64,000 nucleotides of DNA from Escherichia phage EC.W14-3. Shown one piece after another: positions 1 to 64,000 of this stretch. The stretch lies in sequence record PP496998.1. The stretch is one strand, 5' to 3'. The position numbers were made by a program, and so were the translations under genes. A model generated the notes under the pieces. That model had not been told where the DNA came from, searched no databases, and worked only from the letters and a program-made list of their open reading frames with translations. The first letter of the stretch is position 1. Each line of letters starts with the position of its first letter.

Positions 1-8
1 GAGCGGAG

Positions 9-224
9 ATGCTCAGCGCCACCGTGCACGTCGCATCGTTGAAAAGCGCGATGGAAAAGCTGCTGTCAGAGGTAAAGACGTTGGACACAAACGAGCTGTC
101 AAGTCTGGAGGCTCTAATGCGTCAAGCAACTTACGTGTTGAATCAGTCAGCTCAAACCGTTCAAACGGCGGCAAAAGTGGTGATCGAGCTGGAAAAGCAA
201 ACGGAGCTAGGAAGGGGGCGTTGA
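9..224 (+). CDS. hypothetical protein; frame is open to the window start so it may be the 3' part of a longer gene
   Basis: ORF track; no stop between position 3 and 9 in frame; no recognisable motif. Confidence 0.3.
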   Translation: MLSATVHVASLKSAMEKLLSEVKTLDTNELSSLEALMRQATYVLNQSAQTVQTAAKVVIELEKQTELGRGR

Positions 225-716
225 GTGGTTCTTGATGACACCTTATCTTACGATGCGGTCACAGGTAACCTATATTACACAAAATCTCCTAGCAAAGGAG
301 TGATGTGGAACAAAAGCCACCCCGGAAAGATAGCTGGATGTATGATATCGAAAGGCTATATCGGTGTGTATTTCCAAGGAAGACGATGGAGAGCGCACCG
401 ACTTATAGCTACGCACTTTATACCAAACCCTAACAATTATCCAGAAGTCAACCACATCAATGGGATAAAAGACGATAATCGACTGGAGAATCTTGAATGG
501 GTATCCGCTTCTGAAAACATACAACATTCCTTTGATACAGGGTTGAATAAAGGGCACACTCGTGACAATAACGGAATGACCAAATTATCCTCTGGAGATG
601 TTGTAAAGATTAAACAGATGTATGTGAAGGGTTCTAGGGATTTTGGCTCTAGAGGTCTTGGTAAGTTGTTTGGCGTGAGCCATACAGCTATACTCCATGC
701 TTTAAAGGAGCTTTAA
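225..716 (+). CDS. HNH homing endonuclease (HNH_3-like)
   Basis: GTG start abutting upstream stop; motif HRLIATHFIPNPNNYPEVNHINGIKDDNRLENLEWVSASENIQHS typical of phage HNH homing endonucleases. Confidence 0.7.
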   Translation: MVLDDTLSYDAVTGNLYYTKSPSKGVMWNKSHPGKIAGCMISKGYIGVYFQGRRWRAHRLIATHFIPNPNNYPEVNHINGIKDDNRLENLEWVSASENIQHSFDTGLNKGHTRDNNGMTKLSSGDVVKIKQMYVKGSRDFGSRGLGKLFGVSHTAILHALKEL

Positions 717-724
717 GCTCATCG

Positions 725-750
725 TAATATGAGGCTACCCAAATGGGTGG
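725..750 (+). terminator. rho-independent terminator-like hairpin
   Basis: GGCTACCCA / TGGGTGGCC stem followed by TTTT. Confidence 0.45.
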
Positions 751-795
751 CCTTTTCTTTCATATAAACCAAAATAAACTTCTTAGGTAATAAAT

Positions 796-1050
796 ATGTC
801 TATTGTAAAAATCGTAAATATTTTTGATGTAACCAGAGATGGCAAGATTGTTAAGTGGACTTTCACTAACCACCACAACAAATCAAACAAGATCATCGAA
901 CGGATGATTGAGATTAACCCAAAAACAGCTCGCACTAACGTACTCCTTCGAGGAGCTGATGGAAAATTTATCTCTTATAAGAATAAGAACGTAGAAAAAT
1001 CTTTCCGTGTTGCAGTAGAAAATCTCATCCCATTCCCTAAAGGAGTTTAA
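796..1050 (+). CDS. hypothetical protein, tandem paralog of 1052..1336
   Basis: shared C-terminal block KTARTNVLLRGADGKFISYKN / KTARTNVMLRDSKGKFISYRD. Confidence 0.45.
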   Translation: MSIVKIVNIFDVTRDGKIVKWTFTNHHNKSNKIIERMIEINPKTARTNVLLRGADGKFISYKNKNVEKSFRVAVENLIPFPKGV

Positions 1051-1051
1051 T

Positions 1052-1336
1052 ATGAATAAGTTAGCTATGGTTCAGATTCGAGACACATACCCTAACCGCC
1101 CGGAGCAGAAACCGCGTACTTGGTCTTATCTGTTGGCTGAAAGTAAGACTATTGACAAATACGCTGTAGGGATTGATGCTATTCCAAATAGTGTCACATT
1201 ACTCCCTCACAAAACAGCCAGAACTAATGTAATGTTACGTGATAGCAAAGGTAAGTTTATCTCTTATCGTGATTCAAGAATCAATAATGAAATTAAATCT
1301 GCTGTGGAATTTTTGATGCCATTCCCAAGAGGTTGA
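1052..1336 (+). CDS. hypothetical protein, tandem paralog of 796..1050
   Basis: shared C-terminal block with preceding ORF; tight spacing. Confidence 0.45.
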   Translation: MNKLAMVQIRDTYPNRPEQKPRTWSYLLAESKTIDKYAVGIDAIPNSVTLLPHKTARTNVMLRDSKGKFISYRDSRINNEIKSAVEFLMPFPRG

Positions 1337-1339
1337 GTT

Positions 1340-1499
1340 ATGAAAGAGTATATTTACGTTGGTCAGCGGTGGTTCGGTGATGAATGGGAAGGTGGATACA
1401 GCGTTGTGAAAGCTTTTAAGTCTGAAGAAGATGCCAAGGCATGGGTCTTAAAAGATGACGTTGGCGAGAGAACTTACATTGAAGTAGAGGTGGAGTAGA
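1340..1499 (+). CDS. small hypothetical protein (about 52 aa)
   Basis: ATG found by eye overlapping previous stop; below ORF-track cutoff; coordinates approximate. Confidence 0.3.
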
Positions 1500-1922
1500 A
1501 TGCCATTACCAGCTAGACACCAAAACCGTTTCTTAGTTCTTAAGTGGGATGATATCGAAATGAATCTCACTGAACATGAACTTGATTTGTTCCATGAACT
1601 ACTGTCAGAGATTCGCTCTGGTATCCCTGAACGTCAGTATGTGGTTATCAGTGATAAGCACCCTCAAGAGTTTGAAGAAGCTTGGGGTATGAAGTTGGCT
1701 TACATTCAGAGAGCTATCCGAGAAAGAGAAGAAGTCGCTAACCAAAGGGTTGTGGCTCATTTAGTACGAGAGCAACCTCGTGAAGCTAGGGCTAACCATG
1801 CACCACCTCCACCTACTCCTCGGATAGTTGTTAACGGGGCGGTTAGGGCTTACAGTTATGAAGCTACCGCGTTAGATGTGATAGAAGATAACCAAGCATT
1901 TACAGATTTACTTTACCAATAA
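1500..1922 (+). CDS. hypothetical protein
   Basis: ORF track; co-oriented and tightly packed upstream of the polymerase. Confidence 0.4.
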   Translation: MPLPARHQNRFLVLKWDDIEMNLTEHELDLFHELLSEIRSGIPERQYVVISDKHPQEFEEAWGMKLAYIQRAIREREEVANQRVVAHLVREQPREARANHAPPPPTPRIVVNGAVRAYSYEATALDVIEDNQAFTDLLYQ

Positions 1923-1938
1923 TTTAAAGGAGTATAAA

Positions 1939-3783
1939 GTGAGCAACCCGGACGCTCTTCCATTTTTGACAGAGATGACTGTCGCTGATATAATCTCTAA
2001 GCAAGCAAAGCACGGAGTTAGTTTCAACCGAAGAAATGCTCGGTGGTATGTTCACCTCCTTAAAGAGATTATTGTTAATATTGACAGAGAGTTGATTCCT
2101 CTCTTACCTAAGATGAGATTAGATGGCTCTACTTATATGAAGCCGTTTAAGAAGTCTGGAGCTTTACAGAAGTGGCCTCAAGCTTATTGTGATAGGGTTG
2201 GGCTGAAAAGAGAAGACATTGGTGGAGCATTCACCTGTGTCGAATATGTAGACTTTGATCCATCGAAAGATGCACGAGTTAAAGAAGCTCTTATGGATGA
2301 GGGCTTTCTTCCTCCAGAGTTTAACGTATCTAAGAAGCCTTGGAATACTTTCGAAATTAAGAAAGATATGAGAAAGTATGGAACATACCAAGCATGGTAT
2401 ACTGCTTGGATGCGAGGTAATGCTAAACAGAAGCAGACAGCCGAGATGGTTGACGCTGATATTAGAAAGTTCTTAGAGAAGCATTTTCGGTTTAAAACTA
2501 AGAACTACATGAAGGCTTACGTATTTGGTTTGGGATTAAACCCTAATCGCCGTAATCCTGTAACGTTTGATGAGATTAAGAAAGCACTAGCCACATCAAA
2601 CAAGTGGCCTACAGCTCCTACAAACCTCGAGGAGACTCTTGAAGAAGGGTTAGGGGGTGAGCTAGGGAGTGTCGGAAGTTTGCTTAAGAGACGCGTTGTG
2701 GCGGCTCACAGGCTAGGTCTTATCAGTGGACTCATAGCAAAGGAACGCGAAGATGGTAAACTTTCGGCAGAAGCTAACAGCTGCGCTACGCCGACTTTTC
2801 GATTCAAACATCGTATCGTGGTTAATATTCCCTCCCGTGGTCTGTTTGGTCACGAGTGTCGCAGTTTGTTTGAGTCTGACTATAACTCAGACAGTGATCA
2901 CTCTCGTCCTTTCGTTATTACTAACGTTGTTCCTGATGGTTGTTATATACGAAAAGGTACTAACGTAATTTACGAGAAAGGTAAGCCGGGGAAGAAAGAC
3001 AAACCTGTAGGCGCTTACAAATATTACATACCCACTGGTAAAGAAGTATTCTTAGGGTATGATGGTTCTGGACTGGAACTTCGTATGCTCGCTCACTACC
3101 TCATTAAAGAGTGTAGGGATATGCTTGCTGAGGCAATTGAAGAGAACAACCCAGCTAAGAAAGCTCTGGCAGAACGTGGTTTAGCTTCTGCTATTATGTA
3201 TCGTGATATTCTCCTTGAAGGTGATATCCACTCCCACAACCAGAAACTTGCTGGTCTTCCTACTCGTGACAACGCTAAGACATTTATCTATGCATTCAAC
3301 TACGGTGCTGGCGATGCTAAGCTTGGTTCAATTGTAGGTGGTGGGGCTGACGAAGGTTCAGTGATGCGAGCACGTTTCTTAGCAGAGAACCCATGTATTG
3401 CAATCCTCATTGATCGTATGACAGAGAAAGCTGCTCAAGGATACTTGATTGGAGTTGATGGTCGTAAGATTACAATGAGACGGGATGCCACTGGTAAGGT
3501 TATGGTTCATAAAGCCCTTAACACACTCCTGCAATGTGCTGGTGCTGTTGTTATGAAATATGCTATGATGTTCCTTAACAAGTGGATTGAGAAAGATAAG
3601 GTTCGTTGTGCTAAGGTAATTGATATGCACGATGAAGGTCAATTCTCAGTAAACCGTAATGATGTACAGAAACTCAAAGAGCACACTGAGCTTTGTGTTA
3701 AGAAAGCTGGCGAGTATCTGAACATGGAATGTCCTCTGGCATCTGATTGTCAGATTGGACTTAACTGGATGCATACACACTAA
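1939..3783 (+). CDS. DNA polymerase, family A (T7-like), polymerase domain
   Basis: motif KTFIYAFNYGAGDAKLG and surrounding palm/fingers-like sequence; 614 aa; no 3'-5' exonuclease Exo motifs seen in the N-terminal region. Confidence 0.85.
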   Translation: MSNPDALPFLTEMTVADIISKQAKHGVSFNRRNARWYVHLLKEIIVNIDRELIPLLPKMRLDGSTYMKPFKKSGALQKWPQAYCDRVGLKREDIGGAFTCVEYVDFDPSKDARVKEALMDEGFLPPEFNVSKKPWNTFEIKKDMRKYGTYQAWYTAWMRGNAKQKQTAEMVDADIRKFLEKHFRFKTKNYMKAYVFGLGLNPNRRNPVTFDEIKKALATSNKWPTAPTNLEETLEEGLGGELGSVGSLLKRRVVAAHRLGLISGLIAKEREDGKLSAEANSCATPTFRFKHRIVVNIPSRGLFGHECRSLFESDYNSDSDHSRPFVITNVVPDGCYIRKGTNVIYEKGKPGKKDKPVGAYKYYIPTGKEVFLGYDGSGLELRMLAHYLIKECRDMLAEAIEENNPAKKALAERGLASAIMYRDILLEGDIHSHNQKLAGLPTRDNAKTFIYAFNYGAGDAKLGSIVGGGADEGSVMRARFLAENPCIAILIDRMTEKAAQGYLIGVDGRKITMRRDATGKVMVHKALNTLLQCAGAVVMKYAMMFLNKWIEKDKVRCAKVIDMHDEGQFSVNRNDVQKLKEHTELCVKKAGEYLNMECPLASDCQIGLNWMHTH

Positions 3784-3788
3784 GGTGA

Positions 3789-4157
3789 GTGATGAAAGAA
3801 ACCAATATCATCTACAGAACATTGAGATGTTTAGCTAAAGAGAGGGGGATGGAGGATTTCCTCCTCCAATATTATGAAATAACTAAGACTGGAATTTATC
3901 CAAAATGGTTTAGTGAAGATCACGGATTATGCTTCAACTTTCGCTGTTATAAGAGGTATTACTATTTCACAAAGCATTTAGATATTGACGACATGAAGAA
4001 TATGTTTAATCAAGAAAAGTTTTTGGACCCAACATACCCATTCGGATGTTATCAATATTTTAGAGATAGGGAAAACGGGGCACATCATAAGAATCCAAAA
4101 CGACGGGCTTGGATTAAAGATACACTGAAAACTCTGTACAGTATTGAGGTTGAGTGA
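3789..4157 (+). CDS. hypothetical protein
   Basis: ORF track; no motif recognised. Confidence 0.4.
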   Translation: MMKETNIIYRTLRCLAKERGMEDFLLQYYEITKTGIYPKWFSEDHGLCFNFRCYKRYYYFTKHLDIDDMKNMFNQEKFLDPTYPFGCYQYFRDRENGAHHKNPKRRAWIKDTLKTLYSIEVE

Positions 4158-4348
4158 TGAGTGTTCGTGGTTATTATGAATCTTGGGCCGTCTTCAGCGG
4201 TGGCTCCACTCTCGTAGCATTAAATGGTCAACTGTGTATCTTTGAGACAGAGAACTTAGCAATAACCAAAGCAGCAGAGCTAGTTCGAAAGTTTCCAAAC
4301 AAGACATTCACAGTTAAAAGGATAGAAGTACCTGCATTGGTAGAGTGA
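4154..4348 (+). CDS. hypothetical protein
   Basis: ORF track; ATGA overlap with upstream gene. Confidence 0.35.
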   Translation: MMSVRGYYESWAVFSGGSTLVALNGQLCIFETENLAITKAAELVRKFPNKTFTVKRIEVPALVE

Positions 4349-4531
4349 ATAAATAAGACGAATGAACTATTCTTATTGATTGGTTCGTAACAAGGAGATT
4401 GAAGTGGAAGAGATGCCATCGGATTGGTGTTATCGTCAGAGCGCCATCTGTAATGAACAAGGTCGTCCTGATGAGGCTGAGTTCTATCTAGAGCTAGCCG
4501 AACTGTGGAAAGAACGAGAGGAGAAAGAGTG

Positions 4532-4699
4532 ATGGAAGGTATTTACCGTAAACCGCCTCCAAAATATAACATCCTTTATACTGATGCAACAGGTGAGTTT
4601 AGAAGTGTGTTAGTTTACACGGATGAAGAACGAAACCAAATGGTTGCTGCTATTGAAGCCAATGGTGGTACAATCATGCGAATTTATAACATAACATAA
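4532..4699 (+). CDS. small hypothetical protein
   Basis: internal ATG (MEGIYRK) of ORF 4505..4699. Confidence 0.3.
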   Translation: MEGIYRKPPPKYNILYTDATGEFRSVLVYTDEERNQMVAAIEANGGTIMRIYNIT

Positions 4700-4708
4700 G
4701 GAATATCA

Positions 4709-4885
4709 ATGACTGCTTCTGAATTAAAAGAAACCCTATCCACTGAAGAAGGTAAAGCTTTCTTCTTATCTCAAGTACACTCTATGGGTAAAGATGCCCT
4801 TCGCCAAGCAGTCGTTGAGCTTACTGGTGTAGTGATTGACTTGAGTATTGAAAATGAAACACTTGAAGCTAAAGTGAACGGTTAA
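4709..4885 (+). CDS. small hypothetical protein (58 aa)
   Basis: ATG with upstream AAGGAA; below ORF-track cutoff. Confidence 0.3.
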   Translation: MTASELKETLSTEEGKAFFLSQVHSMGKDALRQAVVELTGVVIDLSIENETLEAKVNG

Positions 4886-4892
4886 ATAAGAA

Positions 4893-4914
4893 GCTGCCTT
4901 CGGGCGGCTTTTCT
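4893..4914 (+). terminator. rho-independent terminator-like hairpin
   Basis: GCTGCC-TTCG-GGCGGC followed by TTTT. Confidence 0.45.
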
Positions 4915-5324
4915 TGTCTAAAGGATTTGACATGAATATTGGTTTAGATTATGATGACACTTACACAGCAGATAGACGTCTGTGGAGAGATGTGATAGGA
5001 TTGATGAAAGGGTATGGACATGATGTAAGATTCGTGACTTTCCGTTTCTCAGAGCCTAATGGTTATGATAACGTGGATATCCTCTATGATGCAGAGACCC
5101 TGCAAATCCCTGTCATCTTTTGTAATGGTGTGCAGAAGGATGAGGTGTGTCGACAGTTAGGTTTCTTCGTCGATATCTGGATTGATGACTTCCCTGTTGG
5201 AATCCCCAAAAAGGACCACCTAGATGGTATGCTGAAGGGCGTAAGACTTAATGACCTTAGGGCAGCACCTCCTGTAGAAATAGCCGCTCCTGTGTACTCT
5301 GAAGAGCCTTTGGTGATTCGATGA
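4914..5324 (+). CDS. hypothetical protein with HAD-like DxD motif (possible phosphatase/nucleotidase)
   Basis: N-terminal IGLDYDDT and later WIDD resemble HAD motifs I and III; weak. Confidence 0.3.
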   Translation: MSKGFDMNIGLDYDDTYTADRRLWRDVIGLMKGYGHDVRFVTFRFSEPNGYDNVDILYDAETLQIPVIFCNGVQKDEVCRQLGFFVDIWIDDFPVGIPKKDHLDGMLKGVRLNDLRAAPPVEIAAPVYSEEPLVIR

Positions 5325-5485
5325 AGAAATATAGTGTATGGATTAACGAGGAAGAAGAAGGTTTTGATGAAGCTGGAGGGTGGGTGAATATCCTAAACAC
5401 CGACGACATAGAAGAGGCCGAGAAGTGCGCCCTAAACTATAACTCTGGATATTATGAAAGAAATTGGGAATATGGGGAAGAAGAA

Positions 5486-5706
5486 TGATTTGGGTTCACA
5501 CTTATAGAATTGGAAAGAAAGGGCTTACTACTATTCATACCTCTGAAGACAGTGCTAAAGCATCTCAGGCTGTACTGAAAGGGAAGATCACACCTTATGT
5601 AGTCGCTGAAGAAAAGAAGAGTCCTCCAGTTTTGGAATACTTAGGAACAGGTAAAGCTTATACAGCACTGGATGTTATTAACAACAAACAAGGAGATGTG
5701 GCATAA
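5486..5706 (+). CDS. hypothetical protein
   Basis: ORF 5464..5706, start chosen at ATGA overlap. Confidence 0.3.
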
Positions 5707-5708
5707 AA

Positions 5709-5924
5709 ATGGAATACATTGATAAATACTCAAGTGAAGACTCAACCAACGCTGAAGTTTTGTTCGTACTAAAAACAGACTGCCTCGAACATGGTCAGCT
5801 CATTAACTTTATGGAGTTGGCAAAACTTAAAGAAGAGATTGATCAACTATACAGCGATGAGCAATCCAGATTACTTTCCCTGTCCCTGCTAGGTGACTTA
5901 ACTTGTGATGGGTGTACTATCTAA
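5709..5924 (+). CDS. hypothetical protein
   Basis: ORF track. Confidence 0.35.
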   Translation: MEYIDKYSSEDSTNAEVLFVLKTDCLEHGQLINFMELAKLKEEIDQLYSDEQSRLLSLSLLGDLTCDGCTI

Positions 5925-5933
5925 GAGGTCTTT

Positions 5934-6437
5934 ATGGCTGAAGTTTATTTTGCAGGGGATGGTCACTTAGGCCATCGCAACATCTGTAGTTTTCGTAAGC
6001 AATTTAAAACCATCGAAGAACACGACAAAGTAATCCTAGCTGCATTTGATCATGTAACTAAGCGTGATAAAATCTTCTTTACCGGTGATTGGGTGTTTGA
6101 AAAGTATGCCCTTGATATCATCGCTGAAGTAAGAGGAGAGAAGCATCTAGTCTTAGGAAACCATGACAGGTTAGAACTTCTCCCTGATATGATGAAAGTC
6201 TTCCGTAGAATCTCTGGTGATTATAAATATAAAGAGTTTTGGGTAACTCATATTCCTATTCACACTGATGAGATGAGAGGAAAGTTTAACATTTATGCTC
6301 ATACACACAACCATGTAATTGATGATTGGAGATATTTCTGTACATCAATGGAGCAAATTGACTATAAAGCTGTTTCTCTGCAAGAGATTAGGAAGGTCTT
6401 TGATGAAAGAAGAAAAGAACAAGATCTCATTATTTAA
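5934..6437 (+). CDS. metallophosphoesterase (calcineurin-like phosphoesterase)
   Basis: ordered motifs GDGHLGH, FFTGDW, GNHD, THIPIH, AHTHNH. Confidence 0.6.
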   Translation: MAEVYFAGDGHLGHRNICSFRKQFKTIEEHDKVILAAFDHVTKRDKIFFTGDWVFEKYALDIIAEVRGEKHLVLGNHDRLELLPDMMKVFRRISGDYKYKEFWVTHIPIHTDEMRGKFNIYAHTHNHVIDDWRYFCTSMEQIDYKAVSLQEIRKVFDERRKEQDLII

Positions 6438-6915
6438 AGAACCTGTAGTACATAAAGATTCTATCAGAGATCAATATAATGAGATGTTAAAGAAACAAGC
6501 TGATTCTAATCTTCGTTATCAGAGGATAGTAGAACAATCTAACTTTAAAGGTTTACTTGAATGGTAACTTATATCCTTTACTTTTTAGCTTTCTTAGGAA
6601 TAGTCTTTTTATCTATTCTTATTGAATTTGGTTTAAGTAAGTTAGTTAATTATTTAGGTAATAAGTAATTAATATTCTTTTAAATAGAGAATCAAAGTCC
6701 CTAGGAGTCCCTACAACCTAAATCAAGGATTCCTTAATTCTCTATTTTTATCTCGCAGGTGGCTCCTGCCCTTCGGTACTTGCAAGGGATTCTGTGAATT
6801 GCCCAATATACAAGCCTGCAATAACTTTATCAGCTATACAATATATACATTACTAGTGTGATATATCTACTACCAAAGATACTTATATTATATAGTACTC
6901 TTATCGGTATAAGCG

Positions 6916-6924
6916 TAATGTATA
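6916..6924 (+). promoter_or_regulatory. TAATGTATA motif, candidate phage-sigma-dependent promoter element upstream of the SSB gene
   Basis: exact 9-mer also found upstream of two minus-strand structural genes (17095..17103 and 33925..33933 as reverse complement). Confidence 0.4.
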
Positions 6925-6983
6925 CTATACATAACCGCTCAAAGAGAGCAACAATCTTTCAAATTAAATAAGGAAATTAAAAT

Positions 6984-7730
6984 ATGTCTATGATTCCAAC
7001 TATCGCAACCGCTTCCCGTAAATCCAACTACGATGTAATCCCTGATGGTGAGTACGAAGCACGTATCGTTCGTGTAGTAGGTTTGGGTGTTCACAATCGT
7101 GACCCTTGGATTGACCCGAAGACCAAAGCAGTGACTCCTAAGAATCCGGCTTTCCGTATGGATTTAGCTTTCGAGCTGATTGGTGTTGATGCTACTGGTA
7201 AAGATTCCGATGGTAAGGCATTAGAACCACGTCCAGCTTGCCAGTTCAAGAGCTATGATGTAAACCCACGAGCTAAGAACTCTGGTATTCTTGATCTTTG
7301 CAAGATGATTGACCCAAGTATTCAAGCACTGAAAGGTGATCTATCTTGGTTCAAGGATGTTCTGTTAGGTCAGCCTGTTAACATTCTGGTTAACTCTTAT
7401 ACTAACAAAGCTGGTGAAGTTAAAAACTCCATCAAGACCATTTCTCCAATCCCAACCAAATATCGTGCAGCAGTTGGTGAAGCTCGTAGTCCTCTGGTAT
7501 TCTTCGAACCATATGCTGAAACCGACGAGAACGTAGCATCCTACCAACTGATGTTCCCGTTCCAGCGCAACCTGCTTACTCAAGCTAATGACGCTAAGAA
7601 CATGCCTCTGGCTGGTCGTGAAATTACTCGTGCTTCTGAAACAGAGCAGAAAGAAGCTACTCCTTCAATCCCTACGATTGATAAAGAGCCTGCTTCTACT
7701 TACGAAGACGACAACGATAGCCCATTCTAA
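6984..7730 (+). CDS. single-stranded DNA-binding protein, T7 gp2.5-like (putative)
   Basis: acidic C-terminus ending in Phe (YEDDNDSPF) as in gp2.5-type SSBs; preceded by AT-rich region; followed by terminator. Confidence 0.45.
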   Translation: MSMIPTIATASRKSNYDVIPDGEYEARIVRVVGLGVHNRDPWIDPKTKAVTPKNPAFRMDLAFELIGVDATGKDSDGKALEPRPACQFKSYDVNPRAKNSGILDLCKMIDPSIQALKGDLSWFKDVLLGQPVNILVNSYTNKAGEVKNSIKTISPIPTKYRAAVGEARSPLVFFEPYAETDENVASYQLMFPFQRNLLTQANDAKNMPLAGREITRASETEQKEATPSIPTIDKEPASTYEDDNDSPF

Positions 7731-7751
7731 TAACTCTCCTTGTTATAGCTT

Positions 7752-7776
7752 AGCCACCTCCGGGTGGCTTTTTTCG
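7752..7776 (+). terminator. rho-independent terminator
   Basis: AGCCACC-TCCG-GGTGGCT followed by TTTTTT. Confidence 0.6.
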
Positions 7777-7787
7777 TTGGAGACAAC

Positions 7788-8138
7788 ATGCAAAACACAT
7801 TAAGTGATAACTTAGGGTTTATCGTTTTCTCAGCTCTTGTATTCTTTGGTGGTATGAAGTTTAACGAATATCAAACAGACAGCAGTAATCTGGACAAAGA
7901 GAAGCACCAGCAAGAGTTAGAGATTGAAAGAAGTAGAGCAGCTGATGAAGTTGCTCAGAGAGTTCTTACCGGTTTATCTAACTGGAAGAAGAACACAGAA
8001 ACCGTTTATAAAGAGATGCATTATGAGAAAACTAAACCAGTTTTTTATGATGTCTGCGCTAGTGATGACTATGTCCGCATGTTCAATGATCGACAGCAGC
8101 AGGCAATCAATGCCCTTACCAACAAACCTAAAAGCTGA
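7788..8138 (+). CDS. i-spanin (Rz-like) candidate
   Basis: N-terminal TM helix LGFIVFSALVFFGG then coiled-coil-like periplasmic region; an embedded lipoprotein ORF in the +1 frame. Confidence 0.5.
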   Translation: MQNTLSDNLGFIVFSALVFFGGMKFNEYQTDSSNLDKEKHQQELEIERSRAADEVAQRVLTGLSNWKKNTETVYKEMHYEKTKPVFYDVCASDDYVRMFNDRQQQAINALTNKPKS

Positions 8139-8282
8139 ATGCAGGGTTGACTTACCTTTTTTAGAGAGTGCTCAAGGAAAAGCACTAGCCACTACGTTGG
8201 AGTGGTATCAGGACCAGTACACAGAATGTGCTGCCAATCACAATGGATTGTTAGAAGCTCTGAAAGAGCGTGGAATAGAATA

Positions 8283-8283
<1 letters not shown>
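8023..8283 (+). CDS. o-spanin (Rz1-like lipoprotein) candidate, overlapping the Rz frame
   Basis: ATG inside the Rz gene in another frame; signal peptide ending in lipobox-like MSAC; extends past the Rz stop. Confidence 0.45.
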
Positions 8284-9769
<1,486 letters not shown>

Positions 9770-9779
<10 letters not shown>

Positions 9780-10669
9780 ATGAAGAGGTAAAAGCTTTAA
9801 AGAAAGCTCTTGCAATTAAAATCAAACATTTAAATTTCGTCAGAGATGAGTTGGAGGAGCTATCCAACTTATCAGGATATGAGTTACAGAATGAGCTTGT
9901 AGAGTTTCAAATCAATATTGATGGCGGTAAATACGTAGAAACAACTAGAGCGATTTTACCTAAAGTTACTGGTAACAAAACTTCTCCAGTAGACTACTCA
10001 CATGACCACACGGAGCAATTAGAAATGGAATCTCAAGGCAATCCAGCACTGACCAATATGGTGGGAGATTCCCATTATAAGCCTTTAGTAGTAATTCTTA
10101 ATGGGCCTCCGGGTTGTGGTAAAGATACGATAGCCAATGCTTGGGTCAATGCCCATTCATACCATCACAATTATTCAACCAAATCCTTCAAGGAGCCAAT
10201 GTACAAGGTAGCTGCTGCTGCACTAGGCATACCTCTAGAAAACTTTCTAGCACGCTATGAAGACCGTGAATGGAAAGAAAAACCTAGACCAGAATGGGGA
10301 GGGAAGTCTGTAAGAGATTTGATGATTTCTACAAGTGAAGACTTCTTAAAACCTATGTTTGGCAACAGCCATATGGGGGATCTTGCTGTAAAAAGCATCA
10401 AACAAGAAGGGTTAGGTCAGGATGATATTGTCATGTTTACTGACGGAGGTTTTGATGCAGAGGTACGAGAACTAGAAAAGAATTTCCATGTCCAAGTTGT
10501 ACAAGTTCTTAGAGATGGTTGCTCTTTTGATGGAGACTCTCGCTCATATATTGAAGGCGAACAGAGAAAAACATATCTACTGTTTAATGACTCAACTATT
10601 GAATCAGCAGTATCAGATCTAGATTGGATTATTGCTCAAGCTCAGGATGATATTTATGGAAGAAGTTAA
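9770..10669 (+). CDS. P-loop nucleotide kinase (dNMP-kinase-like)
   Basis: Walker A LNGPPGCGKDT; N-terminal coiled-coil extension of about 100 aa. Confidence 0.5.
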
Positions 10670-11474
10670 GCTCCCTGAAGTTGCTATAGTGGACGCTGAC
10701 GTTCTTCGGTATGAAGTGGGCGCTCTTACTCAGGAGCATCCCTTTCTTGACACAGGACGTGTTCCAGTTGATTACAATTTCATGATTGAACGACTTCAGT
10801 ACAAGATCGATACAATCATAGCTCGCTCGGGTTGTAGTAAGGTTGTATTCTACTTCAGCGAAGGTGGTAACTTTCGTTTCGATGTTGCTAAGCAACAAGA
10901 CTACAAGGCAAATAGACCTCCCGGAGAAAGACCTTTTCACTGGCAAAACGTTGGCGATTACATTAAAGCCAAGTACGAATATGTTGAGGTCTTTGGGAGA
11001 GAAGCTGATGATGCATTAGCTGAAAGGCAACGTAGGGATAAGAATACTATCATCTGTACTAGAGACAAGGATTTGTTGATAACTCCCGGATGGCATTATC
11101 GCTGGGCTTGTGGAGAAAGACAGAAAGAAGTACCTCCTCATTATGTATCTGACTTGGTATCATGGCAAAATTTCTTCTATCAAATGTTGATTGGGGATGG
11201 GACAGATAACATTCCCGGATGTGGTGAACGTAAAGAAGTTATGTGGGGCGGTAAGCTCCAGCTACGACGTCAAGGTGTCGGGAAGAAAGCAGCAGCTAGT
11301 CTGTTGGCTGGTGTTGCAGATAAGTGGACCATGTATCATATAGTACGAATGGAATATTATAAGAAGTTCGATACTGAAGATGAAGAGAAGATGCTCGAGA
11401 ATGCTCGGCTTCTCTTTGTTGGTCAGACTCCGGAAGACCTGTTCGACTGGACATGGTTAGATAAATCTTGGTAA
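10656..11474 (+). CDS. 5'-3' exonuclease / flap endonuclease
   Basis: IGDGTDNIPG helix-3-turn-helix motif and acidic N-terminal block AIVDADVLRYE; start chosen at MEEVK. Confidence 0.65.
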   Translation: MEEVKLPEVAIVDADVLRYEVGALTQEHPFLDTGRVPVDYNFMIERLQYKIDTIIARSGCSKVVFYFSEGGNFRFDVAKQQDYKANRPPGERPFHWQNVGDYIKAKYEYVEVFGREADDALAERQRRDKNTIICTRDKDLLITPGWHYRWACGERQKEVPPHYVSDLVSWQNFFYQMLIGDGTDNIPGCGERKEVMWGGKLQLRRQGVGKKAAASLLAGVADKWTMYHIVRMEYYKKFDTEDEEKMLENARLLFVGQTPEDLFDWTWLDKSW

Positions 11475-11497
11475 TAAGGATATTATAATGGGTAAAT

Positions 11498-11677
11498 TTG
11501 ATTATCGTTCATATGATGAAAACTCCTCCAACCGTGAATCTCGTAAAGACCAAAAGATTAAACATCAACTGTTTGATCAGAGAACTGGTCGTATTCCTCG
11601 TGAGGGTAAGGTGAGCCATCGTGTAAACAAACGAGTTTGGGAAGAAGCTGATTATGGCGAAGTCTGAGAAGACTCGC
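11498..11677 (+). CDS. small hypothetical protein (59 aa)
   Basis: ATG found by eye; below ORF-track cutoff. Confidence 0.25.
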
Positions 11678-12055
11678 TGTAGTGGAATGTGGACTGAAGC
11701 TCGTTACAACTCTTTCATCAAGTCAGGGATTCGTTCTCTGACTAGAAAGTGGAAGCCCATGTTCGATGCACTAGCAGACGCCAAGACAGAGCAGAAGATT
11801 AATCCAAAGACAGGAAGACTGGCAATGCACTTTAAATGTGCCATGTGTGGTTCTGACCACCCTGTAAAGGATATGGCTATTGACCACATAGAGCCTATAG
11901 TTCCCTTAGATCATGAAGCAACTTGGGATGAAATCATCTCTCGTGCTCTGTGTGAGAAAGAAGGTTTTCAGGTTCTATGTAAAGACCCTTGTCATAAGAT
12001 TAAAACAAAAGAAGAGAATGATGCAAGAAAACAATTCAAAAAAGGAAATGAGTGA
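11654..12055 (+). CDS. HNH endonuclease
   Basis: CAMCGSDHPVKDMAIDHIEPIVP...LCKDPCHKIK: zinc-binding Cys pairs flanking the H-N-H core. Confidence 0.65.
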   Translation: MAKSEKTRCSGMWTEARYNSFIKSGIRSLTRKWKPMFDALADAKTEQKINPKTGRLAMHFKCAMCGSDHPVKDMAIDHIEPIVPLDHEATWDEIISRALCEKEGFQVLCKDPCHKIKTKEENDARKQFKKGNE

Positions 12056-12275
12056 TGATCAAAAATCTACGCAACAAGTGCTTCGCTTTCGCTATCGCAA
12101 TTGGAGAGGCGAGGTTGCTGACCGGTCCGTTATTCCACTCCGAACCTCCGTTGCTAGCTCCCGTTTTCATAACGGTGGCAAACCTTGTTGGATTATGACA
12201 GCGATAGATGTAGAGAAAGATGAGATTCGAGAGTTCAAACTCTCTGACATTATTCAGTATTACGATTTAATCTAG
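12048..12275 (+). CDS. hypothetical protein
   Basis: internal ATG of ORF 11913..12275, just after the HNH gene. Confidence 0.3.
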   Translation: MSDDQKSTQQVLRFRYRNWRGEVADRSVIPLRTSVASSRFHNGGKPCWIMTAIDVEKDEIREFKLSDIIQYYDLI

Positions 12276-12598
12276 GAACTGACATTATCACACAAGCAGA
12301 TAAAAATAAACTCTTCGACTTAATCCACGACCTATTAGAAGCTCAGAGCTTTATTGACAATGCCGATACTTGGGAGATGGAAGCAGCTGGAAAAGCTTTT
12401 GATGAAAGTGAAGAGAAACTTACTAATTTTATAAACACAATCTAGGAGGGTATATGAATGAAGAAGTTGTTATCCTTGGAAGTAAATCAGATTGGTTCTA
12501 TGGAGGCATCTCAGGATGCTTTGAAGATGAACATCCAGACTTCTGAAGAAAATTGGGATGTATGACGAATTTGATGGTTTTTAAAACTTAGAAACAAA

Positions 12599-12632
12599 TA
12601 AAGCCCCTTCCTTTCGGTTGGGGCTTTTCTTT
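12599..12632. terminator. bidirectional terminator between the convergent plus and minus gene blocks
   Basis: AAGCCCC...GGGGCTT hairpin flanked by A-run and T-run. Confidence 0.55.
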
Positions 12633-12634
12633 TA

Positions 12635-15600
12635 TCACTCCTTAGGTCGAACTCTTACACGGAGTCTCGATTGACGCTTACTGCGTTCAAGCTTCTCTGA
12701 CAATGAGCCACGTTTAATCTTAGGCTTCCCTTCGTCATTAAACTTCTCCAAGAACTGCAAGTACTCAGTACGATTTGTTGTCTTGTAAGAAGGAATCTTG
12801 ATATCAGGGTTCTCTTCAATCACACGTCTCATCTTCGCTACATCATCCCTACCAAGCAACTTACTCTTAGCCTGTTCAGCTGTAGAACCAAAGATCTTCT
12901 CCAGTGCTCTGGATTTGTTACCACCTGCGGAAGAAGCACCAAGTTTAGCAATGGCAGAGTAATCATCAGCACTAAACCAAGCTACTGGATTATCACCATA
13001 CTTCTTCTTGTTTTCAGCAGCAGTCTGCAATGCACGTACAAAGCGACGGTTGTTACCAGCCTTATCTGCACCATGAACCCTGTCTAAAACTTCAGCCACA
13101 CTAGCTAATTCATCCAAGCTCTTCCCGCTTAAGAAAGCTTTCTCTACTTTATCAGCAAAGACCTCTTCCTGTTGTTTAATGCTTTCCAAGATATCAGAAT
13201 TTGCTTGAGATTTTTCATCATCAGGTAGAGCAGAACGAATCTTCTCCATCTCCAATTCTTCCTCTTGCAGTTTCTTAATATCAGAGTCAACCTTCTGAGC
13301 CTCCTCAATAGCCTTCCTAGTATCCGCATCCAAGTTATCAAGCTTACCTTCAGTATCTCCAGTAACCTTAACAATCTCTTTCTCGATAGGAGTCATTGAT
13401 TCGTACTTCTTAGCAAACTTCTCAACATCAGCTTCGATACGAGAACGAGCATTCTGATGTTCAGTAGGAGTCATAGGTTTCTCAAGAAGTGCATAACGGT
13501 TGTCCATATAGGAACCAGCAAACGCTTCAGCATCCTCTCTAGATATGCCCTTATCTTCCATAGTACGCATCAGGCGGCGATGAATGTCATCACGTTGACG
13601 TTGTACTGCCATAAGATCATTCTCACGCTCTTGGGCCGCTTTAAGCTCTTCACTGCGCTTAACTCTCTTGTCCACATCAAACTTACGGTTCATCTCTTCC
13701 GCTTGCTCGTACATCTTGTTCCACTTGGCCTGACGAGCATCTTCCTCTGCATCAGTTAAACGACGCTGACGATCAAGGTAATCTGACTCGGCGTTGTGGA
13801 TACGTTCAATGTAACTACGGAACTTCTCTGGAGGAACTGGAGAGTTCTTGTCATGGTGAGCAGCCAACTGTTTCAATGTACGAGATTCCTGAGCCTCACG
13901 AACAGGTTTAGGTAAACCTTCCATCATCTTCTCAATCTCACTCTTCTGAGCTGCAATAGCCTCTAAAGTTTTACGTTCATTCTCAACAGCAGCCTTAGCA
14001 TCTGAACGAGCCTGAGCCTTTTTCCTGAGGGTAGCAAGACGTTCTTCACGAGCCTGTAAGTGCTTAGCAGCAGCTTCGTACTGAGAGTTCTTGTTAGCTT
14101 TGTTGAAGGCATTCACTTCTCTGTTGTAGGTGTTAATAAACCCATCCCAAATATCCTTCATCTGACCAACTTCCAAAGCCTCTTCCCTACCAGCCTTCTC
14201 TGAAGATTTAAACTTCCCATCTACAAAGTCATTCATCAGCTTACGCATAGCATCTTTCTGAGCAGGACGTAAAGGTTCTGAATCAATCAAAGCATCAATC
14301 TCAGACTGAAGCTCTTTCTTCTGATCAACCAGTTTAGGAGCATCTTTCTTATCGAAAGCTTTGTTCTCTTCTAGAGCTTGTTGGTACAGTCTATCAAACT
14401 CATCCTCACGCTGCTTCTGATACAACCTTTCAGCACGACGTTTCAGACTATCCAAGTTAGTTACGTTCCCACCTAAACCTTTCTCTTCAGCACGTAATGC
14501 CTTAGTAGCAATGTCTTCTGGCAGACCACGTTCTTTAACCCATTCAGCAAAATTAGTTCGTACAGTGTTGTTCTTAGCAGTAGCAATACCTTGCTGAGAG
14601 GCCAGCTGGTTACGAGCCATTTCTTCATGACGTTCAGTGTTGATAGCATTATCTTCCTGACGAATACGACGCATCAGTTCCTTAGGATCGCCTTTATAAG
14701 CCAAGAAGTTTTCAGCAGTAGCTTTAGCTTTAGCAGCCTTAGAGTACAGAGAACGAGCAAAGCGTTCTGCACGATCTTTAGTAGCCTGACGAGCAGCACT
14801 AGACATAGCAGCTAAACGTTCTACACCACTTGCCGGTTTAACGTCCTGTACAGCTTCCTTAGGAGCTTTAGGAGCACGAGCAGGTAACGGCTCAGCTTTG
14901 ACTGTTGGTTCCTCTACGGTTGGTTCTGGAGCCTGTGCGGCCTCTTCTTGAGCACGTTGCTGTTCCATTGCACGACGCTCCTCTAGAGGGTTACGAGCAG
15001 GGAGAGGTTCAGCCTGTGGAGCTTGTTCGACCGGAGCTTCTTGAGCTGCTGCTGCCTCTTCTTCAGCTCGACGCTGTTCAGCCTGACGGATAGCGCGTCT
15101 TTGCGCAACTAAATCACGAGCTGTGAGAGGGGTTTCTTGAGGAGTAGAAGAAGGAAGATTTTCTTCCGTCACAGTACTAGAAGAAGGCTCCCGAACCGGT
15201 TCGGTTTCCACGTCATTTTGCGTCTTAAATTTAATGTCATCAACAACTGGTTCTTCTTCCATCTTAGCACGAGCTTCATCAGCAGTAGATTTAGCACGAG
15301 CAACTTCCAAATCACCACGAGCCAGAGAGCGGATAGCTTCACTATTAGACTCTTGTTGCTTAACACGTTGAGAACGGGCACGCTGAGAAGAGAAGCGATT
15401 CAGAGCATATTTAGCAGCACCGAGAGTGTTCATCACCAGACTAGGAGAAGAAGCCTCACGGAATCCATCATCAGTCAAGGAAGTCCAACCACGATCTTGG
15501 TTGCTCATGAATTTAGCTGTATTGTTCAGAGTATAAGCATCTTGAATAGGATTAAAACCTTCAGGCATACCTTTCAGTTTCTTCAACCCACCAATAGCTT

Positions 15601-17056
15601 TCTTCATCTCTGGAGAAACATTATCAGCCATCTTCTGTAGTTCAGCAGCTTTCTCTACAAAGTTATTAAAGTCTTCGCCATCACGAGCTTTGAATCGATT
15701 TGCTTCATTGTAGAAAGTCTTGTAAGCATCAATGAAATCACGGTCGGCTTGTGTACGGTTCTTAATATCAATCGGACTACCAGTAAAATCACCAGAAGCT
15801 CGGAGAGAGGTTAATTCACGATCTAGATTATCTAGAACATCTGTAAGAGCTTTCGTGTTGTCTTTGGTGTAGTCAGCCATTGCATCCTTCATAGCAACAG
15901 CCTGCTTCTGGTTGTGCTCGTTATCAGCGAATGCTTTACCACGAGTCTTAGCAGGAGAAGCTAAAGGGTTGAGGCCCGGAATGTTGGAATGTTCTTTCTG
16001 AATGGAAGCAGCTTTCTCAGCACGAGCTTGGTCAGTATTAAGAATACGCTGAGCAGCAGGAGAGTCTACAGCAACAGCATCTGTAATACGGAATCCATTC
16101 TCATCCAGAAGGTTCAGAGCAGAAGCAGCGTTAGCAGTTTCAGCTTTAGAGTAAGCTTCTTTCAGTTCATCAATATTCTTAGCACTACGAATTAGTTCAT
16201 CATCAGCAGCAATATCAGTCTTCGCATACTCTGGAGTGTTCTTGAAGACAGTAGAATCCGGACGGTTAATCAAACCATGAACCCCACCAACTGCACCACC
16301 GAATGCAGCACCCATAGCACCTTCTTCGATAGCACCTTCTAATACATTAGCAAAGGTTGTATCATCTCCATGCTTGTTCTGAGCTTCAGCAGCACCTACA
16401 AGAGCGCCACCTTTAGCACCAGCCACTGCGTTAGTAGCAACGTTCTGACCAATACGTCCAAGTGTGGACTCAGCTGTACCAACAGCGCCCGGAAGGATTC
16501 TCTGAGCCGCATAGTTAGCACCACCAACTAAGGCTGCATCTAGAATAGATTTATCTTCCCCCTCTTCAGGGGTTTGGTCTGCATATGCACGACCTGTCTC
16601 ACGACCTGCGATGATAGCAGCAGCAGCCAATGGGTTAGCAACAGTCATACCAATATCACCAGCAACGCCAGCATACTGACCTACAGTTTTACCAATCCCA
16701 TCCTCAATCTTATCCATACGTTCTTTCAGAAGATTCTGAGAGTTCTCTTGGATACGCTTACCATAACTAGTTTGTGCTCCAGCTAGATTCTCACCAATCT
16801 CAACTAAACCACCAATACCTTTAGCAGCACTAGCTGCAATATTTGCACCACCAGATTGAAGAGCATTTGACACACCTTGAGCAAACTCACCTATAGCACC
16901 ACGTTCTTCTTGTTGTGGTTGTGCTACTGGCTGTTCCTCAGGAATAGAGCCACCTGCTGCCTTATATTGTTCTCTCATTTGAGCTTGTTGCTCCGGAGAG
17001 GCATTCAGATACGCAGGAGCTTTGGAAGCTTCTTCCCACGGTTTAATGTTAGCCAT
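12635..17056 (-). CDS. large internal virion / ejection protein (about 1473 aa)
   Basis: start placed at MANIK with AAGGAG upstream; Gly/Ala-rich N-terminus, long charged coiled-coil regions, internal repeats AEPLPAR; last gene of the structural block. Confidence 0.5.
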   Translation of the reverse strand: MANIKPWEEASKAPAYLNASPEQQAQMREQYKAAGGSIPEEQPVAQPQQEERGAIGEFAQGVSNALQSGGANIAASAAKGIGGLVEIGENLAGAQTSYGKRIQENSQNLLKERMDKIEDGIGKTVGQYAGVAGDIGMTVANPLAAAAIIAGRETGRAYADQTPEEGEDKSILDAALVGGANYAAQRILPGAVGTAESTLGRIGQNVATNAVAGAKGGALVGAAEAQNKHGDDTTFANVLEGAIEEGAMGAAFGGAVGGVHGLINRPDSTVFKNTPEYAKTDIAADDELIRSAKNIDELKEAYSKAETANAASALNLLDENGFRITDAVAVDSPAAQRILNTDQARAEKAASIQKEHSNIPGLNPLASPAKTRGKAFADNEHNQKQAVAMKDAMADYTKDNTKALTDVLDNLDRELTSLRASGDFTGSPIDIKNRTQADRDFIDAYKTFYNEANRFKARDGEDFNNFVEKAAELQKMADNVSPEMKKAIGGLKKLKGMPEGFNPIQDAYTLNNTAKFMSNQDRGWTSLTDDGFREASSPSLVMNTLGAAKYALNRFSSQRARSQRVKQQESNSEAIRSLARGDLEVARAKSTADEARAKMEEEPVVDDIKFKTQNDVETEPVREPSSSTVTEENLPSSTPQETPLTARDLVAQRRAIRQAEQRRAEEEAAAAQEAPVEQAPQAEPLPARNPLEERRAMEQQRAQEEAAQAPEPTVEEPTVKAEPLPARAPKAPKEAVQDVKPASGVERLAAMSSAARQATKDRAERFARSLYSKAAKAKATAENFLAYKGDPKELMRRIRQEDNAINTERHEEMARNQLASQQGIATAKNNTVRTNFAEWVKERGLPEDIATKALRAEEKGLGGNVTNLDSLKRRAERLYQKQREDEFDRLYQQALEENKAFDKKDAPKLVDQKKELQSEIDALIDSEPLRPAQKDAMRKLMNDFVDGKFKSSEKAGREEALEVGQMKDIWDGFINTYNREVNAFNKANKNSQYEAAAKHLQAREERLATLRKKAQARSDAKAAVENERKTLEAIAAQKSEIEKMMEGLPKPVREAQESRTLKQLAAHHDKNSPVPPEKFRSYIERIHNAESDYLDRQRRLTDAEEDARQAKWNKMYEQAEEMNRKFDVDKRVKRSEELKAAQERENDLMAVQRQRDDIHRRLMRTMEDKGISREDAEAFAGSYMDNRYALLEKPMTPTEHQNARSRIEADVEKFAKKYESMTPIEKEIVKVTGDTEGKLDNLDADTRKAIEEAQKVDSDIKKLQEEELEMEKIRSALPDDEKSQANSDILESIKQQEEVFADKVEKAFLSGKSLDELASVAEVLDRVHGADKAGNNRRFVRALQTAAENKKKYGDNPVAWFSADDYSAIAKLGASSAGGNKSRALEKIFGSTAEQAKSKLLGRDDVAKMRRVIEENPDIKIPSYKTTNRTEYLQFLEKFNDEGKPKIKRGSLSEKLERSKRQSRLRVRVRPKE

Positions 17057-17094
17057 AACGTCTCCTTTTATAAATAAAAATGTCCTACCCCCTA

Positions 17095-17103
17095 TATACA
17101 TTA
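17095..17103 (-). promoter_or_regulatory. TAATGTATA motif (reverse complement on plus strand), candidate phage-sigma promoter upstream of the 1473-aa gene
   Basis: exact 9-mer about 40 nt upstream of the start codon. Confidence 0.4.
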
Positions 17104-17123
17104 TAGAAGGCAGGACTTAGGTC

Positions 17124-18779
17124 TTATTGAGTAAACCAGCTAGTGTCTTCGACAGCTGATAAAGCACCATTGAGCTTAGGATTGGTTGCTGCACCACCAA
17201 CTGCTTCTTCTGCTTGTTCAGAGAAAACACCTAGAGGGTCATAGAAACCACCAGAAGGGATTGCACGGTTAACCAATGCAGTAGCTCTCTTCTTATCCAT
17301 ACCAGAACCGATGTAAGCTTCAATCGTAGCTCTCTTAGCATCAGCAACACCTTTCATTGCAGAGGTGTGACCAACGTTAGCTTGCTTACGAGCATAAGCA
17401 AGAGCAGAATCAGTAGGACGCCATCCAGATTTCAGTGCAAACTTGTTGCCAACACGAACGAAGATTGATGGGTCTTCTGCAAAGTGCCCCAAGTCTTCTT
17501 CGGTAAGAGAACGAGTAGCACCGATTTCAGCCCTTGCGGAGTTCATGATAGCCTGCATGTAAGCAGAACGAGCTGTCTGATAGTCTTTATCCTTAACAGC
17601 CTTATCAGCCAAATCCAAGTCTTTGTTAGACTGGTTAAACAGGCCACCTTTCTCTGCCCACTGCTTAGCAACCGTACCTTCAGCTGTATTCTGAGCAAGA
17701 CGAACTTCTTTCGGGTTAAAGTTAAAACTCTGAGCAGCTTGTTCAGCACGTTCAGCCTTAACCTTATCACGATAACCAATCAACTCTTTCTGACGTTCAA
17801 AGTTCATGTTAGCTCTTTCTTCAGCGGCACGACGAGTTTCATCAGCACGCTCACGCATAGTTTGCTCTTGAATCTGTTGACGTCTATCCCATTCAGCATT
17901 TTGTCGTTCTTCACGAGCAGCATACAACGCTTCTTTCTGAGCAGGGTCTACAGCTCTCATCTTCAGTAGAGATGGGTCTCCGTTAGCAATAGCAGCTGCA
18001 ATCGAGTCTTGAGAGAAGCCTTGTTCAATCAGAGCATCACGGTTAGCTTCCAGTTGCTTCTTAGTCTCATCTTGATTAGCCATTCCCTGACCAATCTGGA
18101 AAGCTTCAATAGGAGACTTACCTGACATAATGGAAAGACCTACACCCATCAAACCTGTGTAGAAACTAGAGTTCTGATAGAATGGTTCTTTCTGTAGCTT
18201 GTTCCAAGCTTCCGAAGGGTCTTTAGCTTTCGCAACTTGCAAGATATCATTGTTAACACGTTCCTGATCTTTAGCACGAGTAGCAGCAGCCATTCCATCA
18301 CCAGTATCTTGTCCTTGAGCAAGAGTATTAATCACACCTTGTGCCTGTTCCACCTGAGAAGGAGTAAACTCCATAGGACCAGCTTCTAACGGTTTAGTAG
18401 GAGGTGTTACCGGAAGAGGGTCACTAGGCATAAGCCCAGCATCCTGTAAACCTTGATCAGTGGATAGGTTAGGGTTAGACGCTACAGGGGCCGGTGCTCC
18501 AATATCAATACCTTGAAGACTTGTAGGAGTTCCTTGATTCTGCTGTTCCATAAGACGTTGCTGGAATCCCGGATTAACCATAGCAGTCTGATCTTCTTCT
18601 GCCTGAGAGACAAGACCCGCAAGAGATGAAGGTACAGCAGGACGTTGATACATAGAAATATCTGCTGTCTGAGTTGGTCTAGCCATATAAGGAGAGGCCG
18701 AAGCCGCTCCCGGATTAACACCATAGAAAGTATTTCTCGGGTCACGACTTCTGACCTGAGCGTAAGTTGTCTGTTGCAT
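17124..18779 (-). CDS. internal virion protein (putative)
   Basis: 551 aa; position among ejection-protein genes. Confidence 0.4.
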   Translation of the reverse strand: MQQTTYAQVRSRDPRNTFYGVNPGAASASPYMARPTQTADISMYQRPAVPSSLAGLVSQAEEDQTAMVNPGFQQRLMEQQNQGTPTSLQGIDIGAPAPVASNPNLSTDQGLQDAGLMPSDPLPVTPPTKPLEAGPMEFTPSQVEQAQGVINTLAQGQDTGDGMAAATRAKDQERVNNDILQVAKAKDPSEAWNKLQKEPFYQNSSFYTGLMGVGLSIMSGKSPIEAFQIGQGMANQDETKKQLEANRDALIEQGFSQDSIAAAIANGDPSLLKMRAVDPAQKEALYAAREERQNAEWDRRQQIQEQTMRERADETRRAAEERANMNFERQKELIGYRDKVKAERAEQAAQSFNFNPKEVRLAQNTAEGTVAKQWAEKGGLFNQSNKDLDLADKAVKDKDYQTARSAYMQAIMNSARAEIGATRSLTEEDLGHFAEDPSIFVRVGNKFALKSGWRPTDSALAYARKQANVGHTSAMKGVADAKRATIEAYIGSGMDKKRATALVNRAIPSGGFYDPLGVFSEQAEEAVGGAATNPKLNGALSAVEDTSWFTQ

Positions 18780-18792
18780 ATTTATCTCCTAA

Positions 18793-19761
18793 TTAAGTAC
18801 TAGCCAACCCACCGATTACACCCCCAGCTAATGCACCCCAAGGCCCAAAGGAAGAGCCAGCTGCTGCACCACTCATAGCTCCACCAAGGAAACCACCTTT
18901 GCCACCAGATGTTTTAGTAGTTGTAGTTTGTCCGAGAGCACCGTTAAGTACACCTGCTGCACCGAGTTGGTTATTGATATCTTGCCATCCCCAATTAGCT
19001 GCGTTCTGAGCATTCTGGTAGGCATTATCATATTCATTCTGTTGTTGCTGTTGTTGCTGCAACCCTGCATTCCATTGATTCATTATTTGCTGTTGAGACA
19101 AATTAGCACCCTGCTGACCTAGGTTAGAAAGGTTAGAACCAATATTAGAAAGACCAGAGAGAGCAGCTGCCTGATTCTGTCTATTACCAGAGAGGATGCT
19201 TTCAGCTTGGCTAATAGCCGAGTTATAGGCACTATTGGTAATATCTGTTGCTTGGCCTTGCATCTGATTCAGAGCATCACCTTGGGCAAAAGACTTAGCC
19301 ATACGAGCACCTGAACCTTGTTGACCAGCAAACTGTTGAGCTAACTGAGGAAGAGCATTACGTGCCAAGTTCTGTTGAACCTGTTCATTATTAGCTGTAA
19401 TGGCTGCTTGCACAGCGTCATCATCATACAGTTGACCAGCGAGAGCACCAATCTGCTCTCCAGTAATCCCACCTTGTCCAGAGAGGCTCTGATAACCTTT
19501 ATAGGCATTATCTAGATAACCCAAGCCTTGACCTGCTGCATCCATATACTGCTGTGAGAGAGTACCTAGAGCGCCAGATTGTGCTAGGTTGTTAAGTGCC
19601 TCTGTCTGATTGTTATTAAACCCTACATTGTCACGATAAACATAATCCCCTGAACTAGTATTACCAATCTGTTGGTTAAGCTGGTCAATATACTGTTGAA
19701 TGTATTCAGGGCGAATCATTTGGGAAGTAGTTTTACTACCCCCGCCTCCGAAAAGTCCCAT
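18793..19761 (-). CDS. Gln/Asn/Gly-rich virion protein, paralog of 19774..20826
   Basis: low-complexity Q/N-rich composition, N-terminal GLFGGGG and Gly-rich hydrophobic C-terminus shared with neighbour. Confidence 0.4.
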   Translation of the reverse strand: MGLFGGGGSKTTSQMIRPEYIQQYIDQLNQQIGNTSSGDYVYRDNVGFNNNQTEALNNLAQSGALGTLSQQYMDAAGQGLGYLDNAYKGYQSLSGQGGITGEQIGALAGQLYDDDAVQAAITANNEQVQQNLARNALPQLAQQFAGQQGSGARMAKSFAQGDALNQMQGQATDITNSAYNSAISQAESILSGNRQNQAAALSGLSNIGSNLSNLGQQGANLSQQQIMNQWNAGLQQQQQQQNEYDNAYQNAQNAANWGWQDINNQLGAAGVLNGALGQTTTTKTSGGKGGFLGGAMSGAAAGSSFGPWGALAGGVIGGLAST

Positions 19762-19773
19762 ATCAAATCTCCT

Positions 19774-20826
19774 TTAGTTTGCTCCAAATGCCCCTAAGAC
19801 ACCACCTAAGATATTACTACCTGCTGTGGATAACCAGTTAGACTGACCTTTCTGTTGAGAAAGATTAGAACCACCAATCATAGGACCAGCCATTCCAGAT
19901 TGCCCACCTGAGTTGTTATAGGAACTCCAAGCATTCTGAGTCTGTTGATTAGGAGAGAAAGCACCCATACGACCTGCAATACCTAATCCAGTGATACCAG
20001 CACCTAGGAGCTGTTGTCCAGTATTAACCCCCGGAGCAGCATTCTTAATCGTGTACCCAGCCATTGGGCTTACACTATTTAATACATTAAGTTGGTTGTT
20101 AAGCTGATTCCACCTATACTGTTGAGAGCCAATAGCGTTCTGCCAATTAATATCAGCTTGAGCTTGGGCTTGTTGCTGTTGTAGATTACCAGCCATGAGT
20201 TGATTCTGGATAGCTTGTTGAGTTGCCTGAACACCTTGAGCACCAAGATTGAGATTCTGTCCAGCCAATCCTGACTGAGCACCAAGTAAGCCCCTCTGGA
20301 AGTTTTGGTCTTGTTGAAGAGCACTGATTCCCATATTCTTGCCACTGATAGTACGAGCTAAGTTTGTATTAGCACTGTTCAGAGCAGCACCTTGAGCAGC
20401 AGCTCTACGGAGAGAGCCTGAATCAGAACCATTTCCGAGGGATACATTGGAAGCTGCCTTACTAGTCGCTTGAGCAAGAGCTGAGTTATTCAATCCTTTA
20501 CTAAAGTTATTAACACCATCAGCAGTTAGACCACCACCATTGACAATATTCTGATACTGCTGTGCAAGAGAGTTTAATTGGTCCAACCCTTGCTGTGTAC
20601 GAGGCGTGTACATATCAGCCAATTGCTTCTGAGTAGTAGAAGCTGCTAAGTTGTTCAGAGCACCCTGTTGGTTGCCATTAAACCCAGCCAGTTGTTGGGA
20701 GATGAATCCCGGATCGTTGTTCTGCATATTCTGAGCATTAGCAACAATCTGCTTCAGCAGGGCATCAACCTGAGAGGAAGGGGCCACTGTGGTTTTGCTA
20801 GAAGCTGATTTTCCAAATAAAGACAT
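19774..20826 (-). CDS. Gln/Asn/Gly-rich virion protein, paralog of 18793..19761
   Basis: same composition and termini as neighbour (MSLFGKSAS ... GVLGAFGAN). Confidence 0.4.
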   Translation of the reverse strand: MSLFGKSASSKTTVAPSSQVDALLKQIVANAQNMQNNDPGFISQQLAGFNGNQQGALNNLAASTTQKQLADMYTPRTQQGLDQLNSLAQQYQNIVNGGGLTADGVNNFSKGLNNSALAQATSKAASNVSLGNGSDSGSLRRAAAQGAALNSANTNLARTISGKNMGISALQQDQNFQRGLLGAQSGLAGQNLNLGAQGVQATQQAIQNQLMAGNLQQQQAQAQADINWQNAIGSQQYRWNQLNNQLNVLNSVSPMAGYTIKNAAPGVNTGQQLLGAGITGLGIAGRMGAFSPNQQTQNAWSSYNNSGGQSGMAGPMIGGSNLSQQKGQSNWLSTAGSNILGGVLGAFGAN

Positions 20827-20845
20827 AAGTCCTCCTTAAAGATTA

Positions 20846-21628
20846 TTACTTTACACCAATGCTAGCCAGACGTCTGAGCACTGCTTGTGTTTGTGGACTG
20901 TACTGAGAACCTGCTGCATGTGGTGCACTTGCCCTCTGAACTGTTTGAGAAGTGGGAGGTTTACCAGCAAGCATAGCAGCTACCCCTAATACTGCATTAC
21001 CAAAGTTCTGTTGAGGTTTCTGATTTTCGCCTTCCTGCACTTCATCAGAGTAAAACTCTACTGGATTTCCACCTAAAGCACCTGTCTTAGAAGCAGCAAT
21101 CTCTGCCTGAGTTGGAGCTTGTGCGGCCTTCTCTCTATCTAACAAGTCAGGACTAAACTGATTGACTGGTTGAACAGCTTGCAAAGCTCCAACAGGGTTA
21201 GCAATCTGAGAAGCTGCATCACCATAGAAAGGAAGAAAGTGTTTATTGTTCATGGAGTCAAGAGCTTGTGGAGTAAACCCCTTTTTACCAGCGAACATTT
21301 GCTTAGCTCCACCGATACCTTCTGAATAACCAACCATTGCTTTCTTAACATCACCATTAAAAGCTTTTAAGTTATCTCTTATGTAACGAGCGCCCATATC
21401 AATATTCTTTGCTGGGTCAAGTCTATCTTCTAGTTTGTAACCGTAATCTTTAGCCAACCCTTTACTGATCTGCATTAAACCTACAGGACCAGTTCCAGAG
21501 GCCACTGTAGGACGACCACTGGACTCTCTTTGGATGACAGCATGAATCAAAGCAGCAGGAATCCCATACTTCTTTGAAGCTTGCTGTACCATTGGGTCTA
21601 GTTCTTCGATACCCATTCTGATTGCCAT
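20846..21628 (-). CDS. lytic transglycosylase (SLT domain), virion-associated
   Basis: SLT motif QRESSGRP...GLMQIS with the catalytic Glu context; sits within the internal virion protein genes. Confidence 0.7.
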   Translation of the reverse strand: MAIRMGIEELDPMVQQASKKYGIPAALIHAVIQRESSGRPTVASGTGPVGLMQISKGLAKDYGYKLEDRLDPAKNIDMGARYIRDNLKAFNGDVKKAMVGYSEGIGGAKQMFAGKKGFTPQALDSMNNKHFLPFYGDAASQIANPVGALQAVQPVNQFSPDLLDREKAAQAPTQAEIAASKTGALGGNPVEFYSDEVQEGENQKPQQNFGNAVLGVAAMLAGKPPTSQTVQRASAPHAAGSQYSPQTQAVLRRLASIGVK

Positions 21629-21637
21629 AATATCTCC

Positions 21638-22672
21638 TTATTGTATACTCCTGAATATCTTTCTAGCATCTAATATTGGAATACTTAACCCGAGGGCACC
21701 ACCCCCTCCTAAATCATATTGACTACTCCAAGAGTAAATCATCCTTCCGAAACCTGTACCGAAAGAAGAGCCATTCATCATGTGAGATCTTGTGTGTTGA
21801 AAATACCAACCACTAGCCTTGCCTCTTATTGCTCCTGCTCCGTAAGATAGTGGTATCATTGGATAGGCCAGAGATGTGTTACCGCCACTCATAGGCATAA
21901 ATCCCTCAACACTAAAAGGGGTTCTATATGTAGAAAATACACACTGAGACCCATTTGGAGAGAAGATATTTAAACCACCATTGTGGGTTGGTACTCCAGA
22001 ACCATCACAGAAGACGGCAATTCTAACACCACCAATGTATCCTGTTTGGTTTGTGTTACCATTATCATGAGACCTGTTCTGGTACACATAAACAACCCTA
22101 TTGGATGGATTGTATAGCAGCCCTGCTCCACCGTTACTCCAATTCGCGTAGACAGTTGCTCGGCTCATATCAAAACCACCAATATCTGGTATTTGAAGAG
22201 AACCATTTATGTCACCCTCCCAAGCCCAAATACATTGACCAACAACCCCAGAATCGGATATTGAGAAATAGTCAGCAGAGTTGGAGAATGTGATTCCATA
22301 ATTCCTGTTAGCTCTAGGCCATATTTGATACACATTAAAAGCCATATCAAATACCCAACCGTTTACATTATAGTCCATAGTAACTCTGAAGGTTGAGTTA
22401 TTAATAACAGATATATCCGTTATCCAATACACATCAGACGTTACGTTAGGAGGTATGTATCTCTCCCAAACAACAGACCCTGTTGGAACTACAACTATCT
22501 GACCACTACCATCCCAACCACTTATAGGCAAGTCACAGGTATTTCCACTAAAAGAGAAATTCCCACTGACTCTATTTCTGAGTTGAGGGAATGTGCTACC
22601 ACTATCGATGTAAATATCAGCAGGTGCCGCTGGACCCGGACCAACCGGGCGTGTCCATATTCCATATGCCAT
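21638..22672 (-). CDS. virion structural protein (putative)
   Basis: 344 aa; position only. Confidence 0.35.
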   Translation of the reverse strand: MAYGIWTRPVGPGPAAPADIYIDSGSTFPQLRNRVSGNFSFSGNTCDLPISGWDGSGQIVVVPTGSVVWERYIPPNVTSDVYWITDISVINNSTFRVTMDYNVNGWVFDMAFNVYQIWPRANRNYGITFSNSADYFSISDSGVVGQCIWAWEGDINGSLQIPDIGGFDMSRATVYANWSNGGAGLLYNPSNRVVYVYQNRSHDNGNTNQTGYIGGVRIAVFCDGSGVPTHNGGLNIFSPNGSQCVFSTYRTPFSVEGFMPMSGGNTSLAYPMIPLSYGAGAIRGKASGWYFQHTRSHMMNGSSFGTGFGRMIYSWSSQYDLGGGGALGLSIPILDARKIFRSIQ

Positions 22673-22673
22673 G

Positions 22674-23708
22674 TTACCAACTCCCTATTCTTATGCGAAG
22701 AGTTCCACTCCCATCATAAAAATCTATTCTATTACCATTCATCCACAACTGAGAACCACCTGTACCACCCATAACAAAATCACCACCAACAGTAAGTCTC
22801 CAGTTAGAACCCCACATAGAACCAGCAGTGATTTTATCCGCTGATAAGTTCTGAATCTGAGCATTGGAGATAGATACGTTATCAATCTGTGCCCATTGGA
22901 TCCTAGCGTTGGCAATCTGAGCAGTTGTGATGTTGACGTTCTTTATGTCAGCGAATTCCATCCTAGCTCGCCCACCCTCAAATACGAAGGGGGTATTCCC
23001 AGAGCTGCCATCACCAACAATAAATTTGTTAGCTGTTACTTGGAATTGACTGTTTGTTCCGTTGTTAGTTAACTTGACCCCAGCATATCTTCCGTTGACT
23101 GTAGAGTTAACACCCCACGTAGCTTCATACTCAGAGAGTTTCATATACTGAGAAAGGCTTCCGTTGATATTTTGCAGTTCTGTCTGAACAAGAGCAATCT
23201 CTTGACCTTGATCGTTAACAATACCTTCTACTGTCTGAATTTTAGTTGTGTTACCTTCGATGCTGGTCTTAAAACCAGATACAGTGCTTTCTAGCTTCAC
23301 AGGGGGTTGAACAGAATTATCCCAAATGTCCTCAGTGGACAGGTTCCCCATCTGGGTTTGGATATCTGCAATAGCTGTTTCTATCTCTGTAGTAATTCTA
23401 TTCTCAAGCTCATCAAATTGTAGATTCATTGCATTAAGAGCTTTAATACGAACATCAATCTCTTCGTGAATTTCATCTATAGCTTGGAACATTTGGTTAG
23501 TAGCTGTGCTAACTTTTTGTAATTCATCATACACGGCTACGTTATATGTTTCTGTGTCCTGTACATTATTGAGAAACCCAACGTTGTACGGGAGTGTGGT
23601 GTTGTTGCGACCAGTGTTCTTACGAAAACCACCTGCACCCATAAGTTCCTCCAAAACAATAAAAGGGGCACGAAGCCCCTTGTTGTTATCTCCGCCCGCC
23701 AACAGCAA
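22674..23708 (-). CDS. tail fibre-like structural protein
   Basis: coiled-coil segment then repeat-like NVSISNAQIQNLSADKI stretch. Confidence 0.4.
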   Translation of the reverse strand: MLLAGGDNNKGLRAPFIVLEELMGAGGFRKNTGRNNTTLPYNVGFLNNVQDTETYNVAVYDELQKVSTATNQMFQAIDEIHEEIDVRIKALNAMNLQFDELENRITTEIETAIADIQTQMGNLSTEDIWDNSVQPPVKLESTVSGFKTSIEGNTTKIQTVEGIVNDQGQEIALVQTELQNINGSLSQYMKLSEYEATWGVNSTVNGRYAGVKLTNNGTNSQFQVTANKFIVGDGSSGNTPFVFEGGRARMEFADIKNVNITTAQIANARIQWAQIDNVSISNAQIQNLSADKITAGSMWGSNWRLTVGGDFVMGGTGGSQLWMNGNRIDFYDGSGTLRIRIGSW

Positions 23709-26703
23709 ACTCTATCGTTAAACCATTGATAGCAGCATTACTATTAACATCATTATCTATAACATTATAGAAAAGGTATGGATGGTTCAGTCTCACCGAG
23801 ACATGCCTGTCAACACCGATCGTATATGTCTTAGATGTGTGTGGGTGTCCATATTCATTTGAGAATTGACTACCACCAGCTTCAAATATGTAAGTACCTG
23901 AACCAGTTGTCTGAGGTCGGAACCTGTTAATATGCTTCTGATTCCACTCATTCGTCACATTATCAAAATCTATACCAGTCCTCTCCAACCTCATTTCCAG
24001 AGGCTTCTCTATAACAACATCATTTAGCCTGTCATAGAAGTAATCAAGAGCACCTACATCCACTTGATAGAATCCCTTCAAGAATGAACCTACTATCGTA
24101 ACCCTCTGTCTAAAGTTTGTTGCATCCTTTCTCCAAACGAGTTCTTTAATAGATGGGTCATCCCAAGTGATTTCTTGGAAGTCAGACCAGATTGGACCTC
24201 TTTCTAAAACAGGAGGATCAACCAGACCAATACACTGAGCATATGGGATAGTACGGAATGACCAAGTATCAAACTCGTAGTTCCATACAGCAGCTTTAGT
24301 ACAAGCGAAGCTTTCTTTTGGCTCTCCCGGACCTACGTACAGAACCCAAACTTCTTTCTTATCCTGATGCAAATGCACTCGAGTTGCTAGAGGGTTAACC
24401 AGACATACCTCGTTAATCAGCATATTCTTAACACGGTTAGATGCAATTGACTTCTTAGTTGCACCGTTGTGTAAGATTACATCGTTCTGAGTAACTACGA
24501 AGTGACTACCTTCTACTTCAACCACACACTCAGGAGCAAGGATACCAGAGTCGTTAAAGAGCTTCTTGAACATTAGAGGTTGGTACGTGTTATTAGTCGG
24601 AGAACCAATATACGTTTCAAACTCTGTATAAACGAACAAGTAATCTTTAAGAGGTAGGATATCAATCAAGCTACCATTAGAATCTGCTAAGTCAATGTAA
24701 CCAGCATACCCATTCTCTAGAGCCTGAGTCTGCCCTACGATGTTAGAAGCTAAGTCCGAAGACACAACTCGATCATAGGCAAAGTCATCCCACAGTGTAG
24801 GAGCCTTGTTCTCATTGGCAAAGTTAGACCAACGAAGACGAAGCGGGTAGTTAGTGGTAACACCAGAAGCATTAGCCTCTCTCATATTCAGAGCAAAAAG
24901 ACGGTTGTTAAAAGATCTTACTCTCTCACATTTCCAGTTAAACTTCTTGACTGAAGGGTTTCCATCACTATCCACCACTGTTTGCTCACCCCACCCCGGA
25001 AGGTCTACAAAGTATTCTGATTCGAATTCTTTTACCTGAGGAGTTTCATAGTGAGTTGTAGCAACTGCACAGTTAGAGATAACAGCGTGATACCAAGGGT
25101 AGTCATCAAAAGCATCGTAATCCTTCTGAGTCATCTGACTGACAGTACATGTTACGTTAATCTCTCCTTTACGAAGAGCAACCAGTTTGATAGATTTACC
25201 AGTGACTGAAGTTGTAGAAACATAACCAGTTTTATCAACAGACCACTGATAAGAGTACTCACCTTCTGGAGAAGCTGTGGCTGTAATGACAACCTCTTCA
25301 CCAACATCAAGAGAAGCGCTGACAATATCTAAGGTTACAGATGACAAAGGGGTTGCCAGTAAAGAAGCTCTTGCAAAACCTTCAATGTCATTCACGTTAG
25401 AGTAGTCATAGAAGTTATTACCTTCGTACATCCCTGACGTATCAATACCGGATGTAGGCTCAGCAAAATAAACCGTCTCTTCACTTTCAGGAGGAGTTAC
25501 TACTTCTTCCTCTTGAGTTTCTACTGACTCTGACACAGGAGCAGCAAATGCCATAGAACTTGTTCTCATTGTTCTTCCAGCTAAATCTACACGTACAGTA
25601 CAGACAGCAACCCTGTTGCCTTCTTCAGTGGTAGCTGTAATCTCAGTAAAGCCAGCAAGTAAAGCGTTGATCGTCCCTTGTGTGCTAGTCCCTGATACTG
25701 TTGCAATATTTGGATTAGAAGAGGTCCAAGTAATATTTTGATTAGGGGCGTTAGCAGGAGAAAGGGTAGCAGTTAAGATATACTGAGAACCTCTACTCAC
25801 AATAACATCTGACTGGCTTAAAGAGATACTATCAATCTGAGGGATGGAAACAACCTCACAAGAAGCAGTCTTAGTTCCGTTATCAGCAGTGATTGTTACA
25901 TTACCTTCTCCATTCGCTGTAATGACAGCAGTTAAAGAATTGGCGTTAGGGGTTACGGATACAATAGAAGCGTTATTGCTGGACCAAGTTACAGGAGTCT
26001 TGCCAGTAACAGCCGTGAGAGTAGTAGTCCCTCCTTTACGAATTGTAACAGTGTCTTGACTCAAGAAGATGCCTGAATCACCGTCGATGATATTAACAGC
26101 AATCTGAGCCACTACGGATTCGTTGGCAGTAGAGATAGTTACTACAAGATTACCTTCTTTCTCAAAAGATGTTAGAGTAGCAAGTTTAGAGTCACTAGGG
26201 TCTACCGTAATACTTCCATAGGATGAGTTACTAACCTCCCAAATAAGATCAGTATTGTTAGCATCAGCAGGGAGAAGAGAAACCTCTAGATTCTTGGTCT
26301 GATTGAAGTTCATTGAGATAGTTGATTCTTTAGGAACGATCTGAGAAACAACTGGATAAATCTTAATTGAGGCAGAAGCCTTCTTAGTGACTGTAGCAAC
26401 CTTACGGCTAATATCAGTCAAGCTTTCATCTGTCAGTTTATATAACTTCTTATCCGTACCTACAACAAGAAAGCTATTACCTGCGCTATAATAATCGAAA
26501 GGCATAGAAACGAAAGACAGAGGGGTTAAATCCTTATCTTCATCTACATAAGAAAGAGGGGCATTGCCCCCCGTCTTAAATACTCTCTGCTCAACAAATC
26601 GAGCATTTATAGCATTAGTGAAAGCATTAGGAGCTAAGTCTGTCGGAGCCTGATCAGCGATAATGCCTACAGCACCTAGTGACTTTATTGGATACAGCGC
26701 CAT
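23686..26703 (-). CDS. large tail/baseplate protein with bacterial Ig-like (Big_2-type) repeats
   Basis: several about 80-aa repeats of the form ...ITATTEEGNRVAVCTV... / ...TITADNGTKTASCEV... Confidence 0.5.
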   Translation of the reverse strand: MALYPIKSLGAVGIIADQAPTDLAPNAFTNAINARFVEQRVFKTGGNAPLSYVDEDKDLTPLSFVSMPFDYYSAGNSFLVVGTDKKLYKLTDESLTDISRKVATVTKKASASIKIYPVVSQIVPKESTISMNFNQTKNLEVSLLPADANNTDLIWEVSNSSYGSITVDPSDSKLATLTSFEKEGNLVVTISTANESVVAQIAVNIIDGDSGIFLSQDTVTIRKGGTTTLTAVTGKTPVTWSSNNASIVSVTPNANSLTAVITANGEGNVTITADNGTKTASCEVVSIPQIDSISLSQSDVIVSRGSQYILTATLSPANAPNQNITWTSSNPNIATVSGTSTQGTINALLAGFTEITATTEEGNRVAVCTVRVDLAGRTMRTSSMAFAAPVSESVETQEEEVVTPPESEETVYFAEPTSGIDTSGMYEGNNFYDYSNVNDIEGFARASLLATPLSSVTLDIVSASLDVGEEVVITATASPEGEYSYQWSVDKTGYVSTTSVTGKSIKLVALRKGEINVTCTVSQMTQKDYDAFDDYPWYHAVISNCAVATTHYETPQVKEFESEYFVDLPGWGEQTVVDSDGNPSVKKFNWKCERVRSFNNRLFALNMREANASGVTTNYPLRLRWSNFANENKAPTLWDDFAYDRVVSSDLASNIVGQTQALENGYAGYIDLADSNGSLIDILPLKDYLFVYTEFETYIGSPTNNTYQPLMFKKLFNDSGILAPECVVEVEGSHFVVTQNDVILHNGATKKSIASNRVKNMLINEVCLVNPLATRVHLHQDKKEVWVLYVGPGEPKESFACTKAAVWNYEFDTWSFRTIPYAQCIGLVDPPVLERGPIWSDFQEITWDDPSIKELVWRKDATNFRQRVTIVGSFLKGFYQVDVGALDYFYDRLNDVVIEKPLEMRLERTGIDFDNVTNEWNQKHINRFRPQTTGSGTYIFEAGGSQFSNEYGHPHTSKTYTIGVDRHVSVRLNHPYLFYNVIDNDVNSNAAINGLTIEFAVGGRR

Positions 26704-26712
26704 AATTCCTCC

Positions 26713-27516
26713 TTAGCTAATACGTCTCCAAATGTGAGCTGCTCTGAATGGTGGCAAAGTGTTAATAGGTTGACGAGAGATATCATCACGACCAAGACTT
26801 ACACTACCAGAGATTGTATGAGTGTGAGTATCATTATCAGTTCTCTGACTGTATCCACCACCCGGACTATACCAGTTTGGCGAGCTGTTATGACCACTAG
26901 CATCTCCACGACCAAATACCATGTTGTGACTGTGAGTATTACTGGATAGAGAGAAGCTGGAGCCATTAACTGTCATCAAAGGTACGTTCTCAGTTCGAAT
27001 AGTATTGAAGACACGACCACCAGTACCACCTGCTTGGAACTCAACTCTCTGAGCATTAGGGACAGAACCATCAGGGTTTACTACACCAGTACCCATGATA
27101 ACACCAGTCACTTTAGCCCAAGAGCCAAACCCTAAGGAGATGGAATCACCGGGGTTAATATCTTCTTCAGTGATGTAGTAAGAACCAATTCGATAGAGCT
27201 TATTCTCCATCCAGTTCTTCATGAACGCTTCCATCTGGCCTTTAGTAACAACATCCTTGTCACCAGTTCCCGGAGTAACGTTCTTGATCATAAGACCACC
27301 AACATCCATTGAATCACCAGTAAACTTGAGCTTCTCTGACATAATCTTAAAGGTGTCAGAATCTATATCAACTGGTTCTGTAACATTGGGGAATGTGTTC
27401 TGTAACGTTTGTTTAATGAGGCGGATTTGAGCCGCCCCTTCGTAGATGTAATCCCTGTCTCTAGGATAGAGCGGGTTTAAGTCGGTAATAACTACCGCAT
27501 TAGTTTCGATAGCCAA
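26713..27516 (-). CDS. tail-associated structural protein (putative)
   Basis: 267 aa, Gly/Ser-rich; position between the Ig-repeat protein and lysozyme. Confidence 0.35.
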   Translation of the reverse strand: MAIETNAVVITDLNPLYPRDRDYIYEGAAQIRLIKQTLQNTFPNVTEPVDIDSDTFKIMSEKLKFTGDSMDVGGLMIKNVTPGTGDKDVVTKGQMEAFMKNWMENKLYRIGSYYITEEDINPGDSISLGFGSWAKVTGVIMGTGVVNPDGSVPNAQRVEFQAGGTGGRVFNTIRTENVPLMTVNGSSFSLSSNTHSHNMVFGRGDASGHNSSPNWYSPGGGYSQRTDNDTHTHTISGSVSLGRDDISRQPINTLPPFRAAHIWRRIS

Positions 27517-27528
27517 AAGGCACCTCCA

Positions 27529-28020
27529 TTAATATTTACCTTCGGTGTAAAGATTAGCTTCTGCAACTCTTCTATTATGAAGACCCTGACTTCTCTGCTT
27601 CTCTCCCTTGACCGTTATTTTATCCCAACGAAGAAATTCGGAATAAACATCCCCCTTAACATCTCCATTGATTACCTTCCTTAACTTAGATGTGCTCAAA
27701 GCCCCACTGCCAACATTGAAGTTGAAAGAAGTGAGTGCATCAAACTCATGAACTAGTAAAGGAACCTTTATGTTCTTCTGAGTAGCACGAACAGAGTCTT
27801 GTGTGTCTCTATCTAGCAGAGCTAGACAATCCTCTATAGAATACGTTAATCCTTGTCTAACCGGATAACCATTCATATCGCGCGTAGCCCCTACACATAT
27901 AGTCCAGATACCTGCGGAATCTTTATAAGCCTTGGTTCTCATACCCTCATGCTTCATGATGAATTCCATTCCAGCTGGGCTTAAGTTTAATTGTACAGGT
28001 GGCAATGCGGCGTTATCCAT
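27529..28020 (-). CDS. lysozyme, glycoside hydrolase family 24 (T4/lambda-R-like)
   Basis: KHEGMRTKAYKDSAGIWTICVGAT catalytic region; no signal or SAR sequence. Confidence 0.75.
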   Translation of the reverse strand: MDNAALPPVQLNLSPAGMEFIMKHEGMRTKAYKDSAGIWTICVGATRDMNGYPVRQGLTYSIEDCLALLDRDTQDSVRATQKNIKVPLLVHEFDALTSFNFNVGSGALSTSKLRKVINGDVKGDVYSEFLRWDKITVKGEKQRSQGLHNRRVAEANLYTEGKY

Positions 28021-28049
28021 TTCTAACCTCCTTTTGTAGTCCCTTTAAA

Positions 28050-28268
28050 TTAAGGTAGTATCTTTCTCAGAGCGTTAGATTCAGCATCAGGGCAAATAAC
28101 AACTAAGTTATTTTGAATTGTTCTCTGCTTGCATTGAGAGCTAAGCTTCTCTACTGGAGCAGGGACAGTTACTAATGGATGAACTGCGCCTACAGGAACT
28201 GCGGTGGATACCACAACACCTGCGCCTAAACATATTAAACCATATGCAGCTTGTTTCATCATTTTCAT
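28050..28268 (-). CDS. small membrane or secreted protein upstream of lysozyme (holin candidate, weak)
   Basis: single N-terminal hydrophobic segment AAYGLICLGAGVVVSTAVPVGAV. Confidence 0.3.
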   Translation of the reverse strand: MKMMKQAAYGLICLGAGVVVSTAVPVGAVHPLVTVPAPVEKLSSQCKQRTIQNNLVVICPDAESNALRKILP

Positions 28269-28361
28269 TTGAGTGTCTCCTATATATTAACCTCTTGGGA
28301 TATAGTAGTTTCATTACTTATTCACCAGTTTTACTCCTAAAAGCCCCCGAAGGGGCTTATC

Positions 28362-30530
28362 TCACTTCTCTGCTAACTTCGCTTCTAGAACTTCAATACG
28401 CTTCAGCAGATCTTGAACAACCTGCATGGTATCTAAAAGCATTGGAGTTGCATCCAACTCTTTCTGTTCCTGCTCTACCCCATCGTTGTCATGGAATTTA
28501 CGAGTTTTAACATAAAGAGGTTCAACTTTCTCTGCCTGCTGTGCAATGATACCACGACGAGTTCTTCCTTGATTATCATTGTTGTACACAAACGATTTGA
28601 AATCCAAACCTTTTATCGCACGAATTGCTTCATCAGGAGAGATATCTTGGATGTTATGTTTCAACTTTTCATCAGATACAGGATTCATAGCAAGAGTATA
28701 AGTTCCGGTTGAACTTGGCTGCCAAGTGTAGTAGTAAATCTCGTTCCTGTTTGGTCGGAGAGTTAAACGACAACCATATTTGTTGTCTTCATCTCCCGAA
28801 ACATGCCAACAGGAATCAGCAAAAGATCCAGCATCATTGTGAATCATCCCTACATGGGTAGTAGTTTTGTATCCACCTTGGGATGCTTGGGAAGCACTCA
28901 GTATAGAGTTAAAAGAGTAGTTAGCACCAACCCCTTGGTTGTCTATAGAAAACGTCCCTCTGCGACTTCCTGTTTCACTCCAAGACATCAATGTTCTAGA
29001 CCGAGCAACATATCTATCAGAGTTCAGGGTTCCAGAATCGTCAAAAGCTAATTGCTTGGTAACTCCTTTGGTTTTATTATAAACATTGATAATCCCATAA
29101 TAAGCTCCGTCGATATAAGCATCAGTTTGGAGCGTAGTAGAGGCTTCTACTTCTGAACCTATTTTATATTCAGAAACAACTGAACCGCTAGTTACCCTAG
29201 TTCCACCAGCAGGACGGTTTGCATCACTGTTAATAACTGACCAAGAGGTGTTAGCAGCAGTAAAACCTCCATGAGCACGAATAGTCCAAACACCTACAAA
29301 GTTACGGGTCAGAATCTCCTCAGTGGAGCGACCATAAATAGGACTGGAACGCGATGCGTCAAAGTTTGTGGATATGTATTTACCTCCAGCCCCCACTGGA
29401 GCCACATCGTCTGTAGAGGTGATTGATTGAATTGCCCCGTTAGTCGCCACCTGCCCCGGAGCGGAGGCTAGTGTTACCATTGTGTGAGGGGACGCATATG
29501 TGATATTCGGTGCAGCAGAATCAAACACTTGGCCATTTGCAGCAGAATTACCACCATCACCACGGCCATATAAAGCTCTCAGTGACCCCTCTTGGATACC
29601 ATTTCGGTCAGGAACACGGAAAGTTGTTGTACCATTTCCGGTAGAATACCTACCCCTCTGATAGATATTAGACAACCAAAGAGAGTCTTCAATTGGGGAT
29701 AGCAGTTGTGCATAAGCCCATAAATCTGGGTAGTCAGCACGATTCAAAAGCTGCCCATCCGACACAACCTCAAAAGCTGGGATGAAAGCTCGACTGTCAC
29801 GTAAATGGAAATCACCAATACCAAAGTTAGAGATACCGCTCATCGTAGGACCACCAGAGCCACCACCACTGTTTCGAAGCTGTCTCAAAGTAACCGCATC
29901 ATAATCACCAACTGCATCAGGGACAGTTACTGGTTGAGTGAAAGTAACTTTCTGTGTGAGCTGTTTGATATCAGAGTTAATCCCTGTACGAGTAACACCT
30001 ACCGTACGACCTTTAGAGTCTTTAACATAAGAACCAATTGCAGCAAAAGGCAAATCCTCAATCTCAGGACGGTAACGTTTAGAATAAACTGGATACTTAG
30101 TTTCTACCCCAGAGTCATTCTGGTCAACAACCTGAAGACGACCAGCAGAATGAATCTCTACACCTTGAACTGAAGAGGCATAACTACCAATCTTGATTGA
30201 GTTATCAGTAGTAACTTTCATCATATCAACTGATTCTACACCATTAGCTCCAGTAGAACGGAATGGGGTATCATTAACAACCCAAGGGTCTTCTCGGAAC
30301 AGCGCACCAGACATAATAGGTTGAATCGAATCCAGCACAAAATCTTTAGATGCACCCTCTGTTTTAGTTTGATAGGTAGCAGCTGCGTCGGTTTTCTGTA
30401 AATATTTTCCGGTGAGGTTAATAGCTCCAGTCTGTCCATCTACAGTAGAAACCCCAACAACAGCCGCGTCTCTGGTTACAACCACATGAGGCATCATTAT
30501 ACCAGATTTGGGCATTAATTCTCTAGACAT
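28362..30530 (-). CDS. tail fibre/spike with tail-collar-like domain and C-terminal intramolecular chaperone (S74-like) domain
   Basis: YPDLWAYAQLL...TTFRVPDRNG collar-like motif; C-terminus ...GLDFKSFVYNN...LEAKLAEK typical of self-cleaving chaperone domains. Confidence 0.55.
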   Translation of the reverse strand: MSRELMPKSGIMMPHVVVTRDAAVVGVSTVDGQTGAINLTGKYLQKTDAAATYQTKTEGASKDFVLDSIQPIMSGALFREDPWVVNDTPFRSTGANGVESVDMMKVTTDNSIKIGSYASSVQGVEIHSAGRLQVVDQNDSGVETKYPVYSKRYRPEIEDLPFAAIGSYVKDSKGRTVGVTRTGINSDIKQLTQKVTFTQPVTVPDAVGDYDAVTLRQLRNSGGGSGGPTMSGISNFGIGDFHLRDSRAFIPAFEVVSDGQLLNRADYPDLWAYAQLLSPIEDSLWLSNIYQRGRYSTGNGTTTFRVPDRNGIQEGSLRALYGRGDGGNSAANGQVFDSAAPNITYASPHTMVTLASAPGQVATNGAIQSITSTDDVAPVGAGGKYISTNFDASRSSPIYGRSTEEILTRNFVGVWTIRAHGGFTAANTSWSVINSDANRPAGGTRVTSGSVVSEYKIGSEVEASTTLQTDAYIDGAYYGIINVYNKTKGVTKQLAFDDSGTLNSDRYVARSRTLMSWSETGSRRGTFSIDNQGVGANYSFNSILSASQASQGGYKTTTHVGMIHNDAGSFADSCWHVSGDEDNKYGCRLTLRPNRNEIYYYTWQPSSTGTYTLAMNPVSDEKLKHNIQDISPDEAIRAIKGLDFKSFVYNNDNQGRTRRGIIAQQAEKVEPLYVKTRKFHDNDGVEQEQKELDATPMLLDTMQVVQDLLKRIEVLEAKLAEK

Positions 30531-30570
30531 TTAAATCTCCTTAAAGCCCCCCGAAGGGAGCATTGTTAAA

Positions 30571-33129
30571 TTACTCAGAAGGCATTTCAACACGAACTGA
30601 AATAAAAGCATCACTCGGGATATCAATAGGATCACCGTCAGAAAAACCTTCTATCTCATTTCTAGAAAAAACCGGAGAGGTTGGATGGGTTCTGTGATAG
30701 GTTTTAACTAAAATAGAACCATCTTCTTTAATCTCATAGTCCAGCCAAACCCTAGGTTGTTTGTTGCGGTCAGTAGGGATTTCAAAGCCGCCGTCAATGC
30801 CTCCCCATTTTGCATCTGCGTTTAAGCCAAGGCAACCGGTAATCAAGTACTCACCAACACCTTGCCGAATGACATTAACCCCCTCAGATTCCTCGTTCGT
30901 CTCATATCGACCGTCGGAGTAAATATGAACTACCGGAGATGCCGCTTTGATAAATCCGTTTACATCAACAGTGGTGTTTTTGTTTGTAAGACAATGGACA
31001 TATTTTATTGTTCCGTCTGCAATCTTTATTGCGTAAGATATGCGACCGTATTGTGAGGCTTCGCCACCAGACCCTGCATATGACACACCGTGGGCAATCC
31101 AGAAGTTAGTATCCTCTGGCTGCATATACCAGTAGCAGTTAAACAAGTCTAAAGTAAACAGGCCGTTCCCGGAGGCATGTTGGACACGATCCCCAGTACC
31201 ACCTACGCCTGAATTTGCTGGGGTGTTACTTAGCGCTCCAATATTGAACCTTGCACCAGCAGCATCTCCAGCCCCTGTCCCACCATTAGCAATAGGTACA
31301 TTATCCAGAGTAGAAACACTTCCCAACCCTAGATTAGAACGAGCACTAGCAGCATTTTTAGCTCCAGTGCCTCCTCTTTCAACACCTAGAGCCAAATCGC
31401 CAACTCTTCCAGGCGAGGTACTGTAACATCCCCACCCATTATTATCCACAAAGAGGTAGGTTTCTTTGTTAGGAGATAGTAATCTACTCTCCCCAGAGGC
31501 TTGATCAACTCTATCTATAGATAAATTGGAACGAGCAGCATCAACAGTAGTTGCCCCTGTACCACCATTAGCTATAGGAATTGTGTTGAGTGTAGCTATG
31601 GAGCTTAGACCTAGATTAGAACGAGCACTAGCAGCGTCTTTAGCTCCAGTGCCTCCTTGTGTGACAGACAGTGCTGTAGTGAGTCCCGTGAGGGATGTTA
31701 TATCAGAGTTTGTACCAGAAGCGGCAGCACCTAAAATTGATCTGGAGATGTTCACATTACCAGTAATCTCATCAGGAGCTTGGTTATTTACAGTAACAAC
31801 ATAAGGTTTCTGAGCCTGTACAGACCCATTGTACTGAGAGTCTTTATCAGAATCTGGTGCTCTTATTGCCTCCCCTCCAGTCCAATCAGGAAGTCGAATG
31901 TTGATAAAATTAGTAGAATCTGCATCGGTAATACCATCTGCCAATTTACCCCAAGAGAAGTATTGTTTAGCCCCTGCTTGCCATTCAGTTTCAGAAACAA
32001 CAGGAAGTTGTCCACTGACAAGGGATGGGCCTAAATCTGAAGCAGACTCTTTAGACACTAGACGACCATCGGCTGGAAGAACGCCCGGATAGGAGATATT
32101 CTTTGTTGGGTCATAAGGGAACATTACCATCTCACCAAGATATAGAGAAGGGTTTCCTGTTGGAATGGTAATGTCAATATTACCACTGGAGTCTGGAGAA
32201 CGGGAATTAACAGTAAGAATTCTACCTTCAGTTTTAACAGGAGTTAATGTTTTGTTAGCAGCAACAGTATAAAATTCATACTTAGTAGCTTCCCAAACTA
32301 AGACCTTCTCACCAACTTGGCGATACTGAGCGTCAGCATCAGCTTCTGCTTTAGATTGATATGTCTTGGTGGTTTTATCAAACTTGTCATTAATCTCTTG
32401 ACGACTGTACTGAGCAACGTTCAGAACATTTCCTAAACCTACCGTCTCTTTGTTAAGCGTTAGAGCAACCTCTCCATCAAGAGCTGGACCGCCGTTAATA
32501 GAGACAGAACGGACAGATGGGATTAAGTTAGCAATGTTATCTAGAGTAGTTTTGTGGACGGTGTTGTCATCTTTGTCAACATAGAAACCTAAATCACCTA
32601 GCTCTGGAACACCTGTAGGTGCTGTATCCAAATCCTTAACAGAACCATCTTTTCCGGGATCACCTTCTGGAATACCTAAAGAGATTACACCAGTGTTAGG
32701 ATTAAAAGAGCCAGTAGCTGGAGTTCCCGGAGGGAGAGTTGTTACATCAACAGACATTCCTAACAGAACATCAAGCTGATTCTGGACTTCAATAAGTTTT
32801 TGGTTAATGAGAGCAACGGCATTATTAGCATCCGATACTGCTGCGTTGGTTTGGGCAATCAGAGTCATCAAACGAGCATCTTGATCCTTAAAATCCTGCT
32901 TAAGATCTTCAATATCCTGCTTCATCAGAACACCCTGTTGATATAGACGCTCTACTTCAGCGATTAAATCATCAATTGTACCAAACTTAGATTCTGCTAG
33001 CAGTGCCCAATATTTGGAGTCAGCTGCATATTCTGCTGCTTGCTTGTAAGCTCCGATAGAGCCTTCAGTAGCACCAAACTGCCCAACGTTATTCACTGCA
33101 TCAGGTGCTTGGTTATTATAAACGATCAT
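30571..33129 (-). CDS. tail fibre protein
   Basis: N-terminal coiled coil; repeated GGTGAKDAASARSNLGL / ANGGTGA blocks. Confidence 0.55.
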   Translation of the reverse strand: MIVYNNQAPDAVNNVGQFGATEGSIGAYKQAAEYAADSKYWALLAESKFGTIDDLIAEVERLYQQGVLMKQDIEDLKQDFKDQDARLMTLIAQTNAAVSDANNAVALINQKLIEVQNQLDVLLGMSVDVTTLPPGTPATGSFNPNTGVISLGIPEGDPGKDGSVKDLDTAPTGVPELGDLGFYVDKDDNTVHKTTLDNIANLIPSVRSVSINGGPALDGEVALTLNKETVGLGNVLNVAQYSRQEINDKFDKTTKTYQSKAEADADAQYRQVGEKVLVWEATKYEFYTVAANKTLTPVKTEGRILTVNSRSPDSSGNIDITIPTGNPSLYLGEMVMFPYDPTKNISYPGVLPADGRLVSKESASDLGPSLVSGQLPVVSETEWQAGAKQYFSWGKLADGITDADSTNFINIRLPDWTGGEAIRAPDSDKDSQYNGSVQAQKPYVVTVNNQAPDEITGNVNISRSILGAAASGTNSDITSLTGLTTALSVTQGGTGAKDAASARSNLGLSSIATLNTIPIANGGTGATTVDAARSNLSIDRVDQASGESRLLSPNKETYLFVDNNGWGCYSTSPGRVGDLALGVERGGTGAKNAASARSNLGLGSVSTLDNVPIANGGTGAGDAAGARFNIGALSNTPANSGVGGTGDRVQHASGNGLFTLDLFNCYWYMQPEDTNFWIAHGVSYAGSGGEASQYGRISYAIKIADGTIKYVHCLTNKNTTVDVNGFIKAASPVVHIYSDGRYETNEESEGVNVIRQGVGEYLITGCLGLNADAKWGGIDGGFEIPTDRNKQPRVWLDYEIKEDGSILVKTYHRTHPTSPVFSRNEIEGFSDGDPIDIPSDAFISVRVEMPSE

Positions 33130-33138
33130 ATTATCTCC

Positions 33139-33891
33139 TTATACACGAGAAGTACGAATACCATAAATATCAGGCAAGCTGCTCTGAAGCCGAGTCATGT
33201 TATTCGGAATTGCGATAGGTGAACCTGAGTACTCTTGTTTCTTATTCTGCTCTACCATTTCATCAAGGATAGCTTTTCCTAATGCTGACCATTTCTGAAC
33301 ACCGTTATCATCTTGAACAAAGAGACAAGCATGACGTAGGGTGAAGTACAGAAGAAGTTCTGGTGCGATAGTAAGAATAGCACTGGTATCTGTATCTTCG
33401 TGGAATTCCGGTGGGTCTGCATAATAGCTAAGAATCACTGAGTTTTCTGCTGGAATTAAAGGGCTTCCATCATCAGGATAAACAGGAGTATCTGCTTCAA
33501 TACTAGGGTAGAAAATGAAACGACTCCCGAAACGAGCAAAGTTAACAGGTTGGTTATTCCAGTGAGATGGATTAATTGTTCCATGCTGTCTACGATAGCT
33601 AATCTCCTCAGGAGAGGTTACTTGGAAGATTGTACCATCTTTGGCTCTCATCATCCATTGAGCTTCTAAGTAATCAGGAGGAATATAAGCTACTCCATCT
33701 TTGATATCTAAATACACTTCTTTTTCCAGAGGAGGAATACGTAAGTTACGATAAATCTCTTTCTCTGCAAAGTTAATAAAGTTTGGAATTTGATTAACAA
33801 ATTCATCGTCGTCCCTATCTGCCCAGAGGGCCACGGCCTTCTTTAGCCACCCATAGGTATTGATGGGGTATTGAACATCTGGCATTGCCAT
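33139..33891 (-). CDS. virion protein (head-tail adaptor or tail protein, putative)
   Basis: 250 aa; position after capsid genes; preceded by terminator and TAATGTATA motif. Confidence 0.35.
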   Translation of the reverse strand: MAMPDVQYPINTYGWLKKAVALWADRDDDEFVNQIPNFINFAEKEIYRNLRIPPLEKEVYLDIKDGVAYIPPDYLEAQWMMRAKDGTIFQVTSPEEISYRRQHGTINPSHWNNQPVNFARFGSRFIFYPSIEADTPVYPDDGSPLIPAENSVILSYYADPPEFHEDTDTSAILTIAPELLLYFTLRHACLFVQDDNGVQKWSALGKAILDEMVEQNKKQEYSGSPIAIPNNMTRLQSSLPDIYGIRTSRV

Positions 33892-33924
33892 AGGTTGTCC
33901 TCCTTGTTATATGTAGACAAAGAA

Positions 33925-33933
33925 TATACATTA
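33925..33933 (-). promoter_or_regulatory. TAATGTATA motif, candidate phage-sigma promoter upstream of 33139..33891
   Basis: exact 9-mer (as reverse complement) about 35 nt upstream of the ATG, just after a terminator hairpin. Confidence 0.4.
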
Positions 33934-33961
33934 CACACTAGCTTGTATAGGTCTTAAAACG

Positions 33962-33990
33962 AAAAAACCCCGCCCGAAGGCAGGGTCTGA
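33962..33990 (-). terminator. rho-independent terminator after the capsid genes
   Basis: CCCTGCC-TTCG-GGCGGGG hairpin followed by TTTTTT on the minus strand. Confidence 0.55.
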
Positions 33991-33992
33991 TT

Positions 33993-34535
33993 TTAAGCAG
34001 GTGTTACACCAGTAAAAGTGCATGTTGCATTGATGGACGGGTCAGCTGTCAAACTTGCTTGAACAGTAACTTCGCCACTTGCAGCAGCATCTAAGGTTAA
34101 CGCACCAGCGGCGCTTACTGTACCGGCTTCTGTAGGAGTTACAACAAACGTGTAATCCGCAGCAGCAGAGTTAGTTACAGTAAACATGGTAGTGAAATTA
34201 GTGGAAGAACCACCAGTTTTACCCGTAATTGGACCCTTAGCTACAATAGTAGGAGCAGGAGCAACAATTTCAGAAATGGTTGCTGTACCAGAAACACCTT
34301 CTAAAGTTGCAGTAATGGATACATCAGTGGATTGAGACGCACTCGGAGCAGTATACAAACCAGACTGAGTGATAGAACCACCTCCTGTCACTGACCAAGT
34401 AAAGCCAGTTGTTTCGGTAGAACCATCACTTTTCTCCGCGCTTGCAGTGAACTGCCGAGTAGCCCCTGTCTCTAGACTTGCTAAAGACGCAGGGCTAACA
34501 GTCACACTGTCTACTGTTACGCCGCCACCTTTCCC
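33993..34535 (-). CDS. Ig-like (Big_2-type) domain ORF in the -1 frame of the capsid gene; likely expressed as a frameshift extension
   Basis: no SD upstream of its GTG; frame open back across the capsid stop; slippery heptamer GGGAAAG at 34529..34535; Thr/Ser/Gly-rich beta-sandwich-like sequence. Confidence 0.45.
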   Translation of the reverse strand, partial: GKGGGVTVDSVTVSPASLASLETGATRQFTASAEKSDGSTETTGFTWSVTGGGSITQSGLYTAPSASQSTDVSITATLEGVSGTATISEIVAPAPTIVAKGPITGKTGGSSTNFTTMFTVTNSAAADYTFVVTPTEAGTVSAAGALTLDAAASGEVTVQASLTADPSINATCTFTGVTPA

Positions 34536-35575
34536 GCAGCAGTGAACAGAACGCCGGAAGCATACGGGTTGCGGTGACGCAGACCAACTTCCATTTCAAT
34601 CATCCACTTCTCGTAAGAACCGTCTTTAGCCAGTTCAGTACGTTTCGGAGCACGCAGAACCATCTGAGTCCAGTCAGCGCTACGGAAGAAGTAAACTGCA
34701 TCGGTAGGCATCCAACGGTTAACGATGATTTTGTAGCTCTGGCCCAGCGGGTCAGTGATGCTGTTAACTTCGTAGATGAACTGCTTGGTGTTCTCAAAGA
34801 TACGCTTACGTGAACCCTGAGTATTTTCTTGCAGACCAGCAAAGATCTTAGCATGAGCCGGGTTAATCATGATGATATCTGCTTCAGAACCAGCGGTATA
34901 CAGTTGCAGAGTCATATCAAAGATATCAGCTTCGTCGAAACCAATGTTAGTGGTCGGGTTAGAAGCATTCTGTGCAACTTTAACAGTTACTGCACCAGTG
35001 TCCGGGTCAGCAGGACCATTCTTGGTCTTGTCAACAACGCCACCAGCCAGACCACCGTGAGCACACAGGAACTGGAATGCACCAGTCTTACGAGCTGCAT
35101 GGGTGTCATTCAGACCAACAACAGCAGGATCAGTTGCAGAGTTAGTCAGATACTGGTCAGCCAGAACGTCGGTACGAGCCTGACCGGACAGAAGGATTTT
35201 CTCGAGGTCACGCTTGATCTCTTTACCTTTCTTCTCCAGCTGATACATCAGTTCACGACCACGACCGTAGTTAGCGGTGGTGTTAGCAGTATCAGAAACA
35301 CGAACAACCTTACGCAGAATCTGAGTAACGTTAGATTTGATAACAGTCGGTTTCATTTCACCGTCTTCAGCACGAGAGCCTTCGACGTGTGCGTTATTAC
35401 CGTCAACGCTTGCCAGTGCATCGGTCTGCCAGCTAAAGATAGTCTGGTTGATAGACTCTTTACCGGTCATAGATACGAACGGGGTATCCTGAGGGGACAG
35501 AACAGAAATCCAGTTAGCAAAAGAAAGTTTTTTACCATTCTGGTCATACGATACAAATAAAGTTGGATTAGCCAT
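34517..35575 (-). CDS. major capsid protein (putative)
   Basis: 352 aa; directly after scaffold-like gene, followed by Ig-like extension and strong terminator; TAGGAG SD. Confidence 0.6.
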   Translation of the reverse strand: MANPTLFVSYDQNGKKLSFANWISVLSPQDTPFVSMTGKESINQTIFSWQTDALASVDGNNAHVEGSRAEDGEMKPTVIKSNVTQILRKVVRVSDTANTTANYGRGRELMYQLEKKGKEIKRDLEKILLSGQARTDVLADQYLTNSATDPAVVGLNDTHAARKTGAFQFLCAHGGLAGGVVDKTKNGPADPDTGAVTVKVAQNASNPTTNIGFDEADIFDMTLQLYTAGSEADIIMINPAHAKIFAGLQENTQGSRKRIFENTKQFIYEVNSITDPLGQSYKIIVNRWMPTDAVYFFRSADWTQMVLRAPKRTELAKDGSYEKWMIEMEVGLRHRNPYASGVLFTAAGKVAA

Positions 35576-35616
35576 GTTATGTTAGCTCCTATACTATTAA
35601 TAATTTAATTTGTCGA

Positions 35617-36693
35617 TTAATCTACGAGGAATTTGAATGCGTCTTCGTGACTAACGCGACCCTCTGCGAATGCCTTGGCAACCTTAGCGTTGTCGGGCTT
35701 ATTGGAAGTGCGAGACTTTGCAGCATCAGACTTCACAACCTTGCGTGGAGCACCGGGACGTTTAATCTTAGCCATCACCTGTTGCTTACCTTTATCAAAT
35801 TGGTATGCTTTGTGGAGAGCTAGGAAAATAGACGGACGGTTTTCCTTCAATACTTCTTCTTCAGTAGCACCTAAGTCAATTGCGTATTGCATTAAGTTTT
35901 GATATAAGTTTTCATCCCAATTTGGAATCTCACGTTTCAGAATATTAACACATTCAATACTCTTGGCTTGGAAAGCTTCCTGCTCTTTAGCTGCTGCTTC
36001 CTGCTTAATACGGACCTGAGCCTGTTCAAGCTGTTGACGGCGAGCTGTGTACTTCTCTAGGAAACGTTTGTTTTCAACATATGCTTGAGGATCTTCTACT
36101 GCAAGCTTGTCCCAATCAAAACCGTTATAATCTTCAATTACTCGGTCTGCTTCTAAAGACGCTAGTTCTAATACATCCTTCAAACCTACTACACGTTCCT
36201 CGAATGCTTCCATATGACGCTGAAGAGTTGATTCTCGTTCTGTCATATCAGCACCAGTAAGATAGCCATTAGAAAGTTCTTCAATAGTCATCTCACGTCC
36301 ATCAGGAAGGGTGATAACGGTTTCGTAGTCTACATCAAAGACTTCACCTTCACCGTCAGCAGAATCATCTTCATACTCTGCATCGCTTGAATCTTCTTCC
36401 TCTTGTTCTTCTGCTTCAGAGGATTCGTCTTCATCTTCTTCGACTTCGCCTTCCTCTTCACGATCTTCCCAACCATCTTCATCTTCGAACTTAAGCTCAT
36501 CGCTTTCACCGAGAAGGTCGGTATCAAAGTCGAAATCGTCACCGTCTTTTTCCGGGAACTCATCGTCAATGTCCACTTCTGGTTCTTGTTCAGATTCTAA
36601 TCGACCGAGTTCTTCTTTGAAAGAACCTTTCAGGTCATCCAGTTGGAGGAAAGATTTAAAATCGTTCGGGTCAATATAATTATCTTGTGGCAT
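35617..36693 (-). CDS. scaffolding protein (putative)
   Basis: highly acidic N-terminal half (runs of E/D) and helical C-terminal half; between portal and capsid. Confidence 0.5.
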   Translation of the reverse strand: MPQDNYIDPNDFKSFLQLDDLKGSFKEELGRLESEQEPEVDIDDEFPEKDGDDFDFDTDLLGESDELKFEDEDGWEDREEEGEVEEDEDESSEAEEQEEEDSSDAEYEDDSADGEGEVFDVDYETVITLPDGREMTIEELSNGYLTGADMTERESTLQRHMEAFEERVVGLKDVLELASLEADRVIEDYNGFDWDKLAVEDPQAYVENKRFLEKYTARRQQLEQAQVRIKQEAAAKEQEAFQAKSIECVNILKREIPNWDENLYQNLMQYAIDLGATEEEVLKENRPSIFLALHKAYQFDKGKQQVMAKIKRPGAPRKVVKSDAAKSRTSNKPDNAKVAKAFAEGRVSHEDAFKFLVD

Positions 36694-36929
36694 TATGAAA
36701 CATCTCCTGCACTATTGATAGCAGCTTTTATGACCTCTTTTAAGCTACCAACCATTTTATACTTTTGATAACAATCTTCGCGTTTCTTATTCTCATGAGG
36801 TTCTGTTTGAACTATCTCTGTCATGAGTCTTTCTTTCAATGCCTCTAATGCTGCGTCAAGACTGCCGTTAAGGTTGAGAGCCGCCAAAGCGGCGGCGTGC
36901 TCTTTATTAAATTGATGTCTAATGTTCAT
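36693..36929 (-). CDS. hypothetical protein
   Basis: ORF track; between portal and scaffold. Confidence 0.35.
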   Translation of the reverse strand: MNIRHQFNKEHAAALAALNLNGSLDAALEALKERLMTEIVQTEPHENKKREDCYQKYKMVGSLKEVIKAAINSAGDVS

Positions 36930-36938
36930 TCGACGTCC

Positions 36939-39182
36939 TTAGTTTTTACTTCCAAGACGTTTGCCTGGAATCCGTGAATCTTTGAGAGAAGCTTGTTGCT
37001 CTTTCTTAGTTACATTAGCTTCTTTCTTTTGGAGTTCCAAAGTTTTATCCTGAACACGAGCTTGCTGAACAATCTTCTCTTGGTCTACCTGATGCTCCAT
37101 AACCATCTGCAATTCTTTCAGTACAGACTCATACTGACGGACCTGCTGTTGCATAAGAGCTAACTTGTGCTTAGCTTGTTCCAGAGTAGCATTGTTATCC
37201 TCTTTACGGTTTTCCAGAGTCATAGCATCTGCTGCATTTTCTTGCTTGAACTGCAACTCTTCCTGACGCAGACTTAATTCATCCGCAGCTTTCTGCTGTT
37301 CGAATGTAGTACGTTCACGTTGGTCGAATGCATCAGCAATCATCTTCTGAGAAGAAGCCTGTACGTTCTCAACCTGTGCTTTAGTCATCTCGAGTTGGAG
37401 GATTTCCATTGGAGACGGCTCAGGAGGCTGATACTGTTCCAGAGGCAGTAAGTATTTATGAGTGTCCTTAATACCCATCAACTCAAAGATCTGTGCAGTC
37501 ATGTAACGGTCTTGCTCCAAACCGAAGAGAGGTGCTAACTGTGCATCTGCTGCAATCAGCTGTTTCAAGCTAATCAGTTTCTGTGCACGTTCTGCTTTCT
37601 CATTAGGAGAGATAGCTACAACAACTTGAAGATTGTGACGAGCTGGCAATTGTTTCGGATTTACCTGAACCATACCACGAGGGGTTTGTACCTCAATAGG
37701 AACTTCACCATTTTCTCTGATAAGGCTGTAAATACCACGCATCAATTCAACCATACCATTGTGAGCAATGTTACGACATACCATACGGAGACGGTTCTGT
37801 GCAGCATTCATCATCAAGCCTACAGTTGCATAAGCGTTATCATTCTTAAACACATCAGGGTTGATACCCATGCCTAGTTTGGTTACACCTGTACGTGTCT
37901 CTTTAAGCTCCTCAGACATGCCTAGGAGGCCGTCAATACCTTGAGGTAGGTTATGGTATGGGAACAGGTCAATAGCGTCCTGACGTTCCATTTCAACCAC
38001 TCCACCGGGACGGTTATCAAGCAGAGAGCGACGGTCGTATGCACCAACAAGAGCTTTGTATCGACCATAGTTAGCATTGTTGACGTTATCAATATAACCA
38101 CGAACTAACGCGGTACGTAAATCTTGAATATCTTTCGTAATGTCATAGACCGATTGACCATAGAAGGAACCCGGAATCGGATATGGGCAGAAGGTTACAA
38201 ACGGAATGTGAGTTACTTCTTCAGTGTGAAGGATATGCTCACCAGCTTGGATAACCTGATAGAGTTTAGACTCTTTATTCTTATCTAGAACACCAGTACG
38301 AATGTAGTGCTCGTAAACCCAAACCATAGAAGCGATATCTTCGGTATCTGTACCAATATCAGCATCAATATCTTGACGCCAGTCAGTACGAGACCAAGCA
38401 ACTGTAGATTGAGTAGTATCCATCGTGTCTGTCCAGTCGTTGAATGCTTCAATCTCATCTTTAGGGAAGCCCATAGCAACCAGATCTTCTTTAGAACGAC
38501 GTACACGATGACAGAAGTATTGTGCATCTGCAAAAGAGGTAGCATGTTCATCAACAAAGATTTGCTCTGAAGGAACATATTCAACTTTCACACGTTTAAC
38601 AGTTTGTTCGTAAGTAACTTTAACATCGACTGTACCGTCTTCATTTTCTTCAGTGAAGACTTCCAGATTCTTGAGTCCACCAGCTTCTAATCCCTGAACA
38701 TATGCAGCCAATGCTTCCGGTGGTACACCTTCAGCTTCTTCAGTTTGAGTAGAAGTTTGTTCATCCCAATAATACTTGATAAAAGAGTTACGAGTAACTA
38801 GACATTCTTGTGCAGCAGAAGAGATAATATTGTATCCCGGATTATCACGCAGAAGAATTTGGTTAACTAATTTAGTTGCTACATCAGCAGCATCAGAATC
38901 CTGTTGGTTGTCAGCTACGAAAGTAACTGCTTCATCACCAGAACAGAATACGTTAATAATATCTTGCAATGTACCGTTAACAGATTCCCAAACAGTACGA
39001 TCTACCCAACTAGAGCTGCCAGCAGTTACTGGTGCAGGTAAGTTACCATAGAAATATTCCCAAGCTTCACGAGCATAGCCCTTAACAGCCATGTCCACGT
39101 AACCTTGAGCGTAATTAAAACGACGTTGAAGGTCAACACGTAACTCGTCCAACACCTCTTCACTATATTTTTGCTTAGCCAT
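36939..39182 (-). CDS. portal protein (putative)
   Basis: 747 aa directly after the large terminase; C-terminal coiled coil. Confidence 0.6.
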   Translation of the reverse strand: MAKQKYSEEVLDELRVDLQRRFNYAQGYVDMAVKGYAREAWEYFYGNLPAPVTAGSSSWVDRTVWESVNGTLQDIINVFCSGDEAVTFVADNQQDSDAADVATKLVNQILLRDNPGYNIISSAAQECLVTRNSFIKYYWDEQTSTQTEEAEGVPPEALAAYVQGLEAGGLKNLEVFTEENEDGTVDVKVTYEQTVKRVKVEYVPSEQIFVDEHATSFADAQYFCHRVRRSKEDLVAMGFPKDEIEAFNDWTDTMDTTQSTVAWSRTDWRQDIDADIGTDTEDIASMVWVYEHYIRTGVLDKNKESKLYQVIQAGEHILHTEEVTHIPFVTFCPYPIPGSFYGQSVYDITKDIQDLRTALVRGYIDNVNNANYGRYKALVGAYDRRSLLDNRPGGVVEMERQDAIDLFPYHNLPQGIDGLLGMSEELKETRTGVTKLGMGINPDVFKNDNAYATVGLMMNAAQNRLRMVCRNIAHNGMVELMRGIYSLIRENGEVPIEVQTPRGMVQVNPKQLPARHNLQVVVAISPNEKAERAQKLISLKQLIAADAQLAPLFGLEQDRYMTAQIFELMGIKDTHKYLLPLEQYQPPEPSPMEILQLEMTKAQVENVQASSQKMIADAFDQRERTTFEQQKAADELSLRQEELQFKQENAADAMTLENRKEDNNATLEQAKHKLALMQQQVRQYESVLKELQMVMEHQVDQEKIVQQARVQDKTLELQKKEANVTKKEQQASLKDSRIPGKRLGSKN

Positions 39183-39243
39183 CTATTCTCTCCCTCGGTT
39201 GATAGCTTAAATAAAAGAAGGGAGGACAAACCTCCCCCTTACT

Positions 39244-40785
39244 TTAGTAACTCTGATTCCATCTGCTTACGTTTGCCTCATACAGAGAAGCACTTCCGTA
39301 GCTAACGTCATGCTTAGAGCGACCACGATGTGTAACAGAGCACGCTGAATAGCGCATTGCATCCATTAAGTCATCATGTTCTTTAATAATCTTACCAACC
39401 TTACGGTGATATCTAGCTTTCTCTTCGAATAGCTTAGCATTAGCGGCTGTGTTAAAGATTTTAAAGCGTCCACTCATCATTCTTTCTCGGATATCTGTGA
39501 TTCCCGGTTCTACAAAGAAGTTCTTTTTACCATCCATTCCAATTTTGTTGTAGAAGGTCTCACTCTGTACGTTAACTCCTGCATTCTTATAGAATTGAGC
39601 AACAGATGAGCCACTACCTTTCTCAATATTGTCCGCATCGTGCGGTAGGATGACAGGAATCCACTGACCACGACCATTAATAGCTGGAGCATGATACACT
39701 GGAGTAAAGCCACCTTCTTTATATGAGTCGTAAACATAGATAGTATCCGTGTTTGCATCGTAAGCTGTCCAAACAGCAGCAGTTGGGTGATCAATACCAA
39801 TATCAATTGCACAGACACGTTTCCACGTATCAGGAATTTCGAATGGTTCACATTTAATTGTGTCATCCGATACATCATAAATCAAACCACTTCCTAACAA
39901 TGGCATACCTTTCGAACGCATCTCTAACTGCCACGCTGGAATACCTTCAGTCATATCTTTTATATCTTGGTCAGTGATATGTCCACCTAGGTCTGCATGA
40001 GCATCCCACCAAGAAGCGTTCTGGAAATATAGAGAACCTGTGTTCTCATCCCCTTCGCCTTTCATAAATTTATCTACCAGTTCAGTTAAACCGTTCTCTG
40101 GTGTAGCTGTAATTGTAACTAGACCTTTAGTTGTGAGTGTACGTGTGACGCACTGTGCGAATATAGCCATAGACTCGTATGGATCTTCTTCGTCTAACCA
40201 AATGTAGTCAACTGTTGCACCCATCAATGTGTGTTCACCCTGTTGGGTTGAACGGAATTCTAATGTACTTAAACCGTCAAACTCCCCTCTCTCATTTTGA
40301 TGTTTGATTTGTACGATTTGAAGTTTGTTACCATCTCGTTCTATCGTGTCAATGACGATAGCATCACGAGGAATGACACCTGTCCCCAATAAGTTTGTAT
40401 CCTTTCCGATAGGTGTACCAAACAATTCCTTTTGCAATACTTTCCTTGTGGAATCCCCTGTAATACCAACTGCCCATGCTAAGATAGGTCTTTTAAATTT
40501 ATATCCTGTCCACCAAGTTGGGTAGCGACCTGTGACATGACAAGCAAACTCGTATGCCTCGCTATAAGATTTACCAACACGGTTCGCTGCACACAAGAAT
40601 CTAAAGCGATGCTTCAATCCTGCTGCATAAAATTTCTTTTGGAAGTCATACGCCTTGAAAGACAAAATCTTATTATACTTCCTCCATTGGTCACGCTCTT
40701 TCAACATATTCAATAGTGCTTTCTTTTCCTCTACACTAAGATTGTTACCAGTTAGAGCTTCATAAATTTGTTTATCTAATGACAT
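39244..40785 (-). CDS. terminase large subunit
   Basis: Walker A-like CAANRVGKSY, Walker B-like IWLDEED, C-terminal nuclease-like region; 513 aa. Confidence 0.75.
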   Translation of the reverse strand: MSLDKQIYEALTGNNLSVEEKKALLNMLKERDQWRKYNKILSFKAYDFQKKFYAAGLKHRFRFLCAANRVGKSYSEAYEFACHVTGRYPTWWTGYKFKRPILAWAVGITGDSTRKVLQKELFGTPIGKDTNLLGTGVIPRDAIVIDTIERDGNKLQIVQIKHQNERGEFDGLSTLEFRSTQQGEHTLMGATVDYIWLDEEDPYESMAIFAQCVTRTLTTKGLVTITATPENGLTELVDKFMKGEGDENTGSLYFQNASWWDAHADLGGHITDQDIKDMTEGIPAWQLEMRSKGMPLLGSGLIYDVSDDTIKCEPFEIPDTWKRVCAIDIGIDHPTAAVWTAYDANTDTIYVYDSYKEGGFTPVYHAPAINGRGQWIPVILPHDADNIEKGSGSSVAQFYKNAGVNVQSETFYNKIGMDGKKNFFVEPGITDIRERMMSGRFKIFNTAANAKLFEEKARYHRKVGKIIKEHDDLMDAMRYSACSVTHRGRSKHDVSYGSASLYEANVSRWNQSY

Positions 40786-40854
40786 ACTTCCTCCAGTTTA
40801 AAAATAGAAAAGGGAAAGTCCCTTCGTCAAAGAACCTCCCCTTCTTTCCTTTAC

Positions 40855-41328
40855 TTAACTCTCGTCCGCTTCCTCCCCCTTTTCAGCGTCCTCAGAGTTG
40901 TCTTCTTCTGGAGGCATAACGTCGATACCAAGTGCTCCAGTCAAGAAGTCCTTGATTTGTGCATTCAATGATTCTTCGTTGATTACATTCTCTTCCTCAA
41001 TCTTAACTTCAACAGAGGCCGCCTTAGGATATACCAGATCTGCAACTTTTGATGCAGCCTTGAATCTAAGATCAGGTGGAATATTAGGATCTTCGTAAAT
41101 TTGAATTAACACTTCATCAGGAGACAAATGACTTGCAGCAACACGGTCCAACATTAATTGTGTCAGTTTACCTCTACTACCTCTGGGTCGTCCGAATTTA
41201 TTTCCCTTTTGAAACTTCCCATTGCTTGGGTTCATACCACGGCCTTCAAGTTCTTCCGTTACTCCGGGTAATCTTCCTGTAATCTCAGCTACCTGTGCAG
41301 GCGTGAGTTCTCCGTTTTCTCCAAACAT
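40855..41328 (-). CDS. terminase small subunit (putative)
   Basis: 157 aa immediately upstream of the large terminase; basic central region, acidic tail. Confidence 0.4.
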   Translation of the reverse strand: MFGENGELTPAQVAEITGRLPGVTEELEGRGMNPSNGKFQKGNKFGRPRGSRGKLTQLMLDRVAASHLSPDEVLIQIYEDPNIPPDLRFKAASKVADLVYPKAASVEVKIEEENVINEESLNAQIKDFLTGALGIDVMPPEEDNSEDAEKGEEADES

Positions 41329-41384
41329 TTTATACTCCTTCTACATTATCAACAACACAAAAAGCCTCCCAACGGAGGCAAATA

Positions 41385-42017
41385 TTACTTACAATCACCA
41401 ACGGACAGGTTAAACATCTTACCTAGAGCAATCGTCTCACCTTCCCACGGAAGTTCTGCACCCTTCTCTTCCTCTAAAAGAATAGAGCCGTCGACCAAAA
41501 ATTTTTCGTAGTCTCGCAGTGCGTCGTCTACTAGCTCACTCTTGTGAATCCATGTAATTGTTTCTGTACCATCCTCTTCGATTCTAACATCACGATGCCA
41601 TTCATCTTTGGAGGTAATATAATCATGGAGCATTTCGTATTCAGCTTCTTCAATCATCTCAATCATTGCACGAGCATAGTCAGGGAGGTGATCATGTTTA
41701 GTAGATTCGTATTCAACTACTTCCAGAGTAGAAGGCTTAGCCCGTGCAACTTCTTCAAGTACTTTTGAGCGATCTTTGTAGTAGTTCTCATATTTATCAC
41801 CAATAGTACCGACTTGAAGTCCACGGTATTGTTCTACTAAACTCATCATATCTTTCTTCTCCGTAATAGTTGGTTTAAGAATACTTCCACTATATAAATC
41901 TTGTACAGCCAATCCTGAAACATTTCCCATAGTTTCTAAATGCTGTAAGCTACAACCAGATCGACATAGCTGTGAATTGTAATCGTTAAGGTCCATCGCT
42001 TGGATTAAATTATTCAT
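41385..42017 (-). CDS. hypothetical protein
   Basis: start at MNNLIQ in an ATGAATAA overlap with the upstream gene. Confidence 0.4.
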   Translation of the reverse strand: MNNLIQAMDLNDYNSQLCRSGCSLQHLETMGNVSGLAVQDLYSGSILKPTITEKKDMMSLVEQYRGLQVGTIGDKYENYYKDRSKVLEEVARAKPSTLEVVEYESTKHDHLPDYARAMIEMIEEAEYEMLHDYITSKDEWHRDVRIEEDGTETITWIHKSELVDDALRDYEKFLVDGSILLEEEKGAELPWEGETIALGKMFNLSVGDCK

Positions 42018-42264
42018 TTGTATCTCCCTTGCTGTAATCTTTGTATGTTTCTTTTCTGTAAGTGCGGAATGCTCTGAAGAAGAGCCAACCAAAACTACTT
42101 ACATCAATTGTAATATCGAAATCTGTTTCATCATCTAAATCAACAAGACGGCCTAAGCAAGTAGCTTCCATCCCTTCTTCAGAGTCACTGTTGACCACGA
42201 AAGCGTATGTCTCCGTTCTGAACCGAGGCACCATCTCTGATAAAAAGTCTAGTACTAAATTCAT
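42010..42264 (-). CDS. small acidic hypothetical protein, first gene of the minus-strand block
   Basis: GAGGAG SD upstream of ATG; translationally coupled to the next gene. Confidence 0.35.
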   Translation of the reverse strand: MNLVLDFLSEMVPRFRTETYAFVVNSDSEEGMEATCLGRLVDLDDETDFDITIDVSSFGWLFFRAFRTYRKETYKDYSKGDTNE

Positions 42265-42269
42265 AATTC

Positions 42270-43500
42270 TTCTCCTCTGAATAAGAGTATAAAGGGCACA
42301 TCATAAGACCTACCCGTAAAGGCCACCTCACATTAACACCCGTGAGAATACCTGTATTCATTTTCGTAGTCTTCTTCAGAGAAGCTACCGTATTCATCTT
42401 CTGTCATACATCCCTCTGATAAAGTTAAGACATAAAGGGGACGTCATCTTTGATGACTACTTCACATTAAGGCACCCCCATAAAGGCCATGTCACGTTAA
42501 GGCCTATCCATCCATGTGCTGTGTTTAAGCTTACCACATTTACTACATCTCCAAGTGGACTTATAAAGGGTGTGAACTCTTTCATCCCCGTAAGCTTTGC
42601 GTATCCGATAGTACTCATGATCACATTTGAATTGCTTAATGATTAACTTAATTTTCCACATAAGTTCTCTTTCAACCTTATATATAAGAGTTTAAAATAC
42701 AGATTTATAAAAAATAAAGATGTATATATCTGTTTAAAATTCTGATTTGACCGAGTGGGGCTAGCCGCTCGCCGCGCGTTTCCTAAAAGGGGGGAGTCCT
42801 CATTTAAAAAAGGGTTATTGGCAATGCCTTTACACCTCCTTCCACGTTCCAACCTTTCCCCGTGCCTACTCCCCGTTATTCTTTCCCCGTGTATACCATC
42901 CTATTCATTAGCTACCCGTTTATTTAGTACCCCTTTAGAGAGTGAGAGAAAGGCTATACTCTGATAAGGCACAATCATAACAGGTCTAATAATACCGTAT
43001 TGTTACCGTTCAGCTCCCCATAGTTTGAATGTAAATAGTTTCAATAGTAATGATTATGAGTGCAATAATGATGTATGTATTAATTAAGTGGATGATTGTA
43101 ATTCTTTTAATAATTGCTTTTATTCTTTTCTTTTTCAGCGTGCCTTTGTGAGCGTAGCGAACGTCTTTGATGTTTGAGTTATACAATTATTTAAGTGGTA
43201 TATTATTACCGCACTATCTTGCTATGTTTCCCCGTGGTCTACCCTGCGGTTGTATGCTCCCCGTGTCCTGGTCTGTTGGTCTGCTACCCGTAGCACCAGC
43301 GTAACACCCGTAGGATTAGTGTTATAAAGTAACAATAGCTAGTAAGCTGATTCTCTGAGTATGGAAGGTTTAGTAAATTAAATTCCTTTAGTTTTCAGTG
43401 AGTTATAAGAAAGTTAGAAAATAAATGGTTGACAGGTTTTTCCTTTATTATATAGTTGCGATTGTAATTTGTAGTTTTCATCAACCATAAGGAATATCAA
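42270..43500. promoter_or_regulatory. ORF-free divergent control region with two families of short direct repeats
   Basis: three repeats of TAAAGGCCAC..CACATTAA and about eight CCCCGT(G)/ACCCGT motifs; divergent genes on both sides. Confidence 0.45.
43429..43457 (+). promoter_or_regulatory. sigma70-type promoter
   Basis: TTGACA, 16-17 nt spacer, TATAGT, about 45 nt upstream of the first early ORF. Confidence 0.5.
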
Positions 43501-44373
43501 ATGTCTAAAGTAGCAATTAACCACTTGAACAAAGCAAACGAAAGCCTTTCCTCTTTAGGCTTAACCGTTGGTAGTCCTGATGCGTGGATGGAAAACGAAA
43601 GCGCACGTAAAGGATTCAAAAACTCTGTAATGCTGGCTTGCTTGATCATTAATTCTACTGCGAACGCCTTACAGTGTGAAGATGAAAGCACGTTCAAAGA
43701 GAATGGCTTTACCGATATACAGGACGCTATCAACTGTTACATTCAGGCAAATTTGGATAGCTGGAATCAGAAAGATTGGCCTGAGTCATGCCGTGATGTG
43801 AAAGCTGAATTATCCCGCTTGTCTGTCATGGTTGAAGCATGGAACAAGAAAAACAAGAAACAACCAATCAAGCCTACTGTTGCAAGTAAGATTATGAAGT
43901 CTGTTAATCTGGCAAGTTATGCACTGGTTGCAGCTATCGGTGTTAGTGCACTGGTCACGTCTCTTTCTGATAAGGCTATCGCTAGTCCTGCTCCTGCAAC
44001 TGATGCGGCTAGTGTCTTCTCTAGTTCCATCAATAAGGGTTGGATGATTTGCAACGGTGCGGATAGTGACGGCAATAATATCGTGCTAAAGATGAAATTT
44101 AGCAACGTAACAAATGATGGAGTTCTCTTTCAATCTAAAACGTTAGATAATCAGCCTAACAGTGATCTAGTTCTCAAGCGTACTGATAACGATGCGGATA
44201 TGGTGACATTTGGCACTGTACAACGTTATGAAGACGTTAAAGCTGTAACCAACCTAGTGAGCTATGGCCCGATCAATGAGTCGATGATCGCCACCACGGT
44301 TTACAATAACGCTGATAATGCTGTTTATACTGTTCACGTTAATTTAGCCAACTGCATTAAGGCTAGTAAGTAA
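43501..44373 (+). CDS. early protein with one central TM segment
   Basis: 290 aa; hydrophobic SVNLASYALVAAIGVSALVTSL. Confidence 0.45.
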   Translation: MSKVAINHLNKANESLSSLGLTVGSPDAWMENESARKGFKNSVMLACLIINSTANALQCEDESTFKENGFTDIQDAINCYIQANLDSWNQKDWPESCRDVKAELSRLSVMVEAWNKKNKKQPIKPTVASKIMKSVNLASYALVAAIGVSALVTSLSDKAIASPAPATDAASVFSSSINKGWMICNGADSDGNNIVLKMKFSNVTNDGVLFQSKTLDNQPNSDLVLKRTDNDADMVTFGTVQRYEDVKAVTNLVSYGPINESMIATTVYNNADNAVYTVHVNLANCIKASK

Positions 44374-44397
44374 ATAACCTATTTTGGGAGTGTAAAA

Positions 44398-44661
44398 ATG
44401 GCTATCAAAGAAATTAAGTTATCTAATGGCTTTTCTTGTTTTGTTGGTGGAAGCTCTATCCTGTTTAATACACTTGATGGTCAGATAACGTTACCTGTTA
44501 TCACTTTTTGCAGGATGGAATATCAGCCTCTTAAAGATTGGCTAGCCTTTGCTGATTTTGAAATTACCCGTGAAGACTTCAAATCAATCTATATTGACGG
44601 TGATTTATCACTGGCTAACCTGCTCAATCATGGACTAATTAAGGGTGATATTAATGGGTAA
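44398..44661 (+). CDS. hypothetical early protein
   Basis: ORF track. Confidence 0.4.
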   Translation: MAIKEIKLSNGFSCFVGGSSILFNTLDGQITLPVITFCRMEYQPLKDWLAFADFEITREDFKSIYIDGDLSLANLLNHGLIKGDING

Positions 44662-44908
44662 TGAAACAATCGCACTGATTGACACGCACAATTACGGTGG
44701 CGTTACGCTCTCCTTTGATGAGTCAATCGACTACACTTATTTGTCCTTTCTAACTAAGGGTGAAATAAAAACTATTAGCTTTCCTGCGGTCTATTTAGTA
44801 CAGGATTATCTCACTATTGGGAAGTATTTAGCCCAACGCGGGATTCTTCTGTCGCTGGAAGAAGTGGAACAGGTTAGCGTAGCATTTTTTGGCGAGGATA
44901 GCAACTAG
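44645..44908 (+). CDS. hypothetical early protein
   Basis: ORF track; overlaps previous stop. Confidence 0.4.
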   Translation: MILMGNETIALIDTHNYGGVTLSFDESIDYTYLSFLTKGEIKTISFPAVYLVQDYLTIGKYLAQRGILLSLEEVEQVSVAFFGEDSN

Positions 44909-45000
44909 TGATTCATGATTATTTTTGGCGTTGCTTGTTCGTTGTTACAGTGGCGTTATTCGTCGCTGATATGCTTTATTCTTATATTCTCTAACTATAG

Positions 45001-45378
45001 GTGATTATTATCATGGGTATTATCAAATTTGTAGTAAAAGTATTCGTGGGCTTCTTCCTTGTCGTTCTCCTGCTGGGTGTGCTCCTATCGGCTATGGGTA
45101 GCGTTAAGGCTGCAACATTCTCCCCTGCTACGGTGGAAGGTTTACAGTGCACCTATTTGATAGAAAATTATGATACCGGTAAAAAGTCACCTAAAGTTAT
45201 TATTTTGCATGTAAATGATTTCGATCATGTGCAATCAGATAGTAAAACTATTCTACTGGTAAATGAAACTACTGGTAAACAAATCACGGTCGATCACTTG
45301 ATGCGCTCATCGTTAACGCTCTTTGATGAGTCCATGAATGAAATGGCATCCGGTAATGGTCAATGTGTAAATCCATAG
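45001..45378 (+). CDS. secreted or membrane early protein
   Basis: N-terminal signal/TM FVVKVFVGFFLVVLLLGVLLSAMG. Confidence 0.4.
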   Translation: MIIIMGIIKFVVKVFVGFFLVVLLLGVLLSAMGSVKAATFSPATVEGLQCTYLIENYDTGKKSPKVIILHVNDFDHVQSDSKTILLVNETTGKQITVDHLMRSSLTLFDESMNEMASGNGQCVNP

Positions 45379-45682
45379 GCTTAATCTTTCTCCTGTATTG
45401 TGCCGTAGTCATGCCTATGGTCATAATTTATCTGATGCTTTAAATCCTTCCTGTAAGCCTCCTAGTGAGGCTTTTCTCTTTTATGAGGTGATTGTATGCC
45501 TTACTCCCTTTTAGCTCGTTGTGGTGCGTTACAGGCCGCTTATTATTGCTTTACAAGCCGTTTTCTATGATGTATCACGCGCCCCCGCTCTTTTACCTCC
45601 TGATTTCTTCCGGTGTCCTACCGACAATAAAATAAATTCCTTTATAAAACAGTGAGATGAAAAATAATTTGAAAAAAGGGTA

Positions 45683-45710
45683 TTGACATGATTTTCCTTT
45701 ATAGTAATAT
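45683..45710 (+). promoter_or_regulatory. sigma70-type promoter
   Basis: TTGACA, 16 nt spacer, TAATAT. Confidence 0.5.
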
Positions 45711-45839
45711 GAATCCCGTAGTAAGCAGTAAGTAACAACAAGTAGTAAAAACTCCTCGATAGGTGATTAGCATCACGGTAAAAGGCTTCAACGGGGAGCG
45801 GTAGGAATACCGACAGTAAGACGCACAATGAAGGTGCTA

Positions 45840-45849
45840 CGCTCTTTAA
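45840..45849 (+). repeat. CGCTCTTTAA motif, copy 1 of 4
   Basis: further exact copies at 45950, 46078 and 46311, each followed by an A-rich run. Confidence 0.5.
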
Positions 45850-45888
45850 AAATCAGGCTAGAAAGTGAAAATATTCTTAAAAAGAGTA

Positions 45889-45917
45889 TTGACACCGAAA
45901 ACAGCCTGATTCATAAT
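45889..45917 (+). promoter_or_regulatory. sigma70-type promoter (duplicate of the promoter at 46192)
   Basis: TTGACA, 17 nt spacer, CATAAT; about 50 bp near-identical to 46180..46240. Confidence 0.55.
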
Positions 45918-45949
45918 AAGCACTCAGTCAGCGATGACTTAAAAAATCC

Positions 45950-45959
45950 CGCTCTTTAA
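45950..45959 (+). repeat. CGCTCTTTAA motif, copy 2
   Basis: exact 10-mer. Confidence 0.5.
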
Positions 45960-46077
45960 AAACTTATCATCTTGCCTTTTCGCATAGATTCACGCGAGAT
46001 AAGGGAAAAGAATAAAAGAAGATGATAAAAAAGAGATTGACAAGCTAACACGATGTGTTAAGCTGTAAATGCTACAC

Positions 46078-46087
46078 CGCTCTTTAA
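46078..46087 (+). repeat. CGCTCTTTAA motif, copy 3
   Basis: exact 10-mer. Confidence 0.5.
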
Positions 46088-46191
46088 CAATATGAATCAT
46101 AAGTTAAGCATCACCGCTTAATCTTCAATCAAATAAAGCTGATTGATATATCCTCCCAATAGCGGGAACGACGAAAAAGATTAAAAAGTGG

Positions 46192-46220
46192 TTGACAGCG
46201 AAAACAACATGATTCATAAT
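46192..46220 (+). promoter_or_regulatory. sigma70-type promoter (duplicate of the promoter at 45889)
   Basis: TTGACA, 17 nt spacer, CATAAT. Confidence 0.55.
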
Positions 46221-46310
46221 GAGCACTCACTAAGCAAATCACCGCTTCAGTGAAAAGCGTAACAACGGCTAACAGTTGCATAGTGTGAGAAAGCACACTG
46301 ATAGATTTAC

Positions 46311-46320
46311 CGCTCTTTAA
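46311..46320 (+). repeat. CGCTCTTTAA motif, copy 4
   Basis: exact 10-mer. Confidence 0.5.
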
Positions 46321-47141
46321 TAATTTAAACATTCTCCTATATCGGTTGAATATGTTAGATGATAATAACCATCGGATAACATACCAGATAAAACGGTGTA
46401 AGATTCTCTAAACTATCAGAGAAAACAATCTTATAATCCCTTGCTGGAAACGTCACCACTGATAAACGGATTCATTGAGTGTACGCAAAGATTTAAGCTA
46501 ATCGCCCACGGTTAAGGGTAGCGGCGGTCATCGCTAACAAGGCGCTACAGTGAAAGAAGTTAATCAGGGTAGGCAAGCCCGAAGAATTAACGCTCAATTG
46601 AGAGCGGCGGGGAGTGGTTAAAAAGTGGCAAATTGCTATTTAACAATAAGGTTTAGTGTGAACGTTTACGATGTGAATGATTTGAGGCCACTATTGATGG
46701 CGTACATAGTCAGTTTATGTAGTAAACTTGCCGAAAGATATAAAACGTCAGAACATTAGACGGTCAATGACTCTTTCACAATAGCATCCCGTTGTGGGCG
46801 ATGGCTAGTGATTGAGAGTTGATACAAAAGGATAGGCGAGAGCGAAAGCAAAGTAGACGATATTGCCGACGGTTACAATAAACGTAACTAATTAGAGTCG
46901 GACGCACTGCCTTATTGTGATGATTGATCATCGCTATCAGGTCGGCTTCGTTTATAGCGACTAATTAAAGATACCAGATGAAACATCACGGATAAGGGGG
47001 CGGCAAGGTTAACTCCTGATAAGACCGCCCCGCTTACCTATAACTACTTAACAACGAGTGGTTATAGTTAAGTTAATAGTGACTTAAACAAGCTCATAGA
47101 GAGCGGGGCAATAGCGCCCTTACAAGTGAAAGGTGAATATC

Positions 47142-48041
47142 ATGGCTAAAATCTTTACTCTGGTTAACGAATCCGGTTTTAATGCTCTGGCTAACAACAT
47201 TCGCAGTAATAACGCGGCGATCAAACAAGATGTTTCTAACTTCCTGTTAGGGCACTTACAGCACTTCCGCAGTAATGGTAAGAAGCTGGACGTATTGCAG
47301 TCGGCGGTTGACTTTCTGTTAACTGAACGTTTCCGTGATATGGATGTTATTGCCACTGCAATTACTTTCTTAACTCCTATCAAGTTTAACACCGATGCGG
47401 CAAATGGTCGTAAAAAGTGGATTAATCTGGAAGGTGAGGCGAAAGCTAAAGAAGACGCGAAAGAAGCGCAAATTAAAACCAAAATGGAACAAAACCGCGC
47501 TCGCTGGTCAAATGCTTTCGAGAATTTTGCTTTAGGCCGTGAAATTGAAGTTGATAATCCTAACTTTTACAAGGGTTGCAATGACAACGTGGCGGCACAC
47601 CTGCAAATCCCGGCGAAAAACAAGGAAGATTTTAATCAGGATATTTACGCTTTAGTTGAACGCTTGAATGCAATCCGTATTGAAGCCAAATTATTGGCTG
47701 ATGAGCGCAATGGTGCTACCAGCGATAACACTATCGCCTTAAGTGAAGAAGTGGGCAAAGTTAAGAAGTCATTCGACTCGCTCATCAAGAAAGTCACGGC
47801 CTCAACGGTAGCGATCTCTGATAACTACCTGATGAACGCATCAAGCAAGGAATTAGAATCACTCGATTCATACGCTGATGAAATGGAAAAGACTGTTGCA
47901 GCTATGCAGGAGAAGTTAGAAAGTCTGCGCGGTCGTATCTCTTCAACGGTTGCTACCCGTACCGAACAAGCTGCGAAAGCAGAAGAGGAAGAAGTATTGC
48001 GTAAAGCGGCTGAAATTATGGCGGCACGTCAAGCGGCATAA
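47142..48041 (+). CDS. hypothetical early protein (300 aa, helical)
   Basis: ATG with AAAGGTGA SD; first long ORF after the 1.7 kb ORF-free stretch. Confidence 0.5.
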   Translation: MAKIFTLVNESGFNALANNIRSNNAAIKQDVSNFLLGHLQHFRSNGKKLDVLQSAVDFLLTERFRDMDVIATAITFLTPIKFNTDAANGRKKWINLEGEAKAKEDAKEAQIKTKMEQNRARWSNAFENFALGREIEVDNPNFYKGCNDNVAAHLQIPAKNKEDFNQDIYALVERLNAIRIEAKLLADERNGATSDNTIALSEEVGKVKKSFDSLIKKVTASTVAISDNYLMNASSKELESLDSYADEMEKTVAAMQEKLESLRGRISSTVATRTEQAAKAEEEEVLRKAAEIMAARQAA

Positions 48042-48143
48042 GTAAGACAATTTAAATAAACATAAGGTGCTATCTTAACGGGTAGCGCCTTTTCTTTTAT
48101 CAGTGCATTGATTCAGTGCATTAATCAAAGAATTTAATCAAAG

Positions 48144-48371
48144 GTGATGATCATGTTAATTACGCATACCACGATTTATAGGAATCTTGTCAACGGTCAA
48201 CATTACCGCCTATCTAAAAAATATGGCGTTGAATGTAAATGTATTATTACCGGTGAATGGTATCCGTCACCAATGAAGATTGAAACATTGGAACGTGAAG
48301 CGATCAGCTATATTATCACGCAAGAAACAACGTTAGGCCGTATCTTAAGAAAGTTGGGATTGAGAAAATGA
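48144..48371 (+). CDS. hypothetical protein
   Basis: ORF track. Confidence 0.35.
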   Translation: MMIMLITHTTIYRNLVNGQHYRLSKKYGVECKCIITGEWYPSPMKIETLEREAISYIITQETTLGRILRKLGLRK

Positions 48372-48592
48372 TATTCAGTAATAATTTTGGCAAGTGTCCT
48401 ATTTGTGAGAAACATCGCAGCACGGGAAACCATCGCAAATGTAGTAAGATATTACAGCGCCAACGTGATAACAACCATTGGGATACTGTACACGCTAATC
48501 AGCGTAAAGAAGAAGTTAAAGAAATGGCTGTTAAAGCATCCTTTGCCCAATCCACCCGTATTGAACACATCCAAAGGTATCAAGCATTATGA
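48368..48592 (+). CDS. small zinc-finger-like protein
   Basis: CPICEKH...HRKC Cys/His cluster. Confidence 0.35.
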   Translation: MIFSNNFGKCPICEKHRSTGNHRKCSKILQRQRDNNHWDTVHANQRKEEVKEMAVKASFAQSTRIEHIQRYQAL

Positions 48593-48798
48593 TCACTAAT
48601 ATTTCAGAGTTTAAGAAAGCGCCTTCTCGTCTGTTAGGTCGTCGTGTTGTGTATCTTTATAGCAATAAAGGTAAAGCTACAACTGGACGAATTACAACAG
48701 TAAGTAGTGTTACTAAAGGTTTGCTCAAGTTATGTGTAGCTATGGACGATGGTACAATCCTGCTACGCAGTTGGAAGTCATTTAGTTTACTCGATTAA
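48589..48798 (+). CDS. hypothetical protein
   Basis: ORF track; ATGA overlap. Confidence 0.35.
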   Translation: MITNISEFKKAPSRLLGRRVVYLYSNKGKATTGRITTVSSVTKGLLKLCVAMDDGTILLRSWKSFSLLD

Positions 48799-48867
48799 GT
48801 TATTTGTTCAAGCCTGTCACCTTGATGGGCTTGCCCGATATAATTTATCACTAAAAGGAATAAGGTT

Positions 48868-49311
48868 GTGGCTAAATCTAAAATCAGCATGAAGGGCGGG
48901 CGTTGTTTTTCTATATCTGAACTGGAGAAAGAGAATCCAAAGGCAACCAATCACGTCAGCAAGCGTAGTTTAAAACGTCGTGCTGCAAAGGCTGAAGCTG
49001 AATCCCATATCCCTTCTAGTGTGGCAAAACGTGTAGGCCATCGTGTCCATCGTGCTGATGCGTTATTGTTAGCCGATCATAAACGTTCTTTGTTAAAGAG
49101 CGGGGGAGCAAAAACAGAAGAGGAGAAGAAGTTAGAAATCTTCTGTAATGGTCGCACCCGTGGTAAACAGAAGTTTAAGGGTAGCACGAAAGACCCGCAG
49201 GCTTTTCCTAAGACAAGCCAGTGCGCACCTGATGTTTTCTACGCAGACAGTAAACACAAGTGGGGCGTTGAAAAATACATTGATCCCATCAAAGAGGCGA
49301 GGGTAAAATGA
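48868..49311 (+). CDS. basic hypothetical protein
   Basis: ORF track; Lys/Arg-rich. Confidence 0.4.
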   Translation: MAKSKISMKGGRCFSISELEKENPKATNHVSKRSLKRRAAKAEAESHIPSSVAKRVGHRVHRADALLLADHKRSLLKSGGAKTEEEKKLEIFCNGRTRGKQKFKGSTKDPQAFPKTSQCAPDVFYADSKHKWGVEKYIDPIKEARVK

Positions 49312-49481
49312 TTTATTCAGAGATTCTAAATAAAGTCAGAGAGATGCGGCAAGGTGATGCAGTAGTTGATGTTCTGGTCCATCTGGTAGCATCCTTGCAA
49401 GAAGAAAACGAATTGGTTAAACAAGAAAACAAGGCATTAAGGAAGGCAATAAGTAACCTCTCCAATAGCCTCTCTTTTTAG
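49308..49481 (+). CDS. small hypothetical protein (57 aa)
   Basis: ATGA overlap with previous gene; translation checked by hand. Confidence 0.35.
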   Translation: MIYSEILNKVREMRQGDAVVDVLVHLVASLQEENELVKQENKALRKAISNLSNSLSF

Positions 49482-49536
49482 TACTATGACGCTCTTTCTG
49501 TCGCGTCGTGCCCTCTCCCCATTTGAAGCTTCCGCA

Positions 49537-49560
49537 TAGCCGCCTTTGAGCGGCTTTTTG
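49537..49560 (+). terminator. rho-independent terminator
   Basis: AGCCGCC-TTTGA-GCGGCT followed by TTTTT. Confidence 0.55.
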
Positions 49561-49622
49561 CGTTGCTGTAAGTGCATTTGCGAGTGTATTTATAGCAACG
49601 GTCATGTGTTGCTTTCAGGTTT

Positions 49623-49648
49623 GCCCCGGCTACGGCTGGGGCTTTTTT
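49623..49648 (+). terminator. rho-independent terminator
   Basis: GCCCCGGC-TAC-GGCTGGGGC followed by TTTTTT. Confidence 0.6.
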
Positions 49649-49697
49649 ATGCCCGTAAAACAGGAGGTATCAAGTTCTGATAACAACGGCACAGCTA

Positions 49698-50087
49698 ATG
49701 TTGACATTGACTATTTATTATGAGGCAGGGAATCAGCCAACCGCATGTAAGGCTTTAGTTGCGGATACCGTGATAAATAGAATGGCCCAACGAAAACTGA
49801 CCGCTGAACAGGTGATAAGACAAAAGAACCAGTTTGAGTGGATTCCGGTACTATTAAAACAGGAGAAACCTTATAAACGTTATGTAAAGCTGATTCGTGA
49901 TAAAAATCCGATGACTAAGCAAGCCATTGGAGAAAGCGAGCGGCTGGCTAAACGTGCCCTTAAGAAGAATTATGTTCCGCTGTACAGTGGGACTTACTTT
50001 CAGAGTAAGAGCGAAGGGGTGCCAAAATGGTATGCCAATCCTATGTATTGTGGTGATTTAGTATTTGATAATAGCTCTAGGGAATAA
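49698..50087 (+). CDS. cell-wall hydrolase, SleB/CwlJ-like (Hydrolase_2) domain
   Basis: TIYYEAGNQPTACKALVADTVINRM resembles the conserved N-terminal block of SleB-type hydrolases. Confidence 0.45.
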   Translation: MLTLTIYYEAGNQPTACKALVADTVINRMAQRKLTAEQVIRQKNQFEWIPVLLKQEKPYKRYVKLIRDKNPMTKQAIGESERLAKRALKKNYVPLYSGTYFQSKSEGVPKWYANPMYCGDLVFDNSSRE

Positions 50088-50286
50088 TCACTAGTGCCAG
50101 ATTTGACAAACTAAATTCCTTTATAAACCAACCACTTAGTAAATTTATTGAAAAAGATGGTAGTATTCTGGGACTATGGGTAATGCTCTGTATATAGACC
50201 CTTTGAAAATTTCTTAGAAAATAAGTTTACTAAATATAACTTACTTAAATAATATTACTTTTAATCTCTGATAAAGGGTAAATAAT

Positions 50287-50583
50287 ATGACTTTAGAAGT
50301 ATATAAATTCCTTTTTGTAAGCTGTTTAACTATCAGCGTTCTAGGATTTATTGTTCTAAGAAACAAAGCAGCAAGCTGGGAAAGAATGTATAAATCCCTA
50401 GTCCGAGTGGATGAGATGTATAATGAGAAGGTTAAAGTAACACTCAACGATCTTATTATGCAAGTTGAGGACAGAAACAAGCGTCTTCAGAACCTCAATC
50501 ACGAAGTGTTACGCCTTGCTCGTGCTAATGAAGACTTGCGAATAGCTATTGCTAAGCAGCAGGAGATTAACAGTGATAATTGA
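50287..50583 (+). CDS. membrane protein with N-terminal TM and coiled coil
   Basis: FLFVSCLTISVLGFIVL then heptad-like region. Confidence 0.4.
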   Translation: MTLEVYKFLFVSCLTISVLGFIVLRNKAASWERMYKSLVRVDEMYNEKVKVTLNDLIMQVEDRNKRLQNLNHEVLRLARANEDLRIAIAKQQEINSDN

Positions 50584-50584
50584 T

Positions 50585-50809
50585 ATGAACAACGCCCCAA
50601 AGGTTTTAACTCTTGGGGATTTAGAATCAGGTGATGTATTCCAGTTCCCTCTGGATGGGGAGAATTACTATATGTTATCTAGTCAGAAGTTTGGGACAAC
50701 AGACAAGAGAAGTTATATCAATCTTTCCTGTGGCGTTATTGCAACGGATGAAGGTAATACAGTCATCAAGAAGGTCAGCAATGCTCGGCTTACCAATAAG
50801 GTGGATTAA
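50585..50809 (+). CDS. GDVF-family small protein, paralog A
   Basis: shared pattern L.LGDL..GDVF ... YYM ... G with seven other ORFs. Confidence 0.45.
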   Translation: MNNAPKVLTLGDLESGDVFQFPLDGENYYMLSSQKFGTTDKRSYINLSCGVIATDEGNTVIKKVSNARLTNKVD

Positions 50810-50811
50810 CA

Positions 50812-51048
50812 GTGAAAGTTAATATTAAATCCGATCGTACAATGCTTCGCTTAAACAACATGAAGCCGGGCGTTCTATTTGAGCGTAAAGAATCCCTTTA
50901 CATTAGAACCGACACATTGTACGCAGACAATTATGTCAACTGTGTTGATGTGGTAACTGGAAAGCTCATTCCTTTTAAACGGGATGAAGTCTGCCAAGTA
51001 CGCAGCGATCTCCACATAACTAACATAGAGGCTAAAGATGAAGATTGA
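50812..51048 (+). CDS. GDVF-family small protein, paralog B (divergent)
   Basis: PGVLF ... YI ... VNCVDVVTG pattern; tandem position. Confidence 0.4.
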   Translation: MKVNIKSDRTMLRLNNMKPGVLFERKESLYIRTDTLYADNYVNCVDVVTGKLIPFKRDEVCQVRSDLHITNIEAKDED

Positions 51049-51295
51049 TTTGAAGGTAAATGAACCATCTTTGTGTGTTGGTGATCTCAAACTTGGAGAT
51101 GTATTCCAAATCAGGGAAACACGAGCAGATTTCTACATGGTTGTTCAGCTATTTACCTCACAGATTGAAGAGACCAAGCCTTCTGATGGGGGTTGTGTCG
51201 TCCTTAGTCTGACAAATAAGCAAGTCCTTAAGCTTAGCTCGAAAAGCAAGGTTGTTCTTCTTCATGATGTTGTTATTACTAACAAGGGCAAGTAG
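51038..51295 (+). CDS. GDVF-family small protein, paralog C
   Basis: VGDLKLGDVFQ ... FYMVV. Confidence 0.45.
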   Translation: MKIDLKVNEPSLCVGDLKLGDVFQIRETRADFYMVVQLFTSQIEETKPSDGGCVVLSLTNKQVLKLSSKSKVVLLHDVVITNKGK

Positions 51296-51514
51296 ATGGA
51301 AATTAAAGTAGTTGATTATCCTAAATATGCAAATGCAGAAGATGTTAAAGGTGGTGATGTTTTCTCTTACGACAGACGTTTCTGGCTGATGTTAGAAGAT
51401 AAAACTCCCGATGGTTTATGTAAGGCCGCCAATCTGAACAGCGGTTCTGTTGAAGTCTTCGGTCTATCAACCACTGTTATGCCACGCCCTGATCTGTGTT
51501 TATCCCAAAAGTAA
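51296..51514 (+). CDS. GDVF-family small protein, paralog D
   Basis: VKGGDVFSY ... FWLML ... ANLNSGSV. Confidence 0.45.
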   Translation: MEIKVVDYPKYANAEDVKGGDVFSYDRRFWLMLEDKTPDGLCKAANLNSGSVEVFGLSTTVMPRPDLCLSQK

Positions 51515-51522
51515 CATCGACT

Positions 51523-51609
51523 TATAGCCCTTGTGTTTATCAGAGGGCTATGTGAGGGTGTTCCTCATTAACTTATTAATTCAGGCATATGCCACACCGC
51601 TAGGGAGAG
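51523..51609 (+). repeat. conserved intergenic element, copy A (hairpin ATAGCCCT..AGGGCTAT + GTGAG; GCTAGGGAGAG box)
   Basis: same components recur at 56671..56760. Confidence 0.45.
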
Positions 51610-51872
51610 CTTGCTCGAACATCCGGTGTTAGACTAAAACCTGTTCAATTTCGGTAGACTTTCCACTACGTAGGGGTACGTATTGGTTTGGGATTCAGGA
51701 GATCTCCTAGGGGTAGGAGGTCTTCACCAGTTGGGATAAGAGATAGCTCTAGAACCTGAACTCTTAGGCAGAGAGGGTCGGCAATGAGTACGAGGTCAGA
51801 ATTAGCCTCCTGACTAGGGCTATCCCTTATATCAACTGGCAATAATGCCTCCACTAATAAAGAGAGAACGTT

Positions 51873-52013
51873 ATGAAGAAGTCAACCAAGAGTATGAACC
51901 GTCCTGAGCGTATGGATGCAGTAGCAAATGGTGCACTGAAGATCGAGTCTGCCATGCTGCGTCTGATGGGTAACATCCGTAAGCGTCAAGGTGGTTGGGT
52001 TTACAATAACTGA
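51873..52013 (+). CDS. small basic protein (46 aa)
   Basis: ATG after AGAGAGAA; translation checked by hand; below ORF-track cutoff. Confidence 0.3.
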   Translation: MKKSTKSMNRPERMDAVANGALKIESAMLRLMGNIRKRQGGWVYNN

Positions 52014-52226
52014 TTTAATAAAAGGCTGCCTAGAAATAGGTGGCCTTTGTTGTTTTAATTAAGGGTCAACTCTTACTTAAACTAACAACGGGTGTATGGT
52101 ATTGACAGGCATCGGCACGGAACTTGTTACCAACAAGGTTGGCGAATCAAGACCTCTGTGAAGCTCCGAAGAAATCAAGGCAGGTTCGACTCCTGCTCCC
52201 CGACCAAATCAGCAAGAGGTGCTTAT

Positions 52227-52580
52227 ATGAGAAGCATGGTTAAAGATTGGGTAACTAAATCAGGTCTTCGTGCTGTGATTATGCACATGAACGACTCCCA
52301 CTTTTGTGGATATGTAGAGCTACCAGACAGCTTAAAACATAAAAACTTCACCGGATATAACGGGAATGAAGAAGTTTGTTATGTAAGTGTTCATGGTGGT
52401 GTCACATGGCAAGATACCCTTGAAGAGATGGATGGTTTAGATACAATCGGATTTGATTGTGCCCATGCAGGTGATAAGACACGGTTCAACCCTAACGGGG
52501 TTCCAAGAACAGAAACGTTCTGCATCAACGAATGCGAACAAATGGCTGAACAACTAAGAGATCTCGAATCAAATGTCTAA
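52227..52580 (+). CDS. hypothetical protein
   Basis: internal ATG (MRSMVKDW) with AAGAGGTG SD; the upstream part of ORF 52092..52580 is probably promoter/leader. Confidence 0.4.
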   Translation: MRSMVKDWVTKSGLRAVIMHMNDSHFCGYVELPDSLKHKNFTGYNGNEEVCYVSVHGGVTWQDTLEEMDGLDTIGFDCAHAGDKTRFNPNGVPRTETFCINECEQMAEQLRDLESNV

Positions 52581-52745
52581 GCAAACAATCAAACATACGC
52601 AAGCTGGTTACTCTTATATCAACTCTCCTTGTTGTGGTGCTCGTGTGAATCTGGTTAAGGAAGAGGTTCGTATCGTTCAGCGTGGCGCTACTGTTGTTCG
52701 TTCATGCTGTGTCTGTGGTAATGACATTTTTATCAAAGGTAAAGT

Positions 52746-52997
52746 ATGAAAAACTTCCAAGCTGCACCAATAACTAAAGTGATCGAAGTTGACGGTGTAA
52801 TGATGACTGTTCCTCTGAACACTCGTTACATTGCAATTGACAAGATGGGCTATGTATGGGCTTGGAAGATCAAGCCTAGTTATAACGCACTGTTTGATGA
52901 GTTTGTTTGTACTGGTACTTACAGTCCTACATTCTTGGGTTTATTTGGAGAGTTTGATGGTAAGCATAAAATCATCACTCTCCCTGCTTGTGCTTGA
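52746..52997 (+). CDS. hypothetical protein
   Basis: ORF track. Confidence 0.35.
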   Translation: MKNFQAAPITKVIEVDGVMMTVPLNTRYIAIDKMGYVWAWKIKPSYNALFDEFVCTGTYSPTFLGLFGEFDGKHKIITLPACA

Positions 52998-53177
52998 GGT
53001 TATTATGTTCAAGTGGTTTAAACGTTTCTTCCATCTCCATGATTGGGAGACAATAAAAGAAATTCGTTTACACATATATAATGAGATTGGTCAAATAGAA
53101 GACACAGGTACTCGTTATATACTTCGATGTAAAACATGTGGTCATATCACCAAGCGAGATATGATCTAAATAATTCT

Positions 53178-53253
53178 GCGCTCTTAGCTCAATGGATAGA
53201 GCAGTAGCCTTCTAAGCTATTGGTTACAGGTTCGAGTCCTGTAGGGCGCACCA
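53178..53253 (+). tRNA. tRNA-Arg, anticodon UCU
   Basis: hand-folded cloverleaf: 7-bp acceptor stem (one G-U), D-arm GCTC/GAGC, anticodon loop CTTCTAA, T-arm ACAGG-TTCGAGT-CCTGT, discriminator A and encoded CCA. Confidence 0.8.
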
Positions 53254-53393
53254 CATTTAGGGCTAGTATGGGTGCGGCACCAGAGTTAGTGTATCCCTGT
53301 TGAGGCAAGTGCTTTTATAACAGTGGGAATTACTTTCTTAGTGAGCTTCTGGTTCGATTCCAGATAGTCCACCAAATCTAATAGGAGGTAATT

Positions 53394-53693
53394 ATGAGTT
53401 GGGGTGGTGTAATATCCTTAATCTGTATCTTCCTTGTCTGTATAGCCCTTACAGGCTGCGTACAGAGTCGTCCTGATGGATGGTGTGCAGTAGCAGTGGA
53501 AGGTGTTTGTGTTTCTCGCTGGCATAAAGGTAAGAAGGTTCCTTCTGGTGAAATTGATATGCGCTGGAACGGAGCAACCTGCTCTAATGCTAACCCTTCT
53601 ATCAACGAAGAGAAATCTACACCGGATAATGTTGTGATTGATACAGCGTTGTGGTGTGGTGGCTCTGTAACAACAACCGGTAAGGAGTGGTAA
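53394..53693 (+). CDS. lipoprotein (candidate envelope-modifying / superinfection-exclusion protein)
   Basis: signal peptide with lipobox LTGC (ICIFLVCIALTGC); Cys-rich mature part. Confidence 0.45.
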   Translation: MSWGGVISLICIFLVCIALTGCVQSRPDGWCAVAVEGVCVSRWHKGKKVPSGEIDMRWNGATCSNANPSINEEKSTPDNVVIDTALWCGGSVTTTGKEW

Positions 53694-53694
53694 T

Positions 53695-53943
53695 ATGACA
53701 GCTCATTATTGGAATACAAAGAAGCTTCTTGAGGAGATGGCTGGGGGTAGTAGAGTACAGCTAATCTCTATGCTTCGAATGGATGCTCGCTCTTTACGCT
53801 TTCAAGTGAAGATTGGTAACTTCAGCGATGGTCTTTATTATACCTTGAAGGAAAGAATTAAGAAAACTCACTTCATCATGTACGGAATCAAACCGAGAAC
53901 GTACGTTAACTACATGTATTGGGATACATGCTACGATAGTTGA
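53695..53943 (+). CDS. hypothetical protein
   Basis: ORF track. Confidence 0.35.
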   Translation: MTAHYWNTKKLLEEMAGGSRVQLISMLRMDARSLRFQVKIGNFSDGLYYTLKERIKKTHFIMYGIKPRTYVNYMYWDTCYDS

Positions 53944-53950
53944 GGCTATT

Positions 53951-54172
53951 ATGAAATTAGATTCTAAACAATCACTTAAAACTGTTGAACTATCCACCCT
54001 TCCAAATGGAAGTATTTTTGGTCATGATAAACACTTCTGGATTAAAACAGACTACTTGAACGATGGGTATATCACCTGTGTCAATCTTTGGAATGGCTCA
54101 GTGGATGGCTACCGCCCTAGTGCAAAAGTAGTCCCTCAGCCTGATGCAAAAGCTATAGGTTTGGTCTACTAA
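53951..54172 (+). CDS. GDVF-family small protein, paralog E
   Basis: LPNGSIFGHDKHFWIK ... CVNLWNGSV. Confidence 0.45.
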   Translation: MKLDSKQSLKTVELSTLPNGSIFGHDKHFWIKTDYLNDGYITCVNLWNGSVDGYRPSAKVVPQPDAKAIGLVY

Positions 54173-54181
54173 GGAGTTCAT

Positions 54182-54355
54182 ATGAGCTGTTATGGTGGAG
54201 GTGAAGTTTATGATGACGATGATATGGAATCTAATGGGGAATGCCCTGATTGCGGGTGTGAGACGTTTGATGGTGTATCAGTATATCCTGCCTGTAGTTA
54301 CTCACCAGTGATCTGTAAAACATGTGGTGATCAGCCATGTGACCAATCTTGTTAA
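54182..54355 (+). CDS. small Cys-rich protein (57 aa, zinc-ribbon-like)
   Basis: CPDCGC ... CKTCGDQPCDQSC; below ORF-track cutoff. Confidence 0.3.
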   Translation: MSCYGGGEVYDDDDMESNGECPDCGCETFDGVSVYPACSYSPVICKTCGDQPCDQSC

Positions 54356-54364
54356 GAGGTTAAT

Positions 54365-54622
54365 ATGGACGGAGAAATGGTTTCATATATAGCCATGACC
54401 TACTTGGTAGGTTGGTGGGTTGCAGTGTTGGTGGTGAAGTGGTGCTTCAAGAGAGGGAAGTTTAAAACTTTCCTACATACTCCTTGGGGGAACCCTGACG
54501 AAACTGCAATGTGGGTTGTGATCTTCTTCTGGCCTGTTATCTTATTATTCTTTATCATCTTCCCAATCCTACTACTATTTGACACTGTATTATGTAGGCT
54601 TACTAATTTTATAGTAAAGTAA
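54365..54622 (+). CDS. small membrane protein with two TM helices
   Basis: two hydrophobic segments separated by a basic loop. Confidence 0.4.
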   Translation: MDGEMVSYIAMTYLVGWWVAVLVVKWCFKRGKFKTFLHTPWGNPDETAMWVVIFFWPVILLFFIIFPILLLFDTVLCRLTNFIVK

Positions 54623-54912
54623 TATCGTGAAGGACTCTTACGAGAGTCCTTTGAGATAGGACTTCAGATCTCCTATCAAACTAACATTCATGTAACTAGC
54701 CCATAAGGGCGTTACCCTTTAATAACCCAGCCCACTAAGGGGGCGGGAGTTTAGTGCTGGATGAGCATAACGCTTATTCCTACAAAGGCAACCGATTGTT
54801 AGATCTTACATGCAATATTAATTAATAGGATAAGGGAGGATTCGTCCCCTCCCCCTATTTTATTGAATCTTTATCTAAGCAAGTCTTATATAAACATTTA
54901 ATCGGAGGGTAT

Positions 54913-55134
54913 ATGACAAAATGTGAAACACTTATCAAACATAGTCCGTATCCTTTCAGAAGGGTAACTCTTAGTCAGATAGAGGAAGAAGCCAAAAAGC
55001 ACTACACTAATTGGGAGGATATGAACTTCCTTCAGTGGAATAGCGCTCATGGAGATCTGTCTTCAGACATGATAAGGCATTCGCATTATCTGATAATTGA
55101 TGGTGTGTTAGTTAAAAGTCGACATGGGTGGTAA
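54913..55134 (+). CDS. hypothetical protein
   Basis: ORF track. Confidence 0.35.
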   Translation: MTKCETLIKHSPYPFRRVTLSQIEEEAKKHYTNWEDMNFLQWNSAHGDLSSDMIRHSHYLIIDGVLVKSRHGW

Positions 55135-55447
55135 AATGAAAGCTCGAAGAACTATATGGACTCCGATGCAGATTGAAAACCTTCGGAGACTAATCAAAGA
55201 GTACTCTGTCCAAGAGGTTGCTCAGATTATGAATGTAACGGAGAATGCAGTTAATACAGCTTGCACTAAGTTCGGTATATCAAGAGCTGTAATCCGAGTT
55301 AAGTGGTCTAAAGAAGAAGATCAGTTCCTTATCCGTAATGCTGGGTTCATGTCTATTCAGAGAATGGCTGACATGCTCGGTAGAAGTTATGCTGCTGTAC
55401 AGAACAGGGCATGTATGCACCTTAACATTAGCCTCAAACTTAAATAG
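55124..55447 (+). CDS. DNA-binding protein with two HTH-like repeats (putative)
   Basis: internal duplication SVQEVAQIMNVTENAVNTACTKFGI / SIQRMADMLGRSYAAVQNRACMHLNI. Confidence 0.35.
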   Translation: MGGKMKARRTIWTPMQIENLRRLIKEYSVQEVAQIMNVTENAVNTACTKFGISRAVIRVKWSKEEDQFLIRNAGFMSIQRMADMLGRSYAAVQNRACMHLNISLKLK

Positions 55448-55455
55448 GAATCAAT

Positions 55456-55701
55456 ATGAAGATCATCCCAAAGAAAAAGGATAATACGGTACGATTGGAA
55501 ACGATCATTCCCGGAAACCCCTTTGTGGTACAGCACGGAAGTGTCTCTCCTCAATATTATATGAGGGTTGAAAATGCTTCTGGTAATATCCGTATAGCCA
55601 GTGGCTGGGTTCCTGTGGTAAACCTTTCCACAGGTGTACTATCTGTTAAAGGTCTTGATGATCAGGTAGAAATGATTCGTATGTCAGTGGTTCAGGAGTA
55701 A
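55456..55701 (+). CDS. GDVF-family small protein, paralog F
   Basis: IIPGNPFVV ... YYMRV ... VNLSTG. Confidence 0.45.
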   Translation: MKIIPKKKDNTVRLETIIPGNPFVVQHGSVSPQYYMRVENASGNIRIASGWVPVVNLSTGVLSVKGLDDQVEMIRMSVVQE

Positions 55702-55703
55702 TT

Positions 55704-55952
55704 ATGGGCACTATTCATATTAAAGTTAAGAGCAAAGAGGAAACAGTCCTCCGTGTTAAAGATCTAAATATGTCAGATGTGTTCACTCTCCAAGAGTGCC
55801 ATCTTCAAAAGATTTATATGCTTACAGCTAAGAGCAGGGGCTGTCAACCTGCTGGAGCTGTTAACTTAGGCACTGGAGAACTGCGTGTCATCTCTGGTGA
55901 TATGGTTGTTGGTGAGAAGTTTAGTAAGGCTGAAATTATCTTAACTCCATAG
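55704..55952 (+). CDS. GDVF-family small protein, paralog G
   Basis: VKDLNMSDVFTL ... IYML ... VNLGTG. Confidence 0.45.
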   Translation: MGTIHIKVKSKEETVLRVKDLNMSDVFTLQECHLQKIYMLTAKSRGCQPAGAVNLGTGELRVISGDMVVGEKFSKAEIILTP

Positions 55953-56183
55953 GAAAACAAATGAGACGTAAAGCATATTCTTATGACGATATGATTAACC
56001 AGAAAGGCTTTGGTCAACGGCAGCCTGACGGTTCAATTATCTGGTTCGTAAACGGACAGAAAAAGGTAGCTAAATAAGCCCTCTTCTCTCCCCCTTTTAG
56101 TACTATGACGCCTCTCTGTGGGCGGCCCAATTTGCGTAGGGAATTCCCTCTACGCAGCCATGACTTTTTAAGGAATTTCCCCT

Positions 56184-56417
56184 ATGTCTAAAGTAAGCGC
56201 AATCGATGCAATCCGTCAACCGTTCCAGTTCCAATCCAAATCAACCCAAACCTTCAGTGAGCCTAAGCAAATTCGCTTGGGTGGCACAGAGAAGACTGTG
56301 TTTGATCTGGCTAAAAACAAGAGCGTTACCGTAGTTGATGGTGGCACTCTGGTTAACGTTTCCCATCGTATCCGCACTGGCAAAACTGCCAAAGATCGTG
56401 CTAAGAAAGGTGAGTGA
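56184..56417 (+). CDS. hypothetical protein
   Basis: ORF track. Confidence 0.35.
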   Translation: MSKVSAIDAIRQPFQFQSKSTQTFSEPKQIRLGGTEKTVFDLAKNKSVTVVDGGTLVNVSHRIRTGKTAKDRAKKGE

Positions 56418-56659
56418 TGAAAATAGGGAAACCAGCTAAGGATGTTCTAGCGAAGATTGGTGATATCTCTATTGGGGAAGTTTTCTCAGCTGAGCACTTT
56501 TCAAGTTACTACATGAGAATCCCTGACACTAAAGTTGAGGGTTGCATCATCCCTGCCAACGCAGTTAACCTGAACACAGGACACCTGTCTGCATTCAAAC
56601 CTGATTCACAGGTTACTGAAATCAAAGATGCCTACCTCGCCTTTGGTGGGGATAAGTAG
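56414..56659 (+). CDS. GDVF-family small protein, paralog H
   Basis: IGDISIGEVFS ... YYMRI ... VNLNTG. Confidence 0.45.
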   Translation: MMKIGKPAKDVLAKIGDISIGEVFSAEHFSSYYMRIPDTKVEGCIIPANAVNLNTGHLSAFKPDSQVTEIKDAYLAFGGDK

Positions 56660-56670
56660 AGTAACATCTA

Positions 56671-56760
56671 TAGCCTTCTTCTGAGGGCTATGTGAGTTAT
56701 TCTGACTCAACTAACCTAATCTTAATATATTTCCCGTATGGGGCCGATGCTAGGGAGAGG
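56671..56760 (+). repeat. conserved intergenic element, copy B
   Basis: hairpin ATAGCC..GGCTAT + GTGAG, GCTAGGGAGAG, GTTCCTCA and ACATCCG boxes shared with copy A. Confidence 0.45.
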
Positions 56761-57045
56761 AGTGTTCCTCAAACATCCGTCGGATAGATATTTTAAGAGC
56801 AGGTTATCCACAGATATTGGGTAATATCTTTTTGGATTTAAAGCTTGGCTCTTTTCGGAGAGTCCTTTTTTAAATTCAATGAGAGGAAATATGTCTAAAT
56901 TAGATTTAAAACTGCTAGCAGCAGCGGTAGTGATTTGTGCACTAGCACTGGTAACGCAGAGAACATCTGGATTTATTCAGTGTTTCTTTTCTGGGCAATC
57001 CACTTATCAGTGGGTTATTGACGAGTGTAAACAACAGGAGTAAGT

Positions 57046-57408
57046 ATGAATACACGTCCCATTAAGGGCAACGTTAATATTGAAACTCTGAACAAGGTTG
57101 CATCAAATCTCGGTGGAATGTCCAACGATGAGCTTGAGCAAGAACTTGCTTGGATTGCAAATGGTATCAAAGTTGCTAAAGGTAAGATTGCTCGTGAGCA
57201 AAGCAACATGAAAGCTCACAAGTATATCATCCGTCGTGCAAACATGTTACCAGAGCGGGTTGTACATCTTGCCCGTAAAAACTACTCAGAAGCAAAGAAA
57301 GCTCTGGAAGAAGCTACTTTCCAGAAGCACCAATTTATGAACAACTATCGAAACTTCCGAGATATTTTTTATATCCGTAAGTCGATTGAGTTGATTAAAA
57401 ACCAATAG
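57046..57408 (+). CDS. hypothetical protein
   Basis: ORF track. Confidence 0.4.
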   Translation: MNTRPIKGNVNIETLNKVASNLGGMSNDELEQELAWIANGIKVAKGKIAREQSNMKAHKYIIRRANMLPERVVHLARKNYSEAKKALEEATFQKHQFMNNYRNFRDIFYIRKSIELIKNQ

Positions 57409-57419
57409 AGGTTGGTATA

Positions 57420-58619
57420 ATGTTTCCAGTAACATTAGAAGATACTGAAGGTAATGTTTTAACGGTCAACCCTCCTTGTTATGGGTTCCTTCAGCTTCGC
57501 AACTATAACGGTGGCGTTGATGAAGACGGTGACGAAGATGATGACTACTTCGACCCTAACATGTATGAGGCAACTCATGGATGGAATATGCACGTTCGAG
57601 TATGGCATGAAGAAGCCAACGTTCGTAGCGCTGACGGAGAAGAGTTCTTGTTAAGCCGAGAGATGGGTATGTGTAAAATCAAGCATATCTGGAACTCTGG
57701 AACTCATATGAAGATGTTAGGTTTTAGACGTTGGCGTGATGAAAAGCATGTAGCTGAAGCTTTAAGTTGGTGTTCGTATGAAGATGAAGACACGCCTCCT
57801 AAGAATAACATTGAACGTTGGAACGACAAAAACCCTGAACATCGAACCACACCTCGTGCTGTACTGGAAGCTATGGAAGCATTTGTGGACAAAGACCGTC
57901 CCTCCTGTTTACGCTGGCACGATAAAGGTTTTATGGGGGTAGCAACTGAGAACATCCCTGCTGATCGTTGTCTGTTCTATTTGATGTTAGACCGAACCTT
58001 CTATTGTGAAGATGAAGAGAGTCAAGTTGAAACCTTCCTCCATAAATGGTTGGTTGAAGGCTGGACAATCCTTCAGGCTTATGTTTACTCACGAATGGTT
58101 AGCACTTACACTAACCTCTTGGGCGAAAAGAAAGCAACTCTGGTTGGTAACGATTGGGATGCTTGTATCTTCCCAGCGTCGCTGTTTACAGTCGGCATGG
58201 CTGATAAATACGCTGAAGCATTTCAAGTTCCTTGGCGTCAACAGTCATACAGAGATGGATGCGGTCACTTCCGTGATGAAGACTTTAAGTGGATTCATTA
58301 TGAGAATAACGAAACAGCAGAATTGCGAGTTAATAACTCGATGTTCTTGCCGGTGATGCATCCTGATTTAGTAAAAGATGAGTCAGAAATACTCAAAGGT
58401 GACAACCTTCTGGTTACCTTTGCTCGTCGAGTATCTAAAGATGAAAGAACAGCTGACAGATTAGTCTACGCTTATCGCGCTGAGACTAAAGATATGTTCA
58501 ATATTTATAATATTGTTCAGCGATTCAGTAGCGGAACTCTGGACCAAAGTTCGGAGTATTCAGTGATTCCGTCCTCTGAGTGGGATGGTATTATGAGCGG
58601 ATTATTTTTAGGAAAATAA
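57420..58619 (+). CDS. hypothetical protein (399 aa), first gene of the amidoligase-containing cluster
   Basis: ORF track; co-oriented and tightly packed with downstream enzymes; no motif recognised. Confidence 0.4.
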   Translation: MFPVTLEDTEGNVLTVNPPCYGFLQLRNYNGGVDEDGDEDDDYFDPNMYEATHGWNMHVRVWHEEANVRSADGEEFLLSREMGMCKIKHIWNSGTHMKMLGFRRWRDEKHVAEALSWCSYEDEDTPPKNNIERWNDKNPEHRTTPRAVLEAMEAFVDKDRPSCLRWHDKGFMGVATENIPADRCLFYLMLDRTFYCEDEESQVETFLHKWLVEGWTILQAYVYSRMVSTYTNLLGEKKATLVGNDWDACIFPASLFTVGMADKYAEAFQVPWRQQSYRDGCGHFRDEDFKWIHYENNETAELRVNNSMFLPVMHPDLVKDESEILKGDNLLVTFARRVSKDERTADRLVYAYRAETKDMFNIYNIVQRFSSGTLDQSSEYSVIPSSEWDGIMSGLFLGK

Positions 58620-58629
58620 AAGGTTAGTT

Positions 58630-59601
58630 ATGTCAATCTCCACAACGATCGTACCTCTTAATCTTCAACAGGATTTAGGGGAACAAAAGTTCTTAGGTCG
58701 TGGGTGCTTCGGTATCCACAACTACATGCAAGGCCAGTGTGTAAATGACATTAATGGTGAAGTTATCTCGGAAGAAGGGCGTTATCGTCGCTTCAACCGT
58801 GATATCAACTTGCAACTGGAGATGTTGAATTACTGGACTCACTCTTTTCACGGTCATGTTGCATCTGATATTGAAAAGAACTTGGTTGAAACAGCAGACA
58901 TTATGAACTCCATGTCTTGCTATCGTGACGTATTTACGATCACTTCAGCAAATAGTGTTGCTGTCAACCTTCGTGAGCATCCAGCAGATCAGATCTTCAC
59001 AGGACTTATGCTCTTTCGTAGTATTCTGGAAGGGCAATATCGTGGAATGGATTTCCTAGCAGAAGGAATTGAAGACAGGGAAGAGTGGCTGAAGCGTAAA
59101 CGCATCGGCATCGCTCTAGTGTTAGCTGGGTTGGGTCGTGACTTCTTCGGTGGATGGTCTCAACGAGGAAGAGCTAATGGGAGTAGCGAAAGCACCTCTA
59201 TTGTTATTAACAACAATATGTCAGCAGCAGCATTCCTTCCTTTGGTTGTAGACTCTGATGAATACACGAAGCAAGTATGGGTTCAAAACCCCTTCGGTGT
59301 TGGCGACAACGAGAATGGTTATGTTCGTAACCATAACCAAGATGCCTTACGAAGATTTGCTCGTGCTAAAGATCAAGACCCGGACGAGTATGAAACAATG
59401 TCAGAGTGGTTAAGACTCTGGTCCAACTGTTATGGTCACAAACGTGAATCAATAGACGACAAGTTGGGAAACATTACAGTACAAAACTTTACATCCCGAC
59501 TGATTCAAAGAACTGGAGCAGATTCCGGTCTTACTCTTGAAGAAGTTGGTAACACAATCTCATCTCTCTTTTCTGAACTAGTGGAGTATTACAATGACTA
59601 A
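58630..59601 (+). CDS. hypothetical protein (323 aa)
   Basis: ORF track; overlaps next gene start. Confidence 0.4.
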   Translation: MSISTTIVPLNLQQDLGEQKFLGRGCFGIHNYMQGQCVNDINGEVISEEGRYRRFNRDINLQLEMLNYWTHSFHGHVASDIEKNLVETADIMNSMSCYRDVFTITSANSVAVNLREHPADQIFTGLMLFRSILEGQYRGMDFLAEGIEDREEWLKRKRIGIALVLAGLGRDFFGGWSQRGRANGSSESTSIVINNNMSAAAFLPLVVDSDEYTKQVWVQNPFGVGDNENGYVRNHNQDALRRFARAKDQDPDEYETMSEWLRLWSNCYGHKRESIDDKLGNITVQNFTSRLIQRTGADSGLTLEEVGNTISSLFSELVEYYND

Positions 59602-60400
59602 GCGCAAATTCCTCATCGGCTCTGACCCTGAAATGTTCGTTCGTACTAGCAACGGTATCATCACCTCTGTAGCTGGTCTATTAGGCTGTTCTAAGGACGA
59701 TAAGATCACTCTGGCTAAGGATGTTCGTCTTCAAGAGGACAATGTATTGGCTGAGTTTGATATCGACCCACAGAGCGGTTTTGAAGCGTTTAACGATAAC
59801 ATGCAACGTGGTATTGATCTCACCAATAATGTCCTGAACAAACTGGACATGGAAACAGCTCCGGGTGTTAGCTCTCACATCTTCACTGAAGAAGAGATGA
59901 AGACCTTTAATGAATCAGCGTTCATCTTCGGGTGCACTCCTGATTTCAACGCCTTCACTGGTCAGAAAAACCCATCCCCGACTTCTCAGAATAAGGGACT
60001 TCGTACTGCCGGTGGTCACGTACATCTTGGCGTAGTTGGTGCTTTGGATATCACTCTGCAAACTCAGATGATGCTGGGTGTGTTGTGTGACTACTTCCTG
60101 TCTCTTCCAGCAGTAATTATGGACAAAGATACTCGCCGTAAAGAACTCTACGGTAAAGCATCTGCAATCCGTTATAAAGACTACGGTATCGAATACCGTT
60201 CGCTGTCTAACTTCTGGATTAGTGATCGTGAAAACCGTAAGTTTGTTTACGATCAGGTTGACAAGGTTGTTCAGCAGTGTGATATGTCCACTCTGATGGC
60301 ATTGCACTCTCGCCTTCCGATTGAGAAGCTTCATGAAATCATTAACGGGAACAACGTTAAAGAAGCTGACCAGCAGATCAAACTCCTTCAGGTAGCATAA
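59594..60400 (+). CDS. amidoligase-like protein (GCS2/YbdK-type carboxylate-amine ligase fold), putative
   Basis: N-terminal FLIGSDPEMF (G-x-D-x-E variant of the GxExE strand) and GGHVHLG His motif; paralogous pattern to 61024..62127. Confidence 0.4.
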   Translation: MTKRKFLIGSDPEMFVRTSNGIITSVAGLLGCSKDDKITLAKDVRLQEDNVLAEFDIDPQSGFEAFNDNMQRGIDLTNNVLNKLDMETAPGVSSHIFTEEEMKTFNESAFIFGCTPDFNAFTGQKNPSPTSQNKGLRTAGGHVHLGVVGALDITLQTQMMLGVLCDYFLSLPAVIMDKDTRRKELYGKASAIRYKDYGIEYRSLSNFWISDRENRKFVYDQVDKVVQQCDMSTLMALHSRLPIEKLHEIINGNNVKEADQQIKLLQVA

Positions 60401-60409
60401 GAGGTTATC

Positions 60410-61027
60410 GTGAGCTTAGTAGCTGATTTTTCTCATTACTATAATGGTACATGGATTGCTAAACGAGCAGGCAATGTCAACCTTCCGTGTTTTGTGATTG
60501 GTGTTGAGCAGAGCGGTAACTTCCGCAGCGATGACTTCTCGCATGAAGCAGAACAGGCTCTGTATTTTGTTGTAGAGCAGTGGTACAAGAACGAGCATGG
60601 GAATCTCCGAAACACTACGATGAATATTCCAGTGTTCGACCCAACCTTGATTCTTGAATCACCTGATGTTGGTTATCTGTTCCATAACGGTAACACTGTA
60701 AGCTGGACTCATATCAACCCTGTTCGTCAGAGAGCGAAGGGTTTGATGGGTAACAAGATTCGAAACGCTCCGGGAATTGGTCGTTCGATCTCTGGTGAAA
60801 TGGTTTACAGTCTGTTCAATCCTGAATTTGATGGATTGGTTACTCGTTATATTTACATCAATCCTACAGATGGTAAAGTGCATTATAAAGGTGCACTGGT
60901 AGGTCAGGTAGATCTGGAAGCGCCTCGTGACTCTTACGGTCAACAACCGATGCGACTTCTAGAGCATTTTCATCACATCTCTGAAAACCTTAGCAATTAT
61001 AATATTACGTTGGTGGATTCGTTATGA
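60410..61027 (+). CDS. hypothetical protein (205 aa) between the two amidoligase-like genes
   Basis: GTG start with GAGG SD; no motif recognised. Confidence 0.35.
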   Translation: MSLVADFSHYYNGTWIAKRAGNVNLPCFVIGVEQSGNFRSDDFSHEAEQALYFVVEQWYKNEHGNLRNTTMNIPVFDPTLILESPDVGYLFHNGNTVSWTHINPVRQRAKGLMGNKIRNAPGIGRSISGEMVYSLFNPEFDGLVTRYIYINPTDGKVHYKGALVGQVDLEAPRDSYGQQPMRLLEHFHHISENLSNYNITLVDSL

Positions 61028-62127
61028 CAACTGTAGCGCAAACTTTTGGATATCGAGAAGGTCGTTTAACTGAGGCGCATAGTTCAATTGCACTTCAGTG
61101 CGGTGTCGGTATTGAACTTGAACTCGAAGGTTCTGAACATATCGAAGCAGATATGTGGGATTGCACAGAGGATGGTTCCCTGCGTAACGGTTGTGAAATG
61201 GTATGTTCACGACCTTACAACGGACAGGAGTTGTTAGACGCTATCAACAACCTGAGTGAAGCAGTAGCTGAATCGCACGCCGAGGGGACTTGGCGTTGCT
61301 CTACTCACGTTCATATGGATATGAGGGATGCTGATAGTAATATCCTCAAGAAAACCATTCTCGCTTGGACCTTCTATGAAAAGATGTTGTTCAAGTGTTC
61401 AGGCTATCATCGTTACCGTAGCAACTTCTGCCCTGCTTTCGCAGTAGTACAAGCACAGGTAATGAATGCCTCTGACGCATTTAACTACGACGATGAAGAG
61501 TTCTTCAACCGTCTGGTTCGTTCATGGGATAAATATACATCTCTGAACCTTCTGCCACTTTCCCAATACGGTTCGATTGAGTTCCGTATCAGTGAGCCTA
61601 AGTGGAAACGTGGTCAACTTCTCAATCTGGTTAACCGCTTCTTGATGTTGAAGAAGCTGGCTTTAGATAACGCAGAGATGAGCAATGATCAGTTTATCGA
61701 GCATTTAAATACTGTACGATTTGCCCCAATGCTTCCTTACCTTCCTCTGGATTACAATCTGGACGAATCGGATTTGCATTCAGGGTATTGTATGGCCCGT
61801 GATGTTTTGTATTGCCGTTCTCATGGAGTAGAGCAGTCTGGTCGTATTCGTTTACGTCGAACCAACTCCAACGGAGAAGTTCTTGTTGACTTACGTCTTA
61901 TCTCAAACTTCTACGGATTCCTTGGATATGTACGAGGGAACGCTAACAACTTGTACCAAGAGATTCTGGTTATGCTTCGTACAACTGACCTATCTCAAGT
62001 AAGACACGCTCCAGAACAACGTATTCGTGCTATTTTTGACTTACTACGTGAGTCTGGTCATAGTGATAGCAATATCACAGGGTACATTCCAGACCATCTG
62101 GAAAATCAGTTAGAGCAAGCGCTGTAA
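61024..62127 (+). CDS. amidoligase (GCS2/YbdK-type carboxylate-amine ligase, glutamine-synthetase-like fold), putative
   Basis: N-terminal VGIELELEG, DGSLRNGCEMV and STHVHMD motifs. Confidence 0.5.
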   Translation: MTTVAQTFGYREGRLTEAHSSIALQCGVGIELELEGSEHIEADMWDCTEDGSLRNGCEMVCSRPYNGQELLDAINNLSEAVAESHAEGTWRCSTHVHMDMRDADSNILKKTILAWTFYEKMLFKCSGYHRYRSNFCPAFAVVQAQVMNASDAFNYDDEEFFNRLVRSWDKYTSLNLLPLSQYGSIEFRISEPKWKRGQLLNLVNRFLMLKKLALDNAEMSNDQFIEHLNTVRFAPMLPYLPLDYNLDESDLHSGYCMARDVLYCRSHGVEQSGRIRLRRTNSNGEVLVDLRLISNFYGFLGYVRGNANNLYQEILVMLRTTDLSQVRHAPEQRIRAIFDLLRESGHSDSNITGYIPDHLENQLEQAL

Positions 62128-62206
62128 TCAATGGGTGCCTCTGATAAAGGGGCACAATTTAAAGGTTAATTAGATGAAAGGGTTTACCCTTCAGGTGGAT
62201 TAGAAA

Positions 62207-64000
62207 ATTTGTGGCATCGTATTAGCTGGCGGTAATCTGTCAAGCACTGATTTAGACGTATTTAACCAACTCTTTTATGCTGGAGTATTCCGAGGACAAC
62301 ATTCCTCCGGTATCTTTGGTCAGCGTAAAAGTACTAAGGAAGTCTTCACTTATAAAGAAGCTCTTCCTTCTTTCGCATTCATCCTACAAGATGAGTACAA
62401 GAAGCACACCACTGGTGAAACAGCTTACACTGTAGCACCTTCATGGATTGTTGGTCACAGCCGTCATGCAACGAAAGGTGCAGTTAACGCCAAGAACGCC
62501 CATCCTTTCCAACATGGTAACATCACTCTGGTTCATAACGGAACCTTGATGGACCAAGATCTGTTACCTGACAGCAAAAACTTCGAGGTAGACAGTGAGA
62601 ACATCTGCCACTCTATTAACACTATTGGTGCAGCAGAAACTATTCAAAAGCTGGATGGTGCTTTCACCTTAATCTGGCATGATGCTTCTGATAACCGTCT
62701 TCATATTATCCGTAACGAAGAGCGTCCATTCCACCTCGCACGTTGTAACAGAGATTGGTTTGGTGCTTCTGAAGAAGACATGTTGATGTGGATTCTGAAG
62801 CGTTCTAGATCTCACAAGAACCGTATTGATGAGCATTTTGAATGTAAAGTTGGTACAGAGTATATCTTTGACATGTCAAACAACAGCATGACTCTGGTTG
62901 AAGAGGTCGCCCACGAGCTTCCGGTTTTTACGGTAATCAATCGTTGGGGCAATTACTACTCGAACAACTACAGCCAAAGCAATTATCAAAGTTCCTCAAA
63001 AAGCAGTACAAGCAATCCTTACGACACGAAGCCGGGAGTGACAGCGGCAGACGTTCGTCGAAGAAACGCAGTGGTAAGTCAAAACAAAATCGCAAGCGAT
63101 CGAAACATTGATATTCGCCGCGATATGACTGTGGAAATCACTCCGCATGAGTTTGTTCCTTATGCAACTGCTGGTGCTGTTCCTTCTCGTGGTAAGATGA
63201 TTGGCTATATCTACGATGAGAAGTCTCAAGAGTACATCGAAGGTGATGTTCATAACGTAGACATTAAGGCTTATCAGGATGCACTGAAAGACCCTAAAAT
63301 TGTTTACCGTGGGACAGTATCCTGCATCTCCGAAGTCAATGCTATGGTCCGTTTAGTGATCACAGCAGGTCGTTTTGTTGACCCATCTCTGGAGAAAAAG
63401 GAGCCTGAGTCAACTACTGCTGACTTCGATGATGATATCCCTTTTGATATGAATGATAGTTTCGTCAACAAGAATGGCGTTACTATCACTCGTAAATTCT
63501 GGGAAGCACACTCTCATGGTGATTGTGGTGGTTGTGACAAGCACATTGATTGGAAGGATGCACCTAAAGCAGTCTTCGCATATCAGTGCTATTGGCATCC
63601 TGAATGTCTGGAAGGTTTGACTAAACCTAAAGAGGAAGAGGAGGAGGAAACTCCTATTGGTGTTTGTGAAATCTGCGGTGAAGTTAAAACAGAAAATGAG
63701 TTCGATGATGAACTTAGTCGTCTTCGTGGTGAAGATATCTGTAAAACCTGCGCTGTAGAAGTAAAGAAGAAAGTATCTAATGCTACAATCAAAGATGGTT
63801 ATGTCTGGATTAAAGCAACAGATACAACAAACGCCCGTCGTCCTGAGTTTGCTTTACGTGTAACTGAAGAAATGATCGGTCGTATGACTGTATTACCTTC
63901 CTCAGCGAAACAGACAGGCATCACTCTGGAGGATGTTGTTGATGCTTATGTTGAGAAACGTAGCAACAGTATTTTTGCAATCTCAACTAAGCCAAAAAAG
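62207..64000 (+). CDS. class-II (Ntn) glutamine amidotransferase domain protein with Cys-rich C-terminal region; partial, runs off window end
   Basis: open frame from 62204 to the window end; CGIVLAGG at the N-terminus, GHSRHATKGAVNAKNAHPF, LVHNGTL, later four CxxC pairs; putative ATT start with AGGTGG SD 8 nt upstream. Confidence 0.5.
   Translation, partial: MCGIVLAGGNLSSTDLDVFNQLFYAGVFRGQHSSGIFGQRKSTKEVFTYKEALPSFAFILQDEYKKHTTGETAYTVAPSWIVGHSRHATKGAVNAKNAHPFQHGNITLVHNGTLMDQDLLPDSKNFEVDSENICHSINTIGAAETIQKLDGAFTLIWHDASDNRLHIIRNEERPFHLARCNRDWFGASEEDMLMWILKRSRSHKNRIDEHFECKVGTEYIFDMSNNSMTLVEEVAHELPVFTVINRWGNYYSNNYSQSNYQSSSKSSTSNPYDTKPGVTAADVRRRNAVVSQNKIASDRNIDIRRDMTVEITPHEFVPYATAGAVPSRGKMIGYIYDEKSQEYIEGDVHNVDIKAYQDALKDPKIVYRGTVSCISEVNAMVRLVITAGRFVDPSLEKKEPESTTADFDDDIPFDMNDSFVNKNGVTITRKFWEAHSHGDCGGCDKHIDWKDAPKAVFAYQCYWHPECLEGLTKPKEEEEEETPIGVCEICGEVKTENEFDDELSRLRGEDICKTCAVEVKKKVSNATIKDGYVWIKATDTTNARRPEFALRVTEEMIGRMTVLPSSAKQTGITLEDVVDAYVEKRSNSIFAISTKPKK

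Follow-up and report, generated by a model that had tools for sequence, protein, structure and literature searches.

The replicative DNA polymerase of Escherichia phage EC.W14-3 is very probably (about 90% in our estimate) a T7 gp5-like enzyme encoded as two genes, with the proofreading exonuclease on a gene of its own and with a neighboring HNH endonuclease gene that is independent of both. As part of this same explanation, the split is taken to be an ancestral trait that phiEco32-like phages (Kuravirus and relatives) and LUZ24-like phages have retained, rather than the product of a recent disruption. The two-gene arrangement itself is real, ordinary and already known: the RefSeq annotation of phiEco32 includes it, and published work describes exonuclease and polymerase as separate genes in the group (PMC9965538) and in LUZ24-like phages (PMC3517423, which credits Savalia 2008 for the phiEco32 split).

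Every compared stretch of the window (the whole 64-kb stretch of DNA analyzed) was 100% identical to phages EC.W8-1 and EC.W2-6 (Kuravirus, phiEco32-like), including its first 8 kb, and the 20,500 nt held in common with PP445229.1 contained no mismatches. The exonuclease gene lies beyond the window edge and was read from the identical records PP445229.1 and PQ030848.1. Features within the window are listed in Table 1.

Table 1. Features of the polymerase locus (window coordinates)
Feature	Position	Strand	Details
phi32_58 homologue, 3' part	9..224	+	105 aa; ORF begins 83 nt before the window; phrog_4590; hosts the HNH insertion
HNH cassette insertion relative to phiEco32	200..730	+	Includes ~8 rewritten codons at the end of the upstream gene; four-phage DNA alignment
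Free-standing HNH homing endonuclease gene	225..716	+	163 aa; GTG start abuts stop codon of the upstream ORF
Terminator-like hairpin and T-run	731..764	+	Immediately 3' of the insertion site; from scan
Small ORF	796..1050	+	84 aa; phrog_6814; phi32_57 homologue
Small ORF	1052..1336	+	94 aa; phrog_6814; tandem paralogue of 796..1050; phi32_56 homologue
Small ORF	1340..1498	+	52 aa; phrog_17007; phi32_55 homologue
Small ORF	1500..1922	+	140 aa; phrog_11427; phi32_54 homologue; immediately before the polymerase gene
Shine-Dalgarno AAGGAG	1928..1933	+	5 nt before the polymerase GTG; read from sequence
Polymerase subunit gene	1939..3783	+	614 aa; GTG start; T7 gp5-like family A domain without exonuclease domain; phi32_53 homologue
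Motif A DGSGLELR	3061..3084	+	Residues 375-382; catalytic Asp375
Motif B RDNAKTFIYAFNYG	3265..3306	+	Residues 443-456
Motif C HDEGQ	3628..3642	+	Residues 564-568; catalytic Asp565
Separate 5'-3' exonuclease (FEN-like)	10656..11474	+	272 aa; phi32_33 homologue; GenBank CDS L001:23064-23882

A family A polymerase without an exonuclease domain

An earlier note on this DNA had described a GTG-started ORF of 614 aa with the family A motif, and that ORF is present and runs uninterrupted across 1939-3783. Its profile score, motifs A, B and C and predicted right-hand polymerase fold assign it to family A. Pfam DNA_pol_A (PF00476) matched residues 361-611 with 83.1 bits (cut-off 34.3), and T7 DNA polymerase was matched both by phmmer (E 1.3e-32) and by BLASTP (T7 gp5; 27% identity, E 4e-38). 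Ten motif residues were invariant across 52 homologues: D375 and E380 in motif A, R443, K447, Y451, Y455 and G456 in motif B, and H564, D565 and E566 in motif C. The T7 counterparts of motifs A and C are DASGLELR, which contains D475, and HDEIQ, respectively, and motif B aligned to T7 RDNAKTFIYGFLYG, placing Tyr451 opposite the Tyr of T7 KTFIY. When the AF2 model (pLDDT 90.7) was searched with Foldseek, the best 27 matches were all to T7 DNA polymerase (E 1e-25 to 1e-19), and Bst, Klenow and Taq came next. The 1,845-nt ORF was intact in 77 of the 90 matching database records (at least 80% coverage), and the gene shares 98.2% nucleotide identity with phi32_53 of phiEco32. Mass spectrometry detected the homologous polymerase of phage SU10 at 69.2 kDa, as expected of a stand-alone protein.

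A 3'-5' exonuclease domain on the same chain, as in T7 gp5 and Klenow, is typical of family A polymerases, although not obligatory. The earlier observation that Exo I, II and III are missing from the 614-aa ORF holds by every approach used. Residues 1-200 and 1-300 gave no exonuclease or RNase H-like Pfam match (E ≤10), and the N-terminus of the AlphaFold model consists of two long helices without an RNase H-like sheet. The main alignment to T7 gp5 covered T7 residues ~318-704, with a weak stretch from ~293 (E 6e-5), and a tblastn search of the 64-kb window with the phage exonuclease protein returned zero matches (E ≤10). Alignment to P0117, a relative in which both domains are fused, began past the P0117 exonuclease domain. 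The alternative that had been offered, an exonuclease-deficient enzyme, is thus correct for the polypeptide alone but probably not for the replicase, given a separate exonuclease gene with invariant catalytic residues.

The exonuclease gene and the position of the break

The suggestion of a split polymerase with its exonuclease half upstream of the window proved right: a 185-aa ORF, identical in PP445229.1 and PQ030848.1 (record positions 5008-5565), lies 6.8-7.4 kb before window position 1. Its profile score together with Exo I-III identifies it, at the level of sequence, as a DEDDy (DnaQ-like) 3'-5' exonuclease. Pfam DNA_pol_A_exo1 (PF01612) scored 38.5 bits (cut-off 23.6), and the ORF is 32% identical to T7 gp5 residues 1-196 (E 5e-17), with DIE, HNxxxFD and YCEQD corresponding to T7 Exo I, II and III. 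Residues D12, E14, H62, N63, D68, Y152 and D156 were invariant in 34 stand-alone exonuclease homologues, down to 35% identity. The nearest solved structures are those of the N-terminal domain of T7 gp5, and the ORF closes on YxPP, a linker motif also present just after the exonuclease domain of T7. The GenBank label of this ORF, "DNA polymerase," should read "exonuclease subunit."

In PP445229.1/PQ030848.1, a spacer of 8,781 bp with 23 annotated genes lies between the exonuclease gene and the polymerase gene. The products of these 23 genes include the HNH endonuclease, a nucleotidyltransferase, dCTP deaminase, ThyX, PhoH and a thioredoxin-like protein. The exonuclease gene directly follows the primase/helicase gene, with which it overlaps by 7 nt and appears to be translationally coupled. 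A gp36-type promoter (TAATGTATA) is located at L001:12281, between the exonuclease and polymerase genes (promoter positions from PMC8948821), and the two genes consequently fall in different predicted transcription units.

Fused relatives help to locate the break. The metagenomic proteins P0117 and P0118 (607 and 618 aa) carry PF01612 and PF00476 in one chain, and the gene neighborhood of P0118 begins with a primase/helicase gene. Residues 15-165 of P0117 correspond to the exonuclease ORF (41% identity, E 3e-33), while residues 181-296 and 315-607 match residues 12-129 and 244-614 of the polymerase ORF, the second stretch with 44% identity (E 1e-92). Because fused relatives resemble both halves, the halves are of one ancestry. 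These alignments put the break precisely in the linker between the exonuclease and polymerase domains, around T7 gp5 residue 200. Both halves are complete domains, and the catalytic residues of each are intact.

Among solved structures, T7 gp5 (PDB 1T7P and others) comes closest to either half, and its Exo I-III and motifs A-C, including the motif B Tyr, are identical in kind to those found here. Whereas T7 gp5 is one 704-aa chain, the EC.W14-3 domains reside on two genes 8.8 kb apart, and the Kuravirus polymerase carries insertions relative to T7 gp5 at residues ~56-241, before motif A (~40 aa) and between motifs A and B (~25 aa). The P0117 polymerase domain lacks these insertions.

Conservation of the split

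phiEco32, the Kuravirus type species, has the same split, with RefSeq notes describing phi32_53 as "DNA polymerase, lacks 5'-3' and 3'-5' exonuclease domains" and phi32_74 as "DNA polymerase exonuclease subunit." Gene order agrees as well (primase/helicase, exonuclease, nucleotidyltransferase, dCTP deaminase, further genes, polymerase). LUZ24-like phages (Bruynoghevirus) encode a "DNA polymerase exonuclease subunit" (gp25) and a "DNA polymerase part II" (gp34/gp36), the latter 39%-42% identical to the polymerase ORF. The LUZ24 exonuclease gene likewise follows the primase/helicase gene, with the polymerase gene further downstream on the same strand, although its spacer, at ~2.3 kb with eight small genes, is smaller than the 8.8 kb and 23 genes found here. 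Stand-alone exonuclease and stand-alone polymerase genes also occur together in BUCT695 and in relatives from Bacteroidales MAGs, as they do in Kuravirus and LUZ24-like phages. On a 119-kb contig with a 49%-identical polymerase homologue, no exonuclease gene was found in the 10 kb upstream. Judging from this distribution, the split arose before the Kuravirus and Bruynoghevirus lineages separated.

A third Pol I-type activity, the 5'-3' exonuclease, is likewise on a gene of its own in EC.W14-3, as it is in phiEco32. The Pfam 5_3_exonuc_N match of this ORF (E 6.4e-7, 29.7 bits) is under the cut-off of 34.3, and the phiEco32 annotation agrees with the assignment.

The HNH gene as a bystander cassette

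The earlier note had also placed an HNH homing endonuclease and four small ORFs directly upstream of the polymerase. A GTG-started ORF is found there, with a Pfam HNH_3 score of 40 bits (cut-off 24.8) and membership in the PHROG HNH families (PHROG 59, E 1e-32); each of the four small ORFs has an annotation in the GenBank records with 100% identity and falls into a conserved PHROG family. The HNH gene itself sits in the genome as a clean insertion of ~0.5 kb. The sequence with which the phi32_58 homologue originally ended, AAAGGAGCTTTAA, recurs at the 3' junction of the cassette, and the adjacent terminator-like hairpin is kept in aligned phages with and without the HNH gene.

The occurrence of this gene is patchy. 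Only 5 database records carry it at ≥95% identity, and a related HNH of any kind is found in 16 Kuravirus-type records, hence in no more than 16 of the 90 that carry the polymerase gene. YF01 has a diverged HNH allele at the same site, SU10 has an unrelated 97-aa ORF there, and in phiEco32 the site is a 68-bp intergenic gap. phiEco32 thus lacks the cassette between its phi32_58 and phi32_57 homologues, and its other differences are point differences only. The HNH gene is, on this comparison, an independent and sporadic bystander cassette that comes and goes among near-identical phages and is not part of the polymerase. Other free-standing phage HNH homing endonucleases (HNH_3/NUMOD4-type, PHROG 59) have the HNH_3 domain in common with it, and they likewise show presence/absence polymorphism at one fixed site in near-identical genomes and intergenic insertion with no essential ORF disrupted. 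The cassette would spread through cleavage, close to the insertion site, of genomes that lack it.

Alternative explanations

That a formerly contiguous gene was recently split by the HNH insertion, with the small ORFs carried along, is highly improbable. The HNH gene does sit between the two halves, and homing endonucleases do interrupt polymerase genes of relatives (Bas94 and LUZ24, with an endonuclease VII intron at motif B). Those endonucleases are intron-encoded within the polymerase gene, unlike the HNH of EC.W14-3. The HNH is one of the 23 intervening genes; the polymerase start is 1.2 kb away from it and the exonuclease stop 7 kb, and its junctions lie within the 3' end of another gene. 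Since phiEco32 has the identical split without an HNH, and SU10 a different ORF at the site, the HNH is not the cause of the split, and the earlier reading of a polymerase gene interrupted by this insertion does not stand. LUZ24-like phages, like other distant relatives, also have the split, and its age argues in the same direction. An unlikely explanation, but one that merits more weight, is that the polymerase alone is an exonuclease-deficient replicase, while the 185-aa DEDDy exonuclease has some other task, for instance in recombination, in primer processing or in degrading host DNA, and does not proofread for it. The distance between the genes, their different predicted transcription units and the coupling of the exonuclease gene to primase/helicase instead of polymerase are in keeping with such separate roles. 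Nonetheless, the T7 gp5 N-terminal domain as the nearest exonuclease homologue of solved structure, the retained YxPP linker motif, the similarity of the fused relatives to both halves (41% and 44% identity) and the co-occurrence of the stand-alone halves across Kuravirus, LUZ24-like, BUCT695 and Bacteroidales-MAG relatives all favor a shared function.

The two halves might instead be rejoined into one polypeptide at the RNA or protein level, through intron halves that splice in trans or through a split intein, given that group I introns are known in the polymerase gene of relatives (e.g., RF00028 in motif B of Bas94, E 5.9e-9). This is exceedingly improbable: T7 residues 1-196 account for the whole 185-aa exonuclease ORF, leaving no room for an N-intein, and the polymerase ORF aligns to the fused relative from residue 12, leaving none for a C-intein. 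No Rfam intron match reached its gathering score anywhere in the 64-kb window, and the polymerase ORF, unlike the LUZ24 gene with its endonuclease VII intron, is intron-free. Moreover, the mass of the SU10 polymerase contrasts with the ~90 kDa expected of a joined protein. That the separate ORFs reflect a faulty assembly or annotation, or the decay of a pseudogene, is scarcely credible, and we rejected this reading: nothing speaks for it, and the intact ORF in most records, the invariant catalytic motifs and the proteomic detection in SU10 speak against it.

Implications for the Kuravirus replicase

Under the favored explanation of a T7 gp5-like replicase encoded as two genes, the polymerase and exonuclease proteins would assemble non-covalently, or the exonuclease would act in trans, and replication would thus be proofread by a separate exonuclease. 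Our literature search turned up no biochemical report of an exonuclease-polymerase complex or of proofreading. How a separate proofreading domain cooperates with a T7-like polymerase may be of moderate interest to enzymologists. A more immediate use of the result is as a correction, in that the HNH is a bystander mobile element and the split is not its doing.

The ~185-aa insertion in the polymerase lies between model helices H31-55 and H242-267, and part of it aligned to T7 gp5 residues 293-362, which we take to overlap the thioredoxin-binding loop. T7 uses host thioredoxin, whereas EC.W14-3 encodes its own thioredoxin-like protein, the gene for which is located between the exonuclease and polymerase genes. 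A hypothesis on this point is stated in PMC7881722. By analogy with T7 gp5/thioredoxin, we tentatively suggest that the Kuravirus replicase may be a non-covalent assembly of polymerase, exonuclease and phage thioredoxin-like protein, a possibility to which we give somewhat less than even odds. If such a three-part replicase exists, proofreading and processivity modules would be exchangeable as free subunits in family A polymerases.

A polymerase gene without exonuclease motifs

The observation of a polymerase ORF preceded by an HNH ORF and four small ORFs (see table) was confirmed. The 614-aa ORF is present as claimed, with a GTG start and a Shine-Dalgarno sequence (AAGGAG) 5 nt before it, and its assignment to the family-A polymerases holds (Pfam DNA_pol_A, 83.1 bits versus a cut-off of 34.3). 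Motifs A, B, and C align with T7 DNA polymerase (T7 gp5) residue for residue (BLASTP and phmmer), and their key residues are invariant in 52 homologues.

The reported lack of Exo motifs was borne out by five concordant lines of evidence. The alignment to T7 gp5 suggested in the earlier note spans T7 gp5 residues ~293 (weak, E 6e-5) or 318 (main) to 704, and neither BLASTP nor phmmer gave anything significant between the T7 gp5 exonuclease domain and this ORF. In a three-way MAFFT alignment of T7 gp5, this ORF, and the exonuclease ORF described below, the polymerase N-terminus was pushed onto the exonuclease domain, and that part carried no information; the comparisons were made pairwise instead, by BLASTP and phmmer. 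Compared with a fused relative, residue 12 onward matches the region right after the relative's exonuclease domain. Pfam searches of the first 200 and 300 residues gave neither exonuclease nor RNase H-like domains, even at E ≤10, and the exonuclease protein of the phage, used as a tblastn query, had no match in the whole window. Two long helices open the confident AlphaFold2 model (pLDDT 90.7), whose top structural hits are without exception T7 DNA polymerase.

The four small ORFs, which are annotated in public records, are members of conserved phage protein families with no assigned function. The first two are tandem paralogues (both phrog_6814, E ~1e-36) with a common C-terminal KTARTNV(L/M)LR..GKFISY...FP(K/R)G motif. 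Pfam lends no support to "autotransporter adhesin", the GenBank name of the first of them (84 aa).

Features of the window, the identical public record (L001), and two related phages, SU10 (L005) and Bas94 (L011)
Feature	Coordinates	Strand	Remark
Exonuclease ORF	L001:5008-5565		185 aa
Nucleotidyltransferase	L001:5567-6928		453 aa
Ferritin-like protein	L001:8482-9045		
Thioredoxin-domain protein	L001:9294-9569		91 aa
Middle/late promoter element	L001:12281-12289		exact match
phi32_58/phi32_57 homologue junction	window ~200-730		insertion hot spot
HNH ORF	window 225-716		163 aa
Terminator-like hairpin	window 731-754		conserved
Small ORFs	window 796-1050, 1052-1336, 1340-1498, 1500-1922		
Polymerase ORF	window 1939-3783		614 aa
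Motif A	residues 375-382		DGSGLELR, intact
Motif B	residues 443-456		RDNAKTFIYAFNYG, intact
Motif C	residues 564-568		HDEGQ, intact
Sigma-70 consensus	window 1966-1994	+	polymerase codons 10-19
Middle/late promoter element	window 6916-6924	+	exact match
5'-3' exonuclease, separate gene	window 10656-11474		
tRNA gene	window 53178-53250	+	Rfam RF00005, 72.4 bits
ORF at HNH site, SU10	L005 743-1036		97 aa
Polymerase gene interruption, Bas94	L011 1937-2605		

The exonuclease gene upstream of the window

EC.W2-6 (PP445229.1) and EC.W8-1 (PQ030848.1) are 100% identical to the first 8 kb of the window, with 0 mismatches between the window and PP445229.1 over the 20,500 nt compared, so that the sequence upstream of the window can be read from these records (record position 12409 is window position 1). 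A further 105 records match with 80–97% identity. Both phages belong to Kuravirus (Gordonclarkvirinae), whose members are podophages of the phiEco32 type with an elongated head. PQ030848.1 is 76,408 bp long and annotated as circular; if it is the source of the window, the window is its last 64,000 nt and, in the circular representation, the exonuclease gene also lies ~5 kb past the window's 3' end. The single tRNA gene was the only match in an Rfam scan of the window to reach the gathering score.

The exonuclease half that the earlier note placed upstream was found there in both identical records, as a 185-aa ORF that shares 7 nt with the end of the primase/helicase gene. It scores above the Pfam DNA_pol_A_exo1 threshold, its PDB sequence matches are to T7 DNA polymerase only, and it aligns with T7 gp5 residues 1-196 (32% identity, E 5e-17), its DIE, HNxxxFD, and YCEQD standing opposite T7 Exo I, II, and III; the alignment stops at a common Y-x-P-P linker. 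D12, E14, H62, N63, D68, Y152, and D156 are invariant in 34 stand-alone homologues (163–195 aa, down to 35% identity), as expected if the enzyme is active and under purifying selection. This ORF is the 3'-5' exonuclease subunit. It is labelled merely "DNA polymerase" in PP445229.1 and PQ030848.1, which could mislead automated annotation.

Between the exonuclease stop and the polymerase start lie 8,781 bp and 23 annotated genes, including those for a nucleotidyltransferase, dCTP deaminase, a Dps/ferritin-like protein, a thioredoxin-like protein, ThyX, and PhoH. The nucleotidyltransferase gene begins 2 nt past the exonuclease stop codon and has a conserved phiEco32 counterpart, phi32_73; its product belongs to phrog_12715 and gives a weak, sub-threshold match to the PolyA_pol head domain (E 7e-4). 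The ferritin-like protein (Pfam Ferritin-like domain, E 2.5e-7) has a phiEco32 homologue annotated as a Dps-family DNA-binding protein, and is probably mislabelled in GenBank as an "integrase". The thioredoxin-domain protein (phrog_22, E 1e-12) is a homologue of phi32_65 and was detected by SU10 proteomics. T7 polymerase gains processivity via host thioredoxin. A similar polymerase-thioredoxin pairing has been hypothesised for this phage group (PMC7881722).

Break point, age of the split, and the HNH cassette

In P0117, a fused metagenomic relative of 607 aa, residues 15–165 match the exonuclease ORF and residues 181–607 match the polymerase ORF, indicating that the break sits in the interdomain linker. 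Since the 5'-3' exonuclease is also a separate gene, each of the three Pol I-type activities has its own gene. The nearest fused form found is only ~44% identical. LUZ24 has the order primase/helicase, exonuclease subunit, eight small genes, and then polymerase; a 119-kb contig encodes a 49%-identical polymerase homologue with no exonuclease gene within 10 kb of it. Intein, trans-splicing, and artefact readings of the two-gene arrangement were weighed and rejected.

The interpretation in the earlier note stands for a split polymerase with its exonuclease upstream, and fails for a homing endonuclease as the cause. The HNH ORF itself is real, with an HNH_3 domain above the Pfam threshold, but phiEco32 has both genes and yet no HNH, with a gap of just 68 bp at the site. 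A four-phage alignment shows the cassette to be a clean ~0.5-kb insertion that begins within the final few codons of the phi32_58 homologue and ends just 5' of the conserved hairpin, the original AAAGGAGCTTTAA being repeated at its 3' end. In YF01 the site is occupied by an HNH allele with 79.5% identity, in SU10 by an unrelated ORF. The HNH occurs at ≥95% identity in only 5 records, and any related copy in at most 16 Kuravirus-type records, compared with 90 records for the polymerase gene. The insertion site lies 1.2 kb away from where the polymerase gene starts and 7 kb away from where the exonuclease gene stops. The cassette is also far younger than the split.

In some kuraviruses and relatives, the polymerase gene is truly interrupted, but elsewhere, within motif B. 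Homologues such as P0014 end at ...KTFIYAFN inside this motif, and P0100 also derives from an interrupted gene. The polymerase gene of ManiMatter_Bas94 is annotated as a two-part join. The sequence between the parts contains an endonuclease VII ORF and aligns with the whole length of the Rfam model for group I introns (RF00028, E 5.9e-9; 43.3 bits, below the gathering score of 50). The LUZ24 polymerase gene has an interruption of the same kind. ORF checks and Rfam revealed no intron-like interruption in the window's polymerase gene.

Transcription and function of the two halves

The published phi32_gp36 middle/late promoter element TAATGTATA has exact matches at two places, one upstream of the gene-58 homologue, 127 nt ahead of window position 1, and one upstream of the homologue of phiEco32 gene 40. 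Promoters have been reported upstream of phiEco32 genes 40 and 58 in the same positions (PMC8948821); the polymerase gene hence lies downstream of the gene-58 promoter. PMC4331800 contains nothing on polymerase or internal promoters. Within the polymerase gene lies a perfect sigma-70 consensus with an extended -10 (TTGACA, a 17-nt spacer ending TGn, and TATAAT), and no other copy turns up in the 64-kb window when ≤1 mismatch is allowed (0.04 matches expected). phiEco32, YF01, and SU10 carry the consensus unaltered; synonymous changes turn the -35 into TTAACG in EP335, and a distant relative has neither hexamer. The consensus may simply reflect conservation of the encoded peptide L-T-E-M-T-V-A-D-I-I.

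The results establish how the genes are arranged, which domains they encode, and that the motifs are intact. From what is known of T7 gp5 and Pol I, we infer that the 614-aa polymerase would receive its 3'-5' proofreading from the 185-aa protein, either bound non-covalently as a subunit or acting in trans. This role is favoured by the ancestry that both halves share with fused enzymes and by the co-occurrence of stand-alone exonuclease and polymerase proteins in the same lineages; the location of the two genes in different predicted transcription units was counted against it. In SU10 proteomics, the polymerase mass (69.2 kDa) is that of the stand-alone protein.

In the phiEco32 RefSeq record, phi32_53 "lacks 5'-3' and 3'-5' exonuclease domains" and phi32_74 is a "DNA polymerase exonuclease subunit". 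Separation of exonuclease and polymerase has also been stated for 7-11, Privateer, Vp_R1, and BUCT695 (PMC9965538) and for LUZ24-like phages (PMC3517423, which credits the phiEco32 case to Savalia et al. 2008). Given these labels and statements, the two-gene split is real but already known. Our analysis adds the mapping of the break point to the linker and shows that the HNH cassette is a sporadic insertion unrelated to the split.

What the first reader, a model, noticed from the sequence alone, without database searches (positions are those of the whole stretch)
7788..8283. Lysis functions are dispersed: spanin pair in the replication module, lysozyme inside the tail-gene block, third hydrolase in the early region
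The Rz/Rz1-like overlapping pair (7788..8283) sits between the SSB and macro-domain genes. The GH24 lysozyme (27529..28020) and a small hydrophobic protein (28050..28268) lie between tail-fibre genes about 20 kb away. A SleB-like hydrolase is at 49698..50087 and an SLT transglycosylase at 20846..21628. No canonical holin-endolysin-spanin cassette is present. The GH24 enzyme may be the endolysin or a virion-associated entry enzyme, and the holin is unidentified.
Basis: partly seen in the sequence, partly recalled or inferred. Interest (0 to 1): 0.4.

Follow-up and report, generated by a model that had tools for sequence, protein, structure and literature searches.

The report
Kuravirus lysis genes, split but ordinary
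The window is a known phiEco32-like (Kuravirus) coliphage whose host-bursting genes sit in two places: a holin-lysozyme pair among the tail genes, and a two-part outer-membrane "spanin" 20 kb away among replication genes. This layout is real but already annotated for the genus and is common in virulent phages.

Summary
The window is the last 64 kb of Escherichia phage EC.W8-1 (Kuravirus, phiEco32-like; 100% identity).

- **Spanins:** 7788..8138 is an i-spanin. 8023..8283 is an overlapping o-spanin with a valid lipoprotein signal (Cys20).
- **Holin and endolysin:** 28268..28050 and 28020..27529 (- strand) form an adjacent putative class III holin and soluble GH24 endolysin pair inside the late tail operon.
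- **SLT protein:** 21628..20846 is a virion ejection protein. In SU10 it is present in virions and lost on genome release. The lysozyme and holin were not among the proteins identified in the SU10 proteomics.
- **SleB-like hydrolase:** 49698..50087 is an early-region gene, also conserved in the sister family Grimontviridae.

No three-part cassette exists in the window, nor is one annotated in the remaining 12.4 kb of the genome. It is the only membrane protein in the late arm, though untested.

The same layout is already annotated for phage Paul and catalogued by Kongari et al. 2018. T4 also has unlinked spanins.

Small additions: most GenBank records, including this phage's own, truncate the o-spanin and lose its signal. 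Both lysis units sit directly behind terminator-like hairpins.

The parts
6916..6924 (+). P40: exact copy of the phage-sigma (gp36) promoter element TAATGTATA. It is the middle-class promoter upstream of the SSB-like gene and the nearest promoter upstream of the spanins.
   Evidence: Exact motif match. P40 is listed as a middle gp36-dependent promoter in phiEco32-subgroup phages (PMC8948821 text and Table S3; SU10 paper).
6984..7730 (+). SSB-like OB-fold protein (phi32_40 homologue) with the acidic C-terminal tail ...EDDNDSPF.
7752..7774 (+). Intrinsic-terminator-like hairpin (7-bp GC-rich stem, 4-nt loop, T5 run), 13 nt before the i-spanin start codon.
   Evidence: Terminator scan. RNA fold -13.7 kcal/mol, z -2.9. 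Identical in phiEco32 and Paul. Annotated as a terminator in phage Paul.
7788..8138 (+). i-spanin (Rz-like; phi32_39 homologue), 116 aa. N-terminal TMD at residues 8-23, a predicted long periplasmic helix, and an invariant Cys90.
   Evidence: phrog_1152, 5.6e-37. Hydropathy. AF2 helices 3-77 and 93-111, at low confidence. Alignment. 32% identity to the i-spanin in the canonical lysis cassette of phage Sasha.
8023..8283 (+). o-spanin (Rz1-like; phi32_38 homologue), 86 aa, in the +1 frame and overlapping the i-spanin gene by 116 nt. Lipoprotein signal with lipobox MSAC, Cys20 and Ser at +2. Periplasmic Cys40 and Cys69 are invariant.
Evidence: Lipobox rule passed; the GenBank start at 8110 fails it. 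phrog_2425, 1e-25. tblastn aligns from residue 1-2 in 305 phage records, many annotated o-spanin.
8283..8723 (+). Macro-domain (Appr-1-p processing) protein. It is the downstream neighbour and not part of lysis.
   Evidence: PF01661, 3.3e-11.
33925..33933 (-). P13: exact gp36 late promoter element heading the tail-gene operon that contains the holin and endolysin.
   Evidence: PMC8948821 Table S3.
28341..28358 (-). GC-rich hairpin (AAGCCCC-TTCG-GGGGCTT, then TTTTAGG) immediately after the tail-fibre gene and 73 nt upstream of the holin start.
   Evidence: Sequence. Fold -12.6 kcal/mol. A hairpin is conserved at this position in phiEco32, Paul, SU7 and a distant metagenomic relative.
28050..28268 (-). 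Putative class III holin (phi32_16 homologue), 72 aa. One hydrophobic segment (residues 6-29) and a highly conserved 43-aa C-terminal part with two invariant Cys.
   Evidence: phrog_11161 'holin', 2.8e-50. Hydropathy. Only TM-grade protein in the late arm. Always directly upstream of the lysozyme, even in relatives at about 40-58% identity. Alignments.
27529..28020 (-). Soluble GH24 (T4-lysozyme-type) endolysin (phi32_17 homologue), 163 aa. Catalytic Glu25/Asp34/Thr40. No signal or SAR segment.
   Evidence: PF00959, 3.7e-32. PDB endolysins 8app and 7m5i, E 1e-27 and 4e-25. Aligns with T4 lysozyme E11/D20/T26. Maximum 19-residue hydropathy 0.82. Not detected in SU10 particles.
20846..21628 (-). 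SLT lytic transglycosylase: an internal virion/ejection protein (phi32_22 = SU10 gp20), used at entry rather than at lysis.
   Evidence: PF01464, 1.2e-23. Matches the N-terminal transglycosylase of T7 gp16, E 1.6e-8. Detected in SU10 particles. Ejected on genome release (PMC9509320).
49698..50087 (+). SleB/CwlJ-type cell-wall hydrolase domain protein (phi32_117 homologue), 129 aa, in the early region. No export signal. The N-terminal YYEAG motif with the presumed catalytic Glu9 is retained.
   Evidence: PF07486, 1.7e-7, above cutoff. Conserved in Kuravirus and in Grimontviridae (GAP52 'putative endolysin', Privateer 'hydrolase'). Shared-gene table in PMC8948821.

Best explanation
This is the ordinary, genus-typical lysis system of a Kuravirus (phiEco32-like podophage), encoded in two unlinked units plus two peptidoglycan hydrolases with other roles.

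1. Entry. The SLT protein (20846..21628) is packaged in the head and ejected with the DNA to cut peptidoglycan. This is shown in SU10.

2. Middle phase (inferred). The phage-sigma promoter P40 (6916) drives the SSB-like gene. Transcripts that read through the hairpin terminator at 7752..7774 carry the i-spanin and o-spanin genes, the macro-domain gene and the sigma gene. There is no room for a promoter between the terminator and the i-spanin start, so spanin dosage is presumably set by read-through. The i-spanin anchors in the inner membrane by its N-terminal TMD. The o-spanin is exported, lipidated at Cys20 and, with Ser at +2, sorted to the outer membrane. The complex spans the periplasm and stays inert while the murein is intact. 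That is why early synthesis and lack of linkage to the other lysis genes cost nothing.

3. Late phase (inferred). The P13 tail operon carries the 72-aa single-TMD holin candidate and the soluble GH24 endolysin, again just behind a hairpin. The holin accumulates in the membrane and the endolysin in the cytoplasm. Holin triggering releases the endolysin, murein is degraded, and the spanins then disrupt the outer membrane.

4. The SleB-like early-region hydrolase has no export signal and is conserved far beyond the genus. Its role is unknown.
For: - Identity: 100% to EC.W8-1/EC.W2-6 and 96-98% to phiEco32 and SU10.
- Family assignments.
- o-spanin lipobox. LipoP note on the Paul orthologue. Full-length alignment in 305 phages.
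- Homologous spanins sit inside a canonical holin-endolysin-spanin cassette in phage Sasha.
- phiEco32 spanins are already listed in Kongari 2018.
- P40 is a middle promoter; P13 is a late promoter.
- Terminator.
- The holin candidate is the only TM protein in the late arm and is always adjacent to the lysozyme.
- Virion data.
- No other lysis genes are annotated in the rest of the genome.
Against: - No Kuravirus lysis protein has been tested functionally in the papers I could search.
- The holin call rests on position and topology only. Its hydrophobic segment is 46% Gly/Ala/Ser/Thr. It contains a conserved Ser-x-Ala at residues 21-23 that could be a signal-peptidase site. Its C-terminal part is more conserved than its TMD.
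- The i-spanin model has low confidence (pLDDT 63), and a crude heptad test was not significant (115 of 2000 shuffles).
- The expression class of genes 38/39 could not be read directly, because the phiEco32 papers are not held.
- Terminator read-through is inferred, not measured.
Confidence: 0.8

Rival explanations
1. The 72-aa 'holin' (28050..28268) is not the hole-former. It would be a Sec-exported or SAR-type (signal-anchor-release) small periplasmic protein, for example an antiholin-like lysis regulator. The true holin would be one of the uncharacterised small membrane proteins elsewhere, such as the 2-TMD 85-aa ORF at 54365..54622 or the 2-TMD 59-aa phi32_66 homologue outside the window.
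For: - The hydrophobic segment is weakly hydrophobic and 46% G/A/S/T.
- Ser21-x-Ala23 is conserved in all relatives, including those at about 40-54% identity, and fits the -3/-1 rule for signal peptidase I (the rule is from general knowledge).
- The C-terminal 35 residues and two Cys are nearly invariant, as expected for a folded periplasmic domain.
- The cytoplasmic N-terminus is only 5 residues.
- The family has no relatives outside Kuravirus-like phages in 1.8 billion representatives, so 'holin' is annotation by position only.
- Other 2-TMD small proteins exist.
Against: - It is the only TM-grade protein in the late transcription arm.
- It lies 29 nt upstream of a soluble endolysin that needs a holin, in every relative found.
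- One distant homologue lacks any N-terminal positive charge, which is poor for a Sec signal.
- The alternative candidates are in early or middle regions and have no lysis-family match.
- Center for Phage Technology curators call it a class III holin.
Confidence: 0.15
2. The SleB-like hydrolase (49698..50087) is the ancestral or principal endolysin of this phage lineage. The holin-GH24 pair would be a later insertion into the tail operon that is redundant or accessory.
For: - The gene is shared between Kuravirus and the sister-family phages 7-11, GAP52 and Privateer.
- 7-11 and GAP52 lack the holin and GH24 genes (SU10 paper) and annotate this gene as 'putative endolysin'.
- It is at least 99% identical in 62 records, indicating strong constraint.
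- The holin-GH24 pair is bracketed by a hairpin and sits between tail genes like an inserted module.
Against: - It lies in the early arm with no adjacent membrane protein. Its downstream neighbours in GAP52 and Privateer are soluble.
- Privateer has a separate endopeptidase endolysin as well as this gene, so the gene persists regardless of endolysin type.
- The Pfam score is modest (32 bits).
- The GH24 enzyme has an intact catalytic triad and a strong ribosome-binding site.
Confidence: 0.1
3. The 7788..8283 pair is not a spanin but an unrelated membrane-protein and lipoprotein pair of the replication or host-takeover module, for example a superinfection-exclusion function.
For: - It is located in the middle-gene module, away from the endolysin.
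- There are no Pfam or NCBIfam hits.
- A coiled coil was not formally demonstrated.
Against: - Homologous i-/o-spanin pairs lie in a canonical lysis cassette in Sasha.
- PHROG Rz-like spanin match at 5.6e-37.
- All sequence hallmarks are met: TMD, lipobox, overlapped +1 frame, conserved periplasmic Cys.
- Listed as spanins by Kongari 2018.
- No other spanin candidate exists in the genome.
Confidence: 0.03

Closest known systems
Escherichia phage Paul (MN045231) and phiEco32 (NC_010324) lysis gene set: CPT_Paul_014/015/020/035/036; phi32_16/17/22/38/39
   Same: Same genes in the same order and positions. Holin class III and endolysin glycosidase lie between tail genes. There is an internal virion transglycosylase. 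An 86-aa o-spanin (LipoP SpII 19|20) overlaps the i-spanin downstream of a terminator and the phi32_40 homologue. A 'cell wall hydrolase' lies in the early arm. The o-spanin is 93-94% identical.
   Different: Nothing of substance. The window's own record (PQ030848) labels both spanins and the holin 'hypothetical' and truncates the o-spanin to 57 aa.
Two-component spanins of the overlapped architecture: lambda Rz/Rz1 as prototype; Kongari 2018 i-spanin family 'JH2' and o-spanin family NJ01/ECBP2/KBNP1711/PhiEco32
   Same: Type II inner-membrane protein with a helical periplasmic domain, plus an outer-membrane lipoprotein encoded in the +1 frame. Both have periplasmic cysteines. phiEco32 is listed explicitly.
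   Different: The Rz1-equivalent extends beyond the Rz-equivalent (overlapped) rather than being fully embedded as in lambda. The i-spanin is short (116 aa, like T4 PseT.3 at 117 aa). The pair is not adjacent to the holin and endolysin.
Phage T4 lysis gene organisation (t, e, pseT.3/pseT.2 dispersed)
   Same: Holin or endolysin and spanin genes are unlinked in a virulent phage (PMC6139136, Fig. 8 legend). The holin is a single-TMD class III type by annotation.
   Different: In T4 the holin and endolysin are also unlinked from each other; here they are adjacent. The T4 holin has a large periplasmic domain and known antiholins; here it has 43 residues and no known partner.
Salmonella phage Sasha lysis cassette (holin-endolysin-membrane protein-i-spanin-o-spanin)
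   Same: Homologous spanin pair: i-spanin 32% identity, E 8e-18; o-spanin about 33%; SPII cleavage 19-20.
   Different: In Sasha the pair is part of a contiguous cassette. In the window it has been separated from the holin and endolysin.
T7 gp16 N-terminal lytic transglycosylase (internal core/ejection protein)
   Same: SLT domain at the N-terminus of a head-internal protein that is ejected to cross the murein.
   Different: Here it is a separate 260-aa protein rather than the N-terminus of a 1318-aa core protein.

Membership tests
Two-component spanin (i-spanin/o-spanin) | i-spanin has a single N-terminal transmembrane domain (type II, N-in/C-out) | tested here: met
   A 16-residue uncharged stretch at residues 8-23, with 15-residue hydropathy 2.23. 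It is conserved in homologues. TMpred places the TMD at 8-23 on the Paul orthologue. Orientation itself was not tested.
Two-component spanin (i-spanin/o-spanin) | i-spanin periplasmic domain is alpha-helical with coiled-coil character | tested here: inconclusive
   AF2 predicts helices 3-77 and 93-111 but at mean pLDDT 63. A crude heptad a/d test was reached by 115 of 2000 shuffles. No COILS-type tool was available.
Two-component spanin (i-spanin/o-spanin) | o-spanin has a lipoprotein signal peptide with lipobox and an outer-membrane sorting residue | tested here: met
   The PS51257-style rule is met (R2/K3; MSALVMTMSAC; Cys20), and Ser is at +2. The lipobox and Cys are conserved while the signal sequence diverges in SU7. 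LipoP gives SpII 19|20 on the 93%-identical Paul protein.
Two-component spanin (i-spanin/o-spanin) | o-spanin gene is embedded in, overlapping or adjacent to the i-spanin gene | tested here: met
   116-nt overlap in the +1 frame, i.e. the overlapped architecture.
Two-component spanin (i-spanin/o-spanin) | Periplasmic cysteine(s) for intermolecular disulfides | tested here: met
   i-spanin Cys90 is invariant. o-spanin Cys40 and Cys69 are invariant.
Two-component spanin (i-spanin/o-spanin) | Required for outer-membrane disruption at lysis | not testable with these tools
   Needs genetics (lambda Rz/Rz1 complementation or phage knockouts).
Canonical contiguous lysis cassette (holin-endolysin-spanin, lambda-type) | All three functions are adjacent in one transcription unit | tested here: not met
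   Spanins lie at 7788..8283 (+), behind the middle promoter P40. Holin and endolysin lie at 28268..27529 (-), in the late P13 operon. No cassette is annotated in the rest of the genome.
Holin (class III, single TMD) | Small membrane protein with at least one TMD, encoded next to the endolysin and expressed late | tested here: met
   72 aa with one hydrophobic segment at 6-29. It lies 29 nt upstream of the endolysin in the late arm and is the only TM-grade protein there. This synteny is kept in distant relatives.
Holin (class III, single TMD) | Forms lethal membrane holes that release the endolysin, triggered by energy poisons | not testable with these tools
   No experimental report was found. 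The possibility of a SAR or cleavable signal is not excluded.
GH24 / T4-type phage lysozyme endolysin | Phage_lysozyme fold with a Glu-8x-Asp-5x-Thr catalytic triad | tested here: met
   PF00959, 3.7e-32. Glu25/Asp34/Thr40 align with T4 E11/D20/T26. PDB endolysins match at E 1e-27.
GH24 / T4-type phage lysozyme endolysin | Cytoplasmic (no SAR or signal), hence holin-dependent, and not a virion component | tested here: met
   Maximum 19-residue hydropathy is 0.82. It was not among the 34 proteins detected in SU10 particles, although both flanking gene products were.
Virion-borne lytic transglycosylase (ejection protein) | SLT domain protein that is present in virions and released on ejection | tested here: met
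   PF01464, 1.2e-23. T7 gp16 N-terminal domain match, 1.6e-8. The SU10 orthologue was detected and is lost from genome-release intermediates.
SleB/CwlJ cell-wall hydrolase (Pfam Hydrolase_2) | Domain match above the curated threshold, with the N-terminal catalytic Glu motif | tested here: met
   PF07486 at 32.2 bits against a cutoff of 27. The YYEAG motif at residues 7-11 is visible in the sequence. Identifying the catalytic Glu rests on general knowledge of the family. There is no PDB sequence hit.

The most novel reading that the evidence does not exclude
The annotated Kuravirus 'holin' may not be the hole-forming protein. It could be a signal-anchor-release or signal-peptidase-cleaved periplasmic protein with a disulfide-bonded 49-residue domain that regulates lysis. 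In that case the real holin of this widely used therapeutic phage genus would be unknown. Alongside this, the early-region SleB-like hydrolase shared with Grimontviridae could be the lineage's ancestral endolysin.
Probability: 0.12. Interest if true: 0.45.

Novelty: already known. Interest (0 to 1): 0.12.

Why it matters
It matters little for discovery. The layout is genus-typical, annotated in phage Paul, catalogued in the 2018 spanin survey and paralleled by T4.

There are practical points.
- Kuraviruses are used in phage-therapy work, yet most of their GenBank and RefSeq records miss or truncate the o-spanin. This includes the record of this very phage. Automated screens would therefore wrongly score them as lacking a lipoprotein spanin component.
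- No functional test of the holin was found, and its sequence is atypical.
- The genus carries a second conserved murein hydrolase of unknown role.

Both lysis units lying directly behind hairpins suggests dosage control by read-through. This is cheap to test with existing RNA-seq methods.

Tried and rejected
- **Family and structure searches.** Pfam and NCBIfam gave nothing for either spanin or the holin. Only PHROGs did. PDB sequence searches found nothing for the SSB-like and SleB-like proteins.
- **Missing papers.** The two primary phiEco32 papers (PMC2587145, PMC3275717) are not held. The macroarray class of genes 38/39 and the phiEco32 virion MS could not be read. I relied on later papers that summarise them.
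- **Promoter motif.** TAATGTATA with one mismatch is not enriched over chance (20 found, 20.6 expected). I therefore trusted only the matches at positions known from the literature: three exact copies plus P6, which is the published TAATGTAgA variant. The one-mismatch copy TAATATATA abutting the holin ribosome-binding site (28281..28289) was rejected as a promoter, because a start 6-8 nt downstream would fall inside the Shine-Dalgarno sequence.
- **SAR endolysin.** The 'SAR-endolysin' label in phage MN03 was rejected. There is no N-terminal hydrophobic segment.
- **Hidden holins next to the SleB-like gene.** The small genes downstream of it in GAP52 and Privateer were checked and are soluble.
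- **Other small membrane ORFs.** These were scanned against PHROGs and none has a lysis annotation. Many TM-like ORFs from the six-frame scan are nested in larger genes and were dismissed.
- **Holin relatives.** A profile search of 1.8 billion representatives found no relatives outside Kuravirus-like tail-lysozyme loci.
- **Heptad test.** The home-made heptad test on the i-spanin was inconclusive.
Full report
**Identity of the window.** A 2.5-kb stretch around the finding and a 1.7-kb stretch around the lysozyme are each 100% identical to Escherichia phages EC.W8-1 (PQ030848) and EC.W2-6. They are 96-98% identical to phiEco32, SU10 and about 95 other Kuravirus records. The coordinate offset shows that the window is the last 64 kb of the 76,408-bp EC.W8-1 record. 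Gene-by-gene mapping to phiEco32 gives:
- i-spanin = phi32_39
- o-spanin = phi32_38
- SSB-like = phi32_40
- macro = phi32_37
- holin = phi32_16
- endolysin = phi32_17
- SLT = phi32_22
- SleB-like = phi32_117

**Check of the observation.** All ORFs exist at the stated coordinates.
- 7788..8138 matches PHROG 1152 'Rz-like spanin' (5.6e-37).
- The overlapping +1-frame ORF, read from the ATG at 8023, matches PHROG 2425 (1e-25).
- Pfam confirms Phage_lysozyme (3.7e-32), SLT (1.2e-23), Hydrolase_2/SleB-type (1.7e-7, above the curated cutoff) and Macro (3.3e-11).
- The 72-aa hydrophobic ORF matches PHROG 11161 'holin' (2.8e-50).

The lipoprotein part passes.
- From the 8023 start the protein begins MRKLNQFFMMSALVMTMSAC. 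This satisfies a PROSITE PS51257-style rule: K/R in the first seven residues, no charge in the six residues before the box, and Cys at position 20. Ser follows at +2.
- The 93%-identical orthologue in phage Paul carries the curators' note 'SpII cleavage 19|20, LipoP score 18'.
- In the 66%-identical SU7 protein the signal sequence has diverged, but the positive N-terminus, hydrophobic core, lipobox and Cys are kept.
- tblastn with the 86-aa form aligns from residue 1-2 in 305 phage records (Felixounavirus, Mooglevirus, Sashavirus, Erwinia phages), many annotated o-spanin.

The i-spanin has a 16-residue uncharged N-terminal segment and an invariant Cys90. Its AlphaFold model has helices 3-77 and 93-111 separated by a conserved loop, but confidence is low (pLDDT 63). 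My crude heptad test is not significant. Helicity is therefore indicated, and a coiled coil is not formally shown.

Context supplies the strongest functional argument. In Salmonella phage Sasha the homologous pair (i-spanin 32% identical, E 8e-18) is the last part of a contiguous cassette: holin, endolysin, membrane protein, i-spanin, o-spanin. Kongari et al. 2018 list PhiEco32 in both an i-spanin and an o-spanin family.

**Holin, endolysin and the other hydrolases.**
- *Position.* The 72-aa gene and the GH24 gene are separated by 29 nt, each with a good Shine-Dalgarno sequence. They sit between tail-fibre and tail genes in the late arm. Published genus descriptions say so explicitly (PMC7881722; PMC9965538; PMC4281155).
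- *Endolysin.* It aligns with T4 lysozyme so that Glu25, Asp34 and Thr40 match E11, D20 and T26. It has no hydrophobic N-terminus, so it is a soluble, holin-dependent enzyme. The 'SAR-endolysin' label in one record is wrong.
- *Virion association.* SU10 mass spectrometry detected the products of the genes on both sides (CDS13, CDS16) and the SLT protein (CDS20; 9 peptides, 39.6% coverage). It did not detect the lysozyme, the holin or the spanins.
- *SLT.* Siborova et al. 2022 showed that SU10 gp20-24 are present in virions and absent after genome release. They name gp20 as the transglycosylase that degrades murein at entry. The SLT domain matches the N-terminus of T7 gp16.

GH24 is the endolysin and SLT is the entry enzyme.

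**Is the holin really identified?** Only by inference.

For:
- It is the only protein in the whole late arm (12635..42700, - strand) with a transmembrane-grade hydrophobic window.
- It is glued to the lysozyme in all 98 phage records and in metagenomic relatives down to about 40% identity.

Against, or at least unusual:
- The family exists nowhere else (23 clusters; 3 extra relatives among 1.8 billion representatives).
- The hydrophobic segment is 46% Gly/Ala/Ser/Thr.
- Ser21-x-Ala23 is conserved throughout and could be a signal-peptidase site.
- The C-terminal 35 residues, with two invariant cysteines, are more conserved than the membrane segment.

I keep a 15% rival that it is an exported or SAR-type periplasmic regulator. 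No experimental test was found.

**Transcription context.** Phage-sigma (gp36) promoters have the element tAATGTAtA. They lie before phiEco32 genes 6, 13 and 26 (late) and 40, 58 and 68 (middle). In the window the corresponding copies are:

| Position | Strand | Promoter | Match |
|---|---|---|---|
| 6916 | + | P40 | exact |
| 33925 | - | P13 | exact |
| 17095 | - | P26 | exact |
| 41340 | - | P6 | TAATGTAGA |

The spanins lie behind P40 and the SSB-like gene. They are separated from it by a strong terminator-like hairpin at 7752..7774 (-13.7 kcal/mol plus a U run). The hairpin is identical in phiEco32 and Paul and is annotated as a terminator in Paul. Only 13 nt separate it from the i-spanin ATG, so spanin mRNA must arise by read-through. 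This is inference. The next promoter-like site, a sigma-70-like TGGACA-18-TATAAT at 8695..8724, serves the sigma gene (consistent with the SU10 paper).

The holin-endolysin pair is likewise preceded by a conserved hairpin at 28341..28358.

Because spanin complexes are inert until the murein is removed (established lambda biology), middle-phase synthesis is harmless. This explains why linkage is dispensable.

**The rest of the genome.** The 12.4 kb outside the window encodes primase/helicase, polymerase subunit, dCTP deaminase, ThyX, PhoH and small hypotheticals. The full phiEco32 annotation contains no further lysis gene.

**The SleB-like hydrolase.** It is at least 99% identical in 62 Kuravirus records. 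It is also present, at 31-36% identity, in GAP52, 7-11-like phages and Privateer of the family Grimontviridae. 7-11 and GAP52 lack the holin and GH24 genes and label this gene 'putative endolysin'. Privateer has it in addition to a separate endopeptidase endolysin. It has no signal sequence and no adjacent membrane protein. Its role is open. I give 10% to the idea that it is the ancestral endolysin.

**Comparison with known systems and novelty.** Functionally this is a standard holin / soluble endolysin / two-component spanin system plus a T7-gp16-like ejection transglycosylase. It fails the membership test for a contiguous lambda-type cassette, but so do T4 and the related Mooglevirus Sf13. 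The identical layout, including the correct 86-aa o-spanin, the i-spanin TMD, the terminator, the class III holin and the cell-wall hydrolase, is already annotated for phage Paul. Verdict: already known.

The incremental points are these.
- The o-spanin is truncated to 57 aa, losing its signal and lipobox, in phiEco32 RefSeq, SU10, ShigP1 and the window's own record, where both spanins are 'hypothetical'.
- Both lysis units lie directly behind hairpins.
- The holin assignment is untested and atypical.

Noticed in passing
window 53394..53693 (+): A 99-aa protein with a signal peptide and the classic lipobox ALTGC (Cys22) plus six further cysteines. It is the phi32_106 homologue, 'putative phage lipoprotein', and lies in the early region next to the tRNA gene. 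It could be a superinfection-exclusion lipoprotein; this is untested. PHROG 4281, unknown function.
   Followed up: partly
window 50287..50583 (+): A 98-aa protein with an N-terminal transmembrane segment and a charged, helix-like C-terminal part. It is annotated 'DNA helicase' in GenBank and PHROG 12154, which looks like a propagated misannotation. It lies 200 nt downstream of the SleB-like gene.
   Followed up: partly
window 54365..54622 (+); L003 9106..9285 (+) (outside the window, phi32_66 homologue): Two small proteins with two transmembrane segments each (85 aa and 59 aa). This is a holin- or pinholin-like topology, and the first segment of the 59-aa protein is Gly/Ala-rich. Neither has a functional annotation.
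   Followed up: partly
window 28309..28317 (-): The block GTAATGAAA, about 45 nt upstream of the holin ATG and downstream of the hairpin, is invariant in five aligned Kuravirus-like loci, including a distant metagenomic one. It resembles the gp36 promoter element tAATGTAtA at 6 of 9 positions. It might be a dedicated weak promoter for the holin-endolysin pair.
   Followed up: no
window 6835..6934 and 17082..17116: Four full or near copies of the gp36 promoter element cluster around P40, including an exact copy on the opposite strand at 6844..6852. The P26 element lies inside a 15-bp hairpin.
   Followed up: no
window 53178..53253 (+): tRNA-Arg (anticodon TCT) found by ARAGORN. The paper describing the phage EC.W2-6 (100% identical over the two stretches compared) states that there are no tRNA genes (PMC11670814).
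   Followed up: yes
window 8283..8723 (+); L015 5278..6072: The spanin pair is followed by a macro-domain gene here. In Mooglevirus Sf13 a homologous macro gene (26% identity, E 8e-10) lies about 1 kb downstream of the homologous spanins. This suggests the block moved between virulent phage lineages as a unit.
   Followed up: partly
L005 26006..26419 (SU10), corresponding to window about 7730..7788: SU10 carries an HNH homing endonuclease inserted exactly between the SSB-like gene and the i-spanin, at the terminator site. SU7 has a different extra gene there.
   Followed up: no
L009 3121..3669 (Cronobacter phage GAP52): Two genes downstream of the GAP52 SleB-like 'putative endolysin' is a 182-aa lipoprotein (MRKIAIIGACIGSMFLLGC, with Asp at +2) that has a helix-like body. 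It may be relevant to how 7-11/GAP52-type phages, which lack the GH24-holin pair, lyse their hosts.
   Followed up: no

What the first reader, a model, noticed from the sequence alone, without database searches (positions are those of the whole stretch)
18793..20826. Tandem pair of Gln/Asn/Gly-rich virion proteins
Two adjacent paralogs (322 and 350 aa) are dominated by Q, N, G, A and S, with poly-Q runs (QQQQQQQ), similar N-termini (MGLFGGGG / MSLFGKSAS) and Gly-rich hydrophobic C-termini. They sit among internal virion protein genes next to the SLT transglycosylase. The composition resembles intrinsically disordered or prion-like sequence and may form a flexible ejected core or envelope-spanning conduit.
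Basis: seen in the sequence. Interest (0 to 1): 0.4.

Follow-up and report, generated by a model that had tools for sequence, protein, structure and literature searches.

The report
Duplicated Kuravirus DNA-ejection proteins gp21/gp22
These two neighbouring genes encode proteins that a phiEco32/SU10-type E. coli phage carries in its head and expels at infection, as already shown for phage SU10; they are an old gene duplicate whose conserved glycine-zipper tails probably insert into the host membrane to start the DNA channel.

Summary
Two minus-strand ORFs (18793-19761, 322 aa; 19774-20826, 350 aa) are 62% Q/N/G/A/S and only 7-9% charged. They are true paralogs: hhalign 99.9%, E=2e-31, and z=10-14 against composition-preserving shuffles.

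The window is a Kuravirus. The 322-aa protein is 100% identical to SU10 gp22 and the 350-aa protein is 96.6% identical to SU10 gp21. Published SDS-PAGE/MS shows gp20-24 in SU10 virions and absent after genome release. The "virion/ejected protein" reading is therefore already established.

What this analysis adds:
- Both proteins belong to phrog_4287. Its members include LUZ24 gp53, the counterpart of Pa223 gp56, which is the proposed T7 gp14-like outer-membrane channel.
- The family shares a roughly 40-residue C-terminal glycine-zipper hairpin with P22 gp7.
- That tail is the most conserved part of gp22, with invariant Gly at 290/294/298/302/306 and 309/313/317.
- The duplication is old and both copies are retained. 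Grimontviridae and Bruynoghevirus have one copy.
- Some relatives fuse a self-cleaving S74 chaperone directly after the zipper.

The "disordered/prion-like" idea rests on composition alone. AF2 monomer models are unreliable (pLDDT 38-40) but predict long helices.

Best model: a duplicated gp7/gp14-class membrane-inserting ejectosome subunit. This is inferred, not shown. Interest is low to moderate.

The parts
18793..19761 (-). CDS, 322 aa: ortholog of SU10/phiEco32 gp22 ('DNA injection/ejection protein'). This is the gp22-type paralog, which keeps the ancestral-looking GPWG glycine-zipper tail.
   Evidence: ORF. 100% identical to SU10 gp22. phrog_4287 E=3.5e-109. SD site AAAGGAG upstream.
19774..20826 (-). 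CDS, 350 aa: ortholog of SU10 gp21. This is the gp21-type paralog, which has a split C-terminal hydrophobic module.
   Evidence: ORF. 96.6% identical to SU10 gp21. phrog_4287 E=5.5e-117. SD site AAGGAGG upstream.
18796..18909 (-). gp22 aa 285-322: Gly linker plus glycine-zipper hairpin (GGFLGGAMSGAAAGSSF - GPWG turn - ALAGGVIGGLAST). Proposed membrane-insertion and oligomerisation element.
   Evidence: Across 18 family members the invariant residues are G287, G290, G294, G298, G302, G306, P307, G309, G313 and G317. The C-tail mean conservation is 0.80 against 0.61 for the core. 84 of 134 full-length family representatives have GxxxGxxxG in the last 70 aa.
19039..19059 (-). gp22 aa 235-241: QQQQQQQ run inside the most Q/N-rich stretch (aa 206-265, 50% Q+N).
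   Evidence: At DNA level it is a CAA/CAG run (TRF CTGTTGTTG x2.3). The run itself varies in the family and only Q241 is invariant. AF2 places it in a helix spanning aa 219-271, at low confidence.
19954..20013 (-). gp21 aa 272-291: first Gly/Ala-rich hydrophobic segment (QLLGAGITGLGIAGRMGAFS).
   Evidence: Highest Kyte-Doolittle 19-residue window in the protein (1.16). Q272, G275, G282, G285 and G288 are invariant in 17 family members.
19843..19953 (-). gp21 aa 292-328: variable Q/N/G/S/Y-rich loop between the two hydrophobic segments.
   Evidence: Large indels in alignment A2. It is the only segment on the 'disordered' side of the charge-hydropathy boundary.
19777..19842 (-). gp21 aa 329-350: second Gly-rich hydrophobic segment (SNWLSTAGSNILGGVLGAFGAN).
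   Evidence: Kyte-Doolittle window value 1.03. The ending 'NILGGVLGAFGA' is conserved in close family members, with shorter 'G.G..NGL...F' endings in distant ones.
19702..19761 (-). gp22 aa 1-20: conserved N-terminal motif MGLFGGG..TTS...RP.Y.
   Evidence: M1, R17, P18 and Y20 are invariant. 83 of 134 family representatives start with 'MG'.
20767..20826 (-). gp21 aa 1-20: matching N-terminal motif MSLFG...KTTV.PS..V.
   Evidence: V14, P16 and V20 are invariant. It aligns with the gp22 N-terminus in hhalign.
20846..21628 (-). Context: gp20, a 260-aa SLT lytic transglycosylase, the first gene of the ejection module.
   Evidence: Pfam SLT E=1.2e-23. 99.2% identical to SU10 gp20. SU10 gp20 is an ejection protein.
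17124..18779 (-). Context: gp23, 551 aa, an ejection protein. Candidate periplasmic-tunnel subunit by size and synteny only.
   Evidence: 94.9% identical to SU10 gp23. No pairwise similarity to LUZ24 gp51 or P22 gp20. Weak similarity to the ~550-aa Grimontviridae proteins (E=5e-10).
12635..17056 (-). Context: gp24, 1473 aa from the SD-preceded ATG at 17056, an ejection protein. Candidate inner-membrane/cytoplasmic subunit by size and synteny only.
   Evidence: 97.6% identical to SU10 gp24. SD site AAAGGAG before the 17056 start and none before 17101. No similarity to LUZ24 gp50.

Best explanation
The two genes are the Kuravirus ejection proteins gp21 and gp22. They are packaged in the phage head and expelled through the tail at infection. 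This has been shown for SU10, whose gp22 is identical to the protein encoded here.

They are ancient tandem paralogs of one podovirus ejection-protein family. That family also contains the single-copy 'DNA injection proteins' of Grimontviridae and Bruynoghevirus gp53/Pa223 gp56. It shares its C-terminal module with P22 gp7.

Inferred mechanism, step by step:
1. The low-charge, Cys-free, Q/N/A/L-rich body is a set of long, conformationally plastic helices. These can travel through the narrow portal-nozzle channel and refold outside.
2. The conserved C-terminal glycine-zipper hairpin packs helix against helix and inserts into a host membrane. By analogy with T7 gp14, P22 gp7 and DEV gp73 this is most likely the outer membrane. 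It nucleates the membrane-proximal ring of the trans-envelope DNA channel.
3. gp20 (SLT) cuts the peptidoglycan, and gp23 and gp24 extend the channel across the periplasm and inner membrane.
4. Both paralogs have been kept side by side across deep divergence. They are therefore probably non-redundant, either as a hetero-oligomeric ring or as two rings with distinct partners or membranes.
For: Shown or direct:
- Identity to SU10 gp22 (100%) and gp21 (96.6%), with the same gene order gp19 to gp24.
- SU10 gp20-24 are present in virions and lost in genome-release intermediates.
- Both proteins match phrog_4287 'DNA ejection protein'.
- Paralogy.

Family links:
- LUZ24 gp53 matches phrog_4287 at E=2e-10 and the gp22 profile at hhalign 92.8%, E=4e-7 over 218 columns.
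- The Pa223 preprint assigns its gp56, a 313-aa protein at the same position as LUZ24 gp53, as a virion protein and putative gp14-like outer-membrane channel. It predicts TM helices at 278-291 and 296-311 of gp56; in the same-length LUZ24 gp53 those positions fall on the two zipper arms.
- The Grimontviridae single-copy homologs match at E about 1e-17.
- The gp22-derived family profile matches the P22 gp7 family at 94%, E=1.4e-7. Reversed and column-shuffled controls score only 14-20 against the real score of 59.
- 4 of 97 family members hit Pfam P22_gp7, and members hit curated glycine-zipper Pfam models 19 times in total.

Zipper:
- Invariant i+4 Gly ladder, and the highest conservation in the protein.

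Retention of both copies:
- Relatives with only 43-50% orthologous identity keep the order SLT, gp21-type, gp22-type, ~500 aa, >1100 aa. The paralogs cluster by type.

Background from papers:
- T7 gp14 forms pores and localises to the outer membrane. P22 gp7 partitions into nanodiscs. DEV gp73 is a nonameric pore.
- Glycine-zipper toxins depolarise membranes.
Against: - There is no direct evidence for membrane insertion, for which membrane is targeted, for stoichiometry, or for a gp21-gp22 interaction.
- The hydrophobic segments are short and weakly hydrophobic (best Kyte-Doolittle 19-residue window 0.94-1.16), so they are not classical TM helices.
- The window's C-termini do not reach the thresholds of the curated Gly-zipper Pfam models.
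- Pfam P22_gp7 and T7_gp14 do not hit either protein, and hhalign against T7 gp14 finds nothing.
- The block-shuffle control shows that most of the P22 gp7 similarity comes from the ~40-aa tail (44+/-7 of 59). Full-length homology is unproven.
- AF2 monomer models are unreliable (pLDDT 37.6 and 40.0), so the helical body is only a prediction. Hydrophobic periodicity peaks at 3.4-3.7 residues but is not significant against shuffles.
- gp23 and gp24 are assigned roles by size and synteny only.
Confidence: 0.6

Rival explanations
1. The proteins are ejected but act at the inner membrane rather than the outer one. The glycine-zipper tails would form or prime the cytoplasmic-membrane pore, or transiently depolarise it, as glycine-zipper T6SS/T7SS/CDI toxins do. 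Another component, or the tail needle and nozzle, would breach the outer membrane. A variant of this idea has one paralog serving each membrane.
For: Characterised glycine-zipper effectors are inner-membrane depolarising toxins. SU10 already builds a 28-nm nozzle from tail proteins and has a tail needle proposed to pierce the outer membrane. Two retained paralogs with different tail architectures would fit two different targets.
Against: The established analogues in the same genomic position are assigned to the outer membrane: T7 gp14 by fractionation, DEV gp73, and P22 gp7. The large gp24 is the usual inner-membrane candidate by synteny. Nothing here discriminates between the two membranes.
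Confidence: 0.2
2. They are mainly intrinsically disordered, prion-like 'filler' or lubricant proteins of the capsid interior. In this view they would help organise or pressurise DNA, or plug the portal channel. They would be expelled passively, with no channel-forming role.
For: Extreme Q/N/G/S composition, with up to 50% Q+N per 60 aa. Very low AF2 confidence. No resolved density in the SU10 virion map. gp21 aa 293-328 falls on the disordered side of the charge-hydropathy plot.
Against: The family alignment has many invariant non-repetitive positions and a collinear architecture kept across lineages with under 30% identity. The most conserved part is the hydrophobic Gly-zipper tail, not the Q/N-rich body. 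Overall charge-hydropathy falls on the folded side. AF2 secondary structure is helical, not coil. The shallow alignments (17-18 sequences) and the monomer-only modelling could account for the low pLDDT. Other ejection proteins are also invisible in virion maps.
Confidence: 0.1
3. They are trimeric fibre- or plug-like tail-channel components, for example an internal extension of the needle or nozzle plug, rather than membrane pores.
For: 16 of 97 family members, including the Grimontviridae orthologs, carry a Peptidase_S74 intramolecular chaperone. To my knowledge that domain is otherwise typical of trimeric fibres and spikes. The bodies are predicted to be long helices.
Against: The SU10 tail was modelled from portal, adaptor, nozzle, needle and fibre proteins with no density assigned to gp21 or gp22, and both are listed among the ejection proteins. 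The window's proteins lack S74. A threefold-based assembly is also compatible with hexameric or nonameric pores.
Confidence: 0.07

Closest known systems
SU10 / phiEco32 gp21 and gp22 (Kuravirus ejection proteins)
   Same: Essentially the same proteins: 96.6% and 100% identity, with identical synteny gp19 to gp24. Virion presence and loss on genome release have been shown experimentally for SU10.
   Different: Nothing substantive differs. The SU10/Kuravirus and related ejection-protein papers I could read treat gp20-24 collectively, and word searches in three of them and in the library found no mention of the gp21/gp22 paralogy, the glycine zipper, or links to other phage lineages.
Bruynoghevirus LUZ24 gp53 / Pa223 gp56 (putative outer-membrane channel of the ejectosome)
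   Same: Homologous by profile (hhalign 92.8%, E=4e-7; phrog_4287 E=2e-10). Similar size (313 aa). Same layout of a Q/N-rich body, a poly-Gly linker and a two-arm Gly-zipper tail. Same position upstream of a ~500-aa and a >1000-aa virion protein.
   Different: Single copy there and two paralogs here. The N-terminal ~60 residues are not alignable. The neighbouring ejection proteins show no detectable similarity. The outer-membrane-channel role of Pa223 gp56 is itself a prediction from MemBrain and AlphaFold3.
P22 gp7 (Pfam PF25688), the gp14-like ejection protein of P22-like phages
   Same: Same compositional class (58% QNGAS, 10% charged). Same genomic role as the first and smallest ejection gene. 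The C-terminal motif is nearly the same (P22 '...SSTPWGAAIGGGIGLLGSLF' against gp22 '...SSFGPWGALAGGVIGGLAST'). The profile similarity is not reproduced by reversed or column-shuffled controls.
   Different: gp7 is about 100 aa shorter. The Pfam P22_gp7 model does not hit the window proteins. Beyond the ~40-aa tail and a 44-column N-proximal segment (57% probability), homology is not established (block-shuffle control). The gp7 N-terminal 20 aa are cleaved by host OpdA, and there is no evidence for that here.
T7 gp14 (Pfam PF24072) and DEV gp73, structurally characterised outer-membrane pore subunits of ejectosomes
   Same: A functional analogy only. Each is the small, membrane-active ejection protein encoded first in the ejection operon, ahead of the tunnel and large subunits.
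   Different: No sequence relationship is detectable (Pfam, hhalign, PDB sequence searches). Those proteins are smaller (gp73 is 17.7 kDa; gp14-like proteins are 181-240 aa) and single copy.
Glycine-zipper membrane proteins and toxins (Pfam Gly-zipper_YMGG, Gly-zipper_Omp, 'Glycine zipper 2TM'; T7SS/T6SS/CDI depolarising effectors)
   Same: An (G/A/S)xxxG ladder with invariant glycines in a two-arm hairpin. Members of the gp22 family hit these Pfam models 19 times.
   Different: The window's own tails score below the thresholds (E=0.86-6.5). The phage proteins carry a ~270-aa helical Q/N-rich body and are delivered from a capsid, not through a secretion system.

Membership tests
Kuravirus ejection proteins gp21/gp22 (SU10, phiEco32) | High sequence identity to the reference proteins | tested here: met
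   100% identity to SU10 gp22 and 96.6% to SU10 gp21 in global alignment. tblastn gives 100% identity to phiEco32 over the unmasked aa 1-227.
Kuravirus ejection proteins gp21/gp22 (SU10, phiEco32) | Position in the late operon between the SLT gene (gp20) and gp23/gp24 | tested here: met
   Same order and sizes as SU10_019 to SU10_024.
Kuravirus ejection proteins gp21/gp22 (SU10, phiEco32) | Present in virions and released on genome ejection | not testable with these tools
   Published for SU10 by MS and by SDS-PAGE of virions against genome-release intermediates. It is transferred here on the basis of sequence identity.
PHROG 4287 'DNA ejection protein' | Significant full-length match to the family HMM | tested here: met
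   E=3.5e-109 (aa 1-310) and E=5.5e-117 (aa 1-350).
Bruynoghevirus gp53 / Pa223 gp56-type putative outer-membrane channel | Detectable homology plus shared architecture (Q/N-rich body, Gly linker, two-arm Gly-rich tail) | tested here: met
   hhalign 92.8%, E=4e-7 over 218 columns. LUZ24 gp53 hits phrog_4287 at E=2e-10. Tail sequences are compared.
Bruynoghevirus gp53 / Pa223 gp56-type putative outer-membrane channel | Forms a (nonameric) channel in the outer membrane | not testable with these tools
   This is only an AlphaFold3/MemBrain prediction even for Pa223. No multimer prediction tool was available here.
P22_gp7 (Pfam PF25688) | Match to the Pfam model above the gathering threshold | tested here: not met
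   No Pfam hit at E<=0.1 for either protein. Only 4 of 97 wider family members hit it, best E=5.2e-6.
P22_gp7 (Pfam PF25688) | Profile-profile homology over the whole protein | tested here: inconclusive
   A1 against A4 gives 57%, E=1e-4 over 44 columns. A3 against A4 gives 94%, E=1.4e-7. Block-shuffled controls reach 44+/-7 (maximum 57) against the real 59, so only the C-terminal ~40 aa is robustly shared.
T7_gp14 (Pfam PF24072) | Sequence or profile similarity to T7 gp14 | tested here: not met
   No Pfam hit. hhalign probability 0.07%.
T7_gp14 (Pfam PF24072) | Outer-membrane localisation and pore activity | not testable with these tools
   This needs membrane fractionation or lipid-bilayer assays. 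It is known for T7 gp14 and DEV gp73.
Glycine-zipper membrane modules (Pfam PF13441, PF13488, PF05433) | Conserved (G/A/S)xxxG ladder in a hydrophobic segment | tested here: met
   gp22 has G290/294/298/302/306 and G309/313/317 invariant in 18 sequences. gp21 has A276-G280-A284-G288, with G275, G282, G285 and G288 invariant.
Glycine-zipper membrane modules (Pfam PF13441, PF13488, PF05433) | Match to the curated Pfam models above threshold | tested here: not met
   The gp22 tail alone gives PF05433 E=0.86 and PF13441 E=6.5. The gp21 tail gives no hit.
Prion-like / intrinsically disordered Q/N-rich domains | Q/N-rich, low-charge, low-complexity composition | tested here: met
   25-27% Q+N overall and 47-50% in the richest 60-aa window, with 3-5% charged residues.
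Prion-like / intrinsically disordered Q/N-rich domains | Lack of a defined structure (disorder) | tested here: inconclusive
   AF2 pLDDT is 38-40, but with predicted long helices and shallow alignments. Charge-hydropathy falls on the folded side except gp21 aa 293-328. Conserved W/Y/L positions are present. No dedicated disorder or PLAAC predictor was available.
Peptidase_S74 (intramolecular chaperone) fusion proteins | C-terminal S74 domain with the SDxxLK cleavage motif | tested here: not met
   Absent from both window proteins. Present in 16 of 97 relatives, including the Grimontviridae orthologs.

The most novel reading that the evidence does not exclude
Kuraviruses and their relatives may use a two-component version of the membrane-proximal ejectosome subunit. 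gp21 and gp22 would be obligate partners, either as a hetero-oligomeric ring or as two stacked or separately targeted rings, one per membrane. Both would be built on a glycine-zipper hairpin that is a deeply conserved membrane-insertion element of podovirus ejection proteins, shared among the P22-, LUZ24-, phiEco32- and 7-11-type lineages. In some lineages that hairpin would be matured by a self-cleaving S74 trimerisation chaperone, which would imply a threefold-based assembly pathway for the pore.
Probability: 0.3. Interest if true: 0.5.

Novelty: already known. Interest (0 to 1): 0.28.

Why it matters
The finding as written, a tandem pair of Q/N/G-rich virion proteins, is already covered by SU10 proteomics and cryo-EM work.

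The added value is for people studying how short-tailed phages cross the Gram-negative envelope.
- Of the ejection proteins here, only this family gave clear sequence links from phiEco32-like phages to LUZ24-like phages (gp23 gave only a weak match to the 7-11-like phages).
- Through its tail it also links to P22-like phages.
- It therefore offers an anchor for annotating ejection modules that otherwise have to be matched by size and synteny.
- It points to the glycine-zipper hairpin as a concrete mutagenesis target.
- It identifies Kuraviruses as a natural case where this subunit was duplicated and both copies kept. That makes hetero-oligomer against division-of-labour questions testable in an existing model phage, SU10.

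Kuraviruses are used as therapeutic candidates, so correct annotation of these genes (often 'hypothetical protein') has modest practical value.

Tried and rejected
1. Structure route. AlphaFold2 on both family alignments gave mean pLDDT 37.6 and 40.0 with no residue above 70. I did not run fold search because matches to such models are meaningless. No multimer prediction tool was available.
2. PDB sequence searches with single sequences and with profiles found only chance hits at E>=0.4.
3. Pfam and NCBIfam gave nothing for either protein. The tails alone against Pfam were sub-threshold.
4. T7 gp14 homology is rejected.
5. Full-length homology to P22 gp7 looked good at first (94%) but was downgraded after the block-shuffle control.
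6. Helical periodicity of hydrophobicity peaks at 3.4-3.7 residues but is not above the shuffle 95th percentile, so it is not used as evidence.
7. The charge-hydropathy disorder proxy is borderline and not decisive.
8. Similarity of gp23 and gp24 to LUZ24 gp51/gp50 and P22 gp20 is absent, so the synteny argument cannot be backed by homology.
9. DNA-level repeats and slippage: only a 21-nt CAA/CAG run.
10. Literature. The phiEco32 2008 paper (PMC2587145) and the 2026 in-situ P22 channel preprint were not readable. The Privateer paper says nothing about these genes. Word searches for 'glycine zipper' with phage ejection, and for a Kuravirus ejection-protein paralogy, found nothing relevant.
Full report
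**1. What is in the sequence**

The ORF listing shows two adjacent minus-strand ORFs at exactly the reported coordinates. One is 18793..19761 (322 aa, MGLFGGGGSK...). The other is 19774..20826 (350 aa, MSLFGKSASS...). Both lie in a tightly packed late operon. Each has a strong Shine-Dalgarno site, and the intergenic gaps are 12-19 nt.

Composition is extreme. Q+N+G+A+S is 62-63% against 37% in the neighbouring structural proteins. D+E+K+R is 7-9% against 24%. Neither protein has Cys or His. The QQQQQQQ run is at aa 235-241 of the 322-aa protein. At DNA level it is only a 21-nt CAA/CAG run.

The Gly-rich hydrophobic tails are real. In the 322-aa protein the tail is aa 285-322. In the 350-aa protein there are two segments, aa 272-291 and 329-350, separated by a Q/N/G/S/Y loop. 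Their hydrophobicity is modest, with the best Kyte-Doolittle 19-residue window at 0.94-1.16.

**2. The paralogy is not a composition artefact**

BLASTP with compositional adjustment gives 30% identity over 309 aa, E=9e-12. The Smith-Waterman score of 265 compares with 92.5+/-12.6 for global shuffles and 112+/-15 for 25-aa block shuffles, so z is 13.7 and 10. Profiles of the two orthologous groups align collinearly at hhalign 99.9%, E=2.2e-31.

**3. Identity of the locus**

The region is 100% identical at DNA level to Escherichia phages EC.W2-6 and EC.W8-1 (H1, H2). It is 90-99.9% identical to many other ~77-kb Escherichia and Shigella podophages in the phage collection, including Kuravirus 172-1, MN03, IMEP8 and Paul.

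Against phage SU10 (KM044272), the 322-aa protein is 100% identical to gp22 and the 350-aa protein is 96.6% identical to gp21. The gene order is the same: gp19 (DUF6453), gp20 (SLT), gp21, gp22, gp23, gp24. The upstream neighbour is an SLT transglycosylase (Pfam E=1.2e-23).

**4. What is already known experimentally**

Mirzaei et al. 2014 detected gp20-24 by MS in SU10 preparations, with gp21 at 53% coverage and gp22 at 49% coverage (PMC4281155).

Siborova et al. 2022 showed by SDS-PAGE/MS that gp20-24 and the needle gp18 are present in virions and absent from genome-release intermediates. They concluded that gp20-24 are ejection proteins that extend the nozzle into a trans-envelope channel. 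No density could be assigned to them (PMC9509320).

The central interpretation is supported, but it is not new.

**5. What family this is**

Neither protein matches Pfam, NCBIfam or any PDB sequence. Both match phrog_4287 'DNA ejection protein' at E=1e-109 to 1e-117.

An exhaustive profile search of 1.84 billion cluster representatives found 354 clusters at E<=1e-3 and 61 at E<=1e-10. Most are 300-430 aa and match over their full length.

Three lineage comparisons matter.

(a) Grimontviridae (Cronobacter A24, Aeromonas BUCT695, Proteus P59). These phages have a single copy of ~400-410 aa at the head of an analogous module of ~280, ~180, ~550 and >1300 aa. That copy is closer to gp22 (E about 1e-17) than to gp21 (E about 1e-7).

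(b) Bruynoghevirus. LUZ24 gp53 (313 aa) matches phrog_4287 at E=2e-10 and the gp22 profile at hhalign 92.8%, E=4e-7 over 218 columns. It has the same layout of a Q/N-rich body, a poly-Gly linker and a two-arm Gly-rich tail. Its Pa223 counterpart, gp56, was recently shown by MS to be a virion protein. It was proposed to be the T7 gp14-like outer-membrane channel, upstream of a periplasmic-tunnel protein (505 aa) and a gp16-like protein (1055 aa). MemBrain predicts TM helices at gp56 residues 278-291 and 296-311; in the same-length LUZ24 gp53 these positions fall on the two Gly-zipper arms (bioRxiv 10.1101/2025.06.11.659172).

(c) P22 gp7. This is the canonical gp14-like 'DNA transfer' protein. 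It has the same compositional signature (58% QNGAS, 10% charged) and a near-identical C-terminal motif. P22 gp7 ends '...SSTPWGAAIGGGIGLLGSLF', gp22 ends '...SSFGPWGALAGGVIGGLAST', and family member P0153 ends '...GPWGAAIGGGLGLLGGLF'.

I tested the P22 gp7 link formally.
- Pfam P22_gp7 does not hit the window proteins, although it does hit 4 of 97 family members.
- The gp22 profile against a P22 gp7 family profile gives 57%, E=1e-4 for a 44-column N-proximal segment.
- A 97-member family profile gives 94%, E=1.4e-7.
- Controls: a reversed gp7 profile scores 20, and column-shuffled profiles score 14+/-3. Shuffles of 20-column blocks still score 44+/-7 (maximum 57) against the real 59.

The robustly shared element is therefore the ~40-residue C-terminal module. 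Full-length homology is plausible but unproven.

T7 gp14 shows no detectable relationship.

**6. Anatomy and conservation**

In the gp22 group the invariant positions pile up in the tail with i+4 spacing: G290-G294-G298-G302-G306, then P307, then G309-G313-G317. This is a textbook glycine zipper arranged as two short arms around an FGPWG turn. It is the most conserved part of the protein, at 0.80 mean column conservation against 0.61 for the body.

In the gp21 group the first arm (QQLLGAGITGLGIAG.LGAF) is conserved. It is followed by a length-variable low-complexity loop and then a second short hydrophobic Gly-rich end.

Across 134 full-length family representatives, 84 have GxxxGxxxG in the last 70 residues, 39 have a GPWG-like turn, and 83 begin with 'MG'. 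Members of the family hit curated glycine-zipper Pfam models 19 times. The window's own tails are sub-threshold.

**7. Structure and disorder**

AF2 on both family alignments was poor: pLDDT 37.6 and 40.0, and pTM 0.30 and 0.19. The models nevertheless predict long helices from about aa 18 to 270, and a non-helical tail. With 17-18 sequences and monomer-only modelling this cannot separate a disordered monomer from a protein that folds only as an oligomer. I did not run fold searches on these models.

The Q/N-richest 60-aa windows (47-50% Q+N) are 22-27% hydrophobic and contain conserved W/Y/L/I positions. Charge-hydropathy places everything except gp21 aa 293-328 on the folded side. Hydrophobic periodicity peaks at 3.4-3.7 residues but is not significant.

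'Prion-like/disordered' therefore describes the composition only. It is not demonstrated as a property. Conformational plasticity, as documented for other ejection proteins (PMC8954989), is the more economical reading.

**8. Age of the duplication**

Two distant relatives were examined. One is an 85.7-kb metagenomic contig (L009). The other is a module inside a 389.6-kb E. coli contig (L010). Both keep the order SLT, ~334 aa, 322 aa, ~500-560 aa, >1100 aa.

The upstream proteins cluster with gp21 and the downstream ones with gp22, at 43-50% orthologous identity against about 30% between paralogs. Both copies have been retained side by side for a long time, which argues that they are not redundant.

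The gp22 type keeps the tail form that is widespread in the family. The gp21 type has a derived, split tail.

**9. Mechanism (inferred)**

Shown: the proteins are in the virion and are expelled, for SU10.

Inferred from homology to Pa223 gp56/LUZ24 gp53, from the shared P22 gp7 tail, from gene order and from conservation: gp21 and gp22 are the small, membrane-active subunit class of the ejectosome.

The proposed steps are these.
1. The low-charge helical bodies pass through the portal-nozzle channel and refold.
2. The glycine-zipper hairpins pack and insert into a membrane. The outer membrane is most likely, by analogy with T7 gp14 (pore-forming and outer-membrane localised), P22 gp7 (partitions into nanodiscs) and DEV gp73 (a nonameric pore).
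3. gp20 cuts the peptidoglycan.
4. gp23 and gp24 complete the conduit. Their roles rest on size and synteny alone, because they show no similarity to their presumed counterparts.

Whether the paralogs form one mixed ring or two different assemblies cannot be decided here. An inner-membrane role is a live alternative, because characterised glycine-zipper effectors depolarise the cytoplasmic membrane.

**10. A family-level detail worth recording**

16 of 97 relatives, including the Grimontviridae orthologs, carry a Peptidase_S74 intramolecular-chaperone domain (best E=1.5e-11).

In these proteins the Gly zipper is followed immediately by the S74 cleavage motif. Examples are P0113 '...GAVAGGLMGAF|SDATLKDRVK' and A24 '...GAQAGWW|SDASMKKNVKK'. 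Self-cleavage there would leave a mature C-terminus of zipper plus an aromatic residue. That is the natural ending of P22 gp7 and of many S74-less members.

To my knowledge, S74 chaperones assist the folding of trimeric fibres and spikes. This hints that the family assembles on a threefold basis, which is compatible with hexameric or nonameric pores. The window's proteins lack this domain.

**11. Verdict**

The feature is already known as the Kuravirus ejection proteins gp21 and gp22.

The incremental points are the paralogy, the conserved glycine-zipper hairpin, the link to Pa223 gp56 and the P22 gp7 tail, the long retention of both copies, and the S74-fused variants. My keyword searches of the held literature, and the Kuravirus and ejection-protein papers I read, turned up none of them, though I did not search specifically for the P22 gp7 link or the S74 fusions. 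They are of specialist interest.

Interest is 0.28.

Noticed in passing
L003:6866-8098 (Cronobacter phage A24 gp089), L004:6878-8080, L005:6869-8098, and proteins P0113, P0133 and others: Single-copy homologs of gp21/gp22 in Grimontviridae, and about 16% of the wider family, carry a C-terminal Peptidase_S74 self-cleaving chaperone. Its 'SDxxLK' cleavage motif sits directly after the glycine zipper. Autocleavage would produce the same zipper-plus-aromatic C-terminus that P22 gp7 and many other members have naturally. I did not search the papers specifically for ejection proteins with an intramolecular chaperone, and none of those I read mentions one.
   Followed up: partly
L010:945-15875 (NCBI GCA_023211535.1, contig DAHCAP010000002.1, 389,554 bp, E. 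coli): A SU10-type structural module lies inside a large E. coli chromosomal contig. It includes Pfam SU10_MCP, SU10_portal, terminase, SLT, gp21-like, gp22-like, a 498-aa protein and a 1113-aa protein. This suggests a prophage-like or otherwise integrated relative of the Kuraviruses, which to my knowledge are considered lytic. A similar gp22 homolog (P0095) sits on a 317-kb Enterobacter cloacae contig.
   Followed up: partly
window 21638-22672 (-): gp19 (DUF6453; PHROG 'membrane protein') is only 61% identical to SU10 gp19, while the flanking genes gp20-24 are 95-100% identical. This is a local mosaic or hypervariable gene between the tail-needle gene and the ejection module. Its role is unknown.
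   Followed up: no
window 17056 vs 17101 (-): The longest-ORF start of gp24 (ATG at 17101, 1488 aa) has no ribosome-binding site. The ATG at 17056 is preceded by AAAGGAG and gives the 1473 aa annotated for SU10 gp24, so it is the likely true start.
   Followed up: yes
window 12635-18779 (-), compared with L006 and L008: Among the ejection proteins, the gp21/gp22 family gave the clearest cross-lineage sequence similarity. gp23 matches only the ~550-aa Grimontviridae proteins, and weakly (E=5e-10). gp24 was compared only with LUZ24 gp50 and showed no similarity. SU10's Supplementary Table 1 labels gp24 'Nuclear Pore Complex', and the phage 172-1 record labels its gp24 homolog 'erythrocyte binding protein 1'; both look like spurious low-complexity annotations.
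   Followed up: partly
phrog_4287 (database annotation): PHROGs files this 'DNA ejection protein' family under the category 'DNA, RNA and nucleotide metabolism'. That is a mis-binning for a virion ejection protein. GenBank records of near-identical phages annotate gp21 variously as hypothetical protein, membrane protein or neck appendage protein.
   Followed up: no
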